Of a stretch of DNA of 47,396 bases, positions 1 to 47,396 are shown piece after piece. Position 1 is the stretch's first letter; each line of letters opens with the position of its first letter. The stretch comes from an uncultured Gammaproteobacteria bacterium (lineage in GTDB: Bacteria; Patescibacteriota; Microgenomatia; UBA10105; UBA927). Position numbers and translations under genes: made by a program. Below the pieces are notes generated by a model. It saw only the letters and a list, made by a program, of their open reading frames with translations, did not search any database and had not been told where the DNA came from. The stretch spans positions 1 to 47,396 of the forward strand of contig CAYHQC010000001.1 in the NCBI GenBank assembly GCA_964358845.1, written 5' to 3'.

Positions 1-67
1 TTAGTGTGGTTTTTATTGTGTTTTGTATAGTACTTCTTGGGACAAATTGGTATAACAATCCATAAAA

Positions 68-108
68 TAAATCCTAATTCCTAAATCCTAATTCCTAAAT
101 CCTAAATG
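68..108. repeat. Tandem 14-nt repeat TAAATCCTAATTCC (about 2.7 copies), directly preceding a GC-rich hairpin cluster
   Basis: TAAATCCTAA read at 68-77, 82-91 and 96-105. The same TAAATC(C)TAA motif also abuts GC hairpins at 14200-14209 and 12152-12160 / 12272-12280. Confidence 0.8.
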
Positions 109-120
109 AGGAATGAGAAA

Positions 121-210
121 GGCCCGCCTGCCAGCGCTTGACCGCAGGGATGGCGGGCAGGGGGAGTAGGGAAGGTGCGCCGATAGCAGGCCTGTCCGCC
201 GATAGGCGGG
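121..210. repeat. GC-rich palindromic element cluster (GCCCGCC...GGCGGGC; CCGCC-GATA-GGCGG)
   Basis: Sharp GC-rich island in AT-rich context. Complementary arms at 122-128/152-158 and 196-200/205-209. Confidence 0.6.
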
Positions 211-1243
211 TATAGTTTGATATAGTTAAGTCTTGTAAATTATAGGCCTATAGCAACCTGCCTCTCTGGCAAGGCGGGTGTGGATAATTAATTTCACGGT
301 GTTGCAGGATTATTTTCACAGTCTTATTTAGCTTCATACTTCGCACCCTTACTCACCTGAGTACATGATGTGTGCGTATTTGTTAAAGTTTAGATTGTTA
401 ATACGCTCTATACTGCGTTACACTAGCATAGAGCATCGTCTGGATTAGCCTCAAAAGCAATATTCTAGCGCGTATTGACGCGCTAAAATATACCCGAACA
501 AACTTTCTCGCACTATAACGCATCAGACTGCTTGTTTTTTTGCTAAGTCACTTTATCAAATAGCCTTGAGTTTCATAATGCGGAGCGTACTACTGCTCCA
601 TATTACGACGTGTCTGCTGTTTATCTTTCATGCGATGTAGCCTCAAAAATATCAATCTAGCGCGTATTAATAAGCTAAATAGAGCAGAGCATAAATAACC
701 CGAAAGACCTCTTCTTGTCATGCGACTCATTCTGTCACGTACATACGAAACCATGCGCACACCAACTTGTCACACTACATAACGTGATTGCGGCAACTCT
801 TCGAGAGTGTCCAGAGTTACTCTCCCTTTCAAGACATACAGAAATAAAAGGCGCGTTTTTTCAGGGTATCAGTTAAGGGGTAAATTGTCATAAAAGCACG
901 TAAGGGAACATATTGGCTTAAGGTCGTACAATAATACTTTTGCGACATCACGAAGTGGGATGATTGAGAGTGTGCTCATTTGTGTTGATTGCTGTGTTTT
1001 CATTTATTCATGCAATTACGTTTTCGTTTTATTTGTTTATAGATACGCGATTGATTTCGTTTTTGTCACCCATTTTTATTTCACCCGAGGGTTATTTATT
1101 TGCTTGAATATTGGTTAGTTTGTGTACGAAAATTTAATATCTAATTTGTCTTTTTTATCACGAGGTGTATATGGAGATGACCACTTGTGCGTTGAACGAT
1201 TATTGAAGGCGTTCTAGGTCACTACAGGGGCTCATATTTAGCC

Positions 1244-1942
1244 TCAATTTTGACGAAACTTGTAGGTGTCAAAAATTGTCGTTTTTGAAGGATGACAACC
1301 TGCATTAGTCTCTATAAGAGAGATAGTTTTTGCATTAAAATTTCCGATTGGTTTATTCTTTATTTTTTCAATAAAATCAAACCATTTCTTGTCAGGAATT
1401 TTTGTATAGCGACAGATAGTAATATTCGCAAAAATGATTTCATCATTATAATAGGATTTGTTATCAGCGCAGTCATTGAGTATAAGTTCTGATCGTAATT
1501 GTCGGACAAGCTGGTTAAATTCTTTTGTGACTAAGGCAATGACGGCTAAACTTGTGGGCATATTCAAGAGTCCTGCCAACTCAAAATGTTGTGCGCCGTA
1601 GTGTGGCACAATTGTTGAAAATACAGTTTTGGCACGTTCTATCGTGTCATTATCATATGACGGCGGGCTTGCAATTACACGAACATTTTGTACCGTAAGG
1701 TGTAGTCCATTGATTGGAAAATAATACTGATCAGGGTTTAATAATTGGAGAGGTTTGATAAGTTGTGTGTCAATAATCGTAGCAAGATCGGTTGGCAAAA
1801 ATGATACTGCGGCAAGGCACAGTTGGTTATCATTTGTATAGTCTTTTTGCATTGATACGGTTTGTGAGGCTGAGGAATTGGTTTGAAACGCCAACTCCAT
1901 TTGGCGTATTAGAGTAAGCTGTTTTTGTTGAAATGGTGACAT
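1244..1942 (-). CDS. Hypothetical protein, possibly a degenerate 2H-phosphoesterase (LigT-like) fold
   Basis: 232-aa ORF with one HxT motif (GLHLTVQN). The expected second HxT position reads NITI, so only half of the signature is present. Confidence 0.3.
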   Translation of the reverse strand: MSPFQQKQLTLIRQMELAFQTNSSASQTVSMQKDYTNDNQLCLAAVSFLPTDLATIIDTQLIKPLQLLNPDQYYFPINGLHLTVQNVRVIASPPSYDNDTIERAKTVFSTIVPHYGAQHFELAGLLNMPTSLAVIALVTKEFNQLVRQLRSELILNDCADNKSYYNDEIIFANITICRYTKIPDKKWFDFIEKIKNKPIGNFNAKTISLIETNAGCHPSKTTIFDTYKFRQN

Positions 1943-2053
1943 GGATATATTTTATCATATTGACAAATATTACTATGTCGCACATTATGGATTGTAAGGA
2001 CGTGTGAAACACGACTTACAATCCGACGCGATTGTTGCGACGTGGAATAAATT

Positions 2054-3037
2054 ATGAATTTAGAACAACTTCTCAAAGAATTTTTGGAATATCTAGAAAT
2101 TGAGCGAAATGTTTCGCATTTGACTATCCGAAACTACAAACATTATTTGGAGCGGTTTTTGGCTTTTTTGGGAAGTCCGATTTTAGGTGACTCCTCTACC
2201 CCATCCGTGTCCCGCGAAGCGGGATCCGACTCCGCCGGAAAAATTTTAAAACCTTCTGACATTACCACAGAGTCAATTCGTCAATATCGATTATATTTAT
2301 CACGATATACCGATGCGCATCAGATGACCTTAAAGCGAGTCACACAAAATTATCACCTCATCGCACTTCGAAGTTTCTTGAAGTATCTTAATAAACGAGA
2401 TATTGCGGTCATTTCTCCTGATAAAATTGAGCTTCCAAAAGCGGAGAGTCATTCAATCAAATTCTTGGATCATGATCAAGTGACGAGGTTATTAAATCAA
2501 CCGGAGATTTCAAAGACTGAAGGGCTTCGAGATAAAGCAATTTTAGAAACGTTGTTTTCGACTGGGCTTCGTGTATCGGAATTAGTTTCTTTAAATCGTG
2601 AACAGGTTAATTTAGAGAGACGAGAGTTTGGCGTGGTTGGTAAAGGAAGACGTGTGCGCATTGTCTTTTTATCCGAGTCATCAGTGACTTGGATACAGCG
2701 GTATTTGGCGACGCGTGAGGATCAGTTGGCACCGCTTTTTATCCGTTACAGCGGCAAGAAGCCGGATGAACATGACACGACAGGATCGTCTATTCGATTG
2801 ACGGCCAGAAGTATTCAACGATTGGTAGATAAGTATGCAAAGAAAGCAAGGCTTCCTATCAAAATTACTCCACATGGATTGCGTCATAGTTTCGCGACCG
2901 ATCTTTTAGGAAATGGCGCTGACCTTCGCGCTATCCAAGAATTGTTAGGTCACAAAAATGTCTCAACTACGCAGATTTACACACATGTAACTAACCCGCA
3001 ACTCCGCGCAATTCATGATAAGTTTCATAGTAAATAA
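2054..3037 (+). CDS. xerC: Tyrosine site-specific recombinase, XerC/XerD family, with a GC-rich in-frame insert in the N-terminal SAM-like domain
   Basis: Motifs TGLRVSEL, HGLRHSFATDLL and LLGHKNVSTTQIYTH (catalytic R...HxxR...Y). Confidence 0.9.
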   Translation: MNLEQLLKEFLEYLEIERNVSHLTIRNYKHYLERFLAFLGSPILGDSSTPSVSREAGSDSAGKILKPSDITTESIRQYRLYLSRYTDAHQMTLKRVTQNYHLIALRSFLKYLNKRDIAVISPDKIELPKAESHSIKFLDHDQVTRLLNQPEISKTEGLRDKAILETLFSTGLRVSELVSLNREQVNLERREFGVVGKGRRVRIVFLSESSVTWIQRYLATREDQLAPLFIRYSGKKPDEHDTTGSSIRLTARSIQRLVDKYAKKARLPIKITPHGLRHSFATDLLGNGADLRAIQELLGHKNVSTTQIYTHVTNPQLRAIHDKFHSK

Positions 3038-3042
3038 TATGT

Positions 3043-4125
3043 ATGGAAGTATCACACACCATTAAATCAGAAAATAAAATTGGAATTCCCAATAAAACAC
3101 TGAAAGATTTAACCCCGATTGAGCAACAGCAATTCTTCGCCGACGTGATTGCTGAAAAGGATAAATTTGTTGCATGGTCAGAAGAACAATTGCGCGATGG
3201 CAAAGTAACTGAATCCATGGGAAAAAAATTTATGGAAACCGTGAAGAACGCACCCTCAAAAAAACTTCTTGTAGCGTCTATGTCTGTTATTGGGTTGGCG
3301 AATATCGGACTAGCTATCGCTGGCAAGAAGGCTGGATTGTCAAACGGTGCGATAGCTGATATGTGGGTCGAAACGATTGGATTGCCGGTTTTAGAAGAAT
3401 TAGTCTTTCGTTCTAGACATATACCTAATTTTCTTACTTGGGCGGGAAAACAGGTAGGTTTTGAAGTTAGCCCTAACGTTTCCAGATTAGGAGGGGCAGC
3501 AATTTTTTCAGCTGGCCATGACTTTGATTACATAAGAAGAAACAAAAAACATATGGATGTGTTGAACTTTGCGCAAAAGAGCACAATGGGGTTGCTACTG
3601 AACAAAGTATCGTCAGAACATGGATTATCGGCAAGTATACCAGCTCATGCATTGTTTAACACTTTGGGAAACAGTGTTAAATATTTATGGGATTTCGCTC
3701 CAAATTATAGACCTCTTTGGTATACAATTTTTTTGACACGACAAGCTTGTGAACTTGGTATCGGAATTATTGGAATTAAAGAGGTTCTTGATGATAAACA
3801 TATTAATGATACGTTGAAACGTATACGAATTGCAGAATCATCTAGTCAATCTATAGACATGGAAAAGGAATTTGTTAATAAGTTGTTAAAAAATCCTTCA
3901 ACCGATGGCTATAAGTTTCAAGCTGGAGTAGAACTTGCTTATGTGAACGCCGAACTAACGATGCCTGATATGATAAAAGATATAATGACACCAGATGATT
4001 ATGCTCGGTCACAAGTGCACAAGATGGTGACAAGTGTTTGGAAGGATGAAAAAACACTTCCTCATCGATTAGAAAAAGCAAATACGTACATTACTGAACA
4101 AATAGCGAAACGCACGAATGTATGA
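3043..4125 (+). CDS. CPBP (CAAX/Abi) family intramembrane protease-like protein
   Basis: PVLEELVFRSRH (EExxxR), FSAGHDF (FxxxH) and AHALFN (HxxxN) in the expected order. Starts 5 nt after the xerC stop. Confidence 0.5.
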   Translation: MEVSHTIKSENKIGIPNKTLKDLTPIEQQQFFADVIAEKDKFVAWSEEQLRDGKVTESMGKKFMETVKNAPSKKLLVASMSVIGLANIGLAIAGKKAGLSNGAIADMWVETIGLPVLEELVFRSRHIPNFLTWAGKQVGFEVSPNVSRLGGAAIFSAGHDFDYIRRNKKHMDVLNFAQKSTMGLLLNKVSSEHGLSASIPAHALFNTLGNSVKYLWDFAPNYRPLWYTIFLTRQACELGIGIIGIKEVLDDKHINDTLKRIRIAESSSQSIDMEKEFVNKLLKNPSTDGYKFQAGVELAYVNAELTMPDMIKDIMTPDDYARSQVHKMVTSVWKDEKTLPHRLEKANTYITEQIAKRTNV

Positions 4126-5123
4126 ACATCACGGTTTTATACAATAAGCCCACGGCACGATTTATCAAAAATGCGACATTCATGCAGGCAGAGGAAGACA
4201 CCGAAGAATCGGCCCGAGAAGTGGCGGAAGCGCTCAAGGAAAAAGGAGCTAAGCCTACATTGGTCGCTTTAACAGAAAATACCATTGAATCAGTTATTTC
4301 TTCCTTACCTTTTGATTTGATATTTAATCTTATCGAATGGACCGGTGTAGATACGCCGTATGCTATAAAAACATATGATGCGATGAACGCTCGCGGATTT
4401 TACTACACAGGGGCTACTCTAGAGACATATTTGTTATCGTGTGATAAGTCGATGATGAAAAAGCACTTAGACGAAGCTTCCCTGCCTACTGCGCGTTGGC
4501 AATTATTTTTAAGCGGCAATGAACACGTACGAACAGATTTTCATTATCCCTTGATTGTAAAAGTAAGCAGCGAACATTCAAGTGTCGGATTGTCAAAAGA
4601 AGCGATCGTAAACGACGTAAAAAGCTTGATACCTATTGTCAAAAAAAGACTTGCTGAATACCAGCAACCTGTGTACGCAGAAGAGTTTTTATCAGGGCGT
4701 GAATTTCAGGTGACACTGTTAGAAAGGTCATCAGGACTGACTGTTTTTCCGATATCCGAAGTGCGCTACACCAATGGCACGGATGTACCGTTTTTGACCT
4801 ATGCCAGCCGTTGGAACGCAAATCACAGGGACTATCAAAATTCTGATGTGATTTTAGCTAAACTAACAAAAGAGCTTCAAGAAAAAATTGAAGAGATGAG
4901 TAAAACTGCATTTACGACATTTGGCTATCGAGATTATGCACGGTTTGATATCCGTTGCCAAAACAAAGAGCCTCTTTTTTTGGAAATAAATTCAAATCCC
5001 GGGTTAAGCGATGATGCAGAGTATGGCATGACCGTTTCGTATAAAGCGCTCGGGTTGACGTTTGCTGATTTTGTGTGGGAAATAGTCGAGTCCGCACTTA
5101 GGCCTCATCCGATAATAACTTGA
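4122..5123 (+). CDS. ATP-grasp ligase (D-Ala-D-Ala ligase / RimK-like family)
   Basis: ATGA start/stop overlap with the upstream gene. Ddl-like layout with DKSMMKKHL, YPLIVKVSSEHSSVGLS and FLEINSNPGL. Confidence 0.65.
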   Translation: MNITVLYNKPTARFIKNATFMQAEEDTEESAREVAEALKEKGAKPTLVALTENTIESVISSLPFDLIFNLIEWTGVDTPYAIKTYDAMNARGFYYTGATLETYLLSCDKSMMKKHLDEASLPTARWQLFLSGNEHVRTDFHYPLIVKVSSEHSSVGLSKEAIVNDVKSLIPIVKKRLAEYQQPVYAEEFLSGREFQVTLLERSSGLTVFPISEVRYTNGTDVPFLTYASRWNANHRDYQNSDVILAKLTKELQEKIEEMSKTAFTTFGYRDYARFDIRCQNKEPLFLEINSNPGLSDDAEYGMTVSYKALGLTFADFVWEIVESALRPHPIIT

Positions 5124-5163
5124 ATGTATCGGTGCGGCACAAAGGGCCGTAGCGAACGAGCCC

Positions 5164-5769
5164 TTAGACGGAATCAGATGGCGTGAAGATGTGCGCTGTA
5201 CTGATGCGGAATTTTGGTAATGCATCTTCTGTTTTTGCGATAATTAAGAGAAGTTGTGGTTGCCAACTTTTCACGAGTCGGAATTTTTTTCCTCTTTTGT
5301 GCAGTTTTCTGCGTTTGAAATCATAGTCAAACCAGCGTGTGCGAAAGTCGGCCCAGTTGTAGGATTTGCGTTTGCCAGACGCACTATCCAAAAGCACGAT
5401 GCGACTTTTGGCGGATAAATAGGATGCGACCACTGCCCAATGTCCAGATTCTATATGGGGCTCATCTTTTTCATTGAGATCATAAAGATAGGAGACAAGT
5501 GCGGCGCGTGGCGATGCTGGTGGATACTTTAGACTGCTTTGTAAATGGCGAAGTGTCGCATTTTCGACGGCCATGACAGAGAGTCCTAATTTCGTAATGG
5601 CAGTGATCATATTTTTGGTCGATGTACCATTTCTGCTAGTTTTGCAAAGTTCTATAAGAGATGAAAGTGATTTGCGAATGCCCAAGACATTGAGTGCATG
5701 TTTAATTGACGCTGGTCCACACGTCGTGTCATCAGGTTGCATGATTGGCTTCACGTGTTTTCTTCCCAT
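5164..5769 (-). CDS. Papain-like cysteine peptidase, C39-like domain
   Basis: N-terminal QPDDTTCGPASIKHAL (Q...C nucleophile motif) and downstream GHWAVV (catalytic His). Confidence 0.55.
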   Translation of the reverse strand: MGRKHVKPIMQPDDTTCGPASIKHALNVLGIRKSLSSLIELCKTSRNGTSTKNMITAITKLGLSVMAVENATLRHLQSSLKYPPASPRAALVSYLYDLNEKDEPHIESGHWAVVASYLSAKSRIVLLDSASGKRKSYNWADFRTRWFDYDFKRRKLHKRGKKFRLVKSWQPQLLLIIAKTEDALPKFRISTAHIFTPSDSV

Positions 5770-5858
5770 AGTGTAAATATTTAAAACGGAGGGTTACAAC
5801 AATCATTTTACTCGTGTTTGAGGAGTTCGACAAGACCTATAGTTTTGTACGCGGCTGG

Positions 5859-6602
5859 TTAGCGTAATTGGTAGCTTAGGCTTACCTGTATGATTATTTC
5901 GTTTGATCCAGGCTCTATGGTGGAGGGAGCAGCTTGGTCTCCACCTGCCTCCATGGCAGTTTTGGCATACATCATGCGTGGAACCGGACCATCGTTATTT
6001 ACTCCTTCAGAGTAGTTGACGATAGTGCCCAATGTAAATCCTACGGTTTTTGCTGCGAGTTCAGCTTTCTTTCTCGCATCCGCGACGGCTAGTGTTCGCG
6101 CTTCGTTTTCCGCTTTGGCGCGATCGTCGACATCAAAGGAAACACCGTTTACTTGATTTGCACCATTGGCTGTAGATGCGTCTATGACATCATTTGCTTT
6201 ATCCATGTCCCGAACCTTTATGGTGAGCGATGAATTCGCATCATAGCCTATGATCCGTTGAACGCTTTCTTGGTAATCGTATCGTGGATTAATAGAATAG
6301 TTTTCTGTTTTGATATCTTTGGCATCGATACCAAGTTGTTTTACCGCTTTGGAAATGGCATCCATTTTTGTATTGAGATCTTTTTGGGCAAGCTTTACAG
6401 TCGGACCCTGGGAAGTAACACCGACAGATACAAGGGCTATATCTGGTATGACTGTCGTTTTTCCGATACCCGTCACAGTAAAAAAGTCTGATTTTTCTGT
6501 GGTGATACTGCTGACACTAAATGGTATTGGACCGACGAGTTTTACAAATGCAAAAAGAGAGAGAAAGAAAATAATGATGGCTCCGCCTGCTGATAGTTTC
6601 AT
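5859..6602 (-). CDS. SIMPL/DUF541 (BP26-like) secreted protein
   Basis: N-terminal TM/signal segment. Has the typical TVTGIGKTTVIPDIA...V.V pattern and a C-terminal IEPGSNEI..V.V.Y.L. Confidence 0.75.
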   Translation of the reverse strand: MKLSAGGAIIIFFLSLFAFVKLVGPIPFSVSSITTEKSDFFTVTGIGKTTVIPDIALVSVGVTSQGPTVKLAQKDLNTKMDAISKAVKQLGIDAKDIKTENYSINPRYDYQESVQRIIGYDANSSLTIKVRDMDKANDVIDASTANGANQVNGVSFDVDDRAKAENEARTLAVADARKKAELAAKTVGFTLGTIVNYSEGVNNDGPVPRMMYAKTAMEAGGDQAAPSTIEPGSNEIIIQVSLSYQLR

Positions 6603-6727
6603 ATATTTGGTTGTTCTTCTTTAGTCAGTATACTTATTTTCATTTCTTGCAACAAAATAAGCATCGTATCAGCATGTTTTATGAGACGTTTTATTGATTC
6701 GATTTTATTTGTTGTAGCTTCACTCAT
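6599..6727 (-). CDS. Possible 42-aa small ORF translationally coupled to the SIMPL gene
   Basis: Hand-translated MSEATTNKIESIKRLIKHADTMLILLQEMKISILTKEEQPNI. Its TGA overlaps the ATG of the 5859-6602 gene (ATGA). It is below the ORF-track length cutoff. Confidence 0.25.
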   Translation of the reverse strand: MSEATTNKIESIKRLIKHADTMLILLQEMKISILTKEEQPNI

Positions 6728-6823
6728 ATATATTAGTATAACACTGGCAATTCATATCGCGTCAATGAGAATTATTTGCTGCAATAACATGGGTTTGCAT
6801 TAAATTTGACGTTATTACATAAT

Positions 6824-7084
6824 ATGGACACTCTGACAGAGGATATAATAACTAGTGATCAAGTACGGAAAATACAACAAATGACAGGAACGCATTTTGG
6901 TGCGTTAGCGTTCATAACTAATCTAGTGAAAAAAGTCGGCCCAGACGTAGCATTAGACTGGCTTAATGAAAGGGGGTGTCCGGTCAATACTGACACCTCA
7001 ACAGCATGGTGGGATAGTAATTTTCATACCATGAAGGGTCAAGCGCTATTAAAAGGCTGGTATAAAGAACCGCTTAAGAAGTGA
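6824..7084 (+). CDS. Hypothetical small protein
   Basis: The ORF-track start at 6806 is TTG; the first ATG is at 6824 (MDTLTEDI...). No recognisable motif. Confidence 0.4.
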   Translation: MDTLTEDIITSDQVRKIQQMTGTHFGALAFITNLVKKVGPDVALDWLNERGCPVNTDTSTAWWDSNFHTMKGQALLKGWYKEPLKK

Positions 7085-7933
7085 TTAGAGATGTAATTGT
7101 TGTGTAGCAAATATAACATTTTGCATGAGACATGCGACGTTGACCGGACCCACACCCCCGGGGGTAGGTGTATAACATGAAGTTGTTTCGGCAATTTCGG
7201 CCTCATTATAGTCTCCGTGTAGTTTCCCTGCCGCGTCACGCCATATACCAACACTTATAAGGATTGCACCGGGTTTGATCGCATCTGGGGTTACGACTTG
7301 TTTTTTGCCCACACAACTTATGATTATGTCGCCGGAGATTAAAATATTTTTTGGGGTGGGGGTAGATGAATTAATTGGTGACGTCGTACAATTTAGCTTT
7401 TTGAAATAGTGGAGGATTGGAGTTCCTGCTGTTTCACCTTTTCCAATCACAACTATATTTTTTGATCGTAGCCAATCTATAAATGATTTTTTTATTTTTG
7501 TGTTGCTATGAATTATCTTTAGTATCTCCCCCACTGCCAGGGCCACCGGTACTTCATGTGGCGAATTCTGTAAAAATCCATCAATATCTTTGTGAGGATT
7601 CACAAGGTTAACTATGTCTTGTGTGTCGCCAACCTCTTTAGGGATTGGTCGTTGGATAATGATGCCATGAATGTTGGGATCGTTATTGTATTGTAAAACA
7701 ATTTTTTTTAAATCATCTTTTCTGATGACTGACGACTGATGACTGAAGACTACATTCACCCCGATTGCCGCCGCCGCTTTTTGTTTTTGCTTGATGTATG
7801 CTAACGATGCAGGATCGTCGCCTACGAGTATGACTGCAAGAGTCGGAGTGATGCCACGCATCTTTAAAGTTAAAACGTCATTTGATAGAGTGGCAAGGAT
7901 TTGATCAGCGATAGTTTTACCGTCTATGAGCAT
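7085..7933 (-). CDS. folD: Bifunctional methylenetetrahydrofolate dehydrogenase/cyclohydrolase
   Basis: IDGKTIADQI..., LAVILVGDDPAS.AYI..K and a C-terminal TPTPGGVGPVNVACLM. Start placed at the ATG giving MLIDGK; ATGs at 7951 and 7957 are alternatives. Confidence 0.88.
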   Translation of the reverse strand: MLIDGKTIADQILATLSNDVLTLKMRGITPTLAVILVGDDPASLAYIKQKQKAAAAIGVNVVFSHQSSVIRKDDLKKIVLQYNNDPNIHGIIIQRPIPKEVGDTQDIVNLVNPHKDIDGFLQNSPHEVPVALAVGEILKIIHSNTKIKKSFIDWLRSKNIVVIGKGETAGTPILHYFKKLNCTTSPINSSTPTPKNILISGDIIISCVGKKQVVTPDAIKPGAILISVGIWRDAAGKLHGDYNEAEIAETTSCYTPTPGGVGPVNVACLMQNVIFATQQLHL

Positions 7934-8002
7934 ATGGCAATAGTATAGCATTGACATACATCATTGATAATGTGTTTAATGGAGGTAAGGAGAAATTAAT
8001 AT

Positions 8003-8746
8003 ATGAACCCAAAGTCATTTACTGCAAGCCTTATCGCGATGATTTTAGTTGGCCTTCTTTTTGTCGTTGGCGTGAGCTTTTTACTGCCTTGGAATATGAT
8101 TTCGTGGGGAAAGATTGGTGTGCAGCCAATTAATAGCGTAACTGTTGTTGGAGAAGCCAGGTCTCAGCAAAAAACTCAAATTGCTATGTTTAGTGCTGGA
8201 GTGAATGCATATGGGGATGACAAGCAAGTGGCAGTAAACGACGTGAACAAAAAAGTTGATGCGATTATTACAGCTGTCAAAGAGTTTGGGGTAAAAGCTG
8301 AGGATATCAAAACGCAGAGCCTTAATATTTATCAAAACCAAGAGCAATATTATGAAGAAGGGCGGCAAAAAACTCGGCCCGGCCAGTGGAATGTAAGTAA
8401 CACCATAGAGGTAAAACTTTTGGATGTTGATCGTGCATTTTCCCTTGCAAGTGTCTTTACTAAAAGTGGAGCGACCAATGTCAATGGCCCCAATTTTAGT
8501 TTTGATGATACGACAGGAGCTTCCAATGAATTGTTTGATCAAGCGCTCAAAAACGCTGGCGAGAAAGCAGCGATTGTTGCCAAAAGTAGTGGACGCACGC
8601 TTGGCAAGATCATAAGTGTCGTAGAGGGATACGCGCCCGCTCAAACGTTTTATCGTATGGAAGGCGGCGGTGGTGGAGGTGGCGGGATAGAACCGGGGTC
8701 TGGGACAGTAAACAAAACCGTCACCGTGACGTATGAGTTGGAGTAA
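8003..8746 (+). CDS. SIMPL/DUF541 protein, paralog of 5859-6602, with a Gly8 run near the C-terminus
   Basis: Same architecture as the other SIMPL ORF: TM segment, VTVVGEA..., IEPGSGTV..TVTVTYEL. Confidence 0.75.
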   Translation: MNPKSFTASLIAMILVGLLFVVGVSFLLPWNMISWGKIGVQPINSVTVVGEARSQQKTQIAMFSAGVNAYGDDKQVAVNDVNKKVDAIITAVKEFGVKAEDIKTQSLNIYQNQEQYYEEGRQKTRPGQWNVSNTIEVKLLDVDRAFSLASVFTKSGATNVNGPNFSFDDTTGASNELFDQALKNAGEKAAIVAKSSGRTLGKIISVVEGYAPAQTFYRMEGGGGGGGGIEPGSGTVNKTVTVTYELE

Positions 8747-8805
8747 ATAGTCGTTTTCACACCGATCGCTAGAAAATTGACTACTTTGAGAGATTTAGTA
8801 GATTC

Positions 8806-9045
8806 TTAATCTAATAGAGAATCGTCGTATGCAGCAATAATGTTTGGATGTGATTCGCGAAAGCCGGGAATAGTTAAGAAAAAACTTAATATTCTTTTTT
8901 GAAGCGAGCTTCTTCTTTCAGAACCAAGTTCTTTAAAAGTTTTACTATTCGCTTGATCAAGAAGATCAGATAAAAGATCTACTTTTTTTGCTTCTGCAGC
9001 CATTTGTGCACGTTTTAGTAGGGCTTGTTCTTGTTCTTCTATCAT
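8806..9045 (-). CDS. Hypothetical small protein downstream of gyrA
   Basis: 79-aa ORF, 6 nt after the gyrA stop. No recognisable motif. Confidence 0.4.
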   Translation of the reverse strand: MIEEQEQALLKRAQMAAEAKKVDLLSDLLDQANSKTFKELGSERRSSLQKRILSFFLTIPGFRESHPNIIAAYDDSLLD

Positions 9046-9051
9046 ATATAT

Positions 9052-11571
9052 TTACTTCGTTAGGCAGGTGGCTGCGGCTATAGTATCACCTTTGTCGGTA
9101 AAGCGCATCAGAATTACTCCACTGGTCGCGCGCGAGAGTTGCGGGACAGATTTAAGCGGCAACTTCACGACTTGACCTTTCATAGATGTCAAAATGACTT
9201 CCTCAGCATTTTCAGGAACCATTTGAGAAACGACAACTTTACCAGTTTTATCTTTAATTTCAGCCACCTTTACTCCTTGTCCGCCGCGTCGCTGTTTGGG
9301 AAATCCTGTGACACTCGTTTTTTTACCAATCCCCTTCTCCATCACCGTAAAGAAGTCTACTTTTTTATTTTTGGCGGTAATCATGTCCATGCCGACGATA
9401 AAGTCGCCGGTTTTTAAAAGTATTCCTCTCACTCCCATGGTATCGCGACCAGTATGCCGAACCTCTGTTTCTGTAAATCGGATAGATTTTCCTTCATGAG
9501 AAACAAGAAGAATATCATCCTCACCACTGGTCAACTTGGCCCAGATGAGGGAGTCGCCGCTTTCCAACTTGATAGACACTAATCCATTTCGTCTGATGTT
9601 TTCGTATTCAGACAATTTGGTTTTTTTCACGACTCCTCGTTTGGTGGCCATCAAGATATACGCGATGCCTTTTTCCTTTTGTTCTTTTTTATCCAAACTG
9701 TAGGTAAGAATTGATGTCACTTTTTCAGTACTTTCCGTATTGATAAGATTGACGACCGCCTGACCTTTGGATTGGCGGCTTCCTTCGGGGATGTCCCAGA
9801 CGCGTACCTGATACACCTTGCCCCGATCTGAGAAAAATAAAAGATTATCATGGGTATGGGCTGAGACTAATTTGCCGATGGCATCTTCATCTTTGGTCGT
9901 CATGCCGATGACTCCCTTGCCTCCGCGCTCCTGGAGCTTAAAAGACGATCGTGGGACGCGTTTGATGTAGCCTGTTTCCGTCATCGTGATAATCGTCTCT
10001 TCGTTAGGAATAAGTTGTTCATCGGTAAATTCACCCACCTTGCTTTTAAATACCTTGGTACGCCGAGCGTCGCCAAATTTTTCTTTGAGTTTGATGATTT
10101 CATCTTTTATCACTTTGAGAATTTTTTCCGGGTGATCCAAAAGATCCAAAAGATAGGCAATTGTTTCGCGAATCATTGAAAGTTCGTCCTCGATTTTTTG
10201 TCGTTCGAGGGCTGCTAATCGACGAAGCTGCATATCTAAAATTGCGACGGCTTGTAATTCTGAGAGCCCAAACCGTGATTTTAACTTCTGTTTGGCTTCT
10301 TCTGCATCTTTGCTTTTTTTGATTATAGAAATCACTTCATCGATGTGATCGACCGCGATTTTTAATCCTTCCAAAATGTGTTCGCGTGAGCGTGCTTCTC
10401 TGAGTTCAAATTCGCTTCTTCTTCGTATTACACTATGCCTATGTTTTACGTACTCTTCTAAAATTTCTCGAAGGGTCAGTGTGCGGGGTGTGCCATCCAC
10501 AAGTGCCACGGTGTTTACAGGAAATGAGGTTTGCAGTTCCGTTTGTTTGTAGAGATTGTTCAGCACGCGTTTGGGTTGGGCATCTCGCTTGAGTTCCACA
10601 ACGACCCGAATTCCTCGTCTGTCAGATTCGTCGCGTAGATCAGAGATGCCGTCGATTTTTTTGTCTTTGACAAGATCTGCAATCCGAGCGACTAAATTGG
10701 CTTTGTTTACCTGATACGGAAGTTCAGAAATAGCTATTGCACTTTTGCCGTTCCCCATTTCTTCAATTTCTGCCTTGCCGCGAATAACTATTTTTCCTTT
10801 TCCTGTCGCATAAGCACTTTTTATTTCATTGATGTCATAAATCATACCCGCAGTTGGAAAGTCAGGACCCGTGACAAATTCCATCAGATCCTCAACAGTA
10901 GCCGTAAATACAAAGGTAGGCGCTTTTCCTGATTCGATGTTTGAGACTTTCGTTTTACTAATTAAAAATACGATAGCATCGACCAGCTCACCTAAATTAT
11001 GCGGTGGAATTTTGGTCGCCATACCCACAGCGATTCCTTCTGATCCCATAAGAAGTAAATTCGGAAGCTTGGCGGGCAAGTACAGCGGCTCTTTGATCGT
11101 GCCGTCAAAGTTTGGTTCAAAGTCGACTGTTTCTTTTTCGATATCCAAAAGCATTTCTGCAGAAATTGCCGAAGAGCGAGCTTCTGTATACCGCATGGCA
11201 GCTGGCGGATCCCCATCAATTGATCCGAAGTTTCCCTGACCATCAACGAGTGGATAACGGATGGAGAAATTTTGTGCCAAACGAACCATGGATTCATAGA
11301 CGGGTGCATCTCCATGGGGATGATATTTTCCTAATACTTCTCCTACTACCGTTGCGCTTTTTCTGTATTTTGAGGTGTGGTGAAGGCCCATCTGATGCAT
11401 CGCGTAAAGAATTCTCCGGTGGACGGGCTTTAAGCCGTCCCGTACGTCGGGAAGAGCGCGAGACACGATGACAGACATCGCATAGTCAAGGTATGATTTC
11501 TGCATTTCAACGACGATGTCTGACTCTTTGACTTTTCCAATGTTGGCCATATATGTTTTTAACGTTAACAA
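9052..11571 (-). CDS. gyrA: DNA gyrase subunit A
   Basis: [18 protein letters not shown] and AAMRYTE (catalytic Tyr), plus C-terminal beta-pinwheel repeats. Confidence 0.97.
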
Positions 11572-11599
11572 TTTACTGTTAACAGTTAACTGTCAATTG

Positions 11600-12127
11600 T
11601 TACCTGTTGATTGTTGCCTTTATACCGTTTGTCACTTCCTCTTGTGCGACCTTTTTATCTTTCCAGCCTTTGATTTTTACCCATTTGTTGGGTTCTATCT
11701 CTTTGTAGTGTTCAAAGAAGTGTTTAATCTTGGCCTTTATAGGTTCTGGAATATCGCCTACATCTTTCCATACACCAAATAATGGATCTGATTTTTCTGA
11801 AGGGACTGCGATGACTTTTGCATCCATTCCTGCTTCGTCTTCCATTTCAAGCAGGGCGATAGGAACGACGTTGACAAGAATCCCTGGGTATAATGGTTGA
11901 CTACAAAGCACTAAAACGTCGACAGGATCACTATCTCCTGAAAGTGTATTTGGCACGAAGCCGTAGTTAGCGGGATATCCCATCGTTGTTCGCACAAAGC
12001 GATCGACCTCAATCACTTCCGTGTCTTTGTTCATCTCATATTTGACCATGCATCCTTCTGGAATTTCGATAATCACATTCACATCTTCAGGTGGGTTGTT
12101 GCCTGCTTTAATGTTTTTTAGGTTCAT
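11600..12127 (-). CDS. ppa: Inorganic pyrophosphatase (family I)
   Basis: VIIEIPEG...KYE, DGDPVDVLVL. Start moved to the ATG at 12127 (MNLKNIKAG) because the ORF-track extension reads through the GC-rich repeat. Confidence 0.9.
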   Translation of the reverse strand: MNLKNIKAGNNPPEDVNVIIEIPEGCMVKYEMNKDTEVIEVDRFVRTTMGYPANYGFVPNTLSGDSDPVDVLVLCSQPLYPGILVNVVPIALLEMEDEAGMDAKVIAVPSEKSDPLFGVWKDVGDIPEPIKAKIKHFFEHYKEIEPNKWVKIKGWKDKKVAQEEVTNGIKATINR

Positions 12128-12149
12128 ATATATTCCTTTCTTAATGTAT

Positions 12150-14266
<2,117 letters not shown>

Positions 14267-14284
14267 CTATACCATTTATTAAAG

Positions 14285-14935
14285 TTAGAGAAATGCGCTT
14301 TCTAAAAGAAGCTGCATGTTCATGCTCGACTGGTTTAAATCATACAGTTTCATAAGTCGGGTAAGAATTGTTGAAATTTGGGTTGCGTGGGCAGAAGGAG
14401 GACGGGTAAGTTTTTTTCGAAGAATATGTATAGCATCCGATAAAAAAACCCTGCTCTCTTCTTTTGTTTTACAGGGGAGTGAAAGCATTGAGAGTCTCTG
14501 CCCTGAACTTGCGTTTAACAGATTTTCTATTAATGCTTCATCGATAGAACGATTTGGTGCTAAAACCGTATACTTCTCTTTAAGAACAACAGATTCCAAA
14601 CGGGAAAGAACTGTGGGCAAAAGCATATTTTTTTGCGAAATTCCAAGGAATAGTATTGCAGTCGTTGGTGGTTCTTCAAGTGTTTTTAATAATGCCTGCT
14701 GGGCCTCCATGGTAAGTAAAGATGCGTCAGAAATAACGCCTGCTACCATGGGAGACTGTGATGGAAGTAGTTGTAATCTGGAAATAAATCCCCGAACGTC
14801 GTTTATCCCGATAGAAGATTGAGAAGCATTAATCGTGATGACGTCAAATTGAGAAATATTTAGAGCGTCAAGACGCGCTTGTATTTCTTTCGTACGACTT
14901 TTTTCATCACCCCCAATTATAAGATAGGAATGCAT
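14285..14935 (-). CDS. holB: DNA polymerase III delta-prime subunit-like
   Basis: MHSYLIIGG... and LLKTLEEPP (clamp-loader sensor region). Short, CPR-style version. Confidence 0.7.
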   Translation of the reverse strand: MHSYLIIGGDEKSRTKEIQARLDALNISQFDVITINASQSSIGINDVRGFISRLQLLPSQSPMVAGVISDASLLTMEAQQALLKTLEEPPTTAILFLGISQKNMLLPTVLSRLESVVLKEKYTVLAPNRSIDEALIENLLNASSGQRLSMLSLPCKTKEESRVFLSDAIHILRKKLTRPPSAHATQISTILTRLMKLYDLNQSSMNMQLLLESAFL

Positions 14936-14983
14936 AGGTAGTTGAATTATACATCTAAACGTGTCAATAATAGATAAAGTACT

Positions 14984-16699
14984 ATGTCACCTGCCCAAGA
15001 TCTTTTATCATCACTGGTTGTCAATAAAAAAATATCCTTTGATAGTGCGGAAGAGGTACGTGTGGAAGCGTTAAATAGTGGTGACTCAGAAGAGTCAATA
15101 CTCAAGCGTAAAAGGATGGTTACTGATGAAGATATTGCCAGAGCTCGTGCAGAATCCTTGGGCATACCCTTTATTTCCCTTACTGGTCGGCCGATATCTC
15201 CAGACATTGTCTCGCTTATTCCTGAGCCTGTTGCTCGTCGTTATACATTAGTACCCTTTGAACTTGATCGCAAAAATAATACGGTTTCCGTAGCGATGCT
15301 TGACCCGCTTGATTTTCAAGTTTTAGAATTTTTAGAAAAAAAATCTGGTCATCCTGTCAAGCCATTTATGGCTTTTCAAGATGATATCTTAGCATCTATC
15401 GAGGATGTCTATACACAAAATTTGGGGGCAGATGTAACCGCCGCATTGAAAGAAAATACCTCTTCAATTAAAACGTATGAGGCCGGCCATCTTGGCGAAG
15501 TTATACGTGAGGCGCCGATTGCTCAAATTGTCTCAGCTATATTAGAGCAATCAATTCGTATACGCGCTTCAGATATTCATATCGAGCCTCAACCGGGAGA
15601 CACGCGTGTACGATATCGTGTTGATGGAATTTTGCAAGAGCGGCTGATGCTCCCCGCTAAGCTCCACGAGGCAGTAATTTCGCGTATAAAAATTTTAGGT
15701 GACATGAAAATTGACGAGAAGCGTATGCCTCAAGATGGACGCTTCAATTTTAAAATGGGAGAGCAAGAGGTCGATCTTCGTGTGTCGAGTTTGCCTACGG
15801 TAAATGGTGAAAAGATCGTCATGCGGCTTTTGAAAAAATCCGGTGGTATTCCTACCCTTGGTGAATTGGGACTTCGGGGTACGGCTCTTAAAAATCTTGA
15901 GGCAGGGATTCGTAGACCCCACGGCATAATTCTTGTCACCGGGCCTACTGGCTCTGGTAAAACGACGACGTTATATTCTGTTTTAGCGCTTCTTAATAAC
16001 TCAAAAGTAAATATTTCCACGCTTGAGGATCCTGTAGAATATCAAATATCAGGCGTCAACCAGGTACAGATTAATTCACAAGCCGGTCTTACATTTGCAA
16101 ATGGGCTTCGGTCGTTTTTACGACAGGACCCTAATATTATTTTGGTTGGAGAAATTCGTGATAAAGAAACATCTGAGCTTGCTGTGCAGGCGGCACTTAC
16201 CGGGCATTTAGTATTTTCGACTCTTCATACCAATAATGCATCAGGTGCAATTCCACGACTTATCGATCTTGGGGCTGAACCATTTCTTTTGGCCTCAGCA
16301 CTCACGGCAATTGTCGGACAACGTATCTCAAGGCGGGTATGCCCAACCTGTAAAGTAGAATATGCTCCAGAGCAAGCGGTACTTGATGATCTTCATTCAA
16401 TTATCGGATCACTGTGGCAAACGGATAAGCCCATGGTGTTATATCATGGCAAAGGCGAGGTGAATGGTTCCCCGTGTGAAACGTGTAGCGGTACAGGATA
16501 TTTTGGACGCATGGGTGTATACGAGGTGTTCACTGTGACAGACGCAATAAGTAAAATGATGTTATCTCGGTCTCCCATGAAAGAAATTGAACATATGGCT
16601 ATAGAAGAAGGAATGATTACCATGAAACAAGACGGATATTTGAAAGCGCTTGAAGGCATTACTACTATTGAAGAGGTATTAAGAGTAGCGCAAGACTAG
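14984..16699 (+). CDS. pilB: Type IV pilus assembly ATPase PilB (GspE family)
   Basis: N-terminal MshEN-like domain, Walker A GPTGSGKTTT, Asp/His boxes, and a CPxC...CxxC tetracysteine motif. Confidence 0.92.
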   Translation: MSPAQDLLSSLVVNKKISFDSAEEVRVEALNSGDSEESILKRKRMVTDEDIARARAESLGIPFISLTGRPISPDIVSLIPEPVARRYTLVPFELDRKNNTVSVAMLDPLDFQVLEFLEKKSGHPVKPFMAFQDDILASIEDVYTQNLGADVTAALKENTSSIKTYEAGHLGEVIREAPIAQIVSAILEQSIRIRASDIHIEPQPGDTRVRYRVDGILQERLMLPAKLHEAVISRIKILGDMKIDEKRMPQDGRFNFKMGEQEVDLRVSSLPTVNGEKIVMRLLKKSGGIPTLGELGLRGTALKNLEAGIRRPHGIILVTGPTGSGKTTTLYSVLALLNNSKVNISTLEDPVEYQISGVNQVQINSQAGLTFANGLRSFLRQDPNIILVGEIRDKETSELAVQAALTGHLVFSTLHTNNASGAIPRLIDLGAEPFLLASALTAIVGQRISRRVCPTCKVEYAPEQAVLDDLHSIIGSLWQTDKPMVLYHGKGEVNGSPCETCSGTGYFGRMGVYEVFTVTDAISKMMLSRSPMKEIEHMAIEEGMITMKQDGYLKALEGITTIEEVLRVAQD

Positions 16700-16726
16700 T
16701 AAACAGTAAACAGTAAACAGTAAAAG
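16699..16726. repeat. Tandem heptamer GTAAACA x3 plus one imperfect copy in the pilB-pilT spacer
   Basis: Read directly; begins inside the pilB TAG stop. Confidence 0.85.
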
Positions 16727-16734
16727 GTTATCTT

Positions 16735-17793
16735 ATGGATATACAATTCATGTTTTCTGAAGCCAAAAGAATGGAAGCATCAGACCTTCATTTTATCGTG
16801 GGATCCCCCCCAATGCTTCGAGTGGCCGGAATACTTATGCCGATTGAAGCAGGACAAATATTACGAGAGCAGGATATAAACGAATTGATTCTTACCACCT
16901 TAAATGCGCAGCAAAAAGAAATTTTAGAGACCAATAAGGAGCTTGATTATTCACTCGCGACTCCATCTGGGCGATTCCGTGTCAATGCATACACTCAAAA
17001 AAATTCTTTGGCAGCAGCATTTCGGCTTATTCCAGAAAATATAAAATCCATCCAAGCCCTGGGACTCCCTGAAATATGTGCTGAGTTTGTCAAACTTCGA
17101 CAAGGGTTAGTTCTCGTGACGGGACCGACAGGACATGGGAAATCGACATCGATTGCATCGATGATTAATGTCATCAATCAAACAAAGCCCATGCATATTG
17201 TTACGATTGAAGATCCCATTGAATATGTTTATTCTCCAGTGTTATCTATTGTTTCACAAAGACAAATGCATACGGATACTCATTCATGGAATATGGCCTT
17301 AAAAAGCGTGTTACGTGAGGATCCTGACGTGGTTTTAATTGGAGAAATGCGTGATCTTGAGACTATACAGGCGGCACTTACCATTGTAGAAACCGGTCAT
17401 TTAGTTTTTGCAACACTTCATACCAATTCTTGTGCACAAACCATAGATCGTATAGTTGATGTCTTTCCACACAATCAACAATCGCAAATCCGTATTCAGT
17501 TTTCCAATGTTCTTGAAGGAATTATTTCTATGCGTTTGGTTCCTGCCTTGAGTGGTTCTCGCGTCCCTGTCGCGGAAATATTAACTGGTACACCTGCCAT
17601 ACGAACGCTTATCCGAGAGGGGAAAACTCATCTTATAGATAATGTGATACAGACGTCTTCTGAGTTTGGGATGATTTCTCTTGAATCAGCACTTGTTGAC
17701 CGTGTGAAGGCGGGTATTATCAGTCAATACGTGGGCGCGTCGTATGCACTAAAGCCAGAAGAATATTGGCGGCTTATAAAAAGTAAGATATAA
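16735..17793 (+). CDS. pilT: Twitching-motility retraction ATPase PilT
   Basis: ASDLH, Walker A GPTGHGKST, GHLVFATLHTN. Confidence 0.9.
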   Translation: MDIQFMFSEAKRMEASDLHFIVGSPPMLRVAGILMPIEAGQILREQDINELILTTLNAQQKEILETNKELDYSLATPSGRFRVNAYTQKNSLAAAFRLIPENIKSIQALGLPEICAEFVKLRQGLVLVTGPTGHGKSTSIASMINVINQTKPMHIVTIEDPIEYVYSPVLSIVSQRQMHTDTHSWNMALKSVLREDPDVVLIGEMRDLETIQAALTIVETGHLVFATLHTNSCAQTIDRIVDVFPHNQQSQIRIQFSNVLEGIISMRLVPALSGSRVPVAEILTGTPAIRTLIREGKTHLIDNVIQTSSEFGMISLESALVDRVKAGIISQYVGASYALKPEEYWRLIKSKI

Positions 17794-17799
17794 CTCTGT

Positions 17800-19014
17800 A
17801 TGCCGTTTTATACCTACAAAGCACGTGAAGTTGGTGGAAAATCAGTTTCTGGTCTTGTGGAAGCTCCCAGCTCAGTTGCTGCGACGAAGCTACTGCATGA
17901 TAAACAATTATTTATCATTTCCATAACGCAATCAAATAAAAGCAGCAGTGGCGGTGGACGAGCTGAAAAATTTTTTAAGCGTGTGCCGTTTAATGACGTC
18001 GTCAATTTTACCCGGCAGCTGGCAACAATGATTGTCGCAGGGTTGTCTCTCCCTGAATCACTCTCTATCTTGAAGTCTCAATCCACCAATCCTACGTTTC
18101 AAAATGTATTAACCGATATAGAGCATCAGATAGTAAGCGGCGGCAACTTGGGAGATTCTTTTGCAAAGTATCCACAGCATTTTTCCGCGATATACATCGC
18201 TCTTGTTCGGGCGGGTGAGACATCGGGGCAATTAGATCGCGTGTTTAATCGCTTAGCAGACACCATGGAAGGACAGCGGGATTTTAAAAGCAAGGTGTCA
18301 GGTGCCATGATTTATCCGGTTATTATTATCATCGGTATGGGAATTGTGGTTACTGTGATGATGACCGTGGTTGTCCCAAAGCTTACGGAACTTTATAAAG
18401 ATTTTGGGGTTGACCTTCCTGCTTCGACGCAAATTCTTATGAACACGTCAGCATTTTTTGTGAAATTTTGGTGGATGATGCTTTTGGTTGGTATAGGCAG
18501 TGTCGTAGGGTTTAAAAAATGGCGTAAGACACCATTCGGCGAGCATTTTGTGGATACTATGCTATTAAAAATTCCTTTATTTGGTGAGTTGCAAAAAAAA
18601 ATTATTCTTGTAGAGTTCACACGTACCCTTGCGATGCTTATTTCATCAGGGATTCGACTTCTTGACGCGTTGTTGATACTTAAAAATGCATTGGGTAACG
18701 TGCTTTTTCGTAATGCCATTACCGAGATTTCTAGAAAAGTTGAGCGCGGATCGCCGCTTGGAGAAACGTTTGTTGAGTACCCAGTATTTCCTCCAATTGT
18801 ATCTCAAATGATTCGAGTAGGAGAGGAAACGGGAAAACTCGATGATACGCTGTTGAAGCTTTCAAAATATTTTGAGACAGAGTCAGAGAATTTAGTAAAG
18901 GGCCTTACCACTGCTATAGAGCCTATCATTATGGTGGTTCTTGGTATTGGGGTCGGATTCATTGTCATATCAGTCATAACGCCTATTTATAATTTGACCA
19001 GTCAGTTCAAATAA
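17800..19014 (+). CDS. pilC: Type IV pilus platform protein PilC (GspF family)
   Basis: Duplicated GspF domains and 3 TM segments. F.RQLATM...G and F.R.LA.L..SG motifs. Confidence 0.9.
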   Translation: MPFYTYKAREVGGKSVSGLVEAPSSVAATKLLHDKQLFIISITQSNKSSSGGGRAEKFFKRVPFNDVVNFTRQLATMIVAGLSLPESLSILKSQSTNPTFQNVLTDIEHQIVSGGNLGDSFAKYPQHFSAIYIALVRAGETSGQLDRVFNRLADTMEGQRDFKSKVSGAMIYPVIIIIGMGIVVTVMMTVVVPKLTELYKDFGVDLPASTQILMNTSAFFVKFWWMMLLVGIGSVVGFKKWRKTPFGEHFVDTMLLKIPLFGELQKKIILVEFTRTLAMLISSGIRLLDALLILKNALGNVLFRNAITEISRKVERGSPLGETFVEYPVFPPIVSQMIRVGEETGKLDDTLLKLSKYFETESENLVKGLTTAIEPIIMVVLGIGVGFIVISVITPIYNLTSQFK

Positions 19015-19077
19015 AGAGTTTAGGGTATTGACAGATATTTTTATTCTGTGATACACCTATATATGAGGAGAAAATAT

Positions 19078-19578
19078 ATGAAGAAATCTTTGGGCTTTAC
19101 GCTTATTGAATTACTTATCGTTATCGCACTTTTGGGAGCATTGGCAGTAGGACTTTTGGCTACGATTGATCCGTTTGAACAATTGAAAAAAGGCAGAGAT
19201 ACGTCACTTCGCAATACTACGTCAGAATTTTATAACGCAAATTTGCGTTTCTATTCGACCAAATCTCAATTTCCTTGGGGTACGGGTGCTACCCAGGGAC
19301 CAGTGTTTTCGGGATTTGCATCTTCTATAACAGAGCTTATGAATGTTGGAGAACTCAAAAACAGATTTCCGGAATTGGCTGGTACATCAAATTTGGAGAA
19401 GCTTTATATCAACTCAACGTCAGCTGAAAATATCTCCGTATGTTTCAAGCCTGAATCCAAGTCTTTCCAAGAAGATTTGAATACGGTGTATGCATCGGAC
19501 GGCGTCACATCGGCTTCAACGTGTAAATCGCAGACGTCAGGAACAGCTGGTACAGACTGCTACTTCTGTATACAGTAA
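19078..19578 (+). CDS. pilA: Type IV pilin (likely major pilin)
   Basis: MKKSLG/FTLIELLIVIALLG class III signal. GAGGAG Shine-Dalgarno 8 nt upstream of the ATG at 19078. Confidence 0.85.
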   Translation: MKKSLGFTLIELLIVIALLGALAVGLLATIDPFEQLKKGRDTSLRNTTSEFYNANLRFYSTKSQFPWGTGATQGPVFSGFASSITELMNVGELKNRFPELAGTSNLEKLYINSTSAENISVCFKPESKSFQEDLNTVYASDGVTSASTCKSQTSGTAGTDCYFCIQ

Positions 19579-19596
19579 AGGGAAGCGAAAACTATC

Positions 19597-21582
19597 ATGG
19601 GACTTCTTGTAGGCATAGGTTCGTTTATCGTCTTTCTCTTTTTTCAGGCACAAGGAATATATAGCGGAGATAGTGGCGATTTGGTTACTGCAGCTATTGA
19701 ATTTGGTGTCCCTCACCCTCCAGGATATCCGCTTTATTCGTTTCTCGGGTATCTATTTTCGCTCGTACCGATTTTTACTCCTTCTTGGCGCCTCACATTA
19801 TTGTCATCAATCCCACATGCTATAACCGTTGTTTTTGTCTTTTTGCTCGTGTACCGGTTCACCAAAAGTCGCCTATCTGCCGTATTTGCAGGATTAATTC
19901 TTTTAGGAAATTACCTTTTTTTCCTCTATTCGGTAACGCCGGAGGTGTTTGCGCTTTTAGATATGTTCCTTATACTTCTTCTCTACGAACTGTTTCTTTA
20001 TAAAAATAATCCATCTTTGCGCATACTCTCTGTCATGGCACTGACATTTGGATTATCACTTACTCATCATCATGTGATTTTGTTTGTTCTGCCTGTGTTG
20101 CTTTTTAGTATAGTATCTTTTGGCTTACCAAAAAAGTTTGGGGTCAAGGATGCGGTAATTCTTCTTTTTTTCTTTCTTTTGGGTTTGTTAGTATACATGT
20201 ATGTTCCTATTGCAGGATCTACTACTGCGATAATTAATTGGGATAAGCCAACGACAGTGGCACGATTTATACAGCTTGTGACGCGGCAAGACTACGGATC
20301 CTTTGTATCGGGTGGTGTCATAGGCAAGTCACTTACAGAGCGGTTTATATCAATGAAGGCATATTTTTCGTTTGTTGTATTGGATTTTAAAGTAATTGGA
20401 ATCGTTCTCTCTCTTGCCGGACTTTTTGTATTATGGATACGAGATCGGATTTTATTTAAAACTGTGTCGCTGCTACTTTTCATTCTCGGTCCTTTCTTTT
20501 TTTTCTATGCAAGTTTTCCTATTGTCGGTCGATTTACGCTTGGGACGTACGAACGGTTTTTATTACCTTCCTATTGTATATATGCGGTGATTTTGGGGAT
20601 TGGATTTGATGAAGTGGTACGGGTAGTGACACTATTTGGAAAGAGGCGATGGTCTGGTTCATCGCTGTTTGGTATTGTATTTTCTGTTATTCTTTTTCTC
20701 TATCCTATCGCCATGGCATCTATCACACTTTATCGATTTATGGGACTTGGTAATGATAAAACTGCAGAAAATTTGGGAAAAGACGTATTGATGAGCGTTC
20801 CACAAGACGCGATTCTTTTACTTTCTCAAGATACGCTACTTTTTATTACCCAGTATGTGCGCTATGGCATGAAGGTGCGTCCTGACACGATAGTGTTACA
20901 TGCCTCAAGGATGACAGCAGAGGATTATAAAGAAGTGGTGAAAAATAGATTCTCAAGCTTGTTGTTTCCTGATATAAATTCACAAACGTATCTTGGTGAT
21001 TTTATAAAAGCAAACAAGAAGGATCATCGAATTTTTTCTAATACGATCCTGGGAGTTGGGGCCGGATGGTATTTTATTCCTCACGGACTTTTATATGAGA
21101 TTGTTACTTTTGAAGAGTTGCTGCCTGTTTCTCAGTTACAAGTGGTAAATAGTGAATTATTTGCAACATATAAAGATCCCCTTTCCGGTATTCTTTCTCG
21201 TTATAAGCATCTTATGCTTTCTGATGTGTTAGACGTGTATGCATGGTCCCACATAAATTATGGAAAGACTTTAGTGAAAGCGACAGCGTATGAAAAAGCA
21301 ATTGTGGAGTTTCAACAAGCGGTTTTTCTTGATGGTAATAGCAGCAAGAAAGATGCGTATACCTATCTTGGGGCAACATACGCGGTAACTGGCAAATGCA
21401 ATGAAGCACTTGAGGCGCTTACAAAAGCCAGAGATGCATCTTTTGGGGTACAACCCGAGCAGCTTTTGTATGAGTCGCTTACGTATCGTGATTGTGTGAA
21501 GGATGCGACGAAGGCAAAAGCTCTTTTTTCCGAGTACGAAAAATTGAAAACATCAGACGACACACCACTGCAATTGCTATAA
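19597..21582 (+). CDS. DUF2723 (TMEM260-like) polytopic glycosyltransferase-like protein with C-terminal TPR region
   Basis: GDSGDLVTAAIEFGVPHPPGYPLYS signature, many TM segments, TPR-like C-terminus. Confidence 0.7.
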   Translation: MGLLVGIGSFIVFLFFQAQGIYSGDSGDLVTAAIEFGVPHPPGYPLYSFLGYLFSLVPIFTPSWRLTLLSSIPHAITVVFVFLLVYRFTKSRLSAVFAGLILLGNYLFFLYSVTPEVFALLDMFLILLLYELFLYKNNPSLRILSVMALTFGLSLTHHHVILFVLPVLLFSIVSFGLPKKFGVKDAVILLFFFLLGLLVYMYVPIAGSTTAIINWDKPTTVARFIQLVTRQDYGSFVSGGVIGKSLTERFISMKAYFSFVVLDFKVIGIVLSLAGLFVLWIRDRILFKTVSLLLFILGPFFFFYASFPIVGRFTLGTYERFLLPSYCIYAVILGIGFDEVVRVVTLFGKRRWSGSSLFGIVFSVILFLYPIAMASITLYRFMGLGNDKTAENLGKDVLMSVPQDAILLLSQDTLLFITQYVRYGMKVRPDTIVLHASRMTAEDYKEVVKNRFSSLLFPDINSQTYLGDFIKANKKDHRIFSNTILGVGAGWYFIPHGLLYEIVTFEELLPVSQLQVVNSELFATYKDPLSGILSRYKHLMLSDVLDVYAWSHINYGKTLVKATAYEKAIVEFQQAVFLDGNSSKKDAYTYLGATYAVTGKCNEALEALTKARDASFGVQPEQLLYESLTYRDCVKDATKAKALFSEYEKLKTSDDTPLQLL

Positions 21583-23704
21583 AAAGATGGGTAAGAAGTG
21601 ATAACTGAAGGCCGAGTCGTACACTTTTGGGAGAGTAGGTGAATATAACTTCACGACTGCCTTTTGGCAGTACTACGCCACGGTATGTTATGTTTACGGG
21701 GAAAATATGGGCGTTTTTTCCGTCAATCGTTGCTTTCCAATCCGGATAAAAGGTATCAGATAGCACTAAAAGTGTCGGAATGGAGACAGGTAGGAGTGTA
21801 ATGATCGTTTTTGTTTGCGAAGGCCTATATAGAGAAAGACCGAGGTCTACAGGCAGATCCGGCATTTGGTTTATAGCATCTTGGAGCAGAGGAATTTTTT
21901 GGGCGTCTATTTTTGAGACAAGCACAGACTTTGTCGTAGCAAATGAAGGATTGGAAAGAAGTGAAATTGCTTCATTAAGTGTTGATGCTGTGGCGGCCGT
22001 AGTCGCTCTATACGCCTGATCTAATGCGTTAAGATTCGTGTAAGCATAGAGAGGAATAGATCCATCAATTGTCTGTTTTATTTGAAGTGCCGTATTTTCA
22101 ATCGGGAGAAACGAGTGTATTTCTTTGATGCCGCTACTTGACAGAAGCGAGATTGCAGAAGCACTCAGTGTCGCAGCCTGGGATGAGAGTTGTATTTGTT
22201 GGGTGAGAATATCGTTTATTAGTGCTTGCCGCTTGAGAAATCGACCGGCATAGACGTTAAACGCCGATACATTCCAAAACATGTTGGCATCGGGTGAAAG
22301 TCCGCGGTACAAAGGAATATAATCTTTTGGGTTAGTCCATCCTTTAGTAGTAAAAACGCTGTTATGGATAAACGATTCACCGAGCGTTATCATTCGAACA
22401 GAGTCTTTGGGTGCTTGAATGGGTTTGGTAAGAAGTGATTCTTTGGGTACGAGCAGATGATATGACCACCAGGTAGAAAAAAGTACGATTGTTTGAAGAA
22501 AAAGAGTTGACACAAGTATGATTTTGATATGTCTTGGTTTAGACTGATTCCACCACTCCGACATCTGGAGCGATGAGACGATGACAACGACAATAGAAGT
22601 AATCCACAAAAAACGAGATGGAGCACGAAAAAGTGTTAACGGCCAGATCCCATACAAAAGATAAATTGGTGAATGTTTCCCCCACGCAAAAACTATGGAG
22701 CCAACAATAAGAAACAGGTAAAAGCGGATATCGGGATGTTTCGATTTGAGAAACCAGTACACAGCAAATAGGAGAGGAAAAATGCCAAGATATGCCGTAT
22801 TTTCCCAAAAAATGCTTGCATCAAATCGGTAAAATGGTGGATACGTGCCTAGTTTGGGATTGCCGAAAGCGAAAGGATTTATAAATGAGAGAAGATGTGA
22901 AAGCGGCATAGAAAACATGGATGCCGTTTCTTGGTCAAATCCATAGGGATGGGTGCTCGCTTTCAAGAATTCATACGAAGGCAAGAGTTGTGCTGCAGCA
23001 CCCATAAGTCCGACTACAGTAGCAAGAAATAGAAAAAGTAATCGCCAATATATTTTAGTTTTGATGGTACGATAGAGGGCATAGGAATACAGGACGCACA
23101 TGGTCAAAAAAACTACTTGCGGAAAGCCTACAAATATTTGTTGCGCGATAAGGAGCGCAAGTAGACAATAGTGAAAGAGTGTATTTTTTTGAAGCGCTAT
23201 GATGCCAACGCCAACGATAAAAGGCAAAAGACTGATGGCTTGAAGCAGTGAAATGTGCGGCAATTGCAATATTGAAAGGCCGCTAAATGAAATGCTTATC
23301 GCACCAAAGAGTGCCCCGATTGCCGCCACACCCAAAACACGAAGCAAAAAGTACATGCCCGCACCAAGTGTTAAGACTGAAAGAGACAAGAGGATGCTAT
23401 ACGCTGTTACCCAATCTAGATATCGAAAGAGAACAAGGTTTGGTAGGTACAGCGAACCTGTTTGACCTTCGGCAAATAAAGGAAAGCCAGTACCTATGTC
23501 ACTTCGCCAGAGGGGCAACTCTCCCTTTTTTATTGATTCAGAGAGAGCAAATTTTGTAGGCATGCTAAAGTGCCATGCGTCAGATCGGCCGAAGTCGGGT
23601 GTTACAAGAAGTTGCGGCGTCGGATAAAACAAACGGGCAAAGAATGCCGCTACGAGAGATAGGAGAATACATAGGGCTACAATGTCTGGGAAAAATCGTT
23701 TCAT
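21479..23704 (-). CDS. YfhO-family polytopic membrane glycosyltransferase-like protein
   Basis: GELPLWRSDIGTGFPLFAEGQTGSLYLPN N-terminal signature and many TM segments. Start set at MKRFFPDI (23704). Confidence 0.7.
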   Translation of the reverse strand: MKRFFPDIVALCILLSLVAAFFARLFYPTPQLLVTPDFGRSDAWHFSMPTKFALSESIKKGELPLWRSDIGTGFPLFAEGQTGSLYLPNLVLFRYLDWVTAYSILLSLSVLTLGAGMYFLLRVLGVAAIGALFGAISISFSGLSILQLPHISLLQAISLLPFIVGVGIIALQKNTLFHYCLLALLIAQQIFVGFPQVVFLTMCVLYSYALYRTIKTKIYWRLLFLFLATVVGLMGAAAQLLPSYEFLKASTHPYGFDQETASMFSMPLSHLLSFINPFAFGNPKLGTYPPFYRFDASIFWENTAYLGIFPLLFAVYWFLKSKHPDIRFYLFLIVGSIVFAWGKHSPIYLLYGIWPLTLFRAPSRFLWITSIVVVIVSSLQMSEWWNQSKPRHIKIILVSTLFLQTIVLFSTWWSYHLLVPKESLLTKPIQAPKDSVRMITLGESFIHNSVFTTKGWTNPKDYIPLYRGLSPDANMFWNVSAFNVYAGRFLKRQALINDILTQQIQLSSQAATLSASAISLLSSSGIKEIHSFLPIENTALQIKQTIDGSIPLYAYTNLNALDQAYRATTAATASTLNEAISLLSNPSFATTKSVLVSKIDAQKIPLLQDAINQMPDLPVDLGLSLYRPSQTKTIITLLPVSIPTLLVLSDTFYPDWKATIDGKNAHIFPVNITYRGVVLPKGSREVIFTYSPKSVRLGLQLSLLTHLFIAIAVVCRLMFSIFRTRKKELLPSSHPSHNHDT

Positions 23705-23798
23705 AAAGAATCTATTGGTATATTTAATTTTATTTGGATGTATTTTGCTGGCGAGCTCTAGTCTAGCGGAAGTTGAATAATGTCTCAATGAGTATTTT

Positions 23799-23833
23799 CC
23801 ACATCGGGGGTGGAATAGCTTCGCACATCGGGA
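23799..23833 (+). repeat. REP-A copy 1 (CCACATCGGGGGTGGAATAGCTTCGCACATCGGGA)
   Basis: Lies 2 nt after the stop of RAYT-1. Identical to copy 2. Confidence 0.9.
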
Positions 23834-23835
23834 AA

Positions 23836-24510
23836 TTATGATTCATCTATGGCTACATGTCTTATAAAAGCTAATTCTTTTTGGTAGTCTGCTTGGTCAA
23901 ATGTGAATGATTTAAATGACTCAAGCGTTTTAAAAAAACTTAGAATTTTATTTGTATTGCAATATATATTTCTGTCATTGAGGTATTCTGAGAGAGATGA
24001 CCATTTATATTGAATAAGATCTTCTATTTCTTTTATCATGTATGCTGTGAACGGATTTAGATGAATATATCGCAAGATATGTAATAATTGCTCGTCTGAT
24101 TCTATTCGAATTGCTTTGAACGAGCCTTGGAAAAGGGGCCCTATGCGTTCATTTTTTGTATTGAAATATTTTGTGTAACTATCTTGGGATTTTTTCATAA
24201 ACATTGAGATACCGCCGTCACTCACCTGTTCGAGAAGAAGGTGATAGTGATTGGGCATTAGAACAAATCCAAGAAGTTTGACATCCAGAGGTTGGAGAAG
24301 TTGAGCTTGTTGTATTTGTGCACGATCTTCTAAATTTAGCTTGAGAAAGTTGGTGTATTTAAAGGGTTGTTGTGTGGTCCGATAATATGTAAGCACATCA
24401 AGGAATCGTTTTCGGGAACGATCGTCAGAAAAAATATCACGTTTTTCAACTCCACGATTAAAAATATGGTAAACCTGATTTGTAATAAGAGGTATTAGTC
24501 GGTATGGCAT
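23836..24510 (-). CDS. IS200-like / REP-associated tyrosine transposase (RAYT), HUH Y1 family
   Basis: LMPNHYHLLLEQ (HUH) and RYIHLNPF (catalytic Tyr motif). Bracketed by REP-A copies. Confidence 0.8.
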   Translation of the reverse strand: MPYRLIPLITNQVYHIFNRGVEKRDIFSDDRSRKRFLDVLTYYRTTQQPFKYTNFLKLNLEDRAQIQQAQLLQPLDVKLLGFVLMPNHYHLLLEQVSDGGISMFMKKSQDSYTKYFNTKNERIGPLFQGSFKAIRIESDEQLLHILRYIHLNPFTAYMIKEIEDLIQYKWSSLSEYLNDRNIYCNTNKILSFFKTLESFKSFTFDQADYQKELAFIRHVAIDES

Positions 24511-24546
24511 ATTTATATCTAAGTATACACAAATTTGTTAGTTATT

Positions 24547-24581
24547 CCACATCGGGGGTGGAATAGCTTCGCACATCGGGA
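24547..24581 (+). repeat. REP-A copy 2
   Basis: Identical 35-mer, 37 nt upstream of the RAYT-1 start codon, in direct orientation relative to copy 1. Confidence 0.9.
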
Positions 24582-24631
24582 TATTAAAGCGCTCTTGTCA
24601 TTTTTGTACTGCCCTTGTTTCAAAAGCGCGC

Positions 24632-25399
24632 ATGCTCCATACTGCATATATGGAGTTGATTTTTCTTTTTTTCGTTGGATTATGTGTTGGATCGTTTGTG
24701 AATGTTCTTGCTGACAGGCTGCCGATGGGAGAAGATGTATTAGTATCTCGCTCGCATTGTGATTATTGTAAAAAAATCCTTTCATGGTATGAGCTTATAC
24801 CCGTTCTTTCCTATATTCTGCTACAGAGACGTTGTCGGCATTGTCATAAAGTATTGTCTTTTCAGTATCCGTTCATTGAGCTTATTACAGGTATTGGGTT
24901 TGTGGCAATTGCCCTGATGTTTGGTATGTATACCGGTTTATTTGTAGCATTGTCAGTCGTCTTTGCAATGAGTTTAGTGATATTGGTTGCTGACTTTAAA
25001 TATTTCATCATTCCTGACGTGACACTTCTTGTAATGGGGCTTGTGGGACTATTCGCTCTTACCACACTCCCCTTTCAGGATGTGAAAATTCATTTATTGA
25101 GTGCAGTACTGTCCTTTGTTGGCTTTTTATTTCTTTACCTTTTCACGAAACGGAAAGGAATGGGATTTGGTGATGTGAAGCTTGCCGGTGTTATGGGGTT
25201 ACTATTGGGGTTTCCAAACATTATCATCGCTTTGTATACCGCTTTCTTGACCGGTGCAATGGTCGGTGTCATACTCATGATAGTAGGAAAAGCAAAGATG
25301 AAAACGAAAGTGCCTTTTGGACCGTTTCTCATCATTGGTATGGTCGTTTCTTTTGTATATGGATTGCCTATATATAATTGGTGGATGAAATTGTTATGA
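24632..25399 (+). CDS. pilD: Prepilin peptidase / N-methyltransferase PilD (A24 family)
   Basis: CxxC...CxxC zinc motif (CDYCKK...CRHCHK), GFGDVKL active-site Asp motif, polytopic. The ATG at 24650 is an alternative start. Confidence 0.9.
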   Translation: MLHTAYMELIFLFFVGLCVGSFVNVLADRLPMGEDVLVSRSHCDYCKKILSWYELIPVLSYILLQRRCRHCHKVLSFQYPFIELITGIGFVAIALMFGMYTGLFVALSVVFAMSLVILVADFKYFIIPDVTLLVMGLVGLFALTTLPFQDVKIHLLSAVLSFVGFLFLYLFTKRKGMGFGDVKLAGVMGLLLGFPNIIIALYTAFLTGAMVGVILMIVGKAKMKTKVPFGPFLIIGMVVSFVYGLPIYNWWMKLL

Positions 25400-25929
25400 A
25401 ATCATATATACCCTTCTTACCTGAGTTTGTCCCGCCAAAGGCGGGGCTAACTCGGTCTAGAAGGAGTTATGCGCGGAACAATTCCGATTGTGAAGGGTAT
25501 ACCAAGGCCTTTACTTTGATAGAATTACTCGTTTCTATATCTATAATAGGAATACTGGTGACCATTGGCATCGCATCCTTTGCGACAATAAATAAACAAA
25601 CCCATGATGCAAAGCGAAAAAGTGATATTGAGCAAGTGAGGTCAGCGCTTGAGATGTATCGCTCTGATATGAAATATTATCCAAGCGGAGGCTGTGCAAG
25701 TTCCAGCTGTACTGCTGTAGATGTTCAAACAATCGCCACAGACATAGTAGACTACATGGCTGCAATTCCTACAGATCCAAACAAAGTACAAAAGTATTGG
25801 TATCGGGCAACAACACTGGTTAATGGTCTGTATTACGGATATTGTCTCAGTGCTAATCTAGAAGGTGCTGTGCCGACAGATACCTGTGTTCCCGATGGCG
25901 AGTATAATTGGGGAGTAAGTAATCCATGA
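25396..25929 (+). CDS. Prepilin-type N-terminal domain protein with an unusually long leader
   Basis: KA/FTLIELLVSISIIG. The ATG at 25396 overlaps the pilD stop (ATGA). The 36-aa leader contains a GC hairpin (25431-25445). Confidence 0.65.
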   Translation: MKSYIPFLPEFVPPKAGLTRSRRSYARNNSDCEGYTKAFTLIELLVSISIIGILVTIGIASFATINKQTHDAKRKSDIEQVRSALEMYRSDMKYYPSGGCASSSCTAVDVQTIATDIVDYMAAIPTDPNKVQKYWYRATTLVNGLYYGYCLSANLEGAVPTDTCVPDGEYNWGVSNP

Positions 25930-26405
25930 ATTGGCATACAAAGGGATTTACTCTTATCGAGCTTCTTACGGCTATCACTGCGTTAAGTCTCGTATTGTCT
26001 ATTTCTGGCGCTAGCTATAGCAAATTTAATCGGAAAACGACGTTAAAGCAAGCGAGTCTTACGTTAAAAACCAATCTTCGATCGGTGCAGTTTCGCGCGA
26101 TAAATGGTCAAAAGCCTACGAACATAACATGTACACAGCTTGATGGGTATAGCGTTTCATTTACGAGTTCAAGTTATTCGTATCAAGCGTCGTGTACGCC
26201 AGAAGCTTTAGATGCGCCCGTAACCACGGTTGCCCTTGCTAAAGGAGTCACATTTTCTCCGGTACCCAGTGCCATATTGTATAAAGTATTGGGGGCTGGA
26301 ATCGATAAGGAAAGCCAGATACAAATTACCTTAGTTAATTCGCTTGCCTCTTATATACTTGCTATTAATCCAAACGGAGAAATTATTGATTTAGGTGAGC
26401 AATAG
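25926..26405 (+). CDS. Minor pilin / pseudopilin
   Basis: MNWHTKG/FTLIELLTAITALSLV. 4-nt overlap with the upstream gene. Confidence 0.75.
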   Translation: MNWHTKGFTLIELLTAITALSLVLSISGASYSKFNRKTTLKQASLTLKTNLRSVQFRAINGQKPTNITCTQLDGYSVSFTSSSYSYQASCTPEALDAPVTTVALAKGVTFSPVPSAILYKVLGAGIDKESQIQITLVNSLASYILAINPNGEIIDLGEQ

Positions 26406-26417
26406 CAAGGGATACGT

Positions 26418-26864
26418 ATGAACACACGTTTAAAAGTTCGATTATGTAAATCTTCAGGCCAGTCGCTCATCGAGATGCTTCTCATGATAAGTTTAGTCGT
26501 TGTGTTGGTGACCAGTATTGTGGTTGGCAGTACGGTGAGTCTTAAGAATCAACAAATAAGTAGTTCGAAGGATCAAGCATTACGATACGCGCAACAAGGT
26601 GTAGAAATAGTACGGGCGCTTCGTAATACAGATTGGACATCTTTTCAATTATATTCAGGAAGTTGGTGCATAGATAAAGATGGTATTTTGACTGCTTTAG
26701 TAGATGCGTGCTCTCCGCTTCTTGATGAAAAATATCAACGCGTCGTCACGTTTACATGGGATGCATTAAATGAGCGTATGAGTGTCGAGGTACTCGTATC
26801 ATGGAACATCGGATCCAAAGCGTACGCAACTATGCTGGAGAGTTACTTTACCGATTGGAAATAA
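26418..26864 (+). CDS. Minor pilin-like protein
   Basis: SSG/QSLIEMLLMISLVVVLV, a prepilin-like N-terminus. Confidence 0.6.
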   Translation: MNTRLKVRLCKSSGQSLIEMLLMISLVVVLVTSIVVGSTVSLKNQQISSSKDQALRYAQQGVEIVRALRNTDWTSFQLYSGSWCIDKDGILTALVDACSPLLDEKYQRVVTFTWDALNERMSVEVLVSWNIGSKAYATMLESYFTDWK

Positions 26865-26878
26865 CAATAATAATATTT

Positions 26879-27427
26879 ATGAAAAATCTTAAACGAACAA
26901 AAGGGTTTACCCTCCTTGAAATCGTGGTATCGCTCGGAATTTTATCGGTACTGGGTATCGTGTTAACCCAGTCATTTATTTCTTCTGTACGTACGAGTAC
27001 CAAAGGCGAGATTACTCAAGAAGTGGTGCAGAGCGGAAATTACGCAGTCGAGGTCGCTTCCCGTTTACTTCTCAATGCAAGTACTGTGGTGTCTCCTTGT
27101 ACCTCAGGCGGCACTTCGTCATCATCTTTTATCGTTACAAACCCCGATGGGCAAAATAGTACGTTAGGGTGTGTGAGCAATAGTGATGTTTTACGTATTG
27201 CTTCAAGCAGCGCCTCCAGTGTGTCGTACCTTACCAGCAATGCGGTGACCTTAAGTGGCGCTGACTGCGCAAGTGCGTTAACCTTTGTGTGTAAAATTGT
27301 CGGTGACAGCAATGCTACGGTGAAAATGTCATTTTCCCTTTCGCAAAAAAATGCCGATGCTCGTGTCTATGAAAAAGCATCCTTTCCATTTGAACTGTCA
27401 GTTACCCTGCGAAACTATCACCCTTAG
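26879..27427 (+). CDS. Minor pilin / pseudopilin whose last codons and stop lie inside REP-B copy 1
   Basis: MKNLKRTKG/FTLLEIVVSLGIL; start at the ATG at 26879. The terminal ...tat cac cct tag is part of the repeat. Confidence 0.75.
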   Translation: MKNLKRTKGFTLLEIVVSLGILSVLGIVLTQSFISSVRTSTKGEITQEVVQSGNYAVEVASRLLLNASTVVSPCTSGGTSSSSFIVTNPDGQNSTLGCVSNSDVLRIASSSASSVSYLTSNAVTLSGADCASALTFVCKIVGDSNATVKMSFSLSQKNADARVYEKASFPFELSVTLRNYHP

Positions 27428-27455
27428 GGTGGACTAGCTTCGCACCCTTTCCTTT
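27417..27455 (+). repeat. REP-B copy 1 (TATCACCCTTAGGGTGGACTAGCTTCGCACCCTTTCCTT)
   Basis: Exact reverse complement of 30491-30529 over 39 nt. Lies 3 nt after the RAYT-2 stop. Confidence 0.92.
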
Positions 27456-27458
27456 AAA

Positions 27459-28148
27459 TTATTCATCAGTATCTACATCTATAGCGAGGTGTTCAATTTT
27501 TGCAAATTGATGTTTATATCCAACCTGATCATGAGTGAATGATCTCAAAGAATTAATAGTATGAAACTGACTTTTTACAAAATGTGTGTCACAAATGGAC
27601 TCAGAATGTTCAAGCAGATATTCAGGTAATGACGTCCATGGATATGTGTCAAGTTCTTCTTCCTTTATTATCAATCCAACGACAGGGTTAATGTGTGTAT
27701 ATCGAATGACGTGGAGCAATTGTTCGTCTGTTTCTATGTGTACGGCCTTAAATGGGTGCTGCCAAAGTGATCCGGTGCGTTTGTGCCGAATATTAAAGTA
27801 TTTTGCGAAGCTGTTTGAAATATTTGAAAGAAACGTTGTCACACCGTTATCTTTCATTTGTTTGAGAGTAAAATGAAAGTGATTTGGCATGAGCGAGAAA
27901 GCGTATAAGGACACTTCCATGTCCCCTTTTTGTTCAAGTCGGTCCATGACGTTTTTTTGTACATCAACAGATAATGACGAGTATTGCGAATATCGCATGG
28001 GAAGGTGAGCAAAACGATAGAAGCGGATGAGGTCTTTCATATGTTGATATTCACGCTTAGAGGTAAAGACAGGACGTCGTTCAACACTACGATTGAATAC
28101 GTGATAGGTTTCATCAGTAGAGAGGATGAGACTTCGGACATTCGCCAT
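27459..28148 (-). CDS. IS200-like / REP-associated tyrosine transposase (RAYT), second paralog
   Basis: LMPNHFHFTLKQ (HUH), RYTHINPV (Tyr motif). Same domain order as 23836-24510. Confidence 0.8.
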   Translation of the reverse strand: MANVRSLILSTDETYHVFNRSVERRPVFTSKREYQHMKDLIRFYRFAHLPMRYSQYSSLSVDVQKNVMDRLEQKGDMEVSLYAFSLMPNHFHFTLKQMKDNGVTTFLSNISNSFAKYFNIRHKRTGSLWQHPFKAVHIETDEQLLHVIRYTHINPVVGLIIKEEELDTYPWTSLPEYLLEHSESICDTHFVKSQFHTINSLRSFTHDQVGYKHQFAKIEHLAIDVDTDE

Positions 28149-28188
28149 TAGAGATACGATATCTCAAGTAAAGATCGGAGTCAAGGAC

Positions 28189-28219
28189 GGGGTGCGAAGC
28201 TAGTCCACCCTAAGGGTGA
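28189..28219 (-). repeat. REP-B copy 2 (inverted relative to copy 1)
   Basis: GGGGTGCGAAGCTAGTCCACCCTAAGGGTGA, 40 nt upstream of the RAYT-2 start. Shares the TCAAGGA left flank with copy 3. Confidence 0.9.
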
Positions 28220-28261
28220 GAGGTTCTTTACTCTTTCCTTTAAGTTTCCTACACTGTATTC

Positions 28262-29902
28262 ATGCACGAACGGCAAAGTCCAGCAGGTGTGTCAGTAGAA
28301 AATCAAACAAAAACTGTGTGGTATGGCGTGGGCAAGGCTGTTGAGAAAGGTGCACGTGCTTTGGGTCCTGAAAGCTGGCGCAAAAGAATTCTTTATATTA
28401 TAGATACGCAAATCATCCCCCGTTCAAATCCCAAGTGGCAAGAGTGGGCTAAAACACATAGACAAGAGCTTGAAAACGTTGCAGCAGTTGCAGGAGTAAG
28501 TATTACGGTAGCAGAAATTTCACTAGGTTCCGTCGCTCTATTGTGGGGGGCTAAACGGTTTACGAAATTACTAGAACAGAGTCGTTTAAATAAAAAACTT
28601 GAAAAGCGTTGGGGAAAGTATCCGGTAGCATGGGTGAAGAATACCCCATCAGAGTTATCCTTTTTTCAAGCGCAAATATTTGATAAATTATCAAATACAT
28701 TTGGTATTAGTACTGCGCGAAATGTGTCAGACACCATGAAGACTCTCGTGTATTCTAAAGACATGGTTAATCAACAAGTTACATGGAATAGAGTAGTGAG
28801 CCTTGCAAATGCAGGAAAAGTTGCTGCAGCGCTTGGCCTTTTAGAACATATATTTCAAGAAGGATTTACGTTGGCCGGAAAAAGGCATGGTTGGGCGGAT
28901 GAAATTCCTAATGCATTTAAAAAGTTTTATGCGAGAAAATTTCTTTTGCCGGTATGGTTAGAGACTCCTCAGGTAGAAGAAGTTGCTTCTGCTGGCGTGA
29001 AAGACAGGAAGCATTCAGTCAATGATGTAGTCGATGCTTTTGCAAGAATTCGGGATTATATGCAAACTCCAACATATCTACGTTCGTATAGAAATCAAAC
29101 GAGACAATTTTTAAAAACTAACCCATCTGATCGACTACTTTCATCAGGGCTAGTGAGTACTATGGAAGCGATGAGAAAATATCTTCTTCAACCAAAATCA
29201 AGTGAAGGAATAGTTACTAACTTTATCCCGCCCGCATTAGTTGATGACGCAGTTTTAGGACAGCATCAGTCAATTCCAGCTGGTTGGCTGGATCAATTTC
29301 AAAATCACCTTGCAGGTATAGCCGAAAAAGACTTTCCTGTTAAAGCACCTAAAGAACGGTATGCGACGATAACCTATGACCGGAAACTTAAGGAACTGCT
29401 ACGAAACGATCGATTGGAACCAGTTACGTTTAAAAAACCCAATGGATTATTGGAGCGAATACGACGTGTGCTTAAAGGAATAAAAAACCCTCAACAGATT
29501 CGTGAGCCTTTAGAAGGAGCTGATAGTGAAGCTTTGGGATTTTTTTCTGGTAAAGAGTTATACGGCCCTTTTCTATACGATAAGCCCAAACAAGTTTTAT
29601 TAATAGAGCCATCGGATGACAAACCAATGATTAATCTCAAAGGATTTTTTCAAACAGAAACTTTTCTCGATCGCAAATGGAGGGAAAAGGTTGAGAATGA
29701 ACATAATCGTGGCACTGTTCAGGCAAGAAAAAATCTAGAACAAGCGCGGATGAAATACGGAGAAAAACATCCTTTAGGAATATATTCTGACAAACTTAAG
29801 TTGCGAATGAAGGAATCTGGAGAACAATTATTATTGGCTGAGTCTATCAAAAAGAAGAGTAGAAGAAACAAAAAGAATGGGAAGATGCTCGTTTCCGCTT
29901 GA
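28262..29902 (+). CDS. Hypothetical 546-aa protein with one predicted TM segment and a Lys/Arg-rich C-terminus
   Basis: Long uninterrupted ORF with no recognisable catalytic motif. Hydrophobic segment VAAVAGVSITVAEISLGSVALLWG. Confidence 0.55.
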   Translation: MHERQSPAGVSVENQTKTVWYGVGKAVEKGARALGPESWRKRILYIIDTQIIPRSNPKWQEWAKTHRQELENVAAVAGVSITVAEISLGSVALLWGAKRFTKLLEQSRLNKKLEKRWGKYPVAWVKNTPSELSFFQAQIFDKLSNTFGISTARNVSDTMKTLVYSKDMVNQQVTWNRVVSLANAGKVAAALGLLEHIFQEGFTLAGKRHGWADEIPNAFKKFYARKFLLPVWLETPQVEEVASAGVKDRKHSVNDVVDAFARIRDYMQTPTYLRSYRNQTRQFLKTNPSDRLLSSGLVSTMEAMRKYLLQPKSSEGIVTNFIPPALVDDAVLGQHQSIPAGWLDQFQNHLAGIAEKDFPVKAPKERYATITYDRKLKELLRNDRLEPVTFKKPNGLLERIRRVLKGIKNPQQIREPLEGADSEALGFFSGKELYGPFLYDKPKQVLLIEPSDDKPMINLKGFFQTETFLDRKWREKVENEHNRGTVQARKNLEQARMKYGEKHPLGIYSDKLKLRMKESGEQLLLAESIKKKSRRNKKNGKMLVSA

Positions 29903-29935
29903 CGGACATATAAACGATTGTGCTATATTCATGGT

Positions 29936-30475
29936 ATGAAGAAGTTGATTCATACGTCATCCTCAAATCAAATCTTGCAGAAGAAAGATATCCACGCCTT
30001 GTCATTAAAGATTGATCGCAATCAAAAGGCACTTGATCAATTGGATGGGATATCAAAAAAGATTGATCGCAATCAAAAGGCGCTTGATCAATTGGATGGG
30101 ATATCAAAAAAGATTGACCGTAACCAGAAAGCGCTGGATCAGCTGAATGGGATATCAAAAAAAATTGATCGCAACCAAAAGGCACTGGATATTCTTGTCA
30201 CATATGAAGAAAATTTGAAGCTGATAGGTCCAACCTTTAAAATTTTACAGGAGAACGAAGAAAATTTGAAGCAATTGGGTACTTTACACCAAAGACTCGA
30301 TACGTTGGATAAGATTATGGTGACGGTCGATAAAATGGCAGGAAGCATGCAAACATACCAACAAGAAATAGCACTTCTCTCTCCGAGAGTTTCAACGCAT
30401 ACAGATGATATAGAAAAAATTGATAAACGTCTCGAAGTGATTGAAAAGCAGTTACATAATTCTCTTACACAGTAG
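29936..30475 (+). CDS. Coiled-coil protein with 3.6 tandem 17-aa repeats (KKIDRNQKALDQLDGIS)
   Basis: First in-frame ATG at 29936. Repeat copy 3 differs from copy 2 by 8 synonymous and 1 nonsynonymous change, which argues for real coding. Confidence 0.65.
   Translation: MKKLIHTSSSNQILQKKDIHALSLKIDRNQKALDQLDGISKKIDRNQKALDQLDGISKKIDRNQKALDQLNGISKKIDRNQKALDILVTYEENLKLIGPTFKILQENEENLKQLGTLHQRLDTLDKIMVTVDKMAGSMQTYQQEIALLSPRVSTHTDDIEKIDKRLEVIEKQLHNSLTQ
30008..30193 (+). repeat. 51-nt tandem repeat, about 3.6 copies, inside the coding sequence
   Basis: Units at 30008-30058, 30059-30109 and 30110-30160, plus a partial unit from 30161. Confidence 0.9.
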
Positions 30476-30490
30476 TAGAGGATGTTTATC

Positions 30491-30529
30491 AAGGAAAGGG
30501 TGCGAAGCTAGTCCACCCTAAGGGTGATA
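30491..30529 (-). repeat. REP-B copy 3
   Basis: Perfect 39-nt reverse complement of 27417-27455. Confidence 0.92.
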
Positions 30530-30672
30530 ACACCAAAGAGAAATCAATGTTGTTAATTGCTATAGCGGCCGCTATAGTAAAAGACAACGAACAGAAAAAG
30601 TTGGTATAGTAGAAAATACGTGCTCTATATCACATTGACAACGAGCTTCCTATAATATATTATAGGCTAAGT

Positions 30673-32373
30673 ATGGTATTAGCAGAACTTGCGGCACTAA
30701 CAGCAGCGAGTCAAAATAGCCAAAAATCGATTGAGGTTATTCAGGATCATTCTGATTTACACTCCCCTTTCTCATCTATCAGACATAATGAGCCGATTGA
30801 TTTTTCAGGTGCAACATTAGGCGCAGGACTTCGTGAAGGTTTTCATGCGGACCGTAGTTTATTCCAAGATTATTCTATCCTAACCCCAGTATCACCACGG
30901 TCTACTCCAGTTGGGCAGGATACACCACCTTCGTCAGATATTCCGTGGGGAAAAGTAGCGGCAGTTGTTGGCGGTCTTTCATTTCTTGGAGCTGAAGCGA
31001 CGTTGTTTAGAAAAGTTGGATTGAAAAGAGGGGCAATCGTAAATGGATCAATTTTATCAGGTGTAGCGTGTTTAGCACAGTCTGTTGAGGTCGCAATTAT
31101 TGATAAAGAAAAAGTGCCATTTATATTATCTGCAGAAAGTGCCGTCGCAAGTATAAAAGAACGAGGTTCTTCTTTTAAGATCGGTAATTCCGACGCATCA
31201 TTTACAAATGTCTCCTGTACTTCTGATAGTGGAGTGTTTAATTCAATAATTCTCAAAGATGATAGAAGTGATGTGCTCAGTACCGCAGCGCTTTGTACAG
31301 CAGAGTTACGAGTAGGTGAAAAATCTCACTTGGCTGGATTAATTGTTTCAGACGCGGGTGAAGTATATATACTAAATGGTCAACTTTCAATCAGCATAGA
31401 TGAAAAGGCTGGTACGGGCCAACTCGGGTTGGTGACAGCCGATAAAGAGTTTGACCCACATGTAGGAGCTTCATTTGGCGTAGAACTGGTTGATGGCGAA
31501 GTTAAGAGCCTATCGTGGGTGAGAATCGGTAGCACCACGTCGTATGTAGAGGCAAAAGATCAAGGTCCTATTGATCAGGAGACTCCAATAGCAACGCCGC
31601 AGGAAACTCCTTCATCAGAACCGGGTAGCCCTACGAAGCCGGTGGCCACGGCACAAAATGCGGAAGGTATTGATAATTTTTATTTAGCGATTTCAGGGTC
31701 AGAAATACTGAATTTGGGTCTTTTGATTAATGCGGCCCTTAACGCTCCCAAAGCCACATTGACACCCGAACTTGTTGGATCGAATCTCACCCCCACTCTC
31801 AAAGCCACCGCCACCCCAAGCGCGACGGAGGCAAAGACCAAGACCCCGACCGCGACTAAGACTGCGACTGCCACTGAGACCAATACCCCCGTGCCGATGC
31901 CGGAACTCGAGAGATCGGTGATCGCCTTATTGGGCGAGATGGGGGTTGACTATACAAAAACAATTGAAAACGGCTCAGTGACATTGGTAAACAACGAAAC
32001 GGGAAAAGAAATAATGAAAAATGGAAAGATGGCACTAGAGTTTGATGTAGAACTAGCCAAAAAGGATTGTGAACCTACTGATATAGTGCCTTCGAAAATA
32101 GGTGGATTAGTACTGGGTACTAGCGGTGAAAAGTCGTATGCTTATCAAATGGACTTGTTAAGTTATGGTTATGATAACAATCTTTGGAAGCCTAAAGATA
32201 AAAGTGGGTACTTCAATGTGTCTGATATATTGATCGACAGAGAAAATCAATGCTGGGGTTTTCTCGTTGATGATGATTATCTTTTTTATAGAGATAAATC
32301 TGGATTGGTACACATTGATCCTATAATTCCTCCTACGAAGGACGAGCTACATACATTTAAAATTAACAGATAA
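30673..32373 (+). CDS. Hypothetical membrane-anchored/secreted protein with a Thr/Pro/Ala-rich linker
   Basis: TM-like GKVAAVVGGLSFLGAEATLF. Linker TPTLKATATPSATEAKTKTPTATKTATATETNTPVP. Confidence 0.55.
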   Translation: MVLAELAALTAASQNSQKSIEVIQDHSDLHSPFSSIRHNEPIDFSGATLGAGLREGFHADRSLFQDYSILTPVSPRSTPVGQDTPPSSDIPWGKVAAVVGGLSFLGAEATLFRKVGLKRGAIVNGSILSGVACLAQSVEVAIIDKEKVPFILSAESAVASIKERGSSFKIGNSDASFTNVSCTSDSGVFNSIILKDDRSDVLSTAALCTAELRVGEKSHLAGLIVSDAGEVYILNGQLSISIDEKAGTGQLGLVTADKEFDPHVGASFGVELVDGEVKSLSWVRIGSTTSYVEAKDQGPIDQETPIATPQETPSSEPGSPTKPVATAQNAEGIDNFYLAISGSEILNLGLLINAALNAPKATLTPELVGSNLTPTLKATATPSATEAKTKTPTATKTATATETNTPVPMPELERSVIALLGEMGVDYTKTIENGSVTLVNNETGKEIMKNGKMALEFDVELAKKDCEPTDIVPSKIGGLVLGTSGEKSYAYQMDLLSYGYDNNLWKPKDKSGYFNVSDILIDRENQCWGFLVDDDYLFYRDKSGLVHIDPIIPPTKDELHTFKINR

Positions 32374-32424
32374 CGGGACGTTTGGAGATTTTGAAAATAA
32401 TTCATACTATGCTAGTATGGGTTT

Positions 32425-32964
32425 ATGAGCAATTGGAAGCGTCTGTTATTCGTTTTCTTTTCTTTTTTGGTTGTAATTTCGTTAACTGCCGGCTATATTT
32501 ACTACTCAAAGACAGGGGGCAGAGGGCTTACCCGTGTAATATTTTATTATTTCTTTCGAAACATCCCTGACAAAAAATACAGCTGGCGCGATTTTACCGA
32601 TCGCGGGGAAAACCATGGGATCAGCGGATTTTATTCGAGTGGTGACAAAAACGGATTTAGCTTGTGGACTTTAAGCGGGTTAAAAAGGTTTTATCACGTA
32701 CCAAAGAGCATTTACATGCATGAAGATGTTTGCGCGGCTGTGCGATATCTAAATGAAAATCCTGACGCCGCAAATAATGCTGTATCTGCTTCCAAGGAAG
32801 TTACTTCAGATATTTTATTTTGGGAAAGTCTTTTGAGGAAAGAAAATCTGGTTACGGTACTTCGCCGTCCCGCAAAAGAATATCACAACGAGATAGACAA
32901 AGTCTGGTCATACTCTGGAATGTACAAAGAGTTAAACAAGTTGGATATAGAATCATGCAATTGA
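32425..32964 (+). CDS. Hypothetical N-terminally anchored protein
   Basis: N-terminal TM segment LLFVFFSFLVVISLTAGYIYY. Overlaps the next gene's start by 10 nt. Confidence 0.5.
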   Translation: MSNWKRLLFVFFSFLVVISLTAGYIYYSKTGGRGLTRVIFYYFFRNIPDKKYSWRDFTDRGENHGISGFYSSGDKNGFSLWTLSGLKRFYHVPKSIYMHEDVCAAVRYLNENPDAANNAVSASKEVTSDILFWESLLRKENLVTVLRRPAKEYHNEIDKVWSYSGMYKELNKLDIESCN

Positions 32965-34496
32965 AACGCACAATAAAAATAGTTTATATACTGGCAGTAT
33001 TTGTTCTGTTTTATTTGGCTTTGCCGCCAACTCGTGTAGAAGCTCAAGCTTGCGGCGGGGATTGTTCGGTTGTTAAGTGTGATAATCAACCAAGGTGTAG
33101 GATAATTGGGAGAGAACTATATTGTCCAGTTGCATATTGCTCCCAGTGTGGCGGCAGCGGTTGTGAACGGGTTGGTTGTCCGCCTGGAGAGTTTATGGCG
33201 AATGATGGATGTCGTCCGATTGGAGCGGTGGATAATTGTCCGTGCGGCACAAAGCCAAGCGGAGTTTGTAACTCGTGTGAAGAGGATCTGCCACCCCCAG
33301 AGCCTCCTGCCATACCAACAGAAATTCCCACCCCTACTCCCACCCTTACTCCCACCCCCACACCGTTGCCTGTAAACATCCTTGTTCGTGGAGTCAATCT
33401 TCCTGCCATTCCACAACTTTGCGATCAGATAAAAGCCTCGACAGACTATCGCACCGGTTCGGTGTTTGACGTTACCAAAAACGGGACGTCCATAGGACAG
33501 CAAACACAATCCGGCTCCACCTATCTTTCGTGGATCGATACCGCTGGCACGTACGCGGTGTCGTCTGCGGAAGTCGCCTCGTCTGCAGTTCGGTATTGCC
33601 TCACTGATGGCACAGGCAGTACCTTTGGTCCGTCTACTGTTGTGGCTCCTGCCGGCACCACCCAAACATTTGATGTGTCGTTTAGTCCATTTGGTCCCTG
33701 GTTTCAGACAAAAGGCGGCGGAGATGTGTATAGCAGTGGAAAGATCGTTTCCAAAATTCCTCCCTCTGCCGTGCCTCGCGTATTTCTTTCTGATGGCGGT
33801 CCAGCGGGCTCCTTGTTTCCCGGTATTCCGATATACGGCTCCACAGCCGTCCTGCCGTACGACTTTGACGAATCTCCAAGCAGTCAGGGAGAAACAATAG
33901 TGTCCAGTAAAGACTGGCTGGTAAACCAGGCGCATCCCACAAAGGATTTGTATGGTACGTTCTATCGCAAATTTGACTCGCCAACGATTGCGGATTACAC
34001 CAATGAAGTTACTCCTATCAGCCAGCCGGTCAGCCGTGTGAAGCCCTACTACATCCTGGGAGATGTGACGACGACGGGCAATTGGACTGTGGGCGATGGA
34101 GAGAAGCTTATACTTCTTGTAGACGGCTCAATTACCATAAGTGGGCAAATGCACACGACGGGCACGGGTATCATCGTCGTCATTGCAAAGACGGAAATAA
34201 ATTTTTCGCCTGCCGTGGGTGTGGGAGCGGGTATCTCGACACCATCTATCGAAGGGGTATATATAGCAGGGAGTACACTGCGCACAGGTGCTTCGACAAC
34301 CCCAGGATCTGAACGTTTTGTCGGAAAGGGTATGTTTATCGGCAATGCTCTGGCGCTTGAGCGGGATTTAGCGTCGGCGGTAGGGGGAAATCTCACCACG
34401 TCAGCACACCTTTTTATCTATAATCCCGGCTATTTGTTTTCTCTTCCTGCGAAAATGTTGGATAGATCCATAAGTTGGCAGGAGGTGGCACCGTAA
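32955..34496 (+). CDS. Secreted protein with a Cys-rich N-terminal module (14 Cys in about 80 aa), a Pro/Thr linker and a large C-terminal domain
   Basis: Signal-like MQLKRTIKIVYILAVFVLFYLALPPTRVEA, then QACGGDCSVVKCDN...CNSCEED, then PPPEPPAIPTEIPTPTPTLTPTPTPLP. Visibly more GC-rich than its neighbours. Confidence 0.6.
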   Translation: MQLKRTIKIVYILAVFVLFYLALPPTRVEAQACGGDCSVVKCDNQPRCRIIGRELYCPVAYCSQCGGSGCERVGCPPGEFMANDGCRPIGAVDNCPCGTKPSGVCNSCEEDLPPPEPPAIPTEIPTPTPTLTPTPTPLPVNILVRGVNLPAIPQLCDQIKASTDYRTGSVFDVTKNGTSIGQQTQSGSTYLSWIDTAGTYAVSSAEVASSAVRYCLTDGTGSTFGPSTVVAPAGTTQTFDVSFSPFGPWFQTKGGGDVYSSGKIVSKIPPSAVPRVFLSDGGPAGSLFPGIPIYGSTAVLPYDFDESPSSQGETIVSSKDWLVNQAHPTKDLYGTFYRKFDSPTIADYTNEVTPISQPVSRVKPYYILGDVTTTGNWTVGDGEKLILLVDGSITISGQMHTTGTGIIVVIAKTEINFSPAVGVGAGISTPSIEGVYIAGSTLRTGASTTPGSERFVGKGMFIGNALALERDLASAVGGNLTTSAHLFIYNPGYLFSLPAKMLDRSISWQEVAP

Positions 34497-34552
34497 ATTA
34501 ACAATTGACCAATTAACAATTGACAAATTGACTATTGATAAATTGACATATA
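34497..34552. repeat. AT-rich low-complexity tandem array of AATTGAC/AATTAAC units upstream of the PilX-like gene
   Basis: taaattaacaattgaccaattaacaattgacaaattgactattgataaattgacata. Contains several TTGACA-like hexamers. Confidence 0.7.
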
Positions 34553-34556
34553 CGAT

Positions 34557-35390
34557 ATGAAACAAAAAACGAACATAACGATAAATCAAAGTGGGCAGAT
34601 AGTGCTTATTACTTTATTGGTTCTCACGGTGGCTATTACGTTAGTGCTGGCTTTTATCGGTCGTACGACGACTAATACCGCGATAACGACACAGCTAGAG
34701 GATTCGGCACGCGCGTTTAATGCCGCAGAGGCAGGAATTGAATCAGCACTTAAAAGCGGCATTAATTCCGCTGAAGTATTAGCAGGGGGTGCTAATTTCT
34801 CTGTCGCAGTTACCAATGTAGGAGGAGCTGTAGGCGTGTATGAGTTTTCCAAACAAACGACTCCTTCAAATACGGAAACGCTCTGGTTAGTCGAGCACAA
34901 CGCAGACGGCAGTCTCAACGAGAGCACCTCGTTTCGCACAAACCTCGTCACACTTTGCTGGAGTCAGCAGGCCACAGCTCCAGCCCTATCTGTGGCCGTA
35001 TTATATAAGAGAAGTGGTGAATATTATATGGCCAGAGGTGCGTATGATGCGCTGGCGGCAACGCGTAAAAATAATTTTTCTCTTCCTACATCAACGGGAG
35101 TTGGATGCGGGAAAACAAATGTGTATTCCCAGTCCATTAATTTTTCTTCGGATTTTGGCATAAATGTGGCGACAGATACTCTTCTTATGCTTCGTATCCA
35201 ACCGTTTTATGAAGCAACTACTATTTCCTTTGATCCGATTTTTGGCACCTTGCCGCTTCAAGCCAAACGTATAGAATCCACAGGCGCCGTCGCATCCGGC
35301 ACGACCAGAAAAATCGTGGTGTATCAGCAGTACAACTATGCACCGTCTTTATTTGACGCAGTACTTTATAGTCAGTCGTCGTTGGAGTAA
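34557..35390 (+). CDS. PilX-like pilus assembly protein
   Basis: N-terminal SGQIVLITLLVLTVAITLVLAFIG followed by ARAFNAAEAGIESAL (PilX_N-like AEAG motif). Confidence 0.5.
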   Translation: MKQKTNITINQSGQIVLITLLVLTVAITLVLAFIGRTTTNTAITTQLEDSARAFNAAEAGIESALKSGINSAEVLAGGANFSVAVTNVGGAVGVYEFSKQTTPSNTETLWLVEHNADGSLNESTSFRTNLVTLCWSQQATAPALSVAVLYKRSGEYYMARGAYDALAATRKNNFSLPTSTGVGCGKTNVYSQSINFSSDFGINVATDTLLMLRIQPFYEATTISFDPIFGTLPLQAKRIESTGAVASGTTRKIVVYQQYNYAPSLFDAVLYSQSSLE

Positions 35391-35614
35391 GTAAGGGAGT
35401 ATGAAAAAAGCCGTTGAAGTTCAGATAAAAATAGCTCCAATAGTAAAGGATGAAGTTATTGAGAACGGTAAAAATAAAATTATAGTCGAAATTCGAAGTC
35501 TTCGTAGGTTCATGCATTCTGCAAGATTGTCTACAAAATACTACTGTGAAGTCACCAAGCATATACCGATATATACTGGTTGACAGACGATTTTTTTCAG
35601 GGTATGGTACGTAT

Positions 35615-35854
35615 ATGATTACTGACGCTGACATTGCGAAGCTGAAAATTGTTTTTGTTACCAAAGACGATCTTAGTGCTATGGAAAAACGTCAGAAAGA
35701 CGAGAGGATCTCCTTTAAAGATGCTATTTTGAAAGAAATTAGTGATATGCGTGATGAGGTAGCATTGGTGATTGGCTACAAAGATCAAATTGAAGATCAC
35801 GAGGACAGAATAGAATTACTCGAAAAAATAGTAAAAGTCTCACCATCTTTGTAG
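35615..35854 (+). CDS. Hypothetical small coiled-coil protein
   Basis: Starts at ATG 35615 (MITDADIAKLK...). Heptad-like charged sequence. Confidence 0.35.
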   Translation: MITDADIAKLKIVFVTKDDLSAMEKRQKDERISFKDAILKEISDMRDEVALVIGYKDQIEDHEDRIELLEKIVKVSPSL

Positions 35855-35920
35855 CAAGCAGCTTGTTTCCTCTTGATAGTTTTTCTCTGATAATTCATAC
35901 TTGATTGAGGAGTAAACTTT

Positions 35921-36952
35921 ATGGCGAAATCTCTGCTCGGATTGGATATCGGATCTCATAGTATAAAGCTTATCGAAATAGCTCAAGACGGTACTCAAAA
36001 TACACTTCTTGCGGCAGGATCTATACCTACGCCACCGAAAGCCCTTGCCTCTCCTCTTTCCGCTGATCATGAAGCAATCGCTTTAATTATTCGTCAACTT
36101 ATAAAAGAAACAGGGGTAAAAGCGAGCTCTGTGGCTATTTCTCTTCCTGAGTCGCAAGTATTTACCCGTGTCATAGAGGTGCCAGATCTTTCCACTCGTG
36201 AGCTATCTTCTGCGATATCTTGGGAAGCAGAGCAATATATCCCCTTGCCGCTTGATCAGGTAAATATAGATTACTCGATACTTCGTGATGCCAAGGAAAC
36301 AGGCACTGACAAGATGGATGTGTTGTTGGTGGCTTGCCCTAAGACACTTCTTGAAAAATATCTCTCTATCGTTGAGATGGCAGAGCTTATCCCCATTGCC
36401 GCGGAATCAGAAATCATTTCAACATCACGCTCCCTTGCAGGATCAGCATCAAATAGCAAAGGCGCTATCCTTTTGGCGTCACTTGGTGCACTCACCACAG
36501 ATTTAGCGATTCTTCGCGGGGGAGTCATTGCATTCACCCGATCTATAGCAGCGGGTGGAGAAGCTCTTTCTCGGGCTCTCGTTTCTGGGCTTGATTTCAA
36601 TGCTTCTCAGGCAGAGGAATTTAAACGTACGTATGGTGTAGCGCAAAACACTCTGCAGGGAAAAATTGTAACACTGGTAAAACCCATCATGGATACGATA
36701 GTGACAGAGATGAAAAGAGCGATTGCATTTTACTCCCAAAAATATAACGGTGAAAAAATAGATGCTGTTGTTCTTTCCGGAGGAACTGCAAAATTGCCGG
36801 GGATGGTAGTCTATATGGCAGAGGCGCTCGGCATAGAGGTTCAGCTTGCCAATCCGTGGGTAAATATCGTAAGGGATCAACGTTTTCGAGTGCTTGATAG
36901 CGAAGGGACGACATTTGCCGTAGCTGCCGGGTTGGCACTTCGCGATCTGTAA
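35921..36952 (+). CDS. pilM: Type IV pilus assembly protein PilM (actin-like ATPase fold)
   Basis: LGLDIGSHSIKLIE... and VVLSGGTAKLPG. Confidence 0.85.
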   Translation: MAKSLLGLDIGSHSIKLIEIAQDGTQNTLLAAGSIPTPPKALASPLSADHEAIALIIRQLIKETGVKASSVAISLPESQVFTRVIEVPDLSTRELSSAISWEAEQYIPLPLDQVNIDYSILRDAKETGTDKMDVLLVACPKTLLEKYLSIVEMAELIPIAAESEIISTSRSLAGSASNSKGAILLASLGALTTDLAILRGGVIAFTRSIAAGGEALSRALVSGLDFNASQAEEFKRTYGVAQNTLQGKIVTLVKPIMDTIVTEMKRAIAFYSQKYNGEKIDAVVLSGGTAKLPGMVVYMAEALGIEVQLANPWVNIVRDQRFRVLDSEGTTFAVAAGLALRDL

Positions 36953-36960
36953 AGGGGATT

Positions 36961-37503
36961 ATGGCAAGAGAAGAAATCAATTTGCTGAAAGGAATGTCGA
37001 ATGCTAATGAAAAGCTTGCGGCGATTGAGCATTTACTCACCAAAATTACCTGGTGGGCACTCGGGGGGCTTTTTAGCATCGCAATTATCACAGGATCGCT
37101 CTATTTTTTTGCTTCATCAAAAAAGAAAGAACTTGAAGTAATACAAGTAGAATTACTTACAGGTATCAAGGAAGAGACTCCGAAAGAAGGAATTCTTGTA
37201 TCGTTAAAACAGCGATCAGCAATTGCGGGCAAGGCGCTTGAGGCAGCAAAGCCGTACGGGAAACTTTTTTCACTTTTGGAAACACTTGCGCCCATAGAGT
37301 ATTACACGAATCTTTCTATAGATGAACAAGCGCGGTCAACCGTATCGCTTGTTCTTCCGTCTATAGACGAAGCTATCGTGATTATTGCAAACGTGCTCGT
37401 TCAGGCAGAAGAAAAACAGGTGCGAAATCCACAAATGACATCTTTTTACCTGATGGAGTCTGGATTGGTGCAATTGTCACTATCATTTATCGCGAGTTTA
37501 TAA
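36961..37503 (+). CDS. pilN: PilN-like protein
   Basis: N-terminal EINLL motif, a single TM segment, and position after pilM. Confidence 0.6.
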   Translation: MAREEINLLKGMSNANEKLAAIEHLLTKITWWALGGLFSIAIITGSLYFFASSKKKELEVIQVELLTGIKEETPKEGILVSLKQRSAIAGKALEAAKPYGKLFSLLETLAPIEYYTNLSIDEQARSTVSLVLPSIDEAIVIIANVLVQAEEKQVRNPQMTSFYLMESGLVQLSLSFIASL

Positions 37504-37512
37504 AAATACCGT

Positions 37513-38247
37513 ATGGATATTAAAAATATATTACGCACCTATCAAGGCATCGCAGTGTCGATCGCTGTACTGGTTTTTTGCGGTATTGCACTTTTTAGCG
37601 GAGTCATTCCTTCTATCCAAAAGGTGAAAGAAATGTTTGTCGCAGTTTCTTCACTTAAAGAAGATAATGCTAAGCTTATCGGGAAAGCTGAAATACTTGA
37701 AAGTTACGATGAACAGGATCTTAAACAGAAGTTATCTCTTGTTCTCTCAGCAGTCCCAGGAAATAAAGGGCTTCCTGGCTTATTCAGTACGGTAGAGAAA
37801 GTCGCCAAGACAGCCGGCGTGACGCTTCTTAATATGTCAGTCACTGGAGGCACCATTGCATCGATTTCTGCACAGAAACAATCAGCCGCAGAACAAAAGG
37901 TAGGAAGTCGTACAATTCCTTTTATGGTTACTGTCGTAGGGACGTCGGCTTCGATGCAGAAGTTTATCACGTTAGCGCCAAGGGTGCGACGACTCATGCG
38001 TATCCGTTCTTTTTCTACACTGTTTTCGAAAAACGATGTGCCAATCACTGTCACTCTTTCCATGAATGCATTTTATGAGCCTTTTGTGACGTCACTAGGG
38101 GGCGCTTCATCGGTGCTAACTGCACTTTCGGCAAGTGAATTGGCGCTCATAGAACAACTTTCTATATTTCCGCTTGTGGGACATGAAGTGCAAACGATTC
38201 CCATGACCGCTGTGACCGAGCAAAAGGCTAATCCTTTTTCTCGTTAA
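37513..38247 (+). CDS. pilO: PilO-like protein
   Basis: TM segment plus coiled coil. The call rests on position after pilN only. Confidence 0.5.
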   Translation: MDIKNILRTYQGIAVSIAVLVFCGIALFSGVIPSIQKVKEMFVAVSSLKEDNAKLIGKAEILESYDEQDLKQKLSLVLSAVPGNKGLPGLFSTVEKVAKTAGVTLLNMSVTGGTIASISAQKQSAAEQKVGSRTIPFMVTVVGTSASMQKFITLAPRVRRLMRIRSFSTLFSKNDVPITVTLSMNAFYEPFVTSLGGASSVLTALSASELALIEQLSIFPLVGHEVQTIPMTAVTEQKANPFSR

Positions 38248-38929
38248 CAAGATCAGGTCGTTTTAGTGCTGTTTTTTGCAGTGCTTCCTTTTTTTGCCAG
38301 GTGTTAATTTTTTTGGGATCGCCGGATTTAAGAATGTCGGGCACTTTTATTCCGTTATATATTTCAGGCCTTGTATACTGCGGATACTCAAGAAGTATAT
38401 CTGAAAAGGACTCATGTACTGTGGCTTCTTTTTTGGAGAGGACACCGTCTAATAATCGCGTGATGCTATCAATCACTACCATCGCTGGAATTTCGCCGCC
38501 GGTCAGGATATAGTCGCCTATGGATATTTCTTCGTCAACTAACCCTCGTACGCGTTCATCCACGCCTTCATAATGGCCGCAGATGAGTATAATGTGGTCA
38601 AAATTTGTCGCGAGATCTTTGGCTATTGACTGTTTGTACGAAGTTCCCTGTGGATCTAAAAGTATTATTTTGCTTTGTTGGTCATTGAGTTTTGAGTTTT
38701 GAGTTTTGATATATTGTATGGCTTTGTCCACAATATCTACCCGAAGTATCATCCCCGCTCCCCCACCGTACGGCCGATCATCGACGGATTTGTACGCGTC
38801 GGTTGAAAAGTCGCGAAGATTGATAATTTCTATGTCAATGAGTTTCTTTTCTACCGCACGTTTGATGATCGAGTAGCCAAACGGACCGCTAAACATGTCC
38901 GGAAAAAGTGTGATGATGGAGAACTTCAT
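38228..38929 (-). CDS. trmD: tRNA (guanine37-N1)-methyltransferase
   Basis: MKFSIITLFPDMF, DDRPYGGGAGM, LICGHYEGVDERV, SIGDYILTGGE. Confidence 0.93.
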   Translation of the reverse strand: MKFSIITLFPDMFSGPFGYSIIKRAVEKKLIDIEIINLRDFSTDAYKSVDDRPYGGGAGMILRVDIVDKAIQYIKTQNSKLNDQQSKIILLDPQGTSYKQSIAKDLATNFDHIILICGHYEGVDERVRGLVDEEISIGDYILTGGEIPAMVVIDSITRLLDGVLSKKEATVHESFSDILLEYPQYTRPEIYNGIKVPDILKSGDPKKINTWQKKEALQKTALKRPDLVNEKKD

Positions 38930-39207
38930 GCAATCGTAGACTCGTCTGCTTGCAAGGCAGGTTTGTTTATTTCGGGCCCTTCTGCAATCTCGACATCGAC
39001 GTAAAGATTCTTTTTGGCAGCCAAGATTTTAATAAGATCGCGTATGGAGCGTATAATTCTGCCACCTTTGCCTATAATTTTGCCCATATCTTCGGGATTA
39101 ACGTGCAGAGTAAAAACGGTCATATCCTCCACCTGACGCTCATCGATAACTACATCTTCCGGATGATCAACAATGGCTGTGACTAAATAGGTAAGTGTTT
39201 CTTTCAT
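38926..39207 (-). CDS. KH-domain RNA-binding protein (YlqC/UPF0109-like)
   Basis: GKIIGKGGRIIRSIR (GxxG KH motif). Start ATG at 39207 overlaps the rpsP stop (ATGA). Confidence 0.8.
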   Translation of the reverse strand: MKETLTYLVTAIVDHPEDVVIDERQVEDMTVFTLHVNPEDMGKIIGKGGRIIRSIRDLIKILAAKKNLYVDVEIAEGPEINKPALQADESTIA

Positions 39208-39437
39208 GAGGCTTTGCCAAGAAGTTTGGATACGCCTATCGTAATGACGGCACCTTGAGATTTCCAATAATTGAGCCGATCTTTATCAATTTTAAACTGT
39301 GCGGGTTTGACAAGTGGATTGTAGAATCCGAGGATTTCGACCGGTTTTCCGTTTCTTCGTTTATTTTCATCAATAGCGACGATGCGAAATGTTCGTCTAT
39401 TTTTGGAACCGTACTGAGCGAGTCGAATCTTTAGCAT
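39204..39437 (-). CDS. rpsP: 30S ribosomal protein S16
   Basis: MLKIRLAQYGSKNRRTFRIVA...GFYNP. Confidence 0.93.
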   Translation of the reverse strand: MLKIRLAQYGSKNRRTFRIVAIDENKRRNGKPVEILGFYNPLVKPAQFKIDKDRLNYWKSQGAVITIGVSKLLGKAS

Positions 39438-39449
39438 GTTCGTATTCTA

Positions 39450-40148
39450 TCAGTTTTTGTTTCTCTTCTCAAGAGCTTTGGTGGCTGCGTCTTGTTCTGC
39501 TTCTTGTTTTGATTTCCCTTTGCCTTCTGCAAGCGGAGTCTCCCCCATCATCACTGCTACCCAAAATGTCTTGTCATGGTCAGGGCCTTCGCTTTTTATC
39601 ACTTTGTAGGTTGGTGATATTTTCGTTTCTTCTTGGATTATTTCCTGCAATAAACTTTTGTAATCGACGTAACTTTTATTTTTGATAATTGATTCGGTTT
39701 TAAAAAGTAGAACCTTCTCGACAAATTTTTTGGCGACCTCAATTCCCTGATCAAGAAAAATTGCTCCTAAAAGCGCTTCAAAACAATCAGCCAAAAGAGA
39801 CGGGTTGGTTCTACCTCCTGAACTTTCTTCGCCTTTGGAAAGAAGGAGTAATTGTCCCAAGTGAAGCTCAGCGCCAGTGATTGCTAAACTTGTCGTTTTG
39901 ACCAGTGTTGAGCGAACGTTTGTGAGCGTGCCTTCCGGATACTGCGGATACTTTCGATAGAGATACTCAGAAGTCACAAAGGATAACACCGCGTCCCCTA
40001 AAAACTCGAGTCGTTCATTGGACTGTGGGAATTCGCGGGACTCATTAAGATACGATCGATGTACAAAAGCATGCTTTAACAGCTGTTGATTGGTAAATGT
40101 CACGCCTATAGCGGTCTGAAGTGAATCTAGGTCATCTTTAAATTTCAT
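39450..40148 (-). CDS. rnc: Ribonuclease III
   Basis: [12 protein letters not shown] signature and a C-terminal dsRBD (GPDHDKTF...[13 protein letters not shown]). Confidence 0.93.
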
Positions 40149-40504
40149 ACGTTTTGTTCTTCTTTGACTATTGTACCAAGAACGCCGTTTATAAACTTTG
40201 CACTTTGATCATTGCCAAATTCTTTCGCAAGTTCTATGGCTTCATCGATGATGACTTTTATCGGAGCGTCTTTTTTGTAGAGGAGTTCATACAATGCGAG
40301 TCGCAGTATAGCCGCATCTATTTTTGCAATTTTTTCTATCGGCCAATCAGGAGCGGCACGTTCAATTTGTTTGTCGATAGAAGACAAGTTTACCAGTATT
40401 GGTTCGATCGCTTTATGATTGCGCTTGTCGTTGAAGCTATAGGAGAATAATGACTGCATGAGGGTAATGCGATGCTGATGACGAGGATCTTTGGCGGTCT
40501 TCAT
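40145..40504 (-). CDS. nusB: Transcription antitermination factor NusB
   Basis: [31 protein letters not shown]. Confidence 0.8.
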
Positions 40505-40508
40505 GTCT

Positions 40509-40730
40509 TCACTTTTTTTTCTTGCCCTCCGAAGCCTTGGCGGAGGAGGGGATCTTTGGTGCTATAACAACTCTGTCTTTGTAGTATCCACAGTAATGGC
40601 ACATCCTGTGGGGCATCCTGCCCTTGCCGCATTTAGGACATGCTGAAATTTTTAGAAGAGACACAAAGAGAGCTGCTCTTCTTTTGCCTTTTCTTCTGGT
40701 TGAATGTTTGCGTTTTGGTAGTGGAGCCAT
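40509..40730 (-). CDS. rpmF: 50S ribosomal protein L32
   Basis: [19 protein letters not shown]...CPKCG...CHYCGYY. Confidence 0.85.
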
Positions 40731-40733
40731 AAT

Positions 40734-42785
40734 TTAATCTGCTATAGACTCAATTTTACTCTCTTTTGTAGCTTCTCTCAATAGGGGAATTGTCGAAAGA
40801 TCAATTGGTTTGGCAAAAAGGAGTTCTACTTCTGTTTTTGCCGCATGGACGAGGGCTGAATCGGTGAAGCTGGCAATTTTTAGGTCCGGCAAGCCATGTT
40901 GGCGTGTGCCAAAGAGTTGGCCGGGTCCTCTCAGTGAGAGATCTAATTGCGCAAGCTCCGGTCCACTGTGGGTGGTCTCTAAAGCCTTTAGCCGTTTTAT
41001 CGCGAGCTCTGAAACATTTTCTGTAAAAAGTAAACAGTACGAGGAAAGATCACTGCGCCCAACACGGCCGCGAAGTTGGTGAAGTTGAGATAATCCAAAT
41101 CGGTCCGCAGCTTCTATAACCATAATAGTAGCTGTGGGTATATCTATCCCTACTTCGACAACTGGGGTAGTGACAAGTATATCCAATTTTTGTAATCGAA
41201 AATCTTTTAGGAGCATATCTTTTTCCTTGGGTTTTAAACGACCATGGAGAAGTCCCACACGAAAGTTTTTAAATTCGTAAGCTTTTAACCGTTCGTATTC
41301 TTGGGTTGCGGCTTTCACCGTTATGAGTGTATCGGATTCCTCGATAAGGGGGCAGACGATAAAGCTTTGTGTGTGATGAGTTTTTAGTTCTTTTCGTATC
41401 CATTCATAGGCTGCTTTGCGCTTTTCTTCTGGTACGACCCATGTGCTAATTTTTTTTCGGCCTTTTGGCATGGTAAGAAGGGTAGAAAGATCCATTTCGC
41501 CGTAGACGACTCGGGCAAGGGTACGAGGGATTGGAGTGGCGGTCATCGTCAGAAGATGAGGGGTGGATGTATTCTTTTTCGCGTTTAAGAGAATGTTTCG
41601 TTGTGTGACCCCGAAGCGCTGTTGCTCATCTATGACAACCAGACCGACATTTTGAATAGTTTCCGAATCGGAAAGAAGAGCGTGCGTGCCTATGGTGATA
41701 TGGGCATCCTCTTTGTCGTCATAATTTTTTTGTTCTTTTTTCTGACCTGTTATTAAACGAATTCGAATTGGCAGAGTGTGAAATATTTTTGTGATGGTGA
41801 GGTAATGTTGTGTCGCCAGTATTTGCGTCGGCGCCATAAGAATGGATGGAAACCCGCTTTGGTGGCTAATGTACATAGCAATTGTTGCTACCACAGTTTT
41901 TCCTGATCCTACATCTCCTTCCAATAGCCGATTCATCGACGTAGATTTGGCTACATCGCTTCGAATTTCTTTGATTGAGAGTAGCTGATCGTCTGTTAAA
42001 GTAAAAGGAAGTGAGGTAATAATTGCTTCGAGGGAATCATCGTTTATCGCAAGTACTGGTGCGTGGACAAGGCTTTCTCGTTGTTTTTTTCTGTACGCTG
42101 ATTTCGCGATCAAAAGAAACATTTCATCAAATGCCAATCGTTTTTTGCTCTCATATGCGTCGGAGAGCATTGAAGGGAAATGGACGTTTTGTAATGCAAT
42201 TGTTAGCGGTATGAGTTTTTGGCGGGTAAGAATCGTTTGTGGAAGTGATTCTTCTACTTTGGGTATGCACGTTTGTAAAATGAAGTTTATTCGTCCGCGG
42301 ATCCACTTGGATGTGACACCCGCGGTTTCAGGATACACCGGCACAAGTCTTCCTGTGTGTAAATGCGCGTCAATGCCGTCTGTACGTTCATAGACTGGTG
42401 ACTCGAGTACCAGCGTGTGACCAAACCAATTGGCTTTGCCGGATACTGCGATTTTCATAGCGGGCTTGAGTATTTTGGTTAGAAAGATTTGGTTGTACCA
42501 TAAACATTCGATGTGCCCTGTATCATCTGAGAGTACTGCCTTTTGCATCGGTTTTCCTGATTTGGTGAAAATATTGACGATTGACTCAATAGTGCCGGTG
42601 GTCGTCACTATTTCATTTGGTCGTATGCTACTGATTTTTGCGGTATGTGAAAAATCATCGTAGCGAAATGGGATGTGATAGAGAAGATCAAAAACGGTGT
42701 ATATTCCTAGCTTCTCTAATTTTTGGGCCATCATTGGTCCCACGCGCGGGACATATTGGGCTGGAGATGAGAGTTCTAGTTGCAT
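40734..42785 (-). CDS. recG: ATP-dependent DNA helicase RecG
   Basis: Wedge/OB N-terminal domain, FTLTDDQ, GDVGSGKT (Walker A), DEQQRFGV (DEQH-type box), QLHQLRGRVGR. Confidence 0.93.
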   Translation of the reverse strand: MQLELSSPAQYVPRVGPMMAQKLEKLGIYTVFDLLYHIPFRYDDFSHTAKISSIRPNEIVTTTGTIESIVNIFTKSGKPMQKAVLSDDTGHIECLWYNQIFLTKILKPAMKIAVSGKANWFGHTLVLESPVYERTDGIDAHLHTGRLVPVYPETAGVTSKWIRGRINFILQTCIPKVEESLPQTILTRQKLIPLTIALQNVHFPSMLSDAYESKKRLAFDEMFLLIAKSAYRKKQRESLVHAPVLAINDDSLEAIITSLPFTLTDDQLLSIKEIRSDVAKSTSMNRLLEGDVGSGKTVVATIAMYISHQSGFPSILMAPTQILATQHYLTITKIFHTLPIRIRLITGQKKEQKNYDDKEDAHITIGTHALLSDSETIQNVGLVVIDEQQRFGVTQRNILLNAKKNTSTPHLLTMTATPIPRTLARVVYGEMDLSTLLTMPKGRKKISTWVVPEEKRKAAYEWIRKELKTHHTQSFIVCPLIEESDTLITVKAATQEYERLKAYEFKNFRVGLLHGRLKPKEKDMLLKDFRLQKLDILVTTPVVEVGIDIPTATIMVIEAADRFGLSQLHQLRGRVGRSDLSSYCLLFTENVSELAIKRLKALETTHSGPELAQLDLSLRGPGQLFGTRQHGLPDLKIASFTDSALVHAAKTEVELLFAKPIDLSTIPLLREATKESKIESIAD

Positions 42786-42833
42786 GTGTAATCATATTGT
42801 ATCTTCGAATAGAACTTATTTCTACTAGTTTAT

Positions 42834-42868
42834 CCACCTCGGGGGTGGAATAGCTTCGCACATCGGGA
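42834..42868 (+). repeat. REP-A copy 3 (one mismatch), solitary, between the tyrS operon and recG
   Basis: CCACCTCGGGGGTGGAATAGCTTCGCACATCGGGA, 49 nt upstream of the recG start. The downstream ATATTA flank is shared with copy 2. Confidence 0.9.
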
Positions 42869-43074
42869 TATTACTTGATGCGTAGGCATGAAATTGAACA
42901 GTTTTTTTTGGAGAAGGAGAAGGGAATGGTTTCGTCTAGAAGACTCGACTAGCACTCTATGAGAGAATTATTGAAGGCCGCCGGCCAATAGCGGGATAAA
43001 GGATGTGGCTACCAAAGCCAAGGAAGCGATAACCACAATCACCTTCCAAACCATTTCATGTTTTCTAAAAAAGT

Positions 43075-44271
43075 TCATTGTAGTTTGATTGAGACAAATT
43101 TTTTCTTCCCTATTCTGACCATACTGCCATCTATGACCACTGATGATGCGGTGGCTTCTTCATTATCAATTTCTATTGCCTTTTGGTCAAGCAGGCGTTT
43201 GACCTCGGATTTGCTCGAAACAGTTCCGCTTGAGACTAGTACATCAATAATATTAAGAGATGCTATTGGATCCACGGATACTTGTTGTGCATCATCGGCT
43301 GTTGCAGCATTTCCTTTTTGGTGTATTGATTCAAACGCAACTTGCGCTTTTTCTGCATTTGCTTCGGAGTTAAATGCTCTGGTAAGTTCAAATGCTAATC
43401 TTTTTTTCCAAACCATCGGATTATCCCCTGCTTTCATTTTGTCTTTCATGGTTTCAATCTCATTCATCGGCATATCAGTAAGAAGCGTAAAACACGGAAT
43501 AATCGCATCATCTCCTAATGACATGATTTTGCCATAGAAATCCGTTGGTTCATCAGTAAGCCCAATAACATTGTTTTCAGTTTTTCCAATTTTAACTCCC
43601 TTAGCATCAGCAAGAAGCGGCACGGTCATGACAAATTTTTCTTTATTCAGCATGTTTTTCACAAGCGTTCTGCCCGCCAACATATTAAATGTTTGATCAC
43701 TGCCTCCGAGTTCTAGATTTACTTGCATAGCGACAGAATCGTATCCCTGAAGCAGCGGATATAAGAATTCCCGAAGGTTAATTGGGTCTCCTGCTTTCAT
43801 ACGAACCTGATACATATCGCGCTCTATCATTTGTTGTACGGTGAAGTTTTGTGCGATGTTTAGCATATCTTCAAGTTTTAATTTCGTCAGCCAGTCGCCG
43901 TTGTAGAGAATTTCTACTGGATTTTCTCCTTCAAAACGGACGATTTTAGAAGCCTGCAGTAAGTATGCTTTCGCATTATCGCGCAATTCTTCACCGGACA
44001 TAAATTTTCCACGAGCTTTCATTTTACCGGATGGATCACCCGCAAGTCCTGTACCATCACCGACTAAAAATATTACTTTGTGTCCTAAATCTTGCCACTG
44101 ACGTAATTTTCGAAATCCCACGGCATGTCCGATATGAAGTTGTGTTCCCGTCGGATCAAACCCTTGGTAGAGTTTTAACTTTTTTCCACTGCGAAGTACT
44201 GTCTCCAATGCTTCTTTGGTAGGATATATCGTATCAACTCCACGTGTAAGTAATACATCGATCTCATCCAT
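43075..44271 (-). CDS. tyrS: Tyrosyl-tRNA synthetase, full length with C-terminal S4-like domain
   Basis: GFDPTGTQLHIGHAV (HIGH), GDGTGLAGDPSGK, ELGGSDQTFN, KIGKTE (KFGKT-type KMSKS), C-terminal SKSEVKRLLDQKAIEID. Confidence 0.92.
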   Translation of the reverse strand: MDEIDVLLTRGVDTIYPTKEALETVLRSGKKLKLYQGFDPTGTQLHIGHAVGFRKLRQWQDLGHKVIFLVGDGTGLAGDPSGKMKARGKFMSGEELRDNAKAYLLQASKIVRFEGENPVEILYNGDWLTKLKLEDMLNIAQNFTVQQMIERDMYQVRMKAGDPINLREFLYPLLQGYDSVAMQVNLELGGSDQTFNMLAGRTLVKNMLNKEKFVMTVPLLADAKGVKIGKTENNVIGLTDEPTDFYGKIMSLGDDAIIPCFTLLTDMPMNEIETMKDKMKAGDNPMVWKKRLAFELTRAFNSEANAEKAQVAFESIHQKGNAATADDAQQVSVDPIASLNIIDVLVSSGTVSSKSEVKRLLDQKAIEIDNEEATASSVVIDGSMVRIGKKKFVSIKLQ

Positions 44272-44285
44272 ATAGATATTTTACA

Positions 44286-45236
44286 CTATATCATATTTTT
44301 GAGTTGAGGATGCCCGTTTATAAACATTGTTTCAGCCAACATAGCTTTTTGCATTCCGTGAACATCAGAAACTATGATACGTGCCAATAGTCGTTTGGCC
44401 GTCAACGGATGCAGTGTATTGATGACACCATCATCCGTTGTTGTACACAGCTTAAAGAATATTGCGATATCTGTATCATGGATTTTCATAATTTTATTAA
44501 ACTGTGTAGCAGGATCCTCTTCCATGCCGATGAAGTTGTCGGCGCTTTTGCTCATTTTTTCTGCTCCATCAGTGCCAGGTAAGTACTCAAGAAGCAGCGC
44601 CTCCTCTGGGGGAAGGCCGAATTTTTCCATGACCTGACGAGTCATAAGAAAATTAAATTTCTGATCAGGACCACCAAGCTCAATGTCTGCTTTGATCGCT
44701 ACACTGTCAAACGCCATAAGGAGCGTGTAGAACATTTCGTGGAATCCTAATGGTTTTCCAAGTTTTTCGCGCATGCGAAACGTTTCATGCCGCATGAGTT
44801 GTTCTTTTGTAACCGTTGCCATTAATCGGATAGTTTGTTCAAGTGTGAGTGTGTTGTACCATTCGCTTTGAAAATGTACTTCAGTTTTTTCTATATCAAT
44901 GAATTTGGCAGCAAAACTTGTGAACCGCTTCGCATTTTCTTGTGTTTGAGCAAGAGTGAGCATATTTCGCGTATCACTTTTTCCTACAGGATCCCCAATT
45001 TGCGCAGTGAAATCTCCGATGATAAATACGGCAGTGTGACCCATATTTTGAAATTCACGCAATTTTCGAAGTGGCACGGTATGCCCCAAGTGAAAAGATG
45101 TCGCCGTTGGATCTATACCATATTTGATTCGAAGTGGTGTGTTGGCTGATAGCTTCTTTATCATTTCGTTTTTTTCAATAACCTCACACACACCATGAGT
45201 CAGTAATTTGTTAATAGCGTCAGTTTGATTGTTCAT
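44286..45236 (-). CDS. TyrRS paralog: catalytic core with intact HLGH and KMSKS, no C-terminal S4 domain
   Basis: YGIDPTATSFHLGHTV, IIGDFTAQIGDPVGKS, ELGGPDQKFN, KMSKS. 316 aa versus 398 aa for the neighbouring tyrS. Confidence 0.8.
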   Translation of the reverse strand: MNNQTDAINKLLTHGVCEVIEKNEMIKKLSANTPLRIKYGIDPTATSFHLGHTVPLRKLREFQNMGHTAVFIIGDFTAQIGDPVGKSDTRNMLTLAQTQENAKRFTSFAAKFIDIEKTEVHFQSEWYNTLTLEQTIRLMATVTKEQLMRHETFRMREKLGKPLGFHEMFYTLLMAFDSVAIKADIELGGPDQKFNFLMTRQVMEKFGLPPEEALLLEYLPGTDGAEKMSKSADNFIGMEEDPATQFNKIMKIHDTDIAIFFKLCTTTDDGVINTLHPLTAKRLLARIIVSDVHGMQKAMLAETMFINGHPQLKNMI

Positions 45237-45237
45237 A

Positions 45238-46125
45238 TTACCTCCTTTTGAAAATAGTATTTATAATGTGTTGAGCTTTATTTGGAATTGAACGTGATGA
45301 TATGGATCCACATTGTTTTTCAAATGCGCGGGCAATTGTCGCGATATGTTTTGTGGTACCACCGAAATGTGGATCATTCCAGCCGCATAACGCTCGCGCA
45401 AACTTTTCTAAAGCGTTTTCGTGCGGATCTAAGAGCAATCGCGTCTCACCATCGATTGAAATGTATGGTGATACTTTTTGTCGATGTTTATCAAAGGTGC
45501 GTCCAGACTTCGTATGCAAAAATGCTACTGGTATCGCTATATGTTTTTTGAGCTCTGTGTCGAAAAAACGTTCATCATGACCAGACGGCTCAGGAGAACT
45601 ATCAATAGTCCAGCCAAGTTTTATGCCAAGATTATGATGTTCTTTGAGCCATAAAATATCTGCAAGCTCATGTCGTAAGTACTGATTGTCCATAGCGGGA
45701 AGTGATGTAAGTATATTTTGAAAAGATGGATTGGATGATATCGTCGAATGAACAATAATTCGAAAATTTACTAAATGTAACGTATGGATAATTTTGTTAC
45801 ATAATTGCTTCGTGCGATCGGTAAGGTTTATTATTAGTTCTTCGGACATAAATGAGTTTGTGCGTGCGTGTGAATCTGCAATAAGAATAATGACTTCGGA
45901 TAAGCCAAAAAATTGTTTCAGCCTTTCTGCGATGAGAAAGAAGCTTAGAATATCAAATGGTATAGCTATTGCGGGTTTTTTATCAGTGCATAGTCCTACA
46001 CCAAAAAATATGCTTTTTTTTTGAAATGTTGAGGCATCAAACGTATTGAGCGCCACGCAACAAGACGCCGCTTCCAAGAGTGGTTCATTGTGTATGAACG
46101 TATGTACTTCATGTTGTGTAATCAT
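45238..46125 (-). CDS. Hypothetical protein (paralog B), possibly a divergent class Ic aaRS-like Rossmann fold lacking HIGH and KMSKS
   Basis: Start reset to ATG 46125 because the ORF-track extension runs through the tRNA. Shares FFGVG, ILIADSHA, GIKLGW, HDERFFD and SPYI with ORF 46220-47080. Confidence 0.6.
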   Translation of the reverse strand: MITQHEVHTFIHNEPLLEAASCCVALNTFDASTFQKKSIFFGVGLCTDKKPAIAIPFDILSFFLIAERLKQFFGLSEVIILIADSHARTNSFMSEELIINLTDRTKQLCNKIIHTLHLVNFRIIVHSTISSNPSFQNILTSLPAMDNQYLRHELADILWLKEHHNLGIKLGWTIDSSPEPSGHDERFFDTELKKHIAIPVAFLHTKSGRTFDKHRQKVSPYISIDGETRLLLDPHENALEKFARALCGWNDPHFGGTTKHIATIARAFEKQCGSISSRSIPNKAQHIINTIFKRR

Positions 46126-46126
46126 A

Positions 46127-46216
46127 GGTGCGGAGAGAGGGATTTGAACCCCCGAAGCGTCTTTTGAACGCAACAGATTTACAGTCTGTTCCAATTAGCC
46201 TCTCTGGCATCTCCGC
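46127..46216 (-). tRNA. tRNA-Tyr (anticodon GTA), bacterial class II type with long variable arm
   Basis: Hand-folded. 7-bp acceptor GCGGAGA/TCTCCGC, anticodon arm ACAGA-CTGTAAA-TCTGT, variable arm GCGT-loop-ACGC, T arm GGGGG-TTCAAAT-CCCTC, discriminator A, G1:C72. Genomic CC follows but the final A is not encoded. Confidence 0.9.
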
Positions 46217-46219
46217 ATA

Positions 46220-47080
46220 TTATTTCGCACATGCATCTACAATTTTTTGAATTTGCTTGAACGGATCAACTCCTCTTGGTGACCTCCCTTCTAATCGCGA
46301 CACGCTATTTCCTAGATTTACGAGTAGATTATGAAAATCATTTCCCATTGCGATTTCTTTTAATCTTTTTCGTACATCAGGAATTGCTTGGCCTAATGCA
46401 AAGTCCGGCGACCCAATGTATGGGGGAGCGAGATGGTGATTACCAAGAATGTCCTTGGTAGTTTTCATCCCTTCAAGGGTGCGTATGAAACCCATATGTT
46501 TTTTCAGATTGGGATTATCGTTTCTTGCGAACTGATCGAAATCTCTTTCATCCCATCGCAAGGGACCGATAATTGGTTTTTTCCGTGACTGCCAGCCGAC
46601 TTTGACTCCCACTTTGAGCACCGTTCGTGCATGTTCCATGTCATCGGCTTCCATTTCTGGATAGCTTGTCCGTGCGCTCATTTGCCACTGTGATGCATTT
46701 GATGACTGGATGATACGTATATCCGGCTCACCTAATGCTGAAAATAGTTTTTGTATGACCTCTGTAGCTTTATTGGCACTTTTTCTAATATTTTCTGTTT
46801 GACAGATATCATTGGCAAATCGCACTGCATGACCGTCTGCAATTAATACATTAATTTTTGAAGAAGCTCCTTGATGTTGTGCAGTCCGCGCAGTTTCGAT
46901 CGCTGTGACGGCCATGCCAATGACTCCAATGCCTATATCTGTGTTTACCATCCCTTTACGTTGTGCAACACCGATGCCCATAAAAACATTCGTGCCCTCA
47001 CCCTCTCCTTGCGGTGGTTGGATAGCAGCAATGATATTTCTATGCTTCTTTTCTACTTCGTGTAATATTTCTCTAATCAT
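46220..47080 (-). CDS. Hypothetical protein (paralog A of 45238-46125), possibly class Ic aaRS-like
   Basis: FMGIGV, NVLIADGHAV, GVKVGW, WDERDFD and APPYI are collinear with paralog B. The stop lies 3 nt before the tRNA 5' end. Confidence 0.6.
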   Translation of the reverse strand: MIREILHEVEKKHRNIIAAIQPPQGEGEGTNVFMGIGVAQRKGMVNTDIGIGVIGMAVTAIETARTAQHQGASSKINVLIADGHAVRFANDICQTENIRKSANKATEVIQKLFSALGEPDIRIIQSSNASQWQMSARTSYPEMEADDMEHARTVLKVGVKVGWQSRKKPIIGPLRWDERDFDQFARNDNPNLKKHMGFIRTLEGMKTTKDILGNHHLAPPYIGSPDFALGQAIPDVRKRLKEIAMGNDFHNLLVNLGNSVSRLEGRSPRGVDPFKQIQKIVDACAK

Positions 47081-47082
47081 AT

Positions 47083-47289
47083 TTAACCCTCCGAAAAATC
47101 ATCATGCCATTTTCTGCGAACGGCACTTTTTGGATCTGTATCTGGTATTTTTTTAGTTTCATCCTTTTCTATTTTTGGCTTCTCAACCATAAATACACTT
47201 GTCCCCAAAGACGGTGGCATGATATTGCCTTGCATGTCTCGAAGGTTTTCGCGTATAAATTCTAATGTTCCCTTAATTTTTTCTAACAT
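47083..47289 (-). CDS. Small 68-aa ORF, first cistron after the T-box leader
   Basis: AGGAGG at 47301-47306 (minus strand), 11 nt before the ATG at 47289. Its stop is 2 nt before the start of paralog A. No recognisable motif. Confidence 0.45.
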   Translation of the reverse strand: MLEKIKGTLEFIRENLRDMQGNIMPPSLGTSVFMVEKPKIEKDETKKIPDTDPKSAVRRKWHDDFSEG

Positions 47290-47311
47290 AATAATTTTCA
47301 CCTCCTTTCAA

Positions 47312-47369
47312 ACAAAAAAACGCCCGTGCAAGTCGCCCAGAAAATTTCTGAGTAACCTGCAAGGGCGTT
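47312..47369 (-). terminator. Intrinsic terminator of the T-box leader
   Basis: Minus strand: AACGCCCTTGCAGG, loop, CTTGCACGGGCGTT, then TTTTTTT. About 13 bp of stem with one mismatch. Confidence 0.75.
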
Positions 47370-47396
47370 CGATAAAGAACACGGTACCACCTTGTT
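47312..47396 (-). promoter_or_regulatory. T-box riboswitch, 3' portion only (T-box sequence, antiterminator, terminator); the specifier loop lies beyond the window edge
   Basis: Minus strand AACAAGGUGGUACCGUG matches the conserved T-box motif. The antiterminator folds as CAAGG, 7-nt bulge UGGUACC, GUGUUC, UUUAUC, GAACGC, CCUUG. Its 3' arm is shared with the terminator 5' arm. Confidence 0.8.

What the first reader, a model, noticed from the sequence alone, without database searches (positions are those of the whole stretch)
23799..30529. Two RAYT-type transposase paralogs, each with its own REP family; the families share a core and have covarying arms
REP-A is CCACATCGGGGGTGGAATAGCTTCGCACATCGGGA (copies at 23799, 24547, 42834). 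REP-B is TCACCCTTAGGGTGGACTAGCTTCGCACCCTTTCC (copies at 27419, 28189 and 30493; the last two are inverted). Both contain the core GGTGGA(A/C)TAGCTTCGCAC. The flanking arm differs between families but is repeated within each element: CACATCGGG twice in REP-A, CACCCTT twice in REP-B. The central GGTG(G) can pair with either the upstream or the downstream CAC(C) arm: CACCC-TTA-GGGTG or GGGTG-N11-CACCC in REP-B, and CCAC...GTGG or GTG...CAC in REP-A. Arm changes that keep the pairing between the two families are what a structured single-stranded DNA substrate of an HUH Y1 enzyme would show. Each family sits a few nt after the stop and 37-40 nt before the start of its own RAYT, which suggests matched enzyme-repeat pairs.
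Basis: partly seen in the sequence, partly recalled or inferred. Interest (0 to 1): 0.7.

Follow-up and report, generated by a model that had tools for sequence, protein, structure and literature searches.

The report
RAYT-like genes with matched hairpin repeats
Two diverged copies of a single-strand-DNA cutting enzyme gene in a tiny groundwater bacterium are each bracketed by their own short hairpin repeat; this is a low-copy, previously undescribed version of a known kind of bacterial repeat system, and it turns out to be common across this bacterial group.

Summary
The 18-nt core occurs six times in the window, against 0.06 expected by chance. Two Y1 HUH genes, 40% identical, are each flanked on both sides by their own roughly 40-nt unit.

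Related loci show the pattern is general in Microgenomates (CPR). Homologs are bracketed by a 5-8 bp hairpin followed directly by the box TAGCTT(G/C)(A/G)CAC. The stem sequence changes between loci but stays complementary, and the repeats co-diverge with the protein.

The enzymes are RAYT-like: Y-x3-NP motif, and TnpA_REP is the best fold match. Their motifs are closest to TnpAY1 subclass 2.1 (Group 1 RAYT, "TIRYT").

- The repeats are low copy: one solo per family in 47 kb, and at most 5 exact cores per MAG.
- They lack GTAG.
- The A-versus-B arm difference is a shift of the helix, not a compensatory change.

Sister genomes differ in whether the RAYT-B cassette and one solo REP-A are present.

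In the usual arrangement the 5' unit's box also supplies the -35 hexamer of the gene's promoter.

Verdict: a real feature, a new variant of the REPtron/TIRtron kind, of moderate interest.

The parts
23796..23835 (+). REP-A unit 1. Hairpin TTCCAC-ATCGGGG-GTGGAA, box TAGCTTCGCAC, tail ATCGGGA. It lies 2 nt past the RAYT-A stop codon and is antisense to the gene.
   Evidence: Exact core match. Covariance-model hit of 43.0 bits. Folds as a 6-bp hairpin.
23836..24510 (-). RAYT-A, a 224-aa Y1 HUH protein with motifs PNHYH and RYIHLNP.
   Evidence: Pfam Y1_Tnp 34.4 bits against a cut-off of 23. NCBIfam REP_Tyr_transpos 51.6 bits, below its cut-off of 80. AlphaFold2 model pLDDT 88, best PDB match 4er8 TnpA_REP at E 4e-7. 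dN/dS 0.19 against the sister ortholog.
24544..24583 (+). REP-A unit 2. It lies 36 nt upstream of the RAYT-A ATG and is antisense to the gene, so the two flanking units are direct repeats. This arrangement is atypical for the family.
   Evidence: Only the RAYT-A orthologs show the 5' antisense / 3' antisense arrangement.
27405..27417 (-). Degenerate box on the opposite strand (TAGTTTCGCAG, read on the - strand) that shares the REP-B hairpin. Together they form a double-footed palindrome that overlaps the 3' end of the pseudopilin-like ORF 26801-27427.
   Evidence: Folds at -9.6 kcal/mol, z -3.75. Also present at the RAYT-B-less site of the sister genome.
27415..27454 (+). REP-B unit 1. Hairpin CACCC-TTA-GGGTG, box TAGCTTCGCAC, tail CCTTTCC. 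It lies 5 nt past the RAYT-B stop codon and is antisense to the gene.
   Evidence: 36.2 bits.
27459..28148 (-). RAYT-B, a 229-aa Y1 HUH protein with motifs PNHFH and RYTHINP. It is 40% identical to RAYT-A.
   Evidence: The nearest other homolog is 62% identical.
28156..28184 (-). Promoter-like site TTGACT-17-TATCGT, ending 7 nt before the RAYT-B ATG. Its -35 hexamer lies in the tail of REP-B unit 2.
   Evidence: Consensus scan.
28183..28222 (-). REP-B unit 2. It lies 40 nt upstream of the RAYT-B ATG, in the sense orientation, inverted relative to unit 1. This is the typical family arrangement.
30491..30530 (-). Solo REP-B unit 3. It forms a perfect 39-nt inverted repeat with unit 1. Synteny with the sister genome ends exactly at its outer foot.
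   Evidence: (inverted repeat I2).
42831..42870 (+). Solo REP-A unit 3, intergenic. It carries one substitution that lengthens the stem.
   Evidence: 45.5 bits. The orthologous copy is present in the sister MAG (L020).

Best explanation
These are two REPtron/TIRtron-type loci of a clade found across Microgenomates. Each holds a single-copy gene, under purifying selection, for a RAYT-like Y1 HUH nuclease/strand-transferase. Each gene is bracketed by its own ~40-nt DNA unit.

The unit has three parts:
- a 5-8 bp hairpin with a fixed centre;
- immediately 3' of it, the conserved box TAGCTT(G/C)(A/G)CAC;
- a short family-specific tail that partly repeats the 5' arm and loop, 24 nt downstream.

Inferred mechanism, by analogy with E. 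coli TnpA_REP and IS608 TnpA:
- On transiently single-stranded DNA the enzyme recognises the hairpin by shape and by a few stem bases.
- It reads the adjacent conserved box base-specifically. On the other strand the box lies 5' of the hairpin, where GTAG or the guide sequence lies in the known systems.
- It cuts and rejoins DNA near the hairpin foot.
- This occasionally copies or moves units, giving the few solo copies, and causes gain or loss of DNA at unit boundaries.

In the usual arrangement the hairpins face outward and the boxes inward. There the 5' box also supplies the -35 hexamer of the gene's promoter, so enzyme binding there would plausibly repress its own gene.

Shown here: the anatomy, the covariation, the co-divergence of gene and repeat, the low copy number, the presence/absence differences between genomes, and the promoter-like geometry.

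Inferred only: binding, cleavage, the strand used, and autoregulation.
For: **Enzyme**
- HUH and Tyr motifs are invariant in 24 aligned homologs.
- The only PDB sequence hit is TnpA_REP.
- The best fold match is 4er8, then IS608 and ISDra2 TnpA.

**Adjacency**
- In 80 metagenome loci holding homologs, nearly all have hairpin repeats 0-50 nt from the stop codon and 10-60 nt from the ATG.
- 34 of the 80 have a hit to the hairpin+box covariance model within 200 nt of the gene. Only 2 hits lie farther away in 354 kb.

**Structure**
- In a set chosen only by box match (at most 1 mismatch) and proximity to a homolog, 74.5% of cells pair against 63% in shuffles (0/500) and 36-45% in slid controls.
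- That set has 27 double-change cells against 12.6 expected.
- The same result holds on 106 distinct units.

**Matching of gene and repeat**
- Protein identity against repeat identity gives rho 0.33, with 0 of 2000 Mantel permutations as high.
- Solo REP-A copies are identical or nearly so to the copies flanking RAYT-A, although the A and B enzymes are only 40% identical.

**Dynamics**
- The RAYT-B cassette is absent from five assemblies of a sister genome that is 90-93% identical. There only the hairpin remains.
- A third genome has a unit plus a second hairpin and no gene at the same locus.
- A solo REP-A is present in the sister genome and absent from the window at about position 14270.
- Three alignment breaks fall at hairpin feet.

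**Not IS-like**
- RAYT-A sits at the same locus in six assemblies, with dN/dS 0.19.
- Homolog P0076 has the same neighbours on 24 contigs.

**Promoter**
- TTGACA-17-TAnnnT occurs in 23 of 31 5' sense units against 1 of 30 3' antisense units (Fisher p 5e-9).
Against: - No biochemical evidence exists, and nothing here shows which strand or which position is cut.
- Copy number is low, so dispersal by the enzyme rests on a handful of solo copies.
- The solo REP-A polymorphism is not a clean insertion, because the flanking intergenic DNA has also diverged.
- Co-divergence of gene and repeat could simply reflect physical linkage.
- RAYT-A has the atypical direct arrangement and no REP-borne promoter.
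- 46 of the 80 homolog loci do not match the hairpin+box model. They carry other hairpin repeats.
- The NCBIfam RAYT model scores below its cut-off.
Confidence: 0.7

Rival explanations
1. Each gene plus its two flanking units is an autonomous insertion sequence of the IS200/IS605 or TIRtron type that moves as a whole. The units are simply its ends, and the solo units are footprints or broken ends.
For: - The RAYT-B cassette is present in the window lineage and absent from the sister genome.
- The cassette is 99.8% identical between two samples, while the adjacent ORF546 is 90.3% identical.
- The units abut the gene ends as IS ends do.
- According to the literature, Group 1 RAYTs are the most IS-like RAYT group.
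Against: - No near-identical second copies of either gene were found. The paralogs are 40% identical and the next RAYT-B relative is 62%.
- RAYT-A and P0076 are fixed at one locus across many assemblies.
- The motifs are class 2 (Y-x3-NP, NH[YF]H), not IS200 type (Y-x3-Q, DH[VI]H).
- There is no tnpB gene.
- The right edge of the cassette difference lies about 35 nt beyond the unit rather than at it.
- ORF546 evolves fast in any case, which weakens the identity-step argument.
Confidence: 0.15
2. The units are mainly regulatory DNA or RNA elements of the gene: a promoter/operator at the 5' side and a stem-loop at the 3' side. They have no role in DNA cleavage. The solo copies are relics of lost genes, or chance retention.
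For: - The box of 5' sense units is a perfect -35 hexamer with a -10 hexamer 17 nt downstream in 23 of 31 cases.
- L030 shows that units can outlast loss of the gene at a locus.
Against: - The same box and hairpin are conserved in 3' antisense and solo units that have no -10 hexamer (1 of 30 and 2 of 28).
- In the window both families carry TTCGCA, a poor -35.
- Solo REP-A copies are identical to the gene-flanking ones, which is not expected of old relics.
- The encoded protein belongs to a family whose solved members bind exactly this kind of hairpin.
- No terminator-like T run follows the hairpins.
Confidence: 0.1
3. The repeats are coincidental palindromes or an assembly artefact.
For: Some hits to the 17-base core pattern in high-GC genomes look like chance. 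About 70 chance hits would be expected in 596 Gb; this figure is my own estimate.
Against: - Six exact copies in the window against 0.06 expected.
- The same architecture occurs next to homologs in dozens of independent assemblies.
- The same copies appear in five independent assemblies of the sister genome.
Confidence: 0.01

Closest known systems
REPtron: E. coli/Pseudomonas RAYT (TnpA_REP; TnpAY1 subclasses 2.2 and 2.5; Bertels Groups 2 and 3) with GTAG REPs/REPINs
   Same: - A Y1 HUH enzyme with the Y-x3-NP motif and a TnpA_REP-like fold.
- The gene is bracketed by cognate palindromic repeats, usually in inverted orientation.
- Several diverged paralogs can sit in one genome, each with its own repeat family. 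This is stated as general in PMC6006769.
- A single-copy gene at a stable locus.
- A conserved sequence lies directly next to the hairpin foot.
   Different: - No GT[AG]G. The conserved element is the 11-nt box TAGCTT(S)(R)CAC.
- The hairpin is short (5-8 bp) with a fixed centre.
- Copy number is of the order of 5 per genome rather than tens to hundreds.
- No REPIN doublets in the window.
- The protein is about 225 aa, with an N-terminal YHxxNRG segment and a roughly 70-aa C-terminal tail.
- NCBIfam RAYT scores are below the cut-off.
- Phylum: Microgenomates (CPR).
TIRtron / TIRYT (Di Nocera 2013, PMC3733652) = TnpAY1 subclass 2.1 (Quentin 2018, PMC6006769) = Group 1 RAYT (Bertels 2017, PMC5581495)
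   Same: - The motif signature NH[YF]H, FQ, Y[IV]HLNP, SS in the tail, and a length near 238 aa match one of the two motif sets listed for subclass 2.1.
- The genes are flanked by inverted repeats at fixed short distances, some of them self-complementary, and these belong to only moderately abundant repeat families.
   Different: - The HTH-like C-terminal domain reported for subclass 2.1 (Bac_DnaA_C, HTH_23, HTH_28) was not detected in 24 members.
- The reported TIR motif GGGGWSAS is matched only 6-7 of 8 by the 3' arm region.
- Quentin et al. found no REP-like structures for subclass 2.1. Here a hairpin with covariation is the core of the repeat.
- CPR genomes were not covered in those surveys, and no paper in the searched library links RAYTs with CPR.
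IS200/IS605 ends (IS608, ISDra2 TnpA)
   Same: - The HUH/Tyr fold.
- Subterminal hairpins with an adjacent short sequence that guides recognition.
- The direct arrangement around RAYT-A resembles left and right ends lying on one strand.
   Different: - Class 2 motifs and a longer protein.
- Not multi-copy.
- The two ends are the same unit.
- The usual arrangement is inverted.
- No tnpB gene.

Membership tests
RAYT / TnpA_REP (TnpAY1 class 2) | HUH motif plus a catalytic Tyr in a Y-x3-NP context | tested here: met
   H88, H90, Y148 and P153 are invariant and N152 is at least 90% conserved across 24 homologs. RAYT-A reads PNHYH / RYIHLNP and RAYT-B reads PNHFH / RYTHINP.
RAYT / TnpA_REP (TnpAY1 class 2) | Y1_Tnp domain and a TnpA_REP-like fold | tested here: met
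   Pfam PF01797 scores 34.4 and 29.0 bits against a cut-off of 23. The profile hits only 4er8 in the PDB. Foldseek's best match is 4er8_A, E 4e-7, TM 0.64 normalised to the target.
RAYT / TnpA_REP (TnpAY1 class 2) | Score above the NCBIfam REP_Tyr_transpos (NF047646) equivalog cut-off | tested here: not met
   51.6 and 47.5 bits against a cut-off of 80.
RAYT / TnpA_REP (TnpAY1 class 2) | Gene flanked by cognate palindromic repeats (REPtron) | tested here: met
   Units lie on both sides of both genes. The same holds for homologs.
RAYT / TnpA_REP (TnpAY1 class 2) | Repeats carry a 5' GT[AG]G tetranucleotide at the hairpin foot | tested here: not met
   No GTAG or GTGG tag at the foot. The conserved element is TAGCTT(S)(R)CAC, 0-3 nt 3' of the hairpin.
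RAYT / TnpA_REP (TnpAY1 class 2) | Repeats dispersed in tens to hundreds of copies (REP/REPIN population) | tested here: not met
   Six units in 47 kb, four of them flanking genes. At most 5 exact cores in any GTDB representative MAG. Two non-flanking model hits in 354 kb around homologs. MAGs are incomplete and only exact cores were scanned, so these counts are lower bounds.
RAYT / TnpA_REP (TnpAY1 class 2) | Single-copy gene at a stable locus rather than IS-like | tested here: met
   RAYT-A sits at one locus in the window and in L005 and L113-L117, with dN/dS 0.19. P0076 has the same neighbours on 24 contigs. RAYT-B varies in presence between sister genomes.
RAYT / TnpA_REP (TnpAY1 class 2) | Enzyme binds and cleaves its repeat as single-stranded DNA | not testable with these tools
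   Needs biochemistry.
TnpAY1 subclass 2.1 / Group 1 RAYT / TIRYT | Motif signature NH[YF]H, FQ, Y[IV]HLNP, SS in the tail, median length about 238 aa | tested here: met
   The consensus of alignment A1 reads MPNHFH, PLFQG, RYIHLNP, WSSL, at 224-240 aa, matching Table 1 of PMC6006769. This is a motif comparison only. The authors' HMMs were not available.
TnpAY1 subclass 2.1 / Group 1 RAYT / TIRYT | C-terminal HTH-like domain (Bac_DnaA_C, HTH_23 or HTH_28) | tested here: not met
   None of the 24 members matches these Pfam families at E up to 1. The model shows a helical tail at residues 162-220.
TnpAY1 subclass 2.1 / Group 1 RAYT / TIRYT | Flanking terminal inverted repeats with the GGGGWSAS motif | tested here: inconclusive
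   The inverted arrangement holds for RAYT-B and is the commonest in the family (13 clean cases). RAYT-A is direct. The 3' arm region (GGGGTGGA, GGGTGGAC) matches GGGGWSAS only in part. The published TIR sequences are in a figure that is not held.
IS200/IS605 insertion sequence | Short TnpA (about 150 aa) with DH[VI]H and Y-x3-Q motifs, many near-identical copies, often with tnpB | tested here: not met
   The motifs are NH[YF]H and Y-x3-NP and the length is about 225 aa. tblastn finds no further copies in the window. Homolog clusters are mostly on one contig. The neighbouring genes are pilus and glycosyltransferase genes.

The most novel reading that the evidence does not exclude
The hairpin+box units may act as recombination sites for a single-strand, integron-like cassette exchange system run by the RAYT-like enzyme. 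In this reading DNA is cut and rejoined at hairpin feet, so the units mark the points where gene content differs between co-existing CPR strains. Units that carry TTGACA would act as portable promoters for whatever lands beside them.

Three kinds of evidence are compatible with this but do not establish it:
- three alignment breaks between sister genomes fall at hairpin feet;
- the RAYT-B locus exists in three allelic states;
- arm duplications and tandem box-hairpin-box arrays with a 24-nt period occur.
Probability: 0.12. Interest if true: 0.7.

Novelty: new variant of a known kind. Interest (0 to 1): 0.45.

Why it matters
RAYT/REP systems have been described almost only in Proteobacteria, Cyanobacteria and Bacteroidetes. 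The published surveys read here give three relevant statements:
- The largest RAYT group (subclass 2.1 / Group 1) has no REP-like structures (PMC6006769).
- Alternatively, it has only ill-defined inverted repeats (PMC3733652).
- No paper in the searched library links RAYTs with CPR bacteria.

The evidence here points the other way:
- A large Microgenomates clade exists, with more than 800 homologs at E below 1e-5.
- It has a well-defined, covarying hairpin plus an 11-nt conserved box next to the gene.
- It includes natural pairs of diverged enzymes and repeats in one genome.

Such an A/B pair is a ready-made specificity-swap experiment for learning how Y1 enzymes read a hairpin plus a flanking sequence. 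The finding also shows small repeats and gene-content differences at their edges in very reduced genomes.

The general idea, one RAYT paralog with one repeat family, is already established, so a specialist would be interested but not surprised.

Tried and rejected
1. **Internal arm repeat as a target-site duplication.** Rejected. It is the same in every copy of a family and differs in length between families (9 nt against 7 nt).

2. **Internal repeat as a strong family-wide rule.** Only weakly true. There are 3.28 matches of 9 against 2.85 in permutations, and 19 of 2000 permutations reach the observed value. Much of the repeat is the generic CACC(T) that follows the box. Several loci have box-hairpin-box arrays with a 24-nt period, so partial tandem duplication fits better than a pairing constraint.

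3. **Alternative hairpin (3' arm with distal CAC) as a conserved feature.** Rejected for REP-A, where it is only 3 bp. It is plausible only for REP-B.

4. **RAYT-A at different sites in the window and the sister genome.** My first reading of the flanks was wrong. Alignment shows the same locus with an 80-nt indel at the hairpin foot.

5. **ORF546 and ORF185 as cargo between REP-B copies.** Rejected, because both are present in the sister genome that lacks RAYT-B.

6. **Genome-wide counts.**
   - The 294-kb and 151-kb contigs could be read only in 20-kb pieces.

7. **Rfam.** No known RNA family at the repeats.

8. **Clean empty site for the solo REP-A.** Not obtained, because the flanks have diverged.

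9. **Step in identity at the RAYT-B cassette edge as proof of recent transfer.** Not accepted, because ORF546 is fast-evolving.

10. **Terminator function.** No T runs follow the hairpins.

Full report
**1. The observation**

The core GGTGGAMTAGCTTCGCAC occurs six times without mismatch, at 23809+, 24557+, 27428+, 28192-, 30500- and 42844+. Chance expectation is 0.06.

- The repeat finder recovers a 48-nt REP-A family with three direct copies.
- It also finds REP-B as a 44-nt inverted pair around ORF 27459-28148, plus a perfect 39-nt inverted repeat between 27416 and 30529.
- Two stated REP-B starts are off by 1 and 4 nt. The 42834 and 28185 copies carry one and two substitutions.
- The internal repeats CACATCGGG and CACCCTT are present 24 nt apart.
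- The units lie 2 and 5 nt past the stop codons and 36 and 40 nt before the ATGs.
- The two REP-A copies flank their gene as direct repeats. The two REP-B copies flank theirs as inverted repeats.

**2. The proteins**

ORFs 23836-24510(-) and 27459-28148(-) are 224 and 229 aa and 40% identical.

- Both match Pfam Y1_Tnp above its cut-off.
- Both match NCBIfam REP-associated tyrosine transposase below its cut-off: 51.6 and 47.5 bits against 80.
- RAYT-A has more than 800 homologs at E below 1e-5. Nearly all are about 225 aa, and where a source names the organism it is a Microgenomates lineage: Gottesman-, Davies-, Shapiro-, Chisholm-, Woyke- or Levybacteria.
- In 24 aligned members the invariant or near-invariant motifs are YHxxNRG, MPNH[FY]H, PLFQ, RY[IT]HLNP, WSS and DQADYQ.
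- A profile of the family hits only TnpA_REP (4er8) among PDB sequences.
- An AlphaFold2 model (pLDDT 88) matches 4er8 best, at E 4e-7. The IS608, ISDra2 and IS200 transposases follow.

**3. Anatomy of the repeat across related loci**

A scan of GTDB representative genomes for the core found it in Microgenomates MAGs: Levy- and Gottesmanbacteria, a "Microgenomates group" MAG, and MAGs labelled Gammaproteobacteria that are collinear with the window. It also gave hits in high-GC genomes that look like chance.

A protein-anchored metagenome scan gave 80 loci with homologs. Almost every one has a hairpin-containing repeat within 0-50 nt of the stop codon and 10-60 nt of the ATG.

Units from different loci align essentially without gaps. 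Each unit has these parts:
- a hairpin with a fixed centre, a near-invariant core CAC/GTG, and variable inner and outer pairs;
- 0-3 nt of spacer;
- the box TAGCTT(G/C)(A/G)CAC;
- a tail that usually starts C(C/T).

In this common register REP-A has extra outer pairs (TTC/GAA) and a 7-nt loop. REP-B has extra inner pairs (CC/GG) and a 3-nt loop. The difference between A and B is therefore a shift of the helix, not a compensatory change.

**4. Tests of structure and matching**

I chose units without regard to pairing: box with at most one mismatch, lying within 170 nt of a homolog.

| Measure | Observed | Shuffled control | Slid control |
|---|---|---|---|
| Cells paired | 74.5% | 63%, 0 of 500 as high | 36-45% |
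| Double-change cells | 27 | 12.6 | not given |

- Six of eight pairs show changes on both sides.
- A covariance model built from 44 units found 113 hits in 552 kb, and these give the same picture.
- The repeat of arm plus loop 24 nt downstream is strong in REP-A and REP-B. Family-wide it is weak: 3.28 against 2.85 matches of 9, with 19 of 2000 permutations as high.
- Some loci have box-hairpin-box arrays with a 24-nt period.
- Repeat similarity rises with protein similarity: rho 0.33, with 0 of 2000 Mantel permutations as high. Physical linkage alone could contribute to this.

**5. Arrangement and promoter**

Relative to the gene, the commonest arrangement is a sense unit at the 5' side and an antisense unit at the 3' side. 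The hairpins face outward and the boxes inward, which is the arrangement of RAYT-B. Only the RAYT-A orthologs have both units antisense.

In 23 of 31 5' sense units the box reads TTGACA and is followed after 16-18 nt by TAnnnT, which ends 7-12 nt before the ATG. The same geometry appears in 1 of 30 3' antisense units and 2 of 28 solo units (Fisher p 5e-9).

- RAYT-B has TTGACT-17-TATCGT in the tail of its 5' unit.
- No such site was found for RAYT-A.

These are consensus matches, not mapped promoters.

**6. Copy number and dynamics**

- Only one solo copy of each family lies in the 47-kb window.
- No GTDB representative MAG has more than 5 exact cores.
- Only 2 model hits lie more than 200 nt from a homolog in 354 kb.
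- Clusters of units do occur in some MAGs (L006, L011).

The window is a Hainich groundwater contig. A sister genome from the same site, 90-93% identical and collinear, was seen in five assemblies. Compared with the window:
- It has RAYT-A and both REP-A units at the same locus.
- It lacks the RAYT-B cassette. There only the hairpin remains, with a degenerate box on the other strand.
- It has a solo REP-A where the window has none.
- It loses synteny exactly at the outer foot of the 30491-30530 unit, where it carries an IS3-like gene.

A more distant MAG has, at the RAYT-B locus, one unit plus a second hairpin and no gene.

RAYT-A has dN/dS 0.19 against its sister ortholog. Homolog P0076 has the same neighbours on 24 contigs.

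**7. How it most likely works**

The following is inferred from the solved TnpA_REP and IS608 complexes (PMC3479197). The enzyme binds the folded hairpin on single-stranded DNA, reads the adjacent conserved box base by base, and cuts and rejoins nearby. Read on the complementary strand, the box lies 5' of the hairpin, where GTAG and the IS608 guide sequence lie.

This would explain several things:
- why the hairpin and box are kept in all units, whether or not they serve as a promoter;
- why the families are enzyme-specific;
- why solo copies are identical to the gene-flanking ones;
- why rearrangement edges coincide with hairpin feet.

Binding at the 5' unit would overlap the -35 hexamer and could repress the gene. 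None of these steps was shown here.

**8. Comparison with known systems**

The idea that each RAYT paralog has its own flanking repeat family is established (PMC6006769).

By motifs and length the clade matches TnpAY1 subclass 2.1, which is Bertels Group 1 and largely the TIRYTs. That subclass was reported either to lack REP-like structures or to have inverted repeats with GGGGWSAS.

Differences found here:
- a covarying hairpin plus an 11-nt box;
- no GTAG;
- no detectable HTH tail;
- low copy number;
- a CPR host.

It is not an IS200/IS605 element by motifs, copy number or stability. No paper in the searched library links RAYTs with CPR.

**9. Verdict**

It is best filed as a new variant of the REPtron/TIRtron kind, of moderate interest. 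The main open points are biochemical activity, the strand and site of cleavage, and a true genome-wide census.

Noticed in passing
window 25400-25505; L008 481-584: A ~106-nt element with terminal inverted repeats (atataccctt ... aagggtatac) lies between the prepilin peptidase gene and a pilin-like gene and overlaps the 5' end of ORF 25378-25929. The sister genome has a second copy, inverted, at a different site (equivalent to window ~14190). It looks like a small MITE and has no Rfam match.
   Followed up: partly
window 5096-5149; L012 217-270: A 54-nt hairpin-rich intergenic segment is 98% identical to a segment of an otherwise unrelated contig of the sister MAG. There it lies about 110 nt from a solo REP-A. 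It may be another small repeat or a small RNA or terminator.
   Followed up: no
window 30002-30190 (ORF 29918-30475): 51-nt tandem repeats, 82-90% identical, encode about four copies of KKIDRNQKALDQLDGIS in a coiled-coil-like 185-aa protein. Only weak sub-threshold family matches were found.
   Followed up: no
window 30528-30530 onward; L114 1-1297: Collinearity with the sister genome stops exactly at the outer foot of the solo REP-B unit. At that point the sister carries an extra partial arm copy (AATCACCCTTT) and an IS3-like rve integrase gene, and the window's downstream genes are absent there.
   Followed up: partly
window 28262-29902 (ORF546): This 546-aa ORF has no family match and diverges much faster than its neighbours. 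It is about 82% identical in DNA to the sister genome where flanking genes are about 92%. It is 90.3% identical to contig L112, where the adjacent RAYT-B cassette is 99.8% identical. It may be a variable surface protein.
   Followed up: partly
L030 5571-5640 (CAYIBX010000037.1): At the locus upstream of the ORF546 homolog, a third genome has a complete REP-B unit, 5 nt, then a second CTCACCCTTAGGGTGA hairpin, and no RAYT gene. This is a third allelic state of the RAYT-B locus.
   Followed up: partly
L005, L008, L012, L016, L020, L022, L030 (records CAYIXE01, CAYIBX01, CAYISM01): These MAGs are titled 'uncultured Gammaproteobacteria bacterium'. CAYIXE is collinear with the window at 90-93% identity, and all named homologs of the window's RAYT genes are from Microgenomates. 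The taxonomic label looks wrong.
   Followed up: no
L006 234-273, 445, 1814-1852; L011 2838-2970, 4403-4469, 5639-5705: Some Microgenomates MAGs carry clusters of units, with several hairpin+box copies and inverted doublets within 0.1-2 kb and no RAYT homolog in the 8 kb held. Denser BIME-like arrays therefore exist in relatives.
   Followed up: partly
L083, L097, L050, L106 and other metagenome loci: About half of the RAYT-homolog loci do not match the hairpin+box model. They are flanked by other hairpin repeats, for example ACGATCCCGTATCGT types and a 64-nt direct repeat in L097. This suggests further repeat architectures in the same protein clade.
   Followed up: no

Follow-up and report, generated by a model that had tools for sequence, protein, structure and literature searches.

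Organization and conservation of the locus

The window analysed here is an entire NCBI contig of 47,396 bp, on the minus strand of which a compact array of six units follows the 3' end of a T-box leader (47358-47396; Rfam RF00230) and its intrinsic terminator (47314-47367, consisting of a hairpin at 47367-47321 and a seven-U run at 47320-47314). In the direction of transcription the array comprises a small ORF of 68 aa (47289-47083), paralog A of 286 aa (47080-46220), a tRNA-Tyr(GTA) gene (46216-46127; ARAGORN, Rfam tRNA 54.7 bits), paralog B of 295 aa counted from the ATG next to the tRNA (46125-45238), a truncated TyrRS paralog of 316 aa without an S4 domain (45236-44286) and a full-length bacterial-type TyrRS of 398 aa (44271-43075), the successive gaps being 2, 3, 1, 1 and 14 nt. 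All six units of the preliminary description were thus found again with the same coordinates and gaps, and the T-box-fronted arrangement that it reported, a tight unit behind a tyrosine T-box in which tRNA-Tyr is joined by a genuine and a truncated TyrRS and by two paralogs of TyrRS fold, is confirmed. No prior description of this arrangement of T-box, tRNA-Tyr and look-alikes was found in the literature, nor was one found of an operon with these three kinds of synthetase look-alikes. The conserved downstream neighbour is a RecG helicase (40734-42785, minus strand; assigned from ORF and synteny), which lies 289 nt from the full-length TyrRS, has a promoter-like site ahead of it (42824-42796) and is probably transcribed separately.

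Both TyrRS genes were matched by TIGR00234 and PF00579. The 398-aa enzyme (333 bits against a TIGR00234 cut-off of 113.8; PF00579 E=1.4e-63) carries the motifs HIGH, KIGKT and YPLLQGYD and an S4-like C-terminal domain with weak matches to S4 and SYY_C-terminal. The 316-aa paralog (TIGR00234 238.5 bits; PF00579 E=5.5e-62) has retained HLGH and KMSKS but not the S4-like tRNA-binding domain at the C-terminus, and carries Met instead of the Gln to which the amino group of tyrosine binds (Y-x3-M vs Y-x3-Q). Its orthologues in L008, L010 and L013 are 68-73% identical and have Y-x3-M and the C-terminus HPQLKNMI in common; the truncated gene is absent in most B-bearing genomes. The small ORF is preceded by a strong AGGAGGTG ribosome-binding site and ends in ...KWHDDFSEG; homologues of it stand directly before A-type genes in L010 (...SEFQEG), L008 (...SEFEEG) and L026 (...EDFQEG), and it is predicted to be the partner of paralog A.

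The core order of T-box, tRNA-Tyr, B, TyrRS and RecG recurs in 18 related Patescibacteria loci, and B adjoins TyrRS in all Patescibacteria loci. Separate assemblies (L002-L005) show the arrangement too, which therefore does not stem from misassembly; this doubt of the preliminary description was dispelled, the layout being conserved in many genomes. Across the lineage, tRNA-Tyr, B and TyrRS lie in housekeeping synteny (PheRS, PBP ... RecG, NusB, RNase III, S16), and most of the loci surveyed hold a single TyrRS. The TyrRS and tRNA-Tyr of the operon are therefore most likely the cell's own housekeeping copies, and the earlier idea of an extra, dedicated TyrRS and tRNA supply for non-translational enzymes was not supported. 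The use of Tyr-tRNA or Tyr-AMP by A and B, which formed part of that idea, may nonetheless occur. Two of the contigs compared, L001 and L004, are mosaic and of low coverage.

A tyrosine-specific T-box and the tRNA-Tyr gene behind it

The window holds just the last ~85 nt of the T-box leader, in which positions 183-219 of the Rfam model match 47396-47358 (19.2 bits, with the 5' end cut off) and the T-box sequence AGGUGGUACC, with its UGGU bulge, and the 3' side of the antiterminator are present. Stem I and the UAC specifier fall beyond the end of the contig and were read from contig L001, which is 99% identical to the window across a 337-nt overlap. There the full-length T-box (L001:1662-1955) scored 77.2 bits (E=5.3e-17), the gathering score of RF00230 being 93 bits, and orthologous leaders in 15 further loci scored from 43 to 120 bits, four of them above the gathering score (119.9, 107.2, 95.4 and 94.3 bits) and the rest between 43 and 87. 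The specifier-loop strand on L001 is GAAAUACC, followed by a CUCC stem, and UAC occupies the TBDB '+0' position (PMC7778990). The strand GAA(N)UAC(C/U) is kept in 15 of the 16 loci with enough upstream DNA, UAC remaining constant while the base before it varies. Minimum-free-energy folding of the L001 leader yields the terminator hairpin; across 14 orthologous leaders, 13 of the 21 pairs in the hairpin helix show compensatory change on both sides, and every one of the 14 has the U-run. The RNA switch is thus a tyrosine-specific T-box, as had been proposed, with both the specifier and the covariation of the terminator in evidence.

The embedded tRNA-Tyr has the anticodon GUA, a long variable arm, a G1-C72 pair and the discriminator A73. 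The UAC specifier is complementary to its anticodon, and the match of the UGGU bulge to its discriminator base, pointed out previously, was also seen. In the window the gene lies 1.1 kb downstream of the terminator, whereas in eight other loci the U-run of the terminator ends 1-17 nt before the 5' end of the tRNA, and there the T-box would control the gene for its own ligand. The genome scan placed tRNA-Tyr(GTA) upstream of B in all 15 loci with upstream DNA, directly before it in 14.

The 3' end of the tRNA is encoded as ACC-U with the AUG of B directly after it, so that the start codon of B stands 3 nt past the discriminator base in the window. The same A73-C(C)-U-AUG junction (ACCA-UG in one locus) was found at 14 of 18 tRNA-to-B junctions, the window included, with the AUG 2-3 nt past the discriminator base. 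This spacing implies that tRNA processing would leave a leaderless mRNA. GGAGG stands ahead of the small ORF, A and the truncated TyrRS, and no ribosome-binding site was found ahead of B in the window. In the public annotation B is given 318 aa, from a TTG that falls inside the tRNA gene; this start was set aside for the 295-aa ATG start.

The switch resembles the B. subtilis-type tyrS T-box (RF00230) in its stem I with a UAC specifier, its UGGN bulge pairing with the discriminator base of the tRNA, its mutually exclusive antiterminator and terminator, and the TyrRS gene downstream. It differs in that the regulated transcript includes the gene for tRNA-Tyr, the switch's own ligand, in that three kinds of TyrRS-derived paralogs are aboard, in that several leaders fall below the Rfam gathering score, and in its host, an ultra-small groundwater bacterium of the Patescibacteria (Gottesmanbacteria) and not a member of the Firmicutes. 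Transcripts that join tRNA and mRNA are known from mitochondrial tRNA punctuation and from bacterial co-transcripts such as thrU-tyrU-glyT-thrT-tufB; in such polycistronic transcripts, excision of the embedded tRNA sets the ends of the message and may leave it leaderless. The present operon differs from mitochondrial punctuation in being bacterial, and from all of these systems in an AUG 2-3 nt past the discriminator base that is conserved across species and in a tRNA gene placed behind a riboswitch for that very tRNA.

Fold, motifs and gene neighbours of paralogs A and B

A and B are real paralogs of each other (BLASTP 26% identity, E=3e-9). No Pfam family was found for either, and neither was matched by PF00579 or TIGR00234. 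The AlphaFold2 model of B (pLDDT 93.9) was aligned by Foldseek with the whole 306-aa TyrRS of M. jannaschii (E=1e-8, TM 0.62, about 340 aligned columns), while that of A (pLDDT 86.2) found its best matches in the human and M. jannaschii TyrRS (E~1e-6); Leishmania TyrRS entries were also among the matches of A. Both models resemble the TyrRS of archaea and eukaryotes from end to end, with a Rossmann domain and a C-terminal helical domain, and the top 50 Foldseek matches were TyrRS or TrpRS throughout. HIGH and KMSKS are missing from both proteins, their positions being taken by IPFDIL and (R/K)QKVSPY in B and by IGIGVI and LAPPY in A. A and B, which have kept the TyrRS fold and lost the ATP signatures, are probably old TyrRS-derived proteins.

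Other residues are strictly kept. The B family (56 clusters, 33-55% identity) has 25 invariant columns, among them D58, E67, H86, N147, Y149, E153, D156, K169, D184-E185-R186, R229 and H260; A carries GxG, ADxHA, YPEMEADD, KVGW, DER and PPY, and GxG, HA, Y-x3-E-x2-D, KxGW, DER and PY are invariant in A and B alike. An hhalign alignment of 34% probability sets the Y/E/D residues on Y151/Q155/D158 of M. jannaschii TyrRS and DER on its E-Q173-R, which would put Y-x3-E-x2-D at the position of the tyrosine-binding residues, although a run with a B-only profile gave the pocket in a shifted register.

A loss of ATP motifs from a class Ic aaRS-like Rossmann fold nearest to archaeal TyrRS also characterizes the cyclodipeptide synthases (AlbC, Rv2275), which, like A and B, keep the beta-1 Gly and an invariant Y-x3-E and are sometimes encoded near tRNA-related genes. 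In these enzymes Y-x3-E stands where TyrRS has Y-x3-Q, and the catalytic Ser (S37 of AlbC) lies in a GxS after strand beta-1 (PMC3105412); the Y-x3-E of A and B was equated with Y178/E182 of AlbC from that work and the same 34% hhalign alignment. A and B nevertheless differ from the cyclodipeptide synthases: an invariant GxG stands where the catalytic Ser is expected, and no cyclodipeptide synthase Pfam match was found in either. Unlike those enzymes, A and B also have the C-terminal helical domain, at a length of 270-340 aa, and would retain the Asp by which TyrRS recognizes the hydroxyl of tyrosine.

HisZ, GluQ-RS/YadB, AsnA and the trypanosomatid pseudo-dimeric TyrRS, one half of which lacks HIGH and KMSKS, are non-aminoacylating aaRS paralogs, duplicated cores with a related job whose genes often stand in operons under the control of the same amino acid. 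To our knowledge, none of them is a free-standing TyrRS paralog, and none is joined to a tRNA gene or is a target of such a T-box.

A-type genes were found directly behind tyrosine T-boxes in two other arrangements that have neither TyrRS nor tRNA in the vicinity, L030 (E=1.2e-33) and L031-33 (E=1.6e-26), and A-type genes appear to belong to the tyrosine T-box regulon. A HisC-family aminotransferase stands beside A-type genes in two separate tyrosine T-box operons (L025-27 and L031-33). Outside the Patescibacteria, B-like genes have neither a tRNA nor a T-box beside them, and their neighbours include a GCS2 carboxylate-amine ligase, an enolase-superfamily enzyme and a C26 amidotransferase; an amino-acid ABC transporter is also among the neighbours of B-like genes elsewhere. 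The aminotransferase and ligase contexts suggest a chemistry of free amino acids more than one of tRNA.

Model of the operon and alternative readings

We consider it likely that the locus is a tyrosine T-box operon, controlled by transcription attenuation, with a joint tRNA-mRNA transcript and the TyrRS-derived proteins A and B. The GUA anticodon of uncharged tRNA-Tyr would pair with the UAC specifier, and its free 3' ACCA with the UGGU bulge; the antiterminator would thereby be stabilised, allowing RNA polymerase to pass the terminator (47367-47314). Readthrough would yield one transcript of the small ORF, A, tRNA-Tyr, B, the truncated TyrRS and the full TyrRS, and because the tRNA-Tyr gene lies behind the terminator, the riboswitch would set the synthesis of its own ligand together with that of the charging enzyme. 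RNase P and 3' processing would then excise the tRNA, leaving a B-TyrRS message with a leader of 2-3 nt that would be translated as a leaderless mRNA. From the spacing of the genes we infer both the single transcript and the dependence of B translation on processing. A and B, as members of the tyrosine T-box regulon, would be made when tRNA-Tyr is poorly charged; as they keep the fold and the pocket motif and have lost HIGH and KMSKS, they would bind tyrosine or a tyrosyl group and be unable to make tyrosyl-adenylate. Because B keeps the whole two-domain architecture of TyrRS and is joined to the tRNA gene, we tentatively suggest, at somewhat less than an even chance, that it handles tRNA-Tyr, by ATP-independent transfer or hydrolysis of the tyrosyl ester.

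A and B might instead be enzymes of tyrosine supply or salvage, or ligand-binding subunits, with free tyrosine or a precursor of it, and not tRNA, as their target, a reading that we regard as possible and rather doubtful. Biosynthesis and uptake genes are usual members of T-box regulons, and a shortage of tyrosine would induce such proteins along with TyrRS. The aminotransferase beside A-type genes in two tyrosine T-box operons, the lone A-type gene behind the T-box of L030 and the ligase, enolase-superfamily, amidotransferase and transporter neighbours of B-like genes all speak for it, as does a pocket made more acidic by Gln to Glu changes at two positions (in the 34% hhalign alignment). However, B retains the helical C-terminal domain, the anticodon-binding part of archaeal TyrRS, which aaRS paralogs acting on free ligands usually lack; in Patescibacteria B is joined to the tRNA gene, directly in 14 of the 15 genome-scan loci, and no known enzyme chemistry fits.

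That A and B are non-catalytic, either forming a mixed dimer with TyrRS or its truncated paralog, as in the trypanosomatid pseudo-dimeric TyrRS, or serving as a subunit that senses tyrosine, in the manner of HisZ with HisG, seems unlikely. The loss of the catalytic signatures from a retained fold would fit, as would the constant adjacency of B and TyrRS in Patescibacteria, the 1-nt gap between B and the truncated TyrRS, which suggests coupled translation, and the want of a tRNA-binding domain in the latter. Yet the many invariant charged and polar residues of B resemble an active site and not an interface, A-type and B-like genes also occur without a TyrRS nearby, and most B-bearing genomes have no truncated TyrRS.

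The expression of the six units as one transcript, part of the favoured model, could be questioned if the T-box controlled the small ORF and A alone and the tRNA and downstream genes had a promoter of their own. The 1.1 kb between terminator and tRNA-Tyr in the window and a weak promoter-like match inside the tRNA gene (46148-46121) would allow this, and a weak internal promoter is conceivable in a host lineage whose promoters may follow rules of their own. We hold it to be quite improbable: gaps of 1-3 nt flank the tRNA on either side, its closeness to the U-run in the eight related loci leaves no room for a promoter, and between the units no terminator-like site was found, bar one weak candidate inside the small ORF. 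Strong internal promoters, raised earlier as a possible source of independent expression, were not indicated either, the operon containing 7 promoter-like sites where 12.1 are expected by chance.

Finally, the missing canonical motifs and the mosaic, low-coverage state of L001 and L004 could suggest that A, B and the truncated TyrRS are functionless, decaying tyrS duplicates or an assembly artefact, a reading that is already contradicted by the conservation data and that we give hardly any credence, the ORFs being intact in independent assemblies, the AlphaFold models confident, the 25 columns of B invariant across all 56 of its divergent clusters, and the orthologues of the truncated TyrRS alike in their substitutions.

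Layout of the tyrosine operon and its T-box leader

The six-unit arrangement described in the preliminary description is real, and all of its units were found on the minus strand. According to the ORF list, together with ARAGORN and Rfam for the tRNA, they comprise a small ORF (47289-47083, 68 aa), paralog A (47080-46220, 286 aa), tRNA-Tyr(GTA) (46216-46127, 54.7 bits), paralog B (46125-45238, 295 aa), a TyrRS-like protein referred to here as the truncated TyrRS (45236-44286, 316 aa) and the full TyrRS (44271-43075, 398 aa). Successive units are separated by 2, 3, 1, 1 and 14 nt. Misassembly, a concern raised at that stage, was rejected because independent assemblies of Hainich groundwater and other samples share this layout, which is thus not an assembly artefact.

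T-boxes are textbook sensors of tRNA charging and control synthetase, biosynthesis and transport genes. The window, an entire NCBI contig, ends within the leader, where T-box model positions 183-219 alone are present (19 bits). The metagenome contig L001, which is 99% identical to the window over a 337-nt overlap, runs further upstream and contains a full-length T-box match (77.2 bits, E=5.3e-17) under the Rfam gathering score of 93; no T-box was found on the window or L001 at the gathering threshold, and both were recovered in E-value mode alone. The specifier-loop strand in L001 reads GAAAUACC, followed by the CUCC stem. In the T-box database (TBDB), the specifier comprises nucleotides 2-4 counted from the 3' end of the bulge, and UAC is the specifier in 99% of Tyr T-boxes (PMC7778990). 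By this rule the specifier of L001 is UAC, and the antiterminator bulge is UGGU, matching discriminator A73 of the embedded tRNA-Tyr. Orthologous leaders in 15 further loci gave T-box scores of 43-120 bits. UAC is kept, with a variable preceding base, in 15 of the 16 loci with enough upstream DNA; 13 of the 21 pairs of the terminator helix carry compensatory changes that preserve pairing, and a U-run follows the terminator in all 14 leaders tested. The full leader on L001, its specifier and the agreement of the orthologous leaders support the predicted Tyr-specific T-box.

Several minor features of these contigs were also recorded. Three independent contigs stop at an identical base within the T-box (window position 47396 and position 1 of both L002 and L003), just before AACAAGGTGGTACC, which points to an assembly breakpoint caused by a repeat or strain variation. 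Identity between L001 and the window is 99-100% across the T-box, small ORF, A and tRNA; the two diverge within L001:3094-4054 (window 46216-45238), where B of L001 is only 49% identical to that of the window. The TyrRS genes of L001 are about 70% identical to those of the window, and in this part L001 resembles locus L013 instead. Recombination at the conserved tRNA could account for this divergence past the tRNA, as could chimerism in a low-coverage assembly. L014 (1633-1803, 43 bits) and L016 (3671-3791, minus, 40 bits) have additional weak T-box matches, which lie upstream of the Tyr operon in the other orientation and presumably serve another gene.

Conserved gene order and proposed coupling of the T-box to its own tRNA

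The species-representative genomes scanned yielded 17 loci. tRNA-Tyr(GTA) lies upstream of B in every locus with upstream DNA, directly before B except in L011, where two genes intervene, and the T-box is located further upstream of the tRNA. The core, which runs T-box, tRNA-Tyr, B, TyrRS and RecG, sits in housekeeping synteny, with PheRS and PBP upstream and NusB, RNase III and S16 downstream. The truncated TyrRS is present in five loci, and the small ORF plus A-type pair was found in the window, L010 and L025-27, with a divergent form in L008; a C-terminal (D/E)F-x-EG motif is common to the small ORFs. An 'extra' TyrRS and tRNA forming a dedicated supply, as suggested in the preliminary description, is unlikely because the synteny is that of conserved housekeeping genes and there is usually a single TyrRS. 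In L011 the genes between tRNA and B encode a GH10 glycosidase and a 604-aa ORF, and in L008 (2433-3895) one operon has two tRNA-Tyr(GTA) genes, with a small ORF of 103 aa and a highly divergent A-like gene of 327 aa between them.

Two features go beyond the preliminary description, namely predicted control by the T-box of the gene of its own ligand and a probable leaderless B mRNA. The terminator U-run of 8 loci stops 1-17 nt short of the first tRNA base, which leaves no space for a separate promoter, and the tRNA would therefore be transcribed under the control of the very T-box that senses it. The AUG of B follows the discriminator base by 2-3 nt in 14 of the 18 junctions examined, including that of the window, and the junction takes the form A73-C(C)-U-AUG, or ACCA-UG in L018. 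B has no ribosome-binding site, and GGAGG precedes the small ORF, A and the truncated TyrRS. On the simplest reading, tRNA 3' processing would create a leaderless B-TyrRS message, and from these junctions the B mRNA is probably leaderless. The regulatory architecture of the operon is well supported. If true, a T-box controlling the gene of its own tRNA ligand would be a new regulatory circuit. Its dynamics would show positive feedback, tRNA and synthetase would be made together, and maturation of the mRNA would be coupled to processing of the tRNA.

No recognisable ribosome-binding site precedes the full TyrRS or RecG either (44271-44300 and 42785-42830, minus). A TACAAT box ends about 11 nt upstream of the RecG ATG, so translation of leaderless messages may be common in this organism. 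The start of B is over-extended in the public gene call for the window (46125-46194, minus), which is 318 aa long and begins at a TTG within the tRNA-Tyr gene. The conserved start is the ATG at 46125, immediately 3' of the tRNA, and similar N-terminal over-extension occurs in several database homologs of B (315-328 aa).

A TyrRS-derived protein family around paralogs A and B

A and B are paralogous (26% identity, E=3e-9), and no Pfam or NCBIfam family was found for either. The B family comprises 56 clusters, all unnamed or 'hypothetical', and the labelled ones are from Candidatus Gottesmanbacteria. For A, an exhaustive phmmer search over 1.84 billion representatives gave 26 hits only, a two-sequence profile search five clusters, and a word-indexed search with A alone as query one fragment. 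Strong conservation led us to reject A and B as pseudogenes.

The AlphaFold2 models are confident (pLDDT 93.9 for B and 86.2 for A), and Foldseek placed both on archaeal and eukaryotic TyrRS, with B matching M. jannaschii TyrRS at E=1e-8 (TM 0.62, about 340 columns) and A matching TyrRS at E~1e-6. The HIGH position is occupied by IPFDIL in B and IGIGVI in A, and the KMSKS position by KVSPY and LAPPY, respectively. GxG, (D)xHA, Y-x3-E-x2-D, KxGW, DER and PY are invariant in both subfamilies, and (D)xHA resembles the archaeal LLADLHAYLN. When a joint A+B profile was aligned with M. jannaschii TyrRS by hhalign (34% probability), Y/E/D fell on Y151/Q155/D158 and DER on E-Q173-R; a B-only profile gave a different register, with non-conserved columns on the tyrosine-binding residues. 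We prefer the joint register, by which the tyrosine pocket is likely, not proven, to be retained. Alignment of the A+B profile with bacterial TyrRS was uninformative (18% probability), and among PDB sequences the B-family profile gave only one weak match, to the ADLHA motif of yeast TyrRS (E=1.2). Isoelectric points have a median of about 8, which fits RNA binding but is not diagnostic.

Other contexts were found for both subfamilies. In L030 (6625-7825) a lone A-type gene comes immediately after a Tyr T-box, with neither TyrRS nor tRNA close by, and its leader matched an HMM of Gottesmanbacteria leaders at E=1.2e-33. In L031-33 (L032:4563-7604) a Tyr T-box (leader E=1.6e-26) is followed by a HisC-family aminotransferase and an A-type gene, again with no TyrRS or tRNA near the latter, and L025-27 run from T-box through small ORF, A-type gene and HisC-like aminotransferase to TyrRS. 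At least three gene arrangements thus connect A-type members with Tyr T-boxes, and the superfamily is therefore linked firmly to tyrosine or tRNA-Tyr charging. A 259-aa gene after the L032 A-type gene was rejected as a relative, with no detectable relation to A or B. Outside Patescibacteria, B-like genes (L006:3327-8941, L034:3613-7866 and L028:7001-8727) have as recurring cassette partners a GCS2 carboxylate-amine ligase, an enolase-superfamily (MR_MLE) enzyme and a C26-type glutamine amidotransferase, and no T-box was detectable at these cassettes. That of L006 has its own TyrRS, and a prephenate dehydratase adjoins.

Possible roles of the paralogs and the two TyrRS genes

With the tyrosine pocket kept and the ATP site replaced, A and B would act on tyrosine or Tyr-tRNA-Tyr in a reaction independent of ATP and required at low tRNA-Tyr charging; B would also keep the tRNA-binding architecture. 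The role that we favour for B is at the tyrosyl end of tRNA-Tyr, because in its model the full two-domain TyrRS architecture is kept and its gene is joined to the tRNA gene and lies beside TyrRS. Supply of free tyrosine by A and B has real support from the aminotransferase and ligase gene contexts, and the two proteins may instead be non-catalytic partners. Cyclodipeptide synthases (CDPSs) share Y-x3-E at the same place (PMC3105412), but A and B are not members, since they have Gly in place of the catalytic Ser, and hence no serine nucleophile, and keep the C-terminal helical domain.

If the proposed role of A and B is true, these conserved, unannotated synthetase-derived proteins form a new aaRS-derived enzyme class distinct from CDPSs, and their reaction, once known, could extend the short list of functions recruited from aaRS cores and explain tyrosine management in ultra-small, auxotrophic Patescibacteria. 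The joint reading, in which the T-box directly gates its tRNA (giving charging-dependent feedback on tRNA-Tyr and TyrRS, with the excised tRNA making the downstream message leaderless) and a new TyrRS-derived superfamily performs ATP-independent chemistry, is put forward tentatively, at somewhat less than even chances. We rate the T-box tyrS operon as the known part, and the self-sensed tRNA gene and the synthetase-derived family as the new part. In the literature, the coverage of which was incomplete and gives absence of evidence only, no earlier account was found of T-boxes in Candidate Phyla Radiation bacteria, of a tRNA gene under T-box control or of paralogs A and B.

The full TyrRS is an ordinary bacterial TyrRS (TIGR00234, 333 bits) with HIGH, KIGKT, YPLLQGYD and an S4-like C-terminus, and is 32% identical to the truncated TyrRS. 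The latter keeps HLGH and KMSKS, lacks the C-terminal tRNA-binding domain and carries Met at the position of the conserved Gln in Y-x3-Q-x2-D, the residue that binds the tyrosine amino group in TyrRS; these traits are common to the orthologs in L008, L010 and L013 (68-73% identity). The truncated subfamily (44286-45236 in the window) also has a conserved C-terminus, HPQLKNMI, and the two sequence features hint at an altered substrate or an obligate partner. In L011, the TyrRS (5874-7742) carries an N-terminal B3/4 domain (PF03483, 67 bits), which has the fold of the PheRS editing domain, and a YerC/TrpR-like gene (5282-5815) lies between B and TyrRS.

Follow-up and report, generated by a model that had tools for sequence, protein, structure and literature searches.

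TyrRS-derived proteins lacking the HIGH and KMSKS motifs are encoded beside tRNA-Tyr and TyrRS in Patescibacteria: a possible editing module

Introduction

What do two TyrRS-like proteins do when their genes enclose the gene of the tRNA that TyrRS charges? This question is raised by a window of 47,396 nucleotides (the whole stretch of DNA analysed) from an uncultured member of the Patescibacteriota, in which two open reading frames (ORFs), here called parA and parB, flank a tRNA-Tyr gene and are followed by two genes that encode a tyrosyl-tRNA synthetase (TyrRS) each. The setting is relevant because TyrRS is the textbook case of a synthetase that discriminates poorly between D- and L-tyrosine and has no editing domain; the DTD enzymes, unrelated to it, are thought to do this work in cells. 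In this study, we trace the descent of parA and parB, describe which TyrRS residues their family has kept and lost, and weigh several functions against the genomic contexts in which the family occurs.

Results and discussion

All five genes of the cluster lie on the minus strand, in the order parA, tRNA-Tyr, parB, short TyrRS and full-length TyrRS (Table 1). An earlier note on this DNA had described two paralogous ORFs flanking tRNA-Tyr next to two TyrRS genes, and the coordinates, ARAGORN and the PF00579 and TIGR00234 matches agree with it. Across the whole window, ARAGORN found a single tRNA, tRNA-Tyr(GTA), exactly between parA and parB. Bacterial in type, this tRNA carries G1-C72 and A73 and has a long variable arm; the CC of its 3' end is encoded, and the final A is not. 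The junctions are remarkably short, as 3 nt separate the parA stop codon from the tRNA gene and 1 nt separates the tRNA gene from the parB ATG. The ORF listing prolongs parB to a TTG at 46194, overlapping the tRNA gene; the start is the ATG at 46125, common to the homologs in a 33-sequence alignment. This junction suggests that tRNA processing yields a leaderless mRNA in bacteria. A GGAGGG ribosome-binding site precedes parA, and the short TyrRS gene starts 1 nt past the parB stop codon with a GGAGG site of its own. Together with tRNA-Tyr and TyrRS, parA and parB would form a single tight expression unit.

Table 1. Genes of the tRNA-Tyr cluster and conserved segments of parB, in window coordinates (residues in parB numbering)
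Feature	Position	Strand	Description	Basis
parA	46220-47080	minus	286 aa, pI 9.4; divergent TyrRS-derived paralog	ORF
tRNA-Tyr(GTA)	46127-46216	minus		ARAGORN; sequence and junctions read directly
parB	45238-46125	minus	295 aa, pI 8.5; TyrRS-derived member of a large family	ORF
Short TyrRS paralog	44286-45236	minus	316 aa	PF00579 E 5.5e-62; TIGR00234 E 1.3e-70
Full-length bacterial TyrRS	43075-44271	minus	398 aa	PF00579 E 1.4e-63; TIGR00234 E 2.7e-99
parB F40-F41-G42-V43-G44	45994-46008	minus	strand segment	hhalign; census
parB L81-I-A-D84-S-H86-A87	45865-45885	minus	ADxHA block	profile comparison; census
parB Y149-x3-E153-x2-D156	45658-45681	minus		hhalign; census
parB K169-L-G-W172 ... G182-H-D184-E185-R186-F-F-D189	45559-45621	minus		hhalign; census
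parB G208-R-T-F-D ... K217-V-S-P220-Y221-I	45460-45504	minus		census

The two synthetases differ in architecture. The full-length enzyme has HIGH, KIGKT and an S4-like C-terminal domain (S4/SYY C-terminal matches). The short one has intact HLGH and KMSKS, covers positions 3-316 of the 406 of TIGR00234, carries Met at the position of Bacillus stearothermophilus Q173 and has no C-terminal S4-like tRNA-binding domain; orthologs of 310-324 aa are present in three further loci (L003, L005 and L008).

parA and parB arose by duplication within a large uncharacterised family. Their paralogy is beyond chance, because pairwise BLASTP gives an E value of 3e-9 (26% identity over 203 residues). The five collinear motif blocks pointed out in the earlier note were all recovered, as VFMGIGV, VLIADGHA, GVKVGW, WDERDFD and PPYI in parA and as IFFGVGL, ILIADSHA, GIKLGW, HDERFFD and SPYI in parB. 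In the 33-sequence family alignment, which includes both proteins, 15 columns are invariant and parA keeps every one. It retains G35, G37, D82, H84, A85, Y140, E144, D147, K160 and W163, together with D177-E178-R179, D182, G204 and P220-Y221, and it matches the family HMM with an E value of 6e-34. Equivalents of the near-invariant family residues P56, D58 and R229 are missing from parA, which may therefore differ in activity from parB. Besides, parA weakly matches the archaeal-type TyrRS model NF006330 (E 0.004, residues 54-128, 16 bits versus a cutoff of 220). A 97%-identical fragment is its only relative in the database, and a 30%-identical homolog occupies the same position in locus L005. 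The family as a whole comprises 538 representative clusters at 50% identity, with 56 close homologs of parB. parB has no match in Pfam, NCBIfam, PADLOC or PHROGs, and we found no description of the family in the literature searched, nor a Pfam or NCBIfam model for it.

By descent, the family is a class Ic synthetase catalytic domain, closest to that of TyrRS. The AlphaFold (AF2) model of parB (pLDDT 94.2, pTM 0.93) combines a class Ic catalytic-domain fold with three helices at the C-terminus. In a Foldseek search against the PDB, its best 50 matches are all TyrRS, headed by Methanocaldococcus jannaschii TyrRS variants (E 1.8e-8, TM 0.62). Profile comparison with hhalign leads to the same enzyme, with E 3.7e-5 against M. 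jannaschii TyrRS and E 1.5e-6 (probability 90%) against a TyrRS profile, and it aligns LIADSHARTN of parB with LLADLHAYLN of M. jannaschii TyrRS. Moreover, the family HMM also matches the TyrRS halves of fusion proteins, including the ADxHA region. Hence the class Ic synthetase-like fold that the earlier note had proposed around an hhIADxHA block is upheld by the model, the best 50 PDB matches and the profile alignment. The parB fold resembles TyrRS (PF00579; closest structures M. jannaschii 1J1U, 1ZH0 and variants) over nearly its whole length, and the ADxHA block, the tyrosine-binding residues and a short helical C-terminal domain are shared. Unlike TyrRS, the family falls below the PF00579 threshold: 3 of 131 members match that model, weakly (best E 7e-4), none reaches the Pfam tRNA-synt_1b threshold, and parA and parB give no match at E up to 1. 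The CP1 region also falls some 18 residues short of its M. jannaschii TyrRS counterpart (hhalign sets 57 residues against 75).

To describe residue conservation, we took a census of 169 family sequences, numbered as in parB. The strand at F40-G44 corresponds to Y32-I-G34-F-E36 of M. jannaschii TyrRS and to L33-I-G35-I-S37 of the cyclodipeptide synthase (CDPS) AlbC, segments that are structurally equivalent in these two enzymes (PMC3105412). G42 and G44 are present in all 169 sequences, position 40 is F in 96 and Y in 57, and the column of the CDPS catalytic Ser (AlbC S37) is Gly without exception. The ADxHA block is common to archaeal and eukaryal TyrRS (ADLHA, M. jannaschii residues 67-71). 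Further on, Y149-x3-E153-x2-D156 has the spacing of M. jannaschii Y151-x3-Q155-x2-D158, whose three residues contact the alpha-amino group and the phenol OH of tyrosine (PMC3105412), and its Y-x3-E part also corresponds to Y178/E182 of CDPSs. Y149 is invariant, position 153 is E in 125 sequences and Q in 44, and D156 is found in 164. The segment from K169 to D189 replaces a TyrRS strand and the GGxEQ/GGxDQ motif and places E185 at the position of M. jannaschii Q173; K169 and W172 are family-specific and invariant (169/169), and D184, E185 and D189 are kept in 164, 168 and 166 sequences, respectively.

On the other hand, neither ATP-handling motif is left. The segment aligned to H42-L-G-H45 of M. 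jannaschii TyrRS reads xKxPAx, with no conserved His, and no KMSKS pentapeptide occurs in the 169-sequence consensus. In its place stands a conserved loop of other sequence, GRTFDxxR(P/Q)K(A/V)SPY (parB 208-221, with P220 and Y221 invariant), whose correspondence to M. jannaschii KMSSS was placed by eye, the hhalign alignment ending at residue 204. Since HIGH and KMSKS are lost, synthesis of tyrosyl-adenylate is not expected. The tyrosine network of M. jannaschii TyrRS (Y32, G34, Y151, Q155, D158 and Q173; PMC3105412) is nevertheless kept as F/Y40, G42, Y149, E/Q153, D156 and E185. The change of Gln to Glu is the departure, Glu standing always at the Q173 position (but for one sequence of the census) and in 74% of members at the Q155 position. 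Judging from the alignments, then, the family kept the tyrosine-holding residues of TyrRS and gained K169, W172, E185, D189, Y221 and R229 as an invariant set of polar and aromatic residues, of which K169, W172, D189, Y221 (with P220) and R229 are new relative to TyrRS. Conservation of the pocket over 169 sequences from varied genomic contexts favours a ligand-binding or catalytic site over a decayed one. In a clade linked to the Trp repressor (TrpR), the D156 position is Gly in half of the members.

These features invite comparison with the CDPSs (AlbC, Rv2275 and YvmC; PF16715), which likewise have a class Ic-derived fold without HIGH and KMSKS and whose amino-acid pocket likewise holds a conserved Gly together with Tyr-x3-Glu. 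By analogy, aminoacyl-tRNA, and not ATP plus amino acid, would be the substrate of the parB family. The family could thus be a transferase that takes Tyr-tRNA-Tyr into the old pocket and, with no covalent Ser intermediate, hands the tyrosyl group on to the amine or hydroxyl of an acceptor, for instance an amino acid (perhaps of the D form), a molecule related to peptidoglycan, or a sugar. We consider this unlikely. It agrees with the shared fold, the lost motifs and the common G and Y-x3-E constellation: G35, Y178 and E182 of AlbC superimpose on G34, Y151 and Q155 of TyrRS and the E182Q mutant is inactive (PMC3105412), and the Glu equivalent to E182 is the residue found in 125 of the 169 members. 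However, the catalytic Ser column is invariant Gly, and no invariant Ser, Cys or Thr is available for an acyl intermediate. The CDPS model has no match in 131 members, and no CDPS appears among the best 50 structural matches or in the PDB profile matches. Judged by its top matches, parB is structurally nearer to TyrRS than to any CDPS, and, unlike CDPSs, it retains a helical C-terminal domain and the Asp that contacts the phenol OH. The earlier view that parA and parB lack HIGH, KMSKS and the CDPS Ser, and are neither standard synthetases nor standard CDPSs, is borne out by the alignments and the missed Pfam thresholds.

The genomic position of the family is strikingly constant in Patescibacteria. 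In each of 18 loci, a TyrRS gene follows downstream of the family gene, directly in most, and in every Patescibacteria locus examined a full-length TyrRS is found there. tRNA-Tyr is directly upstream in 14 of the 15 Patescibacteria loci with upstream sequence, in addition to this window, usually with one nucleotide between the tRNA end and the ATG. The order tRNA-Tyr, family gene, TyrRS is therefore nearly invariant. In other lineages, independent fusions join TyrRS to a C-terminal family domain (P0070) or a family domain to a TyrRS of bacterial (P0071) or archaeal type (P0149). The family extends over bacteria and archaea, often with no TyrRS nearby. Both the synteny and the fusions strengthen the earlier suggestion of a tyrosine- or tRNA-linked function. 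In the Patescibacteria loci, the family gene occurs only with housekeeping tRNA-Tyr and TyrRS, and no tailoring or export genes were seen there, which argues against the transferase. More generally, unlike those of CDPSs, the neighbours of the family are TyrRS, tRNA-Tyr and D-amino-acid enzymes, and not tailoring enzymes.

Linkage to TyrRS by position and by fusion would also be expected of a TyrRS partner, either a non-catalytic one (the inactive half of a heterodimer with TyrRS or with the short TyrRS) or a sensor of tyrosine or tRNA-Tyr that tunes TyrRS activity or expression. The strict adjacency and the loss of catalytic motifs fit such a role, to which we give rather little credence, as do the fusions in both orders, which make double-length proteins, and the HTH_3 or Trp-repressor genes found upstream of the family gene in some clades; in the sub-lineage with the short TyrRS, the synthetase without a tRNA-binding domain might need a partner. 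In the double-length TyrRS of the trypanosomatid Leishmania major, a pseudo-dimer (PDB 3P0H-J), one half is inactive (Larson et al. 2011, as cited in PMC9437257 and PMC5370408). Like that half, the family is a TyrRS-like module without catalytic motifs that is sometimes fused to an active TyrRS, covalent tandems being present in P0070, P0071 and P0149 and separate genes in the window. Unlike it, the family is usually encoded by a separate gene, is ancient and widespread, and has a strongly conserved pocket. The AF2 model of a natural TyrRS fusion (pTM 0.48) has no confident inter-domain packing and compares with the Leishmania pseudo-dimer at TM 0.25 and rmsd 25.8 A. Against a partner role, not only the pocket but also about 12 other polar residues show little or no variation across very different contexts, many of them without an adjacent TyrRS, which is not scaffold-like, and the shortened CP1 is the dimer interface of TyrRS.

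A similar partner role has been proposed for ORF1 of the tRNA-Trp, ORF1, TrpRS-A operons (PMC5370408). In Microgenomates, these operons consist of tRNA-Trp(A73), ORF1 of unassigned function and TrpRS-A1 (Mukai et al. 2017, Life 7:8, PMC5370408). Compared by description, both systems have, in this order and within the same superphylum, a tRNA gene, a class-I-like ORF and an extra class Ic synthetase, sometimes with the canonical synthetase next in line or a Trp repressor at the head. The window differs in serving tyrosine instead of tryptophan. ORF1 is described as having motifs that resemble HIGH and KMSKS, a model devoid of a Rossmann fold and, in those bacteria, no Trp residues (PMC5370408), whereas a Trp is invariant in the parB family, whose fold is clearly of the Rossmann type.

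In other lineages, the family gene keeps a different company, namely three unrelated racemase or epimerase folds, D-amino-acid dipeptidases or an L,D-transpeptidase. In three lineages, genes for a GCS2 ligase, an MR_MLE epimerase and a Peptidase_C26 protein adjoin the family gene or its TyrRS fusion. Elsewhere, a Trp repressor gene, the family gene and a CntK-like racemase gene occur together, with or without a VanX-like M15 dipeptidase. One context has the family gene overlapping an Asp/Glu racemase gene, and another has an M19 dipeptidase gene two genes downstream. An L,D-transpeptidase gene is immediately upstream in 6 loci and overlaps the family gene in two of the loci (L024 and L025). 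DAO and a YbaK-type tRNA_edit gene adjoin the archaeal-type TyrRS fusion, and one member carries a fused GNAT Acetyltransf_6 domain, its gene lying in a polysaccharide cluster that has three further genes of this kind. The contexts with racemases and transpeptidases are those of clades sharing only 22-35% identity with parB, so the function may not be the same in every clade. A retained tyrosine pocket, a large family and the company of D-amino-acid enzymes shift the likely function away from cyclodipeptide synthesis. Dipeptidases and dipeptide-type epimerases as neighbours would fit a peptide-forming role equally well, which counts against editing. For the transferase, the M15 and M19 dipeptidases, the MR_MLE epimerases possibly acting on dipeptides, the L,D-transpeptidase and the Acetyltransf_6 fusion in a polysaccharide cluster are points in favour, but the neighbouring hydrolases suggest salvage over synthesis.

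The same neighbourhoods could be read as a sign that the family binds or converts free D- or L-tyrosine (tryptophan in the TrpR-linked clade) together with an adjacent racemase, epimerase or ligase in a route of D/L interconversion or salvage, or that it epimerises the activated tyrosyl ester on the tRNA. Family genes overlap racemase genes or lie right beside them, two unrelated folds being represented, and are embedded in the GCS2, MR_MLE and C26 cluster; the carboxylates E153 and E185 stand where TyrRS has the two glutamines on either side of the alpha-amino group, and the Gly at the D156 position in half of the TrpR-linked clade suggests a different aromatic substrate. We regard this as very improbable. 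It leaves the near-invariant embedding between tRNA-Tyr and TyrRS and the TyrRS fusions unexplained, and dedicated racemases or epimerases are already present in the clusters. To our knowledge, racemisation on a class Ic fold has no precedent.

We propose, with a probability of roughly 35%, that the parB family works without ATP on the ester between tRNA-Tyr and its tyrosyl group, as a module for proofreading of D-Tyr-tRNA. The fold and homology, the lost motifs, the retained pocket, the synteny, the fusions and the neighbourhoods are observed; that family proteins bind tyrosyl-tRNA we infer, and D-specific hydrolysis is speculative. The protein would, with no need of ATP, bind tyrosyl-tRNA-Tyr by its tyrosyl moiety, and probably also by its 3' end, and would act on the ester as a quality-control (editing) module for TyrRS, its most probable target being D-Tyr-tRNA-Tyr, which it would hydrolyse. 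The action would be in trans in Patescibacteria and in cis in lineages with TyrRS fusions. Editing modules usually occur both free-standing and fused at either end, and the family, which is free-standing and fused at either end of TyrRS, fits this pattern. In the remaining lineages, it would stand beside enzymes for the release, inversion or use of D-amino acids and shield translation when D-aromatic amino acids are around. Minor support comes from the basic character of parA and parB, compared with pI values of 5.8-6.4 for the TyrRSs. No canonical DTD was found in the 408 kb of sequence searched, a weak indication.

Several observations count against editing. No sequence feature explains how a TyrRS-like pocket would discriminate D- from L-tyrosyl groups, and a general Tyr-tRNA hydrolase would be harmful. 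In addition, the cluster that already has a YbaK-type editing gene might use the family protein for something else.

Taken further, the proposal would make the family a new class of D-aminoacyl-tRNA deacylase, specific for tyrosine (in some clades for tryptophan), that arose from the TyrRS catalytic domain by loss of ATP binding, which we put forward as a somewhat doubtful extension. In this reading, the GCS2, MR_MLE and C26 genes would constitute an ATP-driven gamma-glutamyl route inverting the released D-tyrosine. The family would resemble DTD1 (PF02580), DTD2, DTD3, AlaX, YbaK/ProX and the archaeal ThrRS editing domain in its proposed role, and resembles such modules in being found free-standing as well as fused to the cognate synthetase. 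It has no kinship in sequence or fold with these deacylases and editing modules, and its putative activity would be aromatic-specific, unlike the general DTD; the DTD fold with its Gly-cisPro motif is not in parB, which has no Pfam match and a TyrRS-like fold. A precedent is known from Bacillus subtilis, whose TyrRS duplicate TyrZ copes with D-Tyr by being highly selective for L-Tyr as against D-Tyr (Williams-Wagner et al. 2015, as reported in PMC9437257). TyrZ, like the family, stems from TyrRS gene duplication; unlike the family, which lacks standard activation, it is a complete and active synthetase.

Conclusions

If the editing proposal is true, TyrRS does have an editing domain, which acts in trans in Patescibacteria and in cis in the fusions. 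An ATP-independent module derived from TyrRS, and joined to it or encoded next to it in bacteria and archaea, would represent either a new way of chiral proofreading or a second lineage of CDPS type that uses aminoacyl-tRNA for purposes other than translation. The parB family may also explain ORF1 of the analogous tryptophan operons. Defining this family of 538 clusters, annotated only as hypothetical, would improve the annotation of many genomes, and it provides a testable function for a gene in a core translation operon of the genome-reduced Patescibacteria.

A tRNA-Tyr gene between two TyrRS-like paralogs

Near the end of the window, on the minus strand, a compact row of genes is arranged around tRNA-Tyr(GTA), the only tRNA gene found in the whole window (see the table below). 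The two paralogs that flank it, parA and parB, share 26% identity across 203 residues (pairwise BLASTP, E 3e-9), and the five collinear motif blocks that the earlier note had described for both ORFs are each present in parA and in parB. Its claim of two TyrRS genes nearby also held, as both downstream ORFs are true TyrRSs by PF00579 and TIGR00234. The short TyrRS keeps HLGH and KMSKS and stops past the helical domain, without the C-terminal S4-like tRNA-binding domain. The same short-plus-full TyrRS pair recurs in three loci from other genomes or metagenomes (L003, L005 and L008), where short orthologs of 310-324 aa always have the family gene on one side and the full-length TyrRS on the other. 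The short enzyme has Met at the position of B. stearothermophilus Q173; we dropped this change as a specificity switch, since some full-length Patescibacteria TyrRSs have Met or Val there. Beyond the 398-aa TyrRS lie RecG, then NusB and RNase III.

Features of the window and of other loci that carry family members
Sequence	Feature	Position	Strand	Remarks
Window	Small unconserved ORF	47301-47083	minus	ORF listing
Window	parA, 286 aa	47080-46220	minus	ORF listing; 3-nt spacer to tRNA-Tyr
Window	tRNA-Tyr(GTA)	46216-46127	minus	1-nt spacer to parB
Window	parB, 295 aa	46125-45238	minus	ORF listing; 1-nt spacer to short TyrRS
Window	Short TyrRS, 316 aa	45236-44286	minus	PF00579 E 5.5e-62, TIGR00234 E 1.3e-70; followed by a 14-nt spacer
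Window	Full TyrRS, 398 aa	44271-43075	minus	PF00579 E 1.4e-63, TIGR00234 E 2.7e-99
Window	Mobile-element genes and SIMPL/DUF541 paralogs	2054-3037, 23836-24510, 5859-6602, 8003-8746
Window	ORF, 360 aa	3043-4125		No Pfam match; overlaps the start of the next gene listed by 4 nt
Window	D-Ala-D-Ala-ligase-like gene	4122-5123
Window	ORF, 232 aa	1244-1942		No Pfam match
L001	GCS2/MR_MLE/C26 gene set	3327-8941		Recurrent, with TyrRS and family domain
L019	GCS2/MR_MLE/C26 gene set	1693-7391		Recurrent, with TyrRS and family domain
L021	GCS2/MR_MLE/C26 gene set	2462-8173		Recurrent, with TyrRS and family domain
L003	Two tRNA-Tyr(GTA) genes	2433-3895		1.3 kb apart, with 103-aa and 327-aa ORFs between them
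L023	GNAT Acetyltransf_6 fusion member in polysaccharide-synthesis cluster	4264-12487
L033	Sulfotransfer_1 gene	2-613		Directly upstream of a family member
L040	Archaeal-type TyrRS fusion, Peptidase_C26 upstream	5310-11605
L041	Archaeal-type TyrRS fusion, Peptidase_C26 upstream	26-6321

The junction between the tRNA and parB is unusually tight. In the window and in nine other loci (L002, L004, L007, L008, L009, L011, L012, L014 and L016), only one base lies between the last encoded nucleotide of tRNA-Tyr and the ATG (…GCAC(C)-T-ATG); in L013 the two overlap, the A of the tRNA CCA also serving as the first base of the ATG. Since the tRNA 3' end abuts the ATG, parB has, as judged from the sequence, no space for a ribosome-binding (Shine-Dalgarno) site, while GGAGG ribosome-binding sites precede both parA and the short TyrRS. 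This arrangement suggests that tRNA 3' processing frees a leaderless or near-leaderless parB mRNA, which would be tRNA punctuation of the mitochondrial kind in a bacterium.

Directly upstream of parA, the ATG of a small ORF of ~68-72 aa is preceded by AGGAGGTG, and a terminator-like hairpin and a T-run precede the ORF itself. This ORF may not be a real gene, as it has neither a family match nor a homolog across the related loci. The scanned remainder of the window resembles a typical Patescibacteria chromosome, with genes for gyrase A/B, the type IV pilus, a Ddl-like ligase and inorganic pyrophosphatase. It also carries a tyrosine recombinase/integrase, an IS200-like Y1 transposase, and FolD flanked by two SIMPL/DUF541 paralogs.

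Fold and descent of the family

Neither parA nor parB gave a significant match to Pfam, NCBIfam, PADLOC or PHROGs models or to PDB sequences. A PDB profile search returned TyrRS matches only, all of them sub-threshold, with the hints centred on the ADxHA block. The AlphaFold2 model of parB, built with 33 family sequences, reached a pLDDT of 94.2 and a pTM of 0.93. Its best 50 Foldseek matches in the PDB are all tyrosyl-tRNA synthetases, led by M. jannaschii variants (E 1.8e-8, TM 0.62 over ~340 columns) and followed by the human, A. fulgidus, S. aureus, E. coli and B. stearothermophilus enzymes; no cyclodipeptide synthase (CDPS) is among these 50. In hhalign comparisons, the family profile matched M. 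jannaschii TyrRS with an E of 3.7e-5 and the TyrRS profile with an E of 1.5e-6 (probability 90%). Moreover, the TyrRS halves of natural fusions are secondary matches to the family HMM. PF00579 is weakly matched by three of 131 members, and the CDPS Pfam model by none of them. Altogether, the structural model, the hhalign results and the HMM cross-matches indicate that the family branched off from the class Ic catalytic domain and diverged, standing closest to TyrRS. The class Ic aaRS-like fold claimed in the earlier note is thus corroborated by both profile-profile comparison and fold search of the predicted structure.

A conserved tyrosine pocket

The tyrosine of M. jannaschii TyrRS is held by Y32, G34, Y151, Q155, D158 and Q173 (PMC3105412). 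In the hhalign alignment (parB numbering for the family), F40-F-G42-V-G44 falls on Y32-I-G34-F-E36 of this enzyme, LIADSHARTN on LLADLHAYLN, Y149-x3-E153-x2-D156 on Y151-x3-Q155-x2-D158, and D184-E185-R186 on E172-Q173-R174. A census of 169 family sequences found G42, G44 and Y149 in every one (169/169), E185 in 168/169 and D156 in 164/169; position 40 is F in 96 and Y in 57, and position 153 is E in 125 and Q in 44. Other positions are family-specific and invariant or nearly so, namely P56, D58, D84, H86, A87, K169, W172, D184, D189, G208, P220, Y221 and R229. All 15 invariant columns of a 33-sequence family alignment are conserved in parA, which lacks P56, D58 and R229. The family has retained the pocket of TyrRS, which we predict to be intact apart from two Gln-to-Glu changes around the alpha-amino group. 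On the other hand, neither HIGH nor KMSKS is present in the aligned family segments, and the machinery that handles the triphosphate appears to be gone. The former nucleotide cleft seems to have been rebuilt with Lys, Arg, Trp and Tyr, a set that might bind a phosphate and stack against a base. A family protein should bind a tyrosyl group and should not make the adenylate. The CP1 region, which forms the dimer interface in TyrRS, is ~18 residues shorter in the family than in the M. jannaschii enzyme.

Part of this pocket is shared with CDPSs: G35, Y178 and E182 of AlbC superimpose on TyrRS G34, Y151 and Q155, and S37, the nucleophile of CDPSs, lacks an equivalent in aaRSs (PMC3105412). In the family, G44 occupies the column under S37. 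The earlier note had argued that these proteins are neither standard synthetases nor standard CDPSs, and we reach the same view. By motifs and profile they fall outside the TyrRS family as defined, and they are not CDPSs either, as they lack the nucleophile and no profile match or top structural match links them to that family. With the shared pocket residues on one side and the missing serine on the other, we consider a CDPS-like tyrosyl transfer that dispenses with the Ser nucleophile unlikely.

Distribution and coupling to TyrRS

The 56 close relatives of parB are unnamed or annotated as 'hypothetical protein' and come from Ca. Gottesmanbacteria and other Patescibacteria. For parA, a protein search gave one 97%-identical fragment, and a 30%-identical homolog occupies the same position in L005. 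A metagenome scan with a narrow alignment yielded 10 loci, and a word-indexed search with a 131-sequence alignment returned little beyond the close Gottesmanbacteria set, to which it added three fragments. The wider family was revealed only by an exhaustive profile search, with 538 representative clusters at E <=1e-3, 208 of these at <=1e-30. Member labels include Parachlamydiales and Alphaproteobacteria MAGs, and one member lies on a 1.6 Mb contig.

Within the Patescibacteria, 18/18 loci carry a TyrRS gene downstream of the family gene, directly so in most, and tRNA-Tyr(GTA) immediately precedes it in the window and in 14 of the 15 Patescibacteria loci with upstream sequence. The 327-aa ORF that lies between the two tRNA-Tyr genes of L003, in the position of parA, gives a weak BLASTP match to parA (E 0.002 over 79 residues); it has lost ADxHA and has no profile support for family membership. 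It may be a decaying, parA-like third paralog.

Coupling to TyrRS extends to single polypeptides. In P0070 a TyrRS is followed by the family domain, in P0071 the family domain is followed by a bacterial-type TyrRS, and in P0149 by an archaeal-type TyrRS (ILLADVHS, KMSAS). That the family domain has been joined independently to two TyrRS types, and in either order, argues strongly for a function shared with TyrRS. A non-catalytic partner or sensor of TyrRS would also be coupled in this way; set beside the conserved pocket, we rate it as decidedly unlikely. To see whether the two halves may pack like a TyrRS dimer, P0071 was modelled from a shallower alignment; the model had a pTM of 0.48 and did not fit onto the double-length TyrRS of Leishmania (TM 0.25), which counts neither for nor against such packing.

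Two further fusion contexts were observed. P0081 joins a GNAT Acetyltransf_6 domain to a following family domain; in L023, a fusion of this kind shares its cluster with three more Acetyltransf_6 genes and an Asp/Arg hydroxylase, in a setting far removed from that of other members. In L040 and L041, the archaeal-type fusion stands alongside a DAO-family FAD oxidase, a YbaK-type tRNA_edit protein and an aromatic amino-acid ammonia-lyase or aminomutase; together they resemble a small island that deals with tyrosine or D-tyrosine.

D-amino-acid genes beside family members outside Patescibacteria

A GCS2 carboxylate-amine ligase, an MR_MLE epimerase of the enolase superfamily and a GATase/Peptidase_C26 hydrolase accompany both bacterial-type fusions and the unfused member P0055, with TyrRS fused to the family domain or adjacent. 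We found no published description of this set together with TyrRS and the family in the literature searched. By analogy, its logic resembles the stereo-inversion of amino acids by acylation, racemisation and deacylation, possibly via a gamma-glutamyl intermediate. An action of the family protein itself on the free amino acid, or in stereo-inversion, could find room in such a route; next to the coupling with TyrRS, it strikes us as very improbable.

In MAGs labelled Parachlamydiales or Alphaproteobacteria, the family gene forms overlapping genes with a Trp repressor and a CntK-like racemase, and a VanX-like M15 dipeptidase is sometimes present. Half of the members of this TrpR-linked clade have Gly at the D156 column, which suggests that their aromatic substrate may be a different one. 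In another clade, an Asp/Glu racemase gene overlaps the family gene. In the largest clade, a YkuD L,D-transpeptidase gene directly precedes the family gene (L024, L025, L028, L029, L031 and probably L034), and the two genes overlap in L024 and L025. Downstream of one distant member come an unknown gene and, after it, an M19 dipeptidase. Chance would place far fewer such genes beside one family than the three unrelated racemase/epimerase folds, two D-amino-acid-type dipeptidase families, L,D-transpeptidase and DAO-family oxidase seen here. Carrying the D-amino-acid inference over to parB is not guaranteed, because these clades are only 22-35% identical to it. A single metagenome contig, L033, has a sulfotransferase gene as neighbor, a possible link to phenol (tyrosine) sulfation.

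Proposed function and relation to known systems

We propose that the family protein would serve TyrRS as a quality-control module that acts on tyrosyl-tRNA without ATP, most probably by hydrolysis of D-Tyr-tRNA-Tyr. We give this reading a probability of roughly one in three, and prefer it because it covers all contexts with the fewest assumptions. The analysis shows that the pocket is retained and that the family is coupled to TyrRS; the protein would also have to bind tRNA and to hydrolyze the ester, and its specificity for the D-enantiomer is speculative. TyrRS discriminates weakly between D- and L-tyrosine and has no editing domain, and editing modules are typically found free-standing as well as fused. 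The protein is probably co-expressed with tRNA-Tyr and TyrRS, or is fused to TyrRS, and in other clades its gene keeps company with those of enzymes that free, invert or use up D-amino acids. Salvage of D-amino acids, by a dipeptidase and a racemase or by the ligase-epimerase-hydrolase trio, would make such protection necessary. B. subtilis has a second TyrRS, TyrZ, which it keeps for D-Tyr stress (PMC9437257). A search with an E. coli DTD query (sequence approximate) gave no dtd match in 408 kb, too little sequence to speak of absence at genome level.

Other roles were considered and dropped: anti-phage defence or phage origin gave no matches, a decoy for TyrRS inhibitors left the racemase contexts unexplained, and a role in tRNA-Tyr 3' maturation did not explain the clades without a nearby tRNA or TyrRS.

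The nearest published observation is ORF1, a class-I-like ORF between tRNA-Trp and TrpRS-A in Microgenomates operons, whose function was given as unknown and for which the authors suggested a heterodimer (Mukai et al., 2017; PMC5370408). As described there, it has the same architecture for another class Ic amino acid. In the literature searched, this analogous report was the only one found, and the family itself is apparently undescribed. Altogether, the family is real, well supported and aaRS-derived, and an unusual function is likely in view of the conserved active site and of the genes that it associates with.

What the first reader, a model, noticed from the sequence alone, without database searches (positions are those of the whole stretch)
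46127..46216. tRNA-Tyr embedded inside a protein-coding operon with 1-3-nt spacers on both sides
The paralog A stop (46220-46222) lies 3 nt from tRNA position 1 (46216). The paralog B start codon (46125) lies 1-3 nt after the tRNA 3' end, depending on whether the genomic CC is counted. There is no room for a separate promoter or terminator, so the tRNA should be excised from the polycistronic mRNA by RNase P and a 3' processing enzyme. That processing would cut the message between the two paralogs and place tRNA-Tyr output under the T-box that senses uncharged tRNA, a possible feedback loop. The ORF-track N-terminal extension of paralog B (to 46194) is an artefact of reading through the tRNA.
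Basis: partly seen in the sequence, partly recalled or inferred. Interest (0 to 1): 0.65.

Follow-up and report, generated by a model that had tools for sequence, protein, structure and literature searches.

The report
Riboswitch-controlled tRNA-Tyr abutting a start codon
A real tyrosine tRNA gene sits inside an operon controlled by a tyrosine-tRNA-sensing riboswitch in an uncultured groundwater bacterium, 2-3 bases before the next gene's start codon, so the riboswitch probably controls its own ligand and cutting out the tRNA probably frees a nearly leaderless message.

Summary
ARAGORN and Rfam both call a bacterial-type tRNA-Tyr(GUA) at 46129-46216 (-). It starts 3 nt after the stop of paralog A. 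Its discriminator base lies 3 nt (CCT) before the ATG of paralog B.

The organism is a Candidatus Gottesmanbacteria-like (CPR) bacterium. In about 40 related loci the conserved unit is: Tyr T-box leader (specifier UAC), then tRNA-Tyr, then paralog B, then tyrS, then recG.

- In 16 listed loci only the T-box terminator separates the riboswitch from tRNA position 1.
- In about 24 distinct loci the ATG follows the discriminator by exactly 2-3 nt and no Shine-Dalgarno (SD) sequence is present.
- Three loci in which the tRNA is 12 nt, 15 nt or 3.3 kb from the ATG carry an SD.
- The tRNA shows strong compensatory covariation.

Paralogs A and B are predicted TyrRS-fold proteins without a HIGH motif. 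Relatives of B occur fused to TyrRS.

Best explanation: T-box-gated co-transcription, then excision of the tRNA by RNase P and a 3' endonuclease. This resembles mitochondrial tRNA punctuation and would yield tRNA-Tyr plus a near-leaderless paralog-B mRNA. Processing itself is inferred, not shown. I found no published T-box that governs its own tRNA gene.

The parts
47358..47396 (-). 3' part of a T-box leader (T-box sequence AAGGUGGUACCGUG with antiterminator), cut off by the end of the window
   Evidence: Rfam RF00230, model positions 183-219, 19.2 bits, E=0.03, truncated at its 5' side. An identical sequence in the same-species contig L018 is part of a full T-box (1662-1955, 77.2 bits, E=3.7e-16, specifier UAC).
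47311..47370 (-). T-box terminator hairpin (47318-47370) followed by a U7 run (47311-47317)
   Evidence: RNA fold gives -33.5 kcal/mol, z = -5.7, with 0 of 200 shuffles as stable. Its 5' arm overlaps the 3' side of the antiterminator.
47083..47289 (-). Small ORF (68 aa from the ATG at 47289) with a strong SD (AGGAGG); function unknown
   Evidence: ORF list. Called as a 68-aa gene on contigs L019 and L020. SD duplex energy -11.1. Small ORFs with a similar C-terminal motif (..SEFxEG) occupy the same position in L001, L003 and L050.
46220..47080 (-). Paralog A, 286 aa: a divergent TyrRS-fold protein and a lineage-specific duplicate of paralog B. Its stop codon lies 3 nt before tRNA +1
   Evidence: BLASTP against B gives E=3e-9. 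No Pfam hit. Weak hit to archaeal-type TyrRS NF006330. Essentially an orphan in the 5.8-billion-protein search. AF2 model pLDDT 71. Top Foldseek hits are archaeal and eukaryal TyrRS, E=2e-7.
46127..46216 (-). tRNA-Tyr (GUA), bacterial class II type: G1-C72, A73 at 46129, long variable arm. C74 and C75 are encoded (46128-46127); A76 is not
   Evidence: ARAGORN. Rfam at 54.7 bits. Covariation across 17 orthologous copies. The cloverleaf forms within the precursor context.
45238..46125 (-). Paralog B, 295 aa: a conserved TyrRS-fold protein without a HIGH motif. Its ATG lies 3 nt after the tRNA discriminator and it has no SD
   Evidence: 56 homologues, named only in Cand. Gottesmanbacteria. Alignment A1 starts at this ATG. 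AF2 pLDDT 93.6. Foldseek top hits are M. jannaschii TyrRS, E=1.6e-8, TM 0.63. SD duplex energy +1.9.
44286..45236 (-). Truncated TyrRS paralogue, 316 aa, with HLGH and KMSKS intact but no C-terminal S4-like tRNA-binding domain; strong SD
   Evidence: Pfam PF00579 E=5.5e-62 and TIGR00234 covering positions 3-316 of 406. Sequence. SD energy -12.2. Present only in loci with the window-type tRNA (WIN, L001, L003, L006).
44285..44293 (-). Extended -10-like element TGATATAGT, ending 13 nt before the ATG of full-length tyrS; a putative internal promoter
   Evidence: TGnTATAGT lies at the same place in 7 of 17 loci (WIN, L001, L002, L003, L005, L010, L015), and TGCTATACT lies there in L008. This is a motif match only.
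43075..44271 (-). Full-length bacterial TyrRS, 398 aa, with a C-terminal S4-like domain
   Evidence: TIGR00234 E=2.7e-99 over its full length. PF00579, plus weaker, below-cut-off matches to S4 (E=0.0021) and SYY C-terminal (E=0.00073) domains.

Best explanation
The tRNA-Tyr gene is a functional tRNA gene transcribed as part of a Tyr-specific T-box-controlled operon. When uncharged tRNA-Tyr stabilises the antiterminator, RNA polymerase reads through the terminator into the operon. In this genome it passes the small ORF and paralog A first. In most relatives it runs directly into the tRNA.

RNase P then cuts at G1. A 3' endonuclease (RNase Z or similar) cuts at or just after the discriminator or the encoded C residues. 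The CCA-adding enzyme completes the 3' end.

Excision does three things:
1. It releases tRNA-Tyr, so the riboswitch gates production of its own ligand together with TyrRS-fold proteins.
2. It severs the structured leader, and here the paralog A message, from the downstream message.
3. It leaves the paralog B mRNA with an AUG 0-3 nt from a new 5' end. That is a near-leaderless mRNA, which explains why paralog B has no Shine-Dalgarno sequence.

This is the bacterial equivalent of mitochondrial tRNA punctuation.

Shown: the gene order, the spacers, the T-box specificity, the authenticity of the tRNA, the conservation, and the absence of an SD. Inferred: co-transcription, the cleavage sites, and leaderless translation.

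Paralogs A and B are degenerate TyrRS-fold proteins that probably act with TyrRS or tRNA-Tyr. Their biochemical role is unknown.
For: The tRNA is real. Across 17 copies 96.6% of stem cells pair, 17 of 21 pairs show double compensatory changes, and 0 of 500 shuffles reach this.

The junction coordinates were read directly.

The T-box is Tyr-specific. The specifier is UAC in all six alignments inspected, and the UGGU bulge matches A73. A T-box lies upstream of the tRNA in 11 loci by Rfam.

The T-box motif lies 122 nt or less from tRNA +1, with only the terminator and U-run between them, in 16 listed loci, a few of which may be near-duplicates. This leaves no room for a separate promoter.

tRNA-Tyr lies directly upstream of paralog B in 14 of 15 genome loci and 21 of 23 metagenome loci. 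The spacer from A73 to the ATG is 3 nt in about 15 distinct loci and 2 nt in about 9. Among 14 inspected homologues of about 320 aa, roughly ten carry an in-frame translated tRNA directly before the Met.

Every one of the 37 parB starts found next to a tRNA is ATG, duplicate loci included.

Paralog B never has an SD where the tRNA abuts it (duplex energy between -1.5 and +1.9). Internal cistrons of the same operon do have one (ORF68 -11.1, paralog A -10.0, short TyrRS -12.2). Three exceptions with the tRNA further away carry an SD: L044 'caaaggagaaat', L049 'caaagaaaggaaatt', and L004 (-6.4).

The lineage appears to use leaderless starts. recG has TATAAT followed by 6 nt and then ATG in 4 loci, and only 8 of 42 window genes have an SD.

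No promoter or terminator is predicted at the tRNA flanks.
Against: No transcript data exist. Co-transcription, RNase P and RNase Z cleavage, and translation of a processed mRNA are all inferences.

In this window 1.1 kb and two ORFs separate the T-box from the tRNA, so an internal promoter inside paralog A cannot be excluded from sequence alone.

Lack of an SD is common in this genome (34 of 42 genes), so on its own it is weak evidence.

Several loci have 15-74-nt spacers without a clear SD (L031, L003, L050, L013, L001). The simple leaderless model does not explain these.

C74 and C75 next to the discriminator can inhibit RNase Z in B. subtilis (my own recollection of the literature), so the 3' cut site is uncertain.

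If this is the only tRNA-Tyr gene, T-box control gives positive feedback and would need basal read-through. The copy number of tRNA-Tyr in the genome could not be determined.
Confidence: 0.68

Rival explanations
1. Paralog B is translated from the unprocessed polycistronic RNA by SD-independent internal initiation, for example A/U-rich or S1-dependent. The tRNA is excised only from a fraction of transcripts, or destructively, so that a given transcript yields either a tRNA or a paralog B message. The tight spacing reflects genome compaction, not a mechanism that creates a 5' end.
For: Most genes in the window lack an SD (34 of 42), so SD-independent initiation is general here. Loci with 15-74-nt SD-less spacers exist. 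CC after the discriminator may disfavour a clean RNase Z cut (recollection of the literature).
Against: The AUG sits 2-3 nt from a very stable acceptor stem. In the precursor fold it is partly paired, which is unfavourable for internal 30S binding. Other internal cistrons of the same operon have strong SDs. The spacer is held at exactly 2-3 nt in about 24 distinct loci at 37-55% protein identity. An SD appears in three loci where the tRNA is further away (L044, L049, L004).
Confidence: 0.13
2. The tRNA sequence also, or instead, acts in cis as a 5'-UTR operator. The TyrRS-fold proteins (paralog B or TyrRS) would bind the tRNA-Tyr moiety next to the start codon and repress translation, as E. 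coli ThrRS does at its tRNA-like operator.
For: The encoded proteins have a TyrRS fold. The tRNA abuts the AUG. Relatives of B are fused to or adjacent to TyrRS, Dtd and tRNA-Tyr.
Against: The element keeps all features of a complete, decodable tRNA, including the T-loop, D-loop and anticodon loop, whereas known operators mimic only an arm. A T-box already provides regulation. Such a complete pre-tRNA is expected to be a substrate for RNase P. No separate tRNA-Tyr gene was seen in most of the fetched regions, although whole genomes could not be scanned.
Confidence: 0.1
3. The tRNA has its own promoter. The adjacency to the T-box operon is a by-product of a small, compact genome, or of the tRNA serving as an old integration site next to which paralog B was inserted.
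For: tRNA genes are common integration sites. The window contains an integrase and IS200-like genes elsewhere. A weak -35/-10 match (9 of 12) exists at 46818-46790 inside paralog A.
Against: In 16 loci the T-box terminator's U-run ends 0-15 nt before tRNA +1, with no promoter-like hexamers placed to start at or before G1. The promoter scan is below random expectation. Synteny of T-box, tRNA, parB, tyrS and recG holds across about 40 loci. No integrase or repeats lie at the locus.
Confidence: 0.07

Closest known systems
Mitochondrial tRNA punctuation (Ojala, Montoya and Attardi model; animal mtDNA)
   Same: tRNA genes are butt-jointed to coding sequences with 0-3-nt spacers, there are no intervening promoters, and RNase P and RNase Z excision is proposed to release the tRNA together with leaderless mRNAs lacking an SD.
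   Different: Here it occurs in a free-living-type bacterial chromosome, at a single locus and not genome-wide. It lies downstream of a riboswitch, and the punctuating tRNA is the riboswitch's own ligand. Processing has not been demonstrated.
T-box riboswitch upstream of tyrS (Bacillus subtilis tyrS; Rfam RF00230)
   Same: Stem I has a UAC specifier, the T-box sequence has a UGGN bulge matching the discriminator, and alternative antiterminator and terminator structures are followed by a U-run. A TyrRS gene lies in the regulated operon.
   Different: The first regulated product is the cognate tRNA gene itself, followed by a TyrRS-fold protein of unknown function. tyrS comes later and seems to have its own promoter. 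The phylum is CPR/Patescibacteria. Rfam scores are mostly below the gathering threshold (67-87 bits against 93), and 3 loci are above it.
Bacterial tRNA-mRNA co-transcripts (E. coli thrU-tyrU-glyT-thrT-tufB operon; tyrT-tpr)
   Same: tRNA genes and a protein-coding gene share one promoter, and the tRNAs are excised by RNase P and 3' processing.
   Different: To my recollection, those operons have longer spacers and an SD for the downstream ORF, they encode CCA, and no riboswitch controls them. They do not place the start codon 2-3 nt from the tRNA.
pylT-pylS gene cluster (tRNA-Pyl next to its dedicated synthetase)
   Same: A tRNA gene is clustered and co-expressed with its cognate class of synthetase proteins.
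   Different: The pyl cluster encodes an orthogonal pair for a 22nd amino acid and has no T-box. Here the tRNA looks like the standard bacterial tRNA-Tyr.
Degenerate TyrRS paralogues and pseudo-subunits (Leishmania double-length pseudo-dimeric TyrRS, PDB 3P0J) and cyclodipeptide synthases
   Same: Paralogs A and B have the class Ic Rossmann fold with a C-terminal helical domain and lack HIGH. Relatives occur fused to an intact TyrRS, as in a pseudo-dimer.
   Different: There is no Pfam tRNA-synt_1b or CDPS match. These are separate polypeptides in this genome. No CDPS appears among the top 50 structural hits. Activity is unknown.
E. coli thrS translational operator (a tRNA-like mimic bound by ThrRS)
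   Same: A tRNA-shaped RNA lies immediately upstream of the start codon of a synthetase-family gene.
   Different: The operator is a partial mimic that is not processed into a tRNA. Here the element is a complete tRNA gene with full covariation.

Membership tests
tRNA (Rfam RF00005), bacterial class II tRNA-Tyr | Cloverleaf with four helices that scores above the family threshold | tested here: met
   54.7 bits against a gathering score of 29. ARAGORN calls it. 96.6% of cells pair across 17 orthologues and 17 of 21 pairs covary.
tRNA (Rfam RF00005), bacterial class II tRNA-Tyr | Anticodon GUA, long variable arm, G1-C72 and discriminator A73 (bacterial TyrRS identity set) | tested here: met
   Read from the sequence and from alignment A2. 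The variable stem-loop is GCGUUCAAAAGACGC.
tRNA (Rfam RF00005), bacterial class II tRNA-Tyr | Is expressed, matured, given CCA and aminoacylated with tyrosine | not testable with these tools
   No RNA or biochemical data. CCA is not encoded (CCT), so a CCA-adding enzyme would be required.
T-box leader (Rfam RF00230) | Conserved T-box sequence with a UGGN bulge complementary to the tRNA discriminator, within an antiterminator | tested here: met
   AAGGUGGUACCGUG at 47380-47393. N = U pairs with A73.
T-box leader (Rfam RF00230) | Stem I specifier loop presenting the cognate codon | tested here: met
   It lies outside the window. It is present in the same-species contig L018 (GAAAUACC, i.e. UAC) and in L001, L005, L007, L008 and L011.
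T-box leader (Rfam RF00230) | Competing intrinsic terminator (hairpin plus U-run) | tested here: met
   -33.5 kcal/mol hairpin at 47318-47370 followed by U7, z = -5.7.
T-box leader (Rfam RF00230) | Score at or above Rfam's gathering threshold (93 bits) | tested here: inconclusive
   The window copy is truncated (19.2 bits). L018 scores 77.2 bits, E=3.7e-16. L008, L001 and L002 score 119.9, 107.2 and 95.4 bits. Seven other loci score 67-87 bits.
tRNA-punctuated polycistronic transcript (mitochondrial type) | tRNA directly flanked by coding sequence, without its own promoter or terminator | tested here: met
   Spacers are 3 nt on each side. No convincing promoter or terminator was found. The T-box terminator abuts the tRNA in 16 loci.
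tRNA-punctuated polycistronic transcript (mitochondrial type) | The downstream mRNA lacks an SD and starts at or next to the processing site | tested here: met
   There is no SD before paralog B in any locus where the tRNA abuts it. The spacer is 2-3 nt in about 24 distinct loci.
tRNA-punctuated polycistronic transcript (mitochondrial type) | Cleavage by RNase P and RNase Z demonstrated on the transcript | not testable with these tools
   This needs RNA-end mapping or in vitro cleavage.
Class Ic aminoacyl-tRNA synthetase (TyrRS; Pfam PF00579), for paralogs A and B | Rossmann-fold catalytic domain with TyrRS topology | tested here: met
   Foldseek of the paralog B model (pLDDT 93.6) against M. 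jannaschii TyrRS gives E=1.6e-8, TM 0.63. The paralog A model (pLDDT 71) against A. fulgidus and human TyrRS gives E=2e-7.
Class Ic aminoacyl-tRNA synthetase (TyrRS; Pfam PF00579), for paralogs A and B | HIGH and KMSKS signature motifs | tested here: not met
   An invariant PFDI(L) stands where I place HIGH by position upstream of ADSHA; the hhalign alignment does not cover that region. KMSKS aligns with QKVSPY.
Class Ic aminoacyl-tRNA synthetase (TyrRS; Pfam PF00579), for paralogs A and B | Sequence-profile membership (Pfam or NCBIfam) | tested here: not met
   No Pfam hit at E of 0.1 or better. Only a sub-threshold NF006330 hit for A at 16 bits against a cut-off of 220. hhalign against MjTyrRS gives probability 22%.
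Cyclodipeptide synthase (CDPS) | Pfam CDPS profile match, or CDPS as the closest structure | tested here: not met
   No Pfam hit. The top 50 Foldseek hits for both models are TyrRS or TrpRS, and none is a CDPS.

The most novel reading that the evidence does not exclude
In Gottesmanbacteria-like CPR bacteria a T-box riboswitch directly gates transcription of its own ligand. The tRNA-Tyr gene forms the entire spacer between the riboswitch terminator and the next ORF, and its excision is required to create the leaderless mRNA of a TyrRS pseudo-subunit (paralog B) that works with TyrRS. One transcript would therefore deliver the tRNA and its protein partner in fixed proportion. This would be a self-contained, autoregulated tyrosine-charging module and the first bacterial case of functional tRNA punctuation. 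In the window's sub-lineage the module has been duplicated, giving a second TyrRS-fold paralog, a second tRNA type and a TyrRS without its C-terminal domain. That may form a heteromeric or specialised TyrRS-tRNA pair.
Probability: 0.45. Interest if true: 0.82.

Novelty: new variant of a known kind. Interest (0 to 1): 0.7.

Why it matters
T-box riboswitches are known to control synthetases, biosynthetic genes and transporters. I found no report of one controlling the gene of the tRNA it senses. Such wiring gives a ligand-producing feedback loop whose dynamics differ from the classical negative loop: positive feedback on the tRNA, offset by co-induced charging capacity.

The start codon is held exactly 2-3 nt from the tRNA across dozens of diverged genomes. 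This suggests that bacteria can use tRNA excision to make leaderless mRNAs, a mechanism so far considered a hallmark of mitochondria. The idea can be tested directly with a short in vitro transcript or a reporter.

The analysis also brings to light a large uncharacterised family of TyrRS-fold proteins: 534 clusters at 50% identity, some fused to TyrRS and some next to Dtd. This family is tied to tRNA-Tyr metabolism in organisms with minimal genomes.

Practically, gene callers extend paralog B through the tRNA in many public contigs (the roughly 320-aa proteins), and that is an annotation error worth correcting.

Tried and rejected
1. Cyclodipeptide-synthase idea for paralogs A and B (TyrRS-like fold using Tyr-tRNA). 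Rejected as a membership claim: no Pfam CDPS hit, and all top 50 structural matches are TyrRS or TrpRS. In addition, a T-box induces on uncharged tRNA, which fits a consumer of Tyr-tRNA poorly.

2. Sequence-only searches for A and B against Pfam, NCBIfam and PDB gave nothing significant. Only structure prediction revealed the fold.

3. Reading paralog B from the TTG at 46194. Rejected: homologues align from the ATG. The apparently conserved extension MEQTVNLL..GVQIPLSAP is the translated tRNA. Loci with 2-nt spacers put the tRNA out of frame.

4. Independent promoter for the tRNA. The consensus scan found fewer sites than the shuffles did. The only nearby match (46148-46121) lies inside the tRNA T-loop and the start codon, and would initiate inside the ORF.

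5. Homologue search for paralog A found only itself, so its distribution had to be inferred from tblastn and ORF inspection.

6. Counting tRNA-Tyr genes per genome was not possible.

7. Nine literature searches found no description of a T-box upstream of a tRNA gene, of T-boxes in CPR, or of tRNA-generated leaderless mRNAs in bacteria. The two transcriptome papers I read describe cuts between the two C residues of CCA, but not this arrangement.

8. The hhalign comparison with M. jannaschii TyrRS was weak (probability 22%). I use it only to place motifs. That sequence was recalled from memory and then verified against PDB entries 1J1U and 1U7D.
Full report
OBSERVATION

ARAGORN finds one tRNA in the whole 47.4-kb window: tRNA-Tyr (GTA) at 46127..46216 on the minus strand. 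Rfam's tRNA model matches 46129..46216 at 54.7 bits, E=3.8e-9.

Reading the minus strand directly gives the following positions:
- Paralog A ends with TAA at 46222-46220.
- TAT (46219-46217) follows.
- The tRNA starts at G1 = 46216 and ends with discriminator A73 = 46129.
- Next come C, C, T (46128-46126), then the ATG of paralog B at 46125-46123.

CCA is not encoded.

ANATOMY OF THE OPERON (all on the minus strand)

1. The window begins inside a T-box leader. The T-box sequence AAGGUGGUACCGUG and its antiterminator lie at 47358-47396 (Rfam RF00230, truncated, E=0.03).
2. A terminator hairpin of -33.5 kcal/mol (z = -5.7) and a U7 run follow.
3. A contig of the same species (L018; paralog A 100% identical) carries the whole leader. 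It scores 77.2 bits, E=3.7e-16, and has a UAC (Tyr) specifier. Genes on the opposite strand lie upstream of it.
4. Downstream come a 68-aa ORF with a strong SD, then paralog A (286 aa, strong SD), then the tRNA, then paralog B (295 aa, no SD).
5. Next is a 316-aa TyrRS with HLGH and KMSKS but no C-terminal S4-like domain (strong SD), then a full 398-aa TyrRS, then recG.

A and B are distant paralogues: 26% identity, E=3e-9.

The rest of the window is ordinary chromosome: gyrA and gyrB, type IV pilus genes, trmD, RNase III. The homologues of paralog B that carry a name are from Candidatus Gottesmanbacteria, in the CPR/Patescibacteria.

COMPARATIVE EVIDENCE

I fetched 17 loci from species-representative genomes and 25 from metagenomes.

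The conserved core is T-box, tRNA-Tyr, paralog B, full tyrS, recG. A tRNA-Tyr lies directly upstream of paralog B in 14 of 15 genome loci and 21 of 23 metagenome loci that contain upstream DNA.

The distance from the discriminator to the ATG falls into these classes:
- 3 nt (cct or ctt) in about 15 distinct loci.
- 2 nt (ct or cc) in about 9 distinct loci.
- 12-15 nt in three loci.
- 26-74 nt in four loci.
- Large or absent in three loci.

The base after the discriminator is C in every locus seen. In L011 the encoded CC plus the A of the ATG form an overlapping CCA.

Among 14 inspected metagenomic homologues called at about 320 aa, roughly ten begin with ...SGVQIPLSAP (or a close variant) directly followed by M. 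That is the tRNA's T-arm and acceptor stem translated in frame, so they have the same abutment.

A T-box precedes the tRNA in 11 loci by Rfam. Three are above the gathering score and the others have E between 1e-12 and 1e-17. UAC is the specifier in every alignment inspected.

In 16 listed loci the T-box motif is at most 122 nt from tRNA +1. The intervening sequence is just the terminator, and its U-run ends 0-15 nt before G1. In the typical relative, therefore, the tRNA gene forms the whole stretch between the riboswitch and the next start codon.

The window's arrangement is a derived variant found also in L003, L001 and L050, with the small ORF and paralog A inserted between the T-box and the tRNA. 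Paralog A is essentially an orphan.

AUTHENTICITY OF THE tRNA

Across 17 orthologous copies 96.6% of stem cells form standard pairs. 17 of 21 pairs show changes on both sides, 0 of 500 shuffles reach this, and slid controls pair at 41-54%.

The tRNA has the bacterial identity set: G1-C72, A73 and a long variable arm. The cloverleaf forms in the context of its flanks.

The ORF extension of paralog B to the TTG at 46194 is an artefact. Homologues align from the ATG. Because spacers of 2 and 3 nt occur, the tRNA lies in different frames relative to the ORF in different species.

THE FLANKING PROTEINS

Neither paralog matches Pfam, NCBIfam or PDB sequences significantly.

The AlphaFold model of B (pLDDT 93.6) matches archaeal and eukaryal TyrRS over its full length: M. 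jannaschii TyrRS, E=1.6e-8, TM 0.63, about 14% identity. The model of A (pLDDT 71) does the same, E=2e-7.

Motif placement is as follows:
- ADSHA corresponds to the archaeal ADLHA.
- GHDERF corresponds to GGMEQR.
- An invariant PFDI stands where I place HIGH, judged by its position upstream of ADSHA. The hhalign alignment does not reach that region.
- KMSKS is degenerate (QKVSPY).

Canonical adenylation is therefore doubtful.

A profile search of 1.84 billion representatives finds 534 clusters, 403 of them at E of 1e-10 or better. These include TyrRS-parB and parB-TyrRS fusions and a GNAT-parB fusion. One member sits immediately upstream of D-Tyr-tRNA deacylase. One fusion gene lies 1.1 kb from a tRNA-Tyr. 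The family thus works with TyrRS and tRNA-Tyr, but its reaction is unknown.

The tRNA abutment is restricted to the Gottesmanbacteria-like clade. The more distant L023 has T-box, small ORF, parB, tyrS and recG but no tRNA. Only 3 of 45 N-terminally extended representatives show a tRNA-derived peptide.

MECHANISM

What is shown:
- A Tyr-specific T-box with a terminator.
- A genuine tRNA-Tyr immediately downstream.
- A start codon 2-3 nt after the tRNA.
- No SD for that ORF.
- No room for a promoter in most relatives, and no promoter or terminator predicted at the flanks in the window (7 promoter-like sites against 11.7 expected).

What is inferred: uncharged tRNA-Tyr induces read-through. RNase P cuts at G1, which here also ends the paralog A message 3 nt after its stop codon. 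A 3' endonuclease cuts at or after A73, C74 or C75, and the CCA-adding enzyme finishes the tRNA. The downstream RNA begins 0-3 nt before the AUG and is translated as a leaderless mRNA.

Supporting correlations:
- Internal cistrons of the operon have strong SDs (-10 to -12 kcal/mol), but paralog B has none (+1.9).
- Three loci with the tRNA 12 nt, 15 nt or 3.3 kb from the ATG carry an SD: L044 'aaggag', L049 'aaggaa', and L004.
- All 37 parB starts found next to a tRNA (duplicate loci included) are ATG.
- The lineage seems to use leaderless starts generally. recG has TATAAT, 6 nt, then ATG in four loci. tyrS has TGnTATAGT 11-13 nt before its ATG. Only 8 of 42 window genes have an SD.

Regulatory consequence: the riboswitch gates synthesis of its own ligand together with TyrRS-fold proteins. 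This is positive feedback on tRNA-Tyr and needs some basal read-through if this is the only tRNA-Tyr gene. I could not determine that.

Because tyrS appears to have its own promoter, the T-box may chiefly control the tRNA, paralog B and, in this genome, the paralog A and short-TyrRS module.

RIVALS

1. SD-independent initiation on unprocessed RNA, with the tight spacing being mere compaction. Loci with 15-74-nt SD-less spacers and the general scarcity of SDs support this. The structural occlusion of the AUG, the precise 2-3-nt conservation and the SD-gain cases argue against it.
2. The tRNA acts as a cis operator for the TyrRS-fold proteins, as at thrS. This is possible as an added layer, but the element is a complete tRNA under full selection.
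3. An independent tRNA promoter, or a remnant of an integration site. The T-box terminator abutting the tRNA and the conserved synteny contradict this.

COMPARISON WITH KNOWN SYSTEMS AND NOVELTY

The parts are known: T-box leaders, tRNA-mRNA co-transcripts (E. coli tufB and tyrT operons), mitochondrial tRNA punctuation, and degenerate synthetase paralogues.

The combination is not, as far as nine full-text searches show. Those searches found no T-box in CPR, no T-box upstream of a tRNA gene, and no bacterial leaderless mRNA made by tRNA excision.

I therefore class it as a new variant of known kinds, conserved in about 40 loci, with a directly testable mechanism.

LIMITS

There are no transcript data. 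The 3' cleavage site is uncertain. The copy number of tRNA-Tyr per genome is unknown. The function of paralogs A and B is unknown. The promoter statements rest on motif matches only.

Noticed in passing
window 44285-44293 (-); also L001, L002, L003, L005, L010, L015 (11-13 nt before the tyrS ATG) and L008: A conserved extended -10-like motif, TGnTATAGT, precedes full-length tyrS, partly inside the upstream gene's 3' end. It suggests an internal promoter giving a very short leader, so tyrS may not depend on the T-box alone.
   Followed up: partly
recG starts: L001 7152, L002 3958, L003 5487, L015 1969; window 42785: TATAAT lies exactly 6 nt before the recG ATG in four loci, which is the classic leaderless-mRNA geometry. 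In the window only 8 of 42 ORFs have an SD (longest-ORF starts, so this is approximate).
   Followed up: partly
L001 2433-2518 and 3805-3892; L050 988-1074 and 2385-2475: Two tRNA-Tyr genes of two distinct sequence types lie in one T-box operon: T-box, tRNA-a, small ORF, paralog-A-like, tRNA-b, paralog B. The window, L003 and L006 keep only the b type. The same four genome loci that carry the b type (window, L001, L003, L006) are the ones found with the C-terminally truncated TyrRS. This may be a duplicated tRNA/TyrRS module.
   Followed up: partly
L001 2859-3842 compared with L050 1413-2363: In L001 the paralog-A-like ORF has no stop before the tRNA and runs 38 nt into it, so RNase P cleavage would leave a non-stop mRNA. 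The close relative L050 has a stop and a 21-nt spacer. This is either a real deletion or an assembly error.
   Followed up: partly
L044 2396-2408; L049 468-482; L004 3975-3992: In these three loci, where the tRNA is not within 3 nt of paralog B, an SD-like sequence is present before the ATG (aaggag, aaggaa, tggagaag). This looks like a natural compensation experiment.
   Followed up: yes
L003 2293-2318; L013 1380-1431; L001 3893-3966; L050 2473-2500: Inserts of 26-74 nt, capable of forming hairpins, lie between the tRNA and the ATG (for example cccttc...caggg and ccacgtcaaacgtgg). They contain no SD. Their origin and their effect on the leaderless model are unexplained.
   Followed up: no
P0070, P0072, P0142, P0081; L025 4001-6391; L027 58-1439: The paralog B family is large (534 clusters at 50% identity) and reaches high-GC organisms. 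It occurs fused to TyrRS in both orders and to a GNAT (Acetyltransf_6) domain. In one contig it sits directly upstream of D-Tyr-tRNA deacylase. In L025 the fusion follows GCS2, MR_MLE and GATase genes.
   Followed up: partly
L004 5554-7422: This TyrRS ORF is 622 aa by its longest reading and carries an N-terminal extension of about 230 aa of unknown nature. A TrpR/YerC-like small ORF (4962-5495) lies between paralog B and tyrS. Two large ORFs are inserted between the tRNA and paralog B.
   Followed up: no
L007 633-803 (-); L009 2671-2791 (-): Additional weak T-box-like matches (43 and 40 bits) lie on the opposite strand a few kb from the Tyr operon. Their targets were not examined.
   Followed up: no
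window 23836-24510 (-) and 27459-28148 (-): Two IS200-like Y1 transposase genes bracket a block of prepilin peptidase and pilin-like genes inside the type IV pilus cluster.
   Followed up: no
window 47083-47289 (-); L001 2545-2856; L003 893-1198; L050 1099-1410: A small ORF always accompanies paralog A and shares a C-terminal motif (R/K-x-W/R-x...SEF-x-EG). It has no family match.
   Followed up: no
record titles of L001, L005, L007, L009, L010, L011, L012: Several MAG records carrying this CPR-type operon are titled 'uncultured Gammaproteobacteria' or 'Pseudomonadales'. This looks like a taxonomic mislabel of Patescibacteria bins.
   Followed up: no
public proteins P0003, P0005, P0008, P0009, P0012, P0013, P0015, P0019, P0026, P0028, P0031, P0035: Gene callers extended paralog B by about 23 codons through the tRNA gene (N-terminus MEQTVNLL...GVQIPLSAP). 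This is a systematic annotation error in public metagenome proteins.
   Followed up: yes
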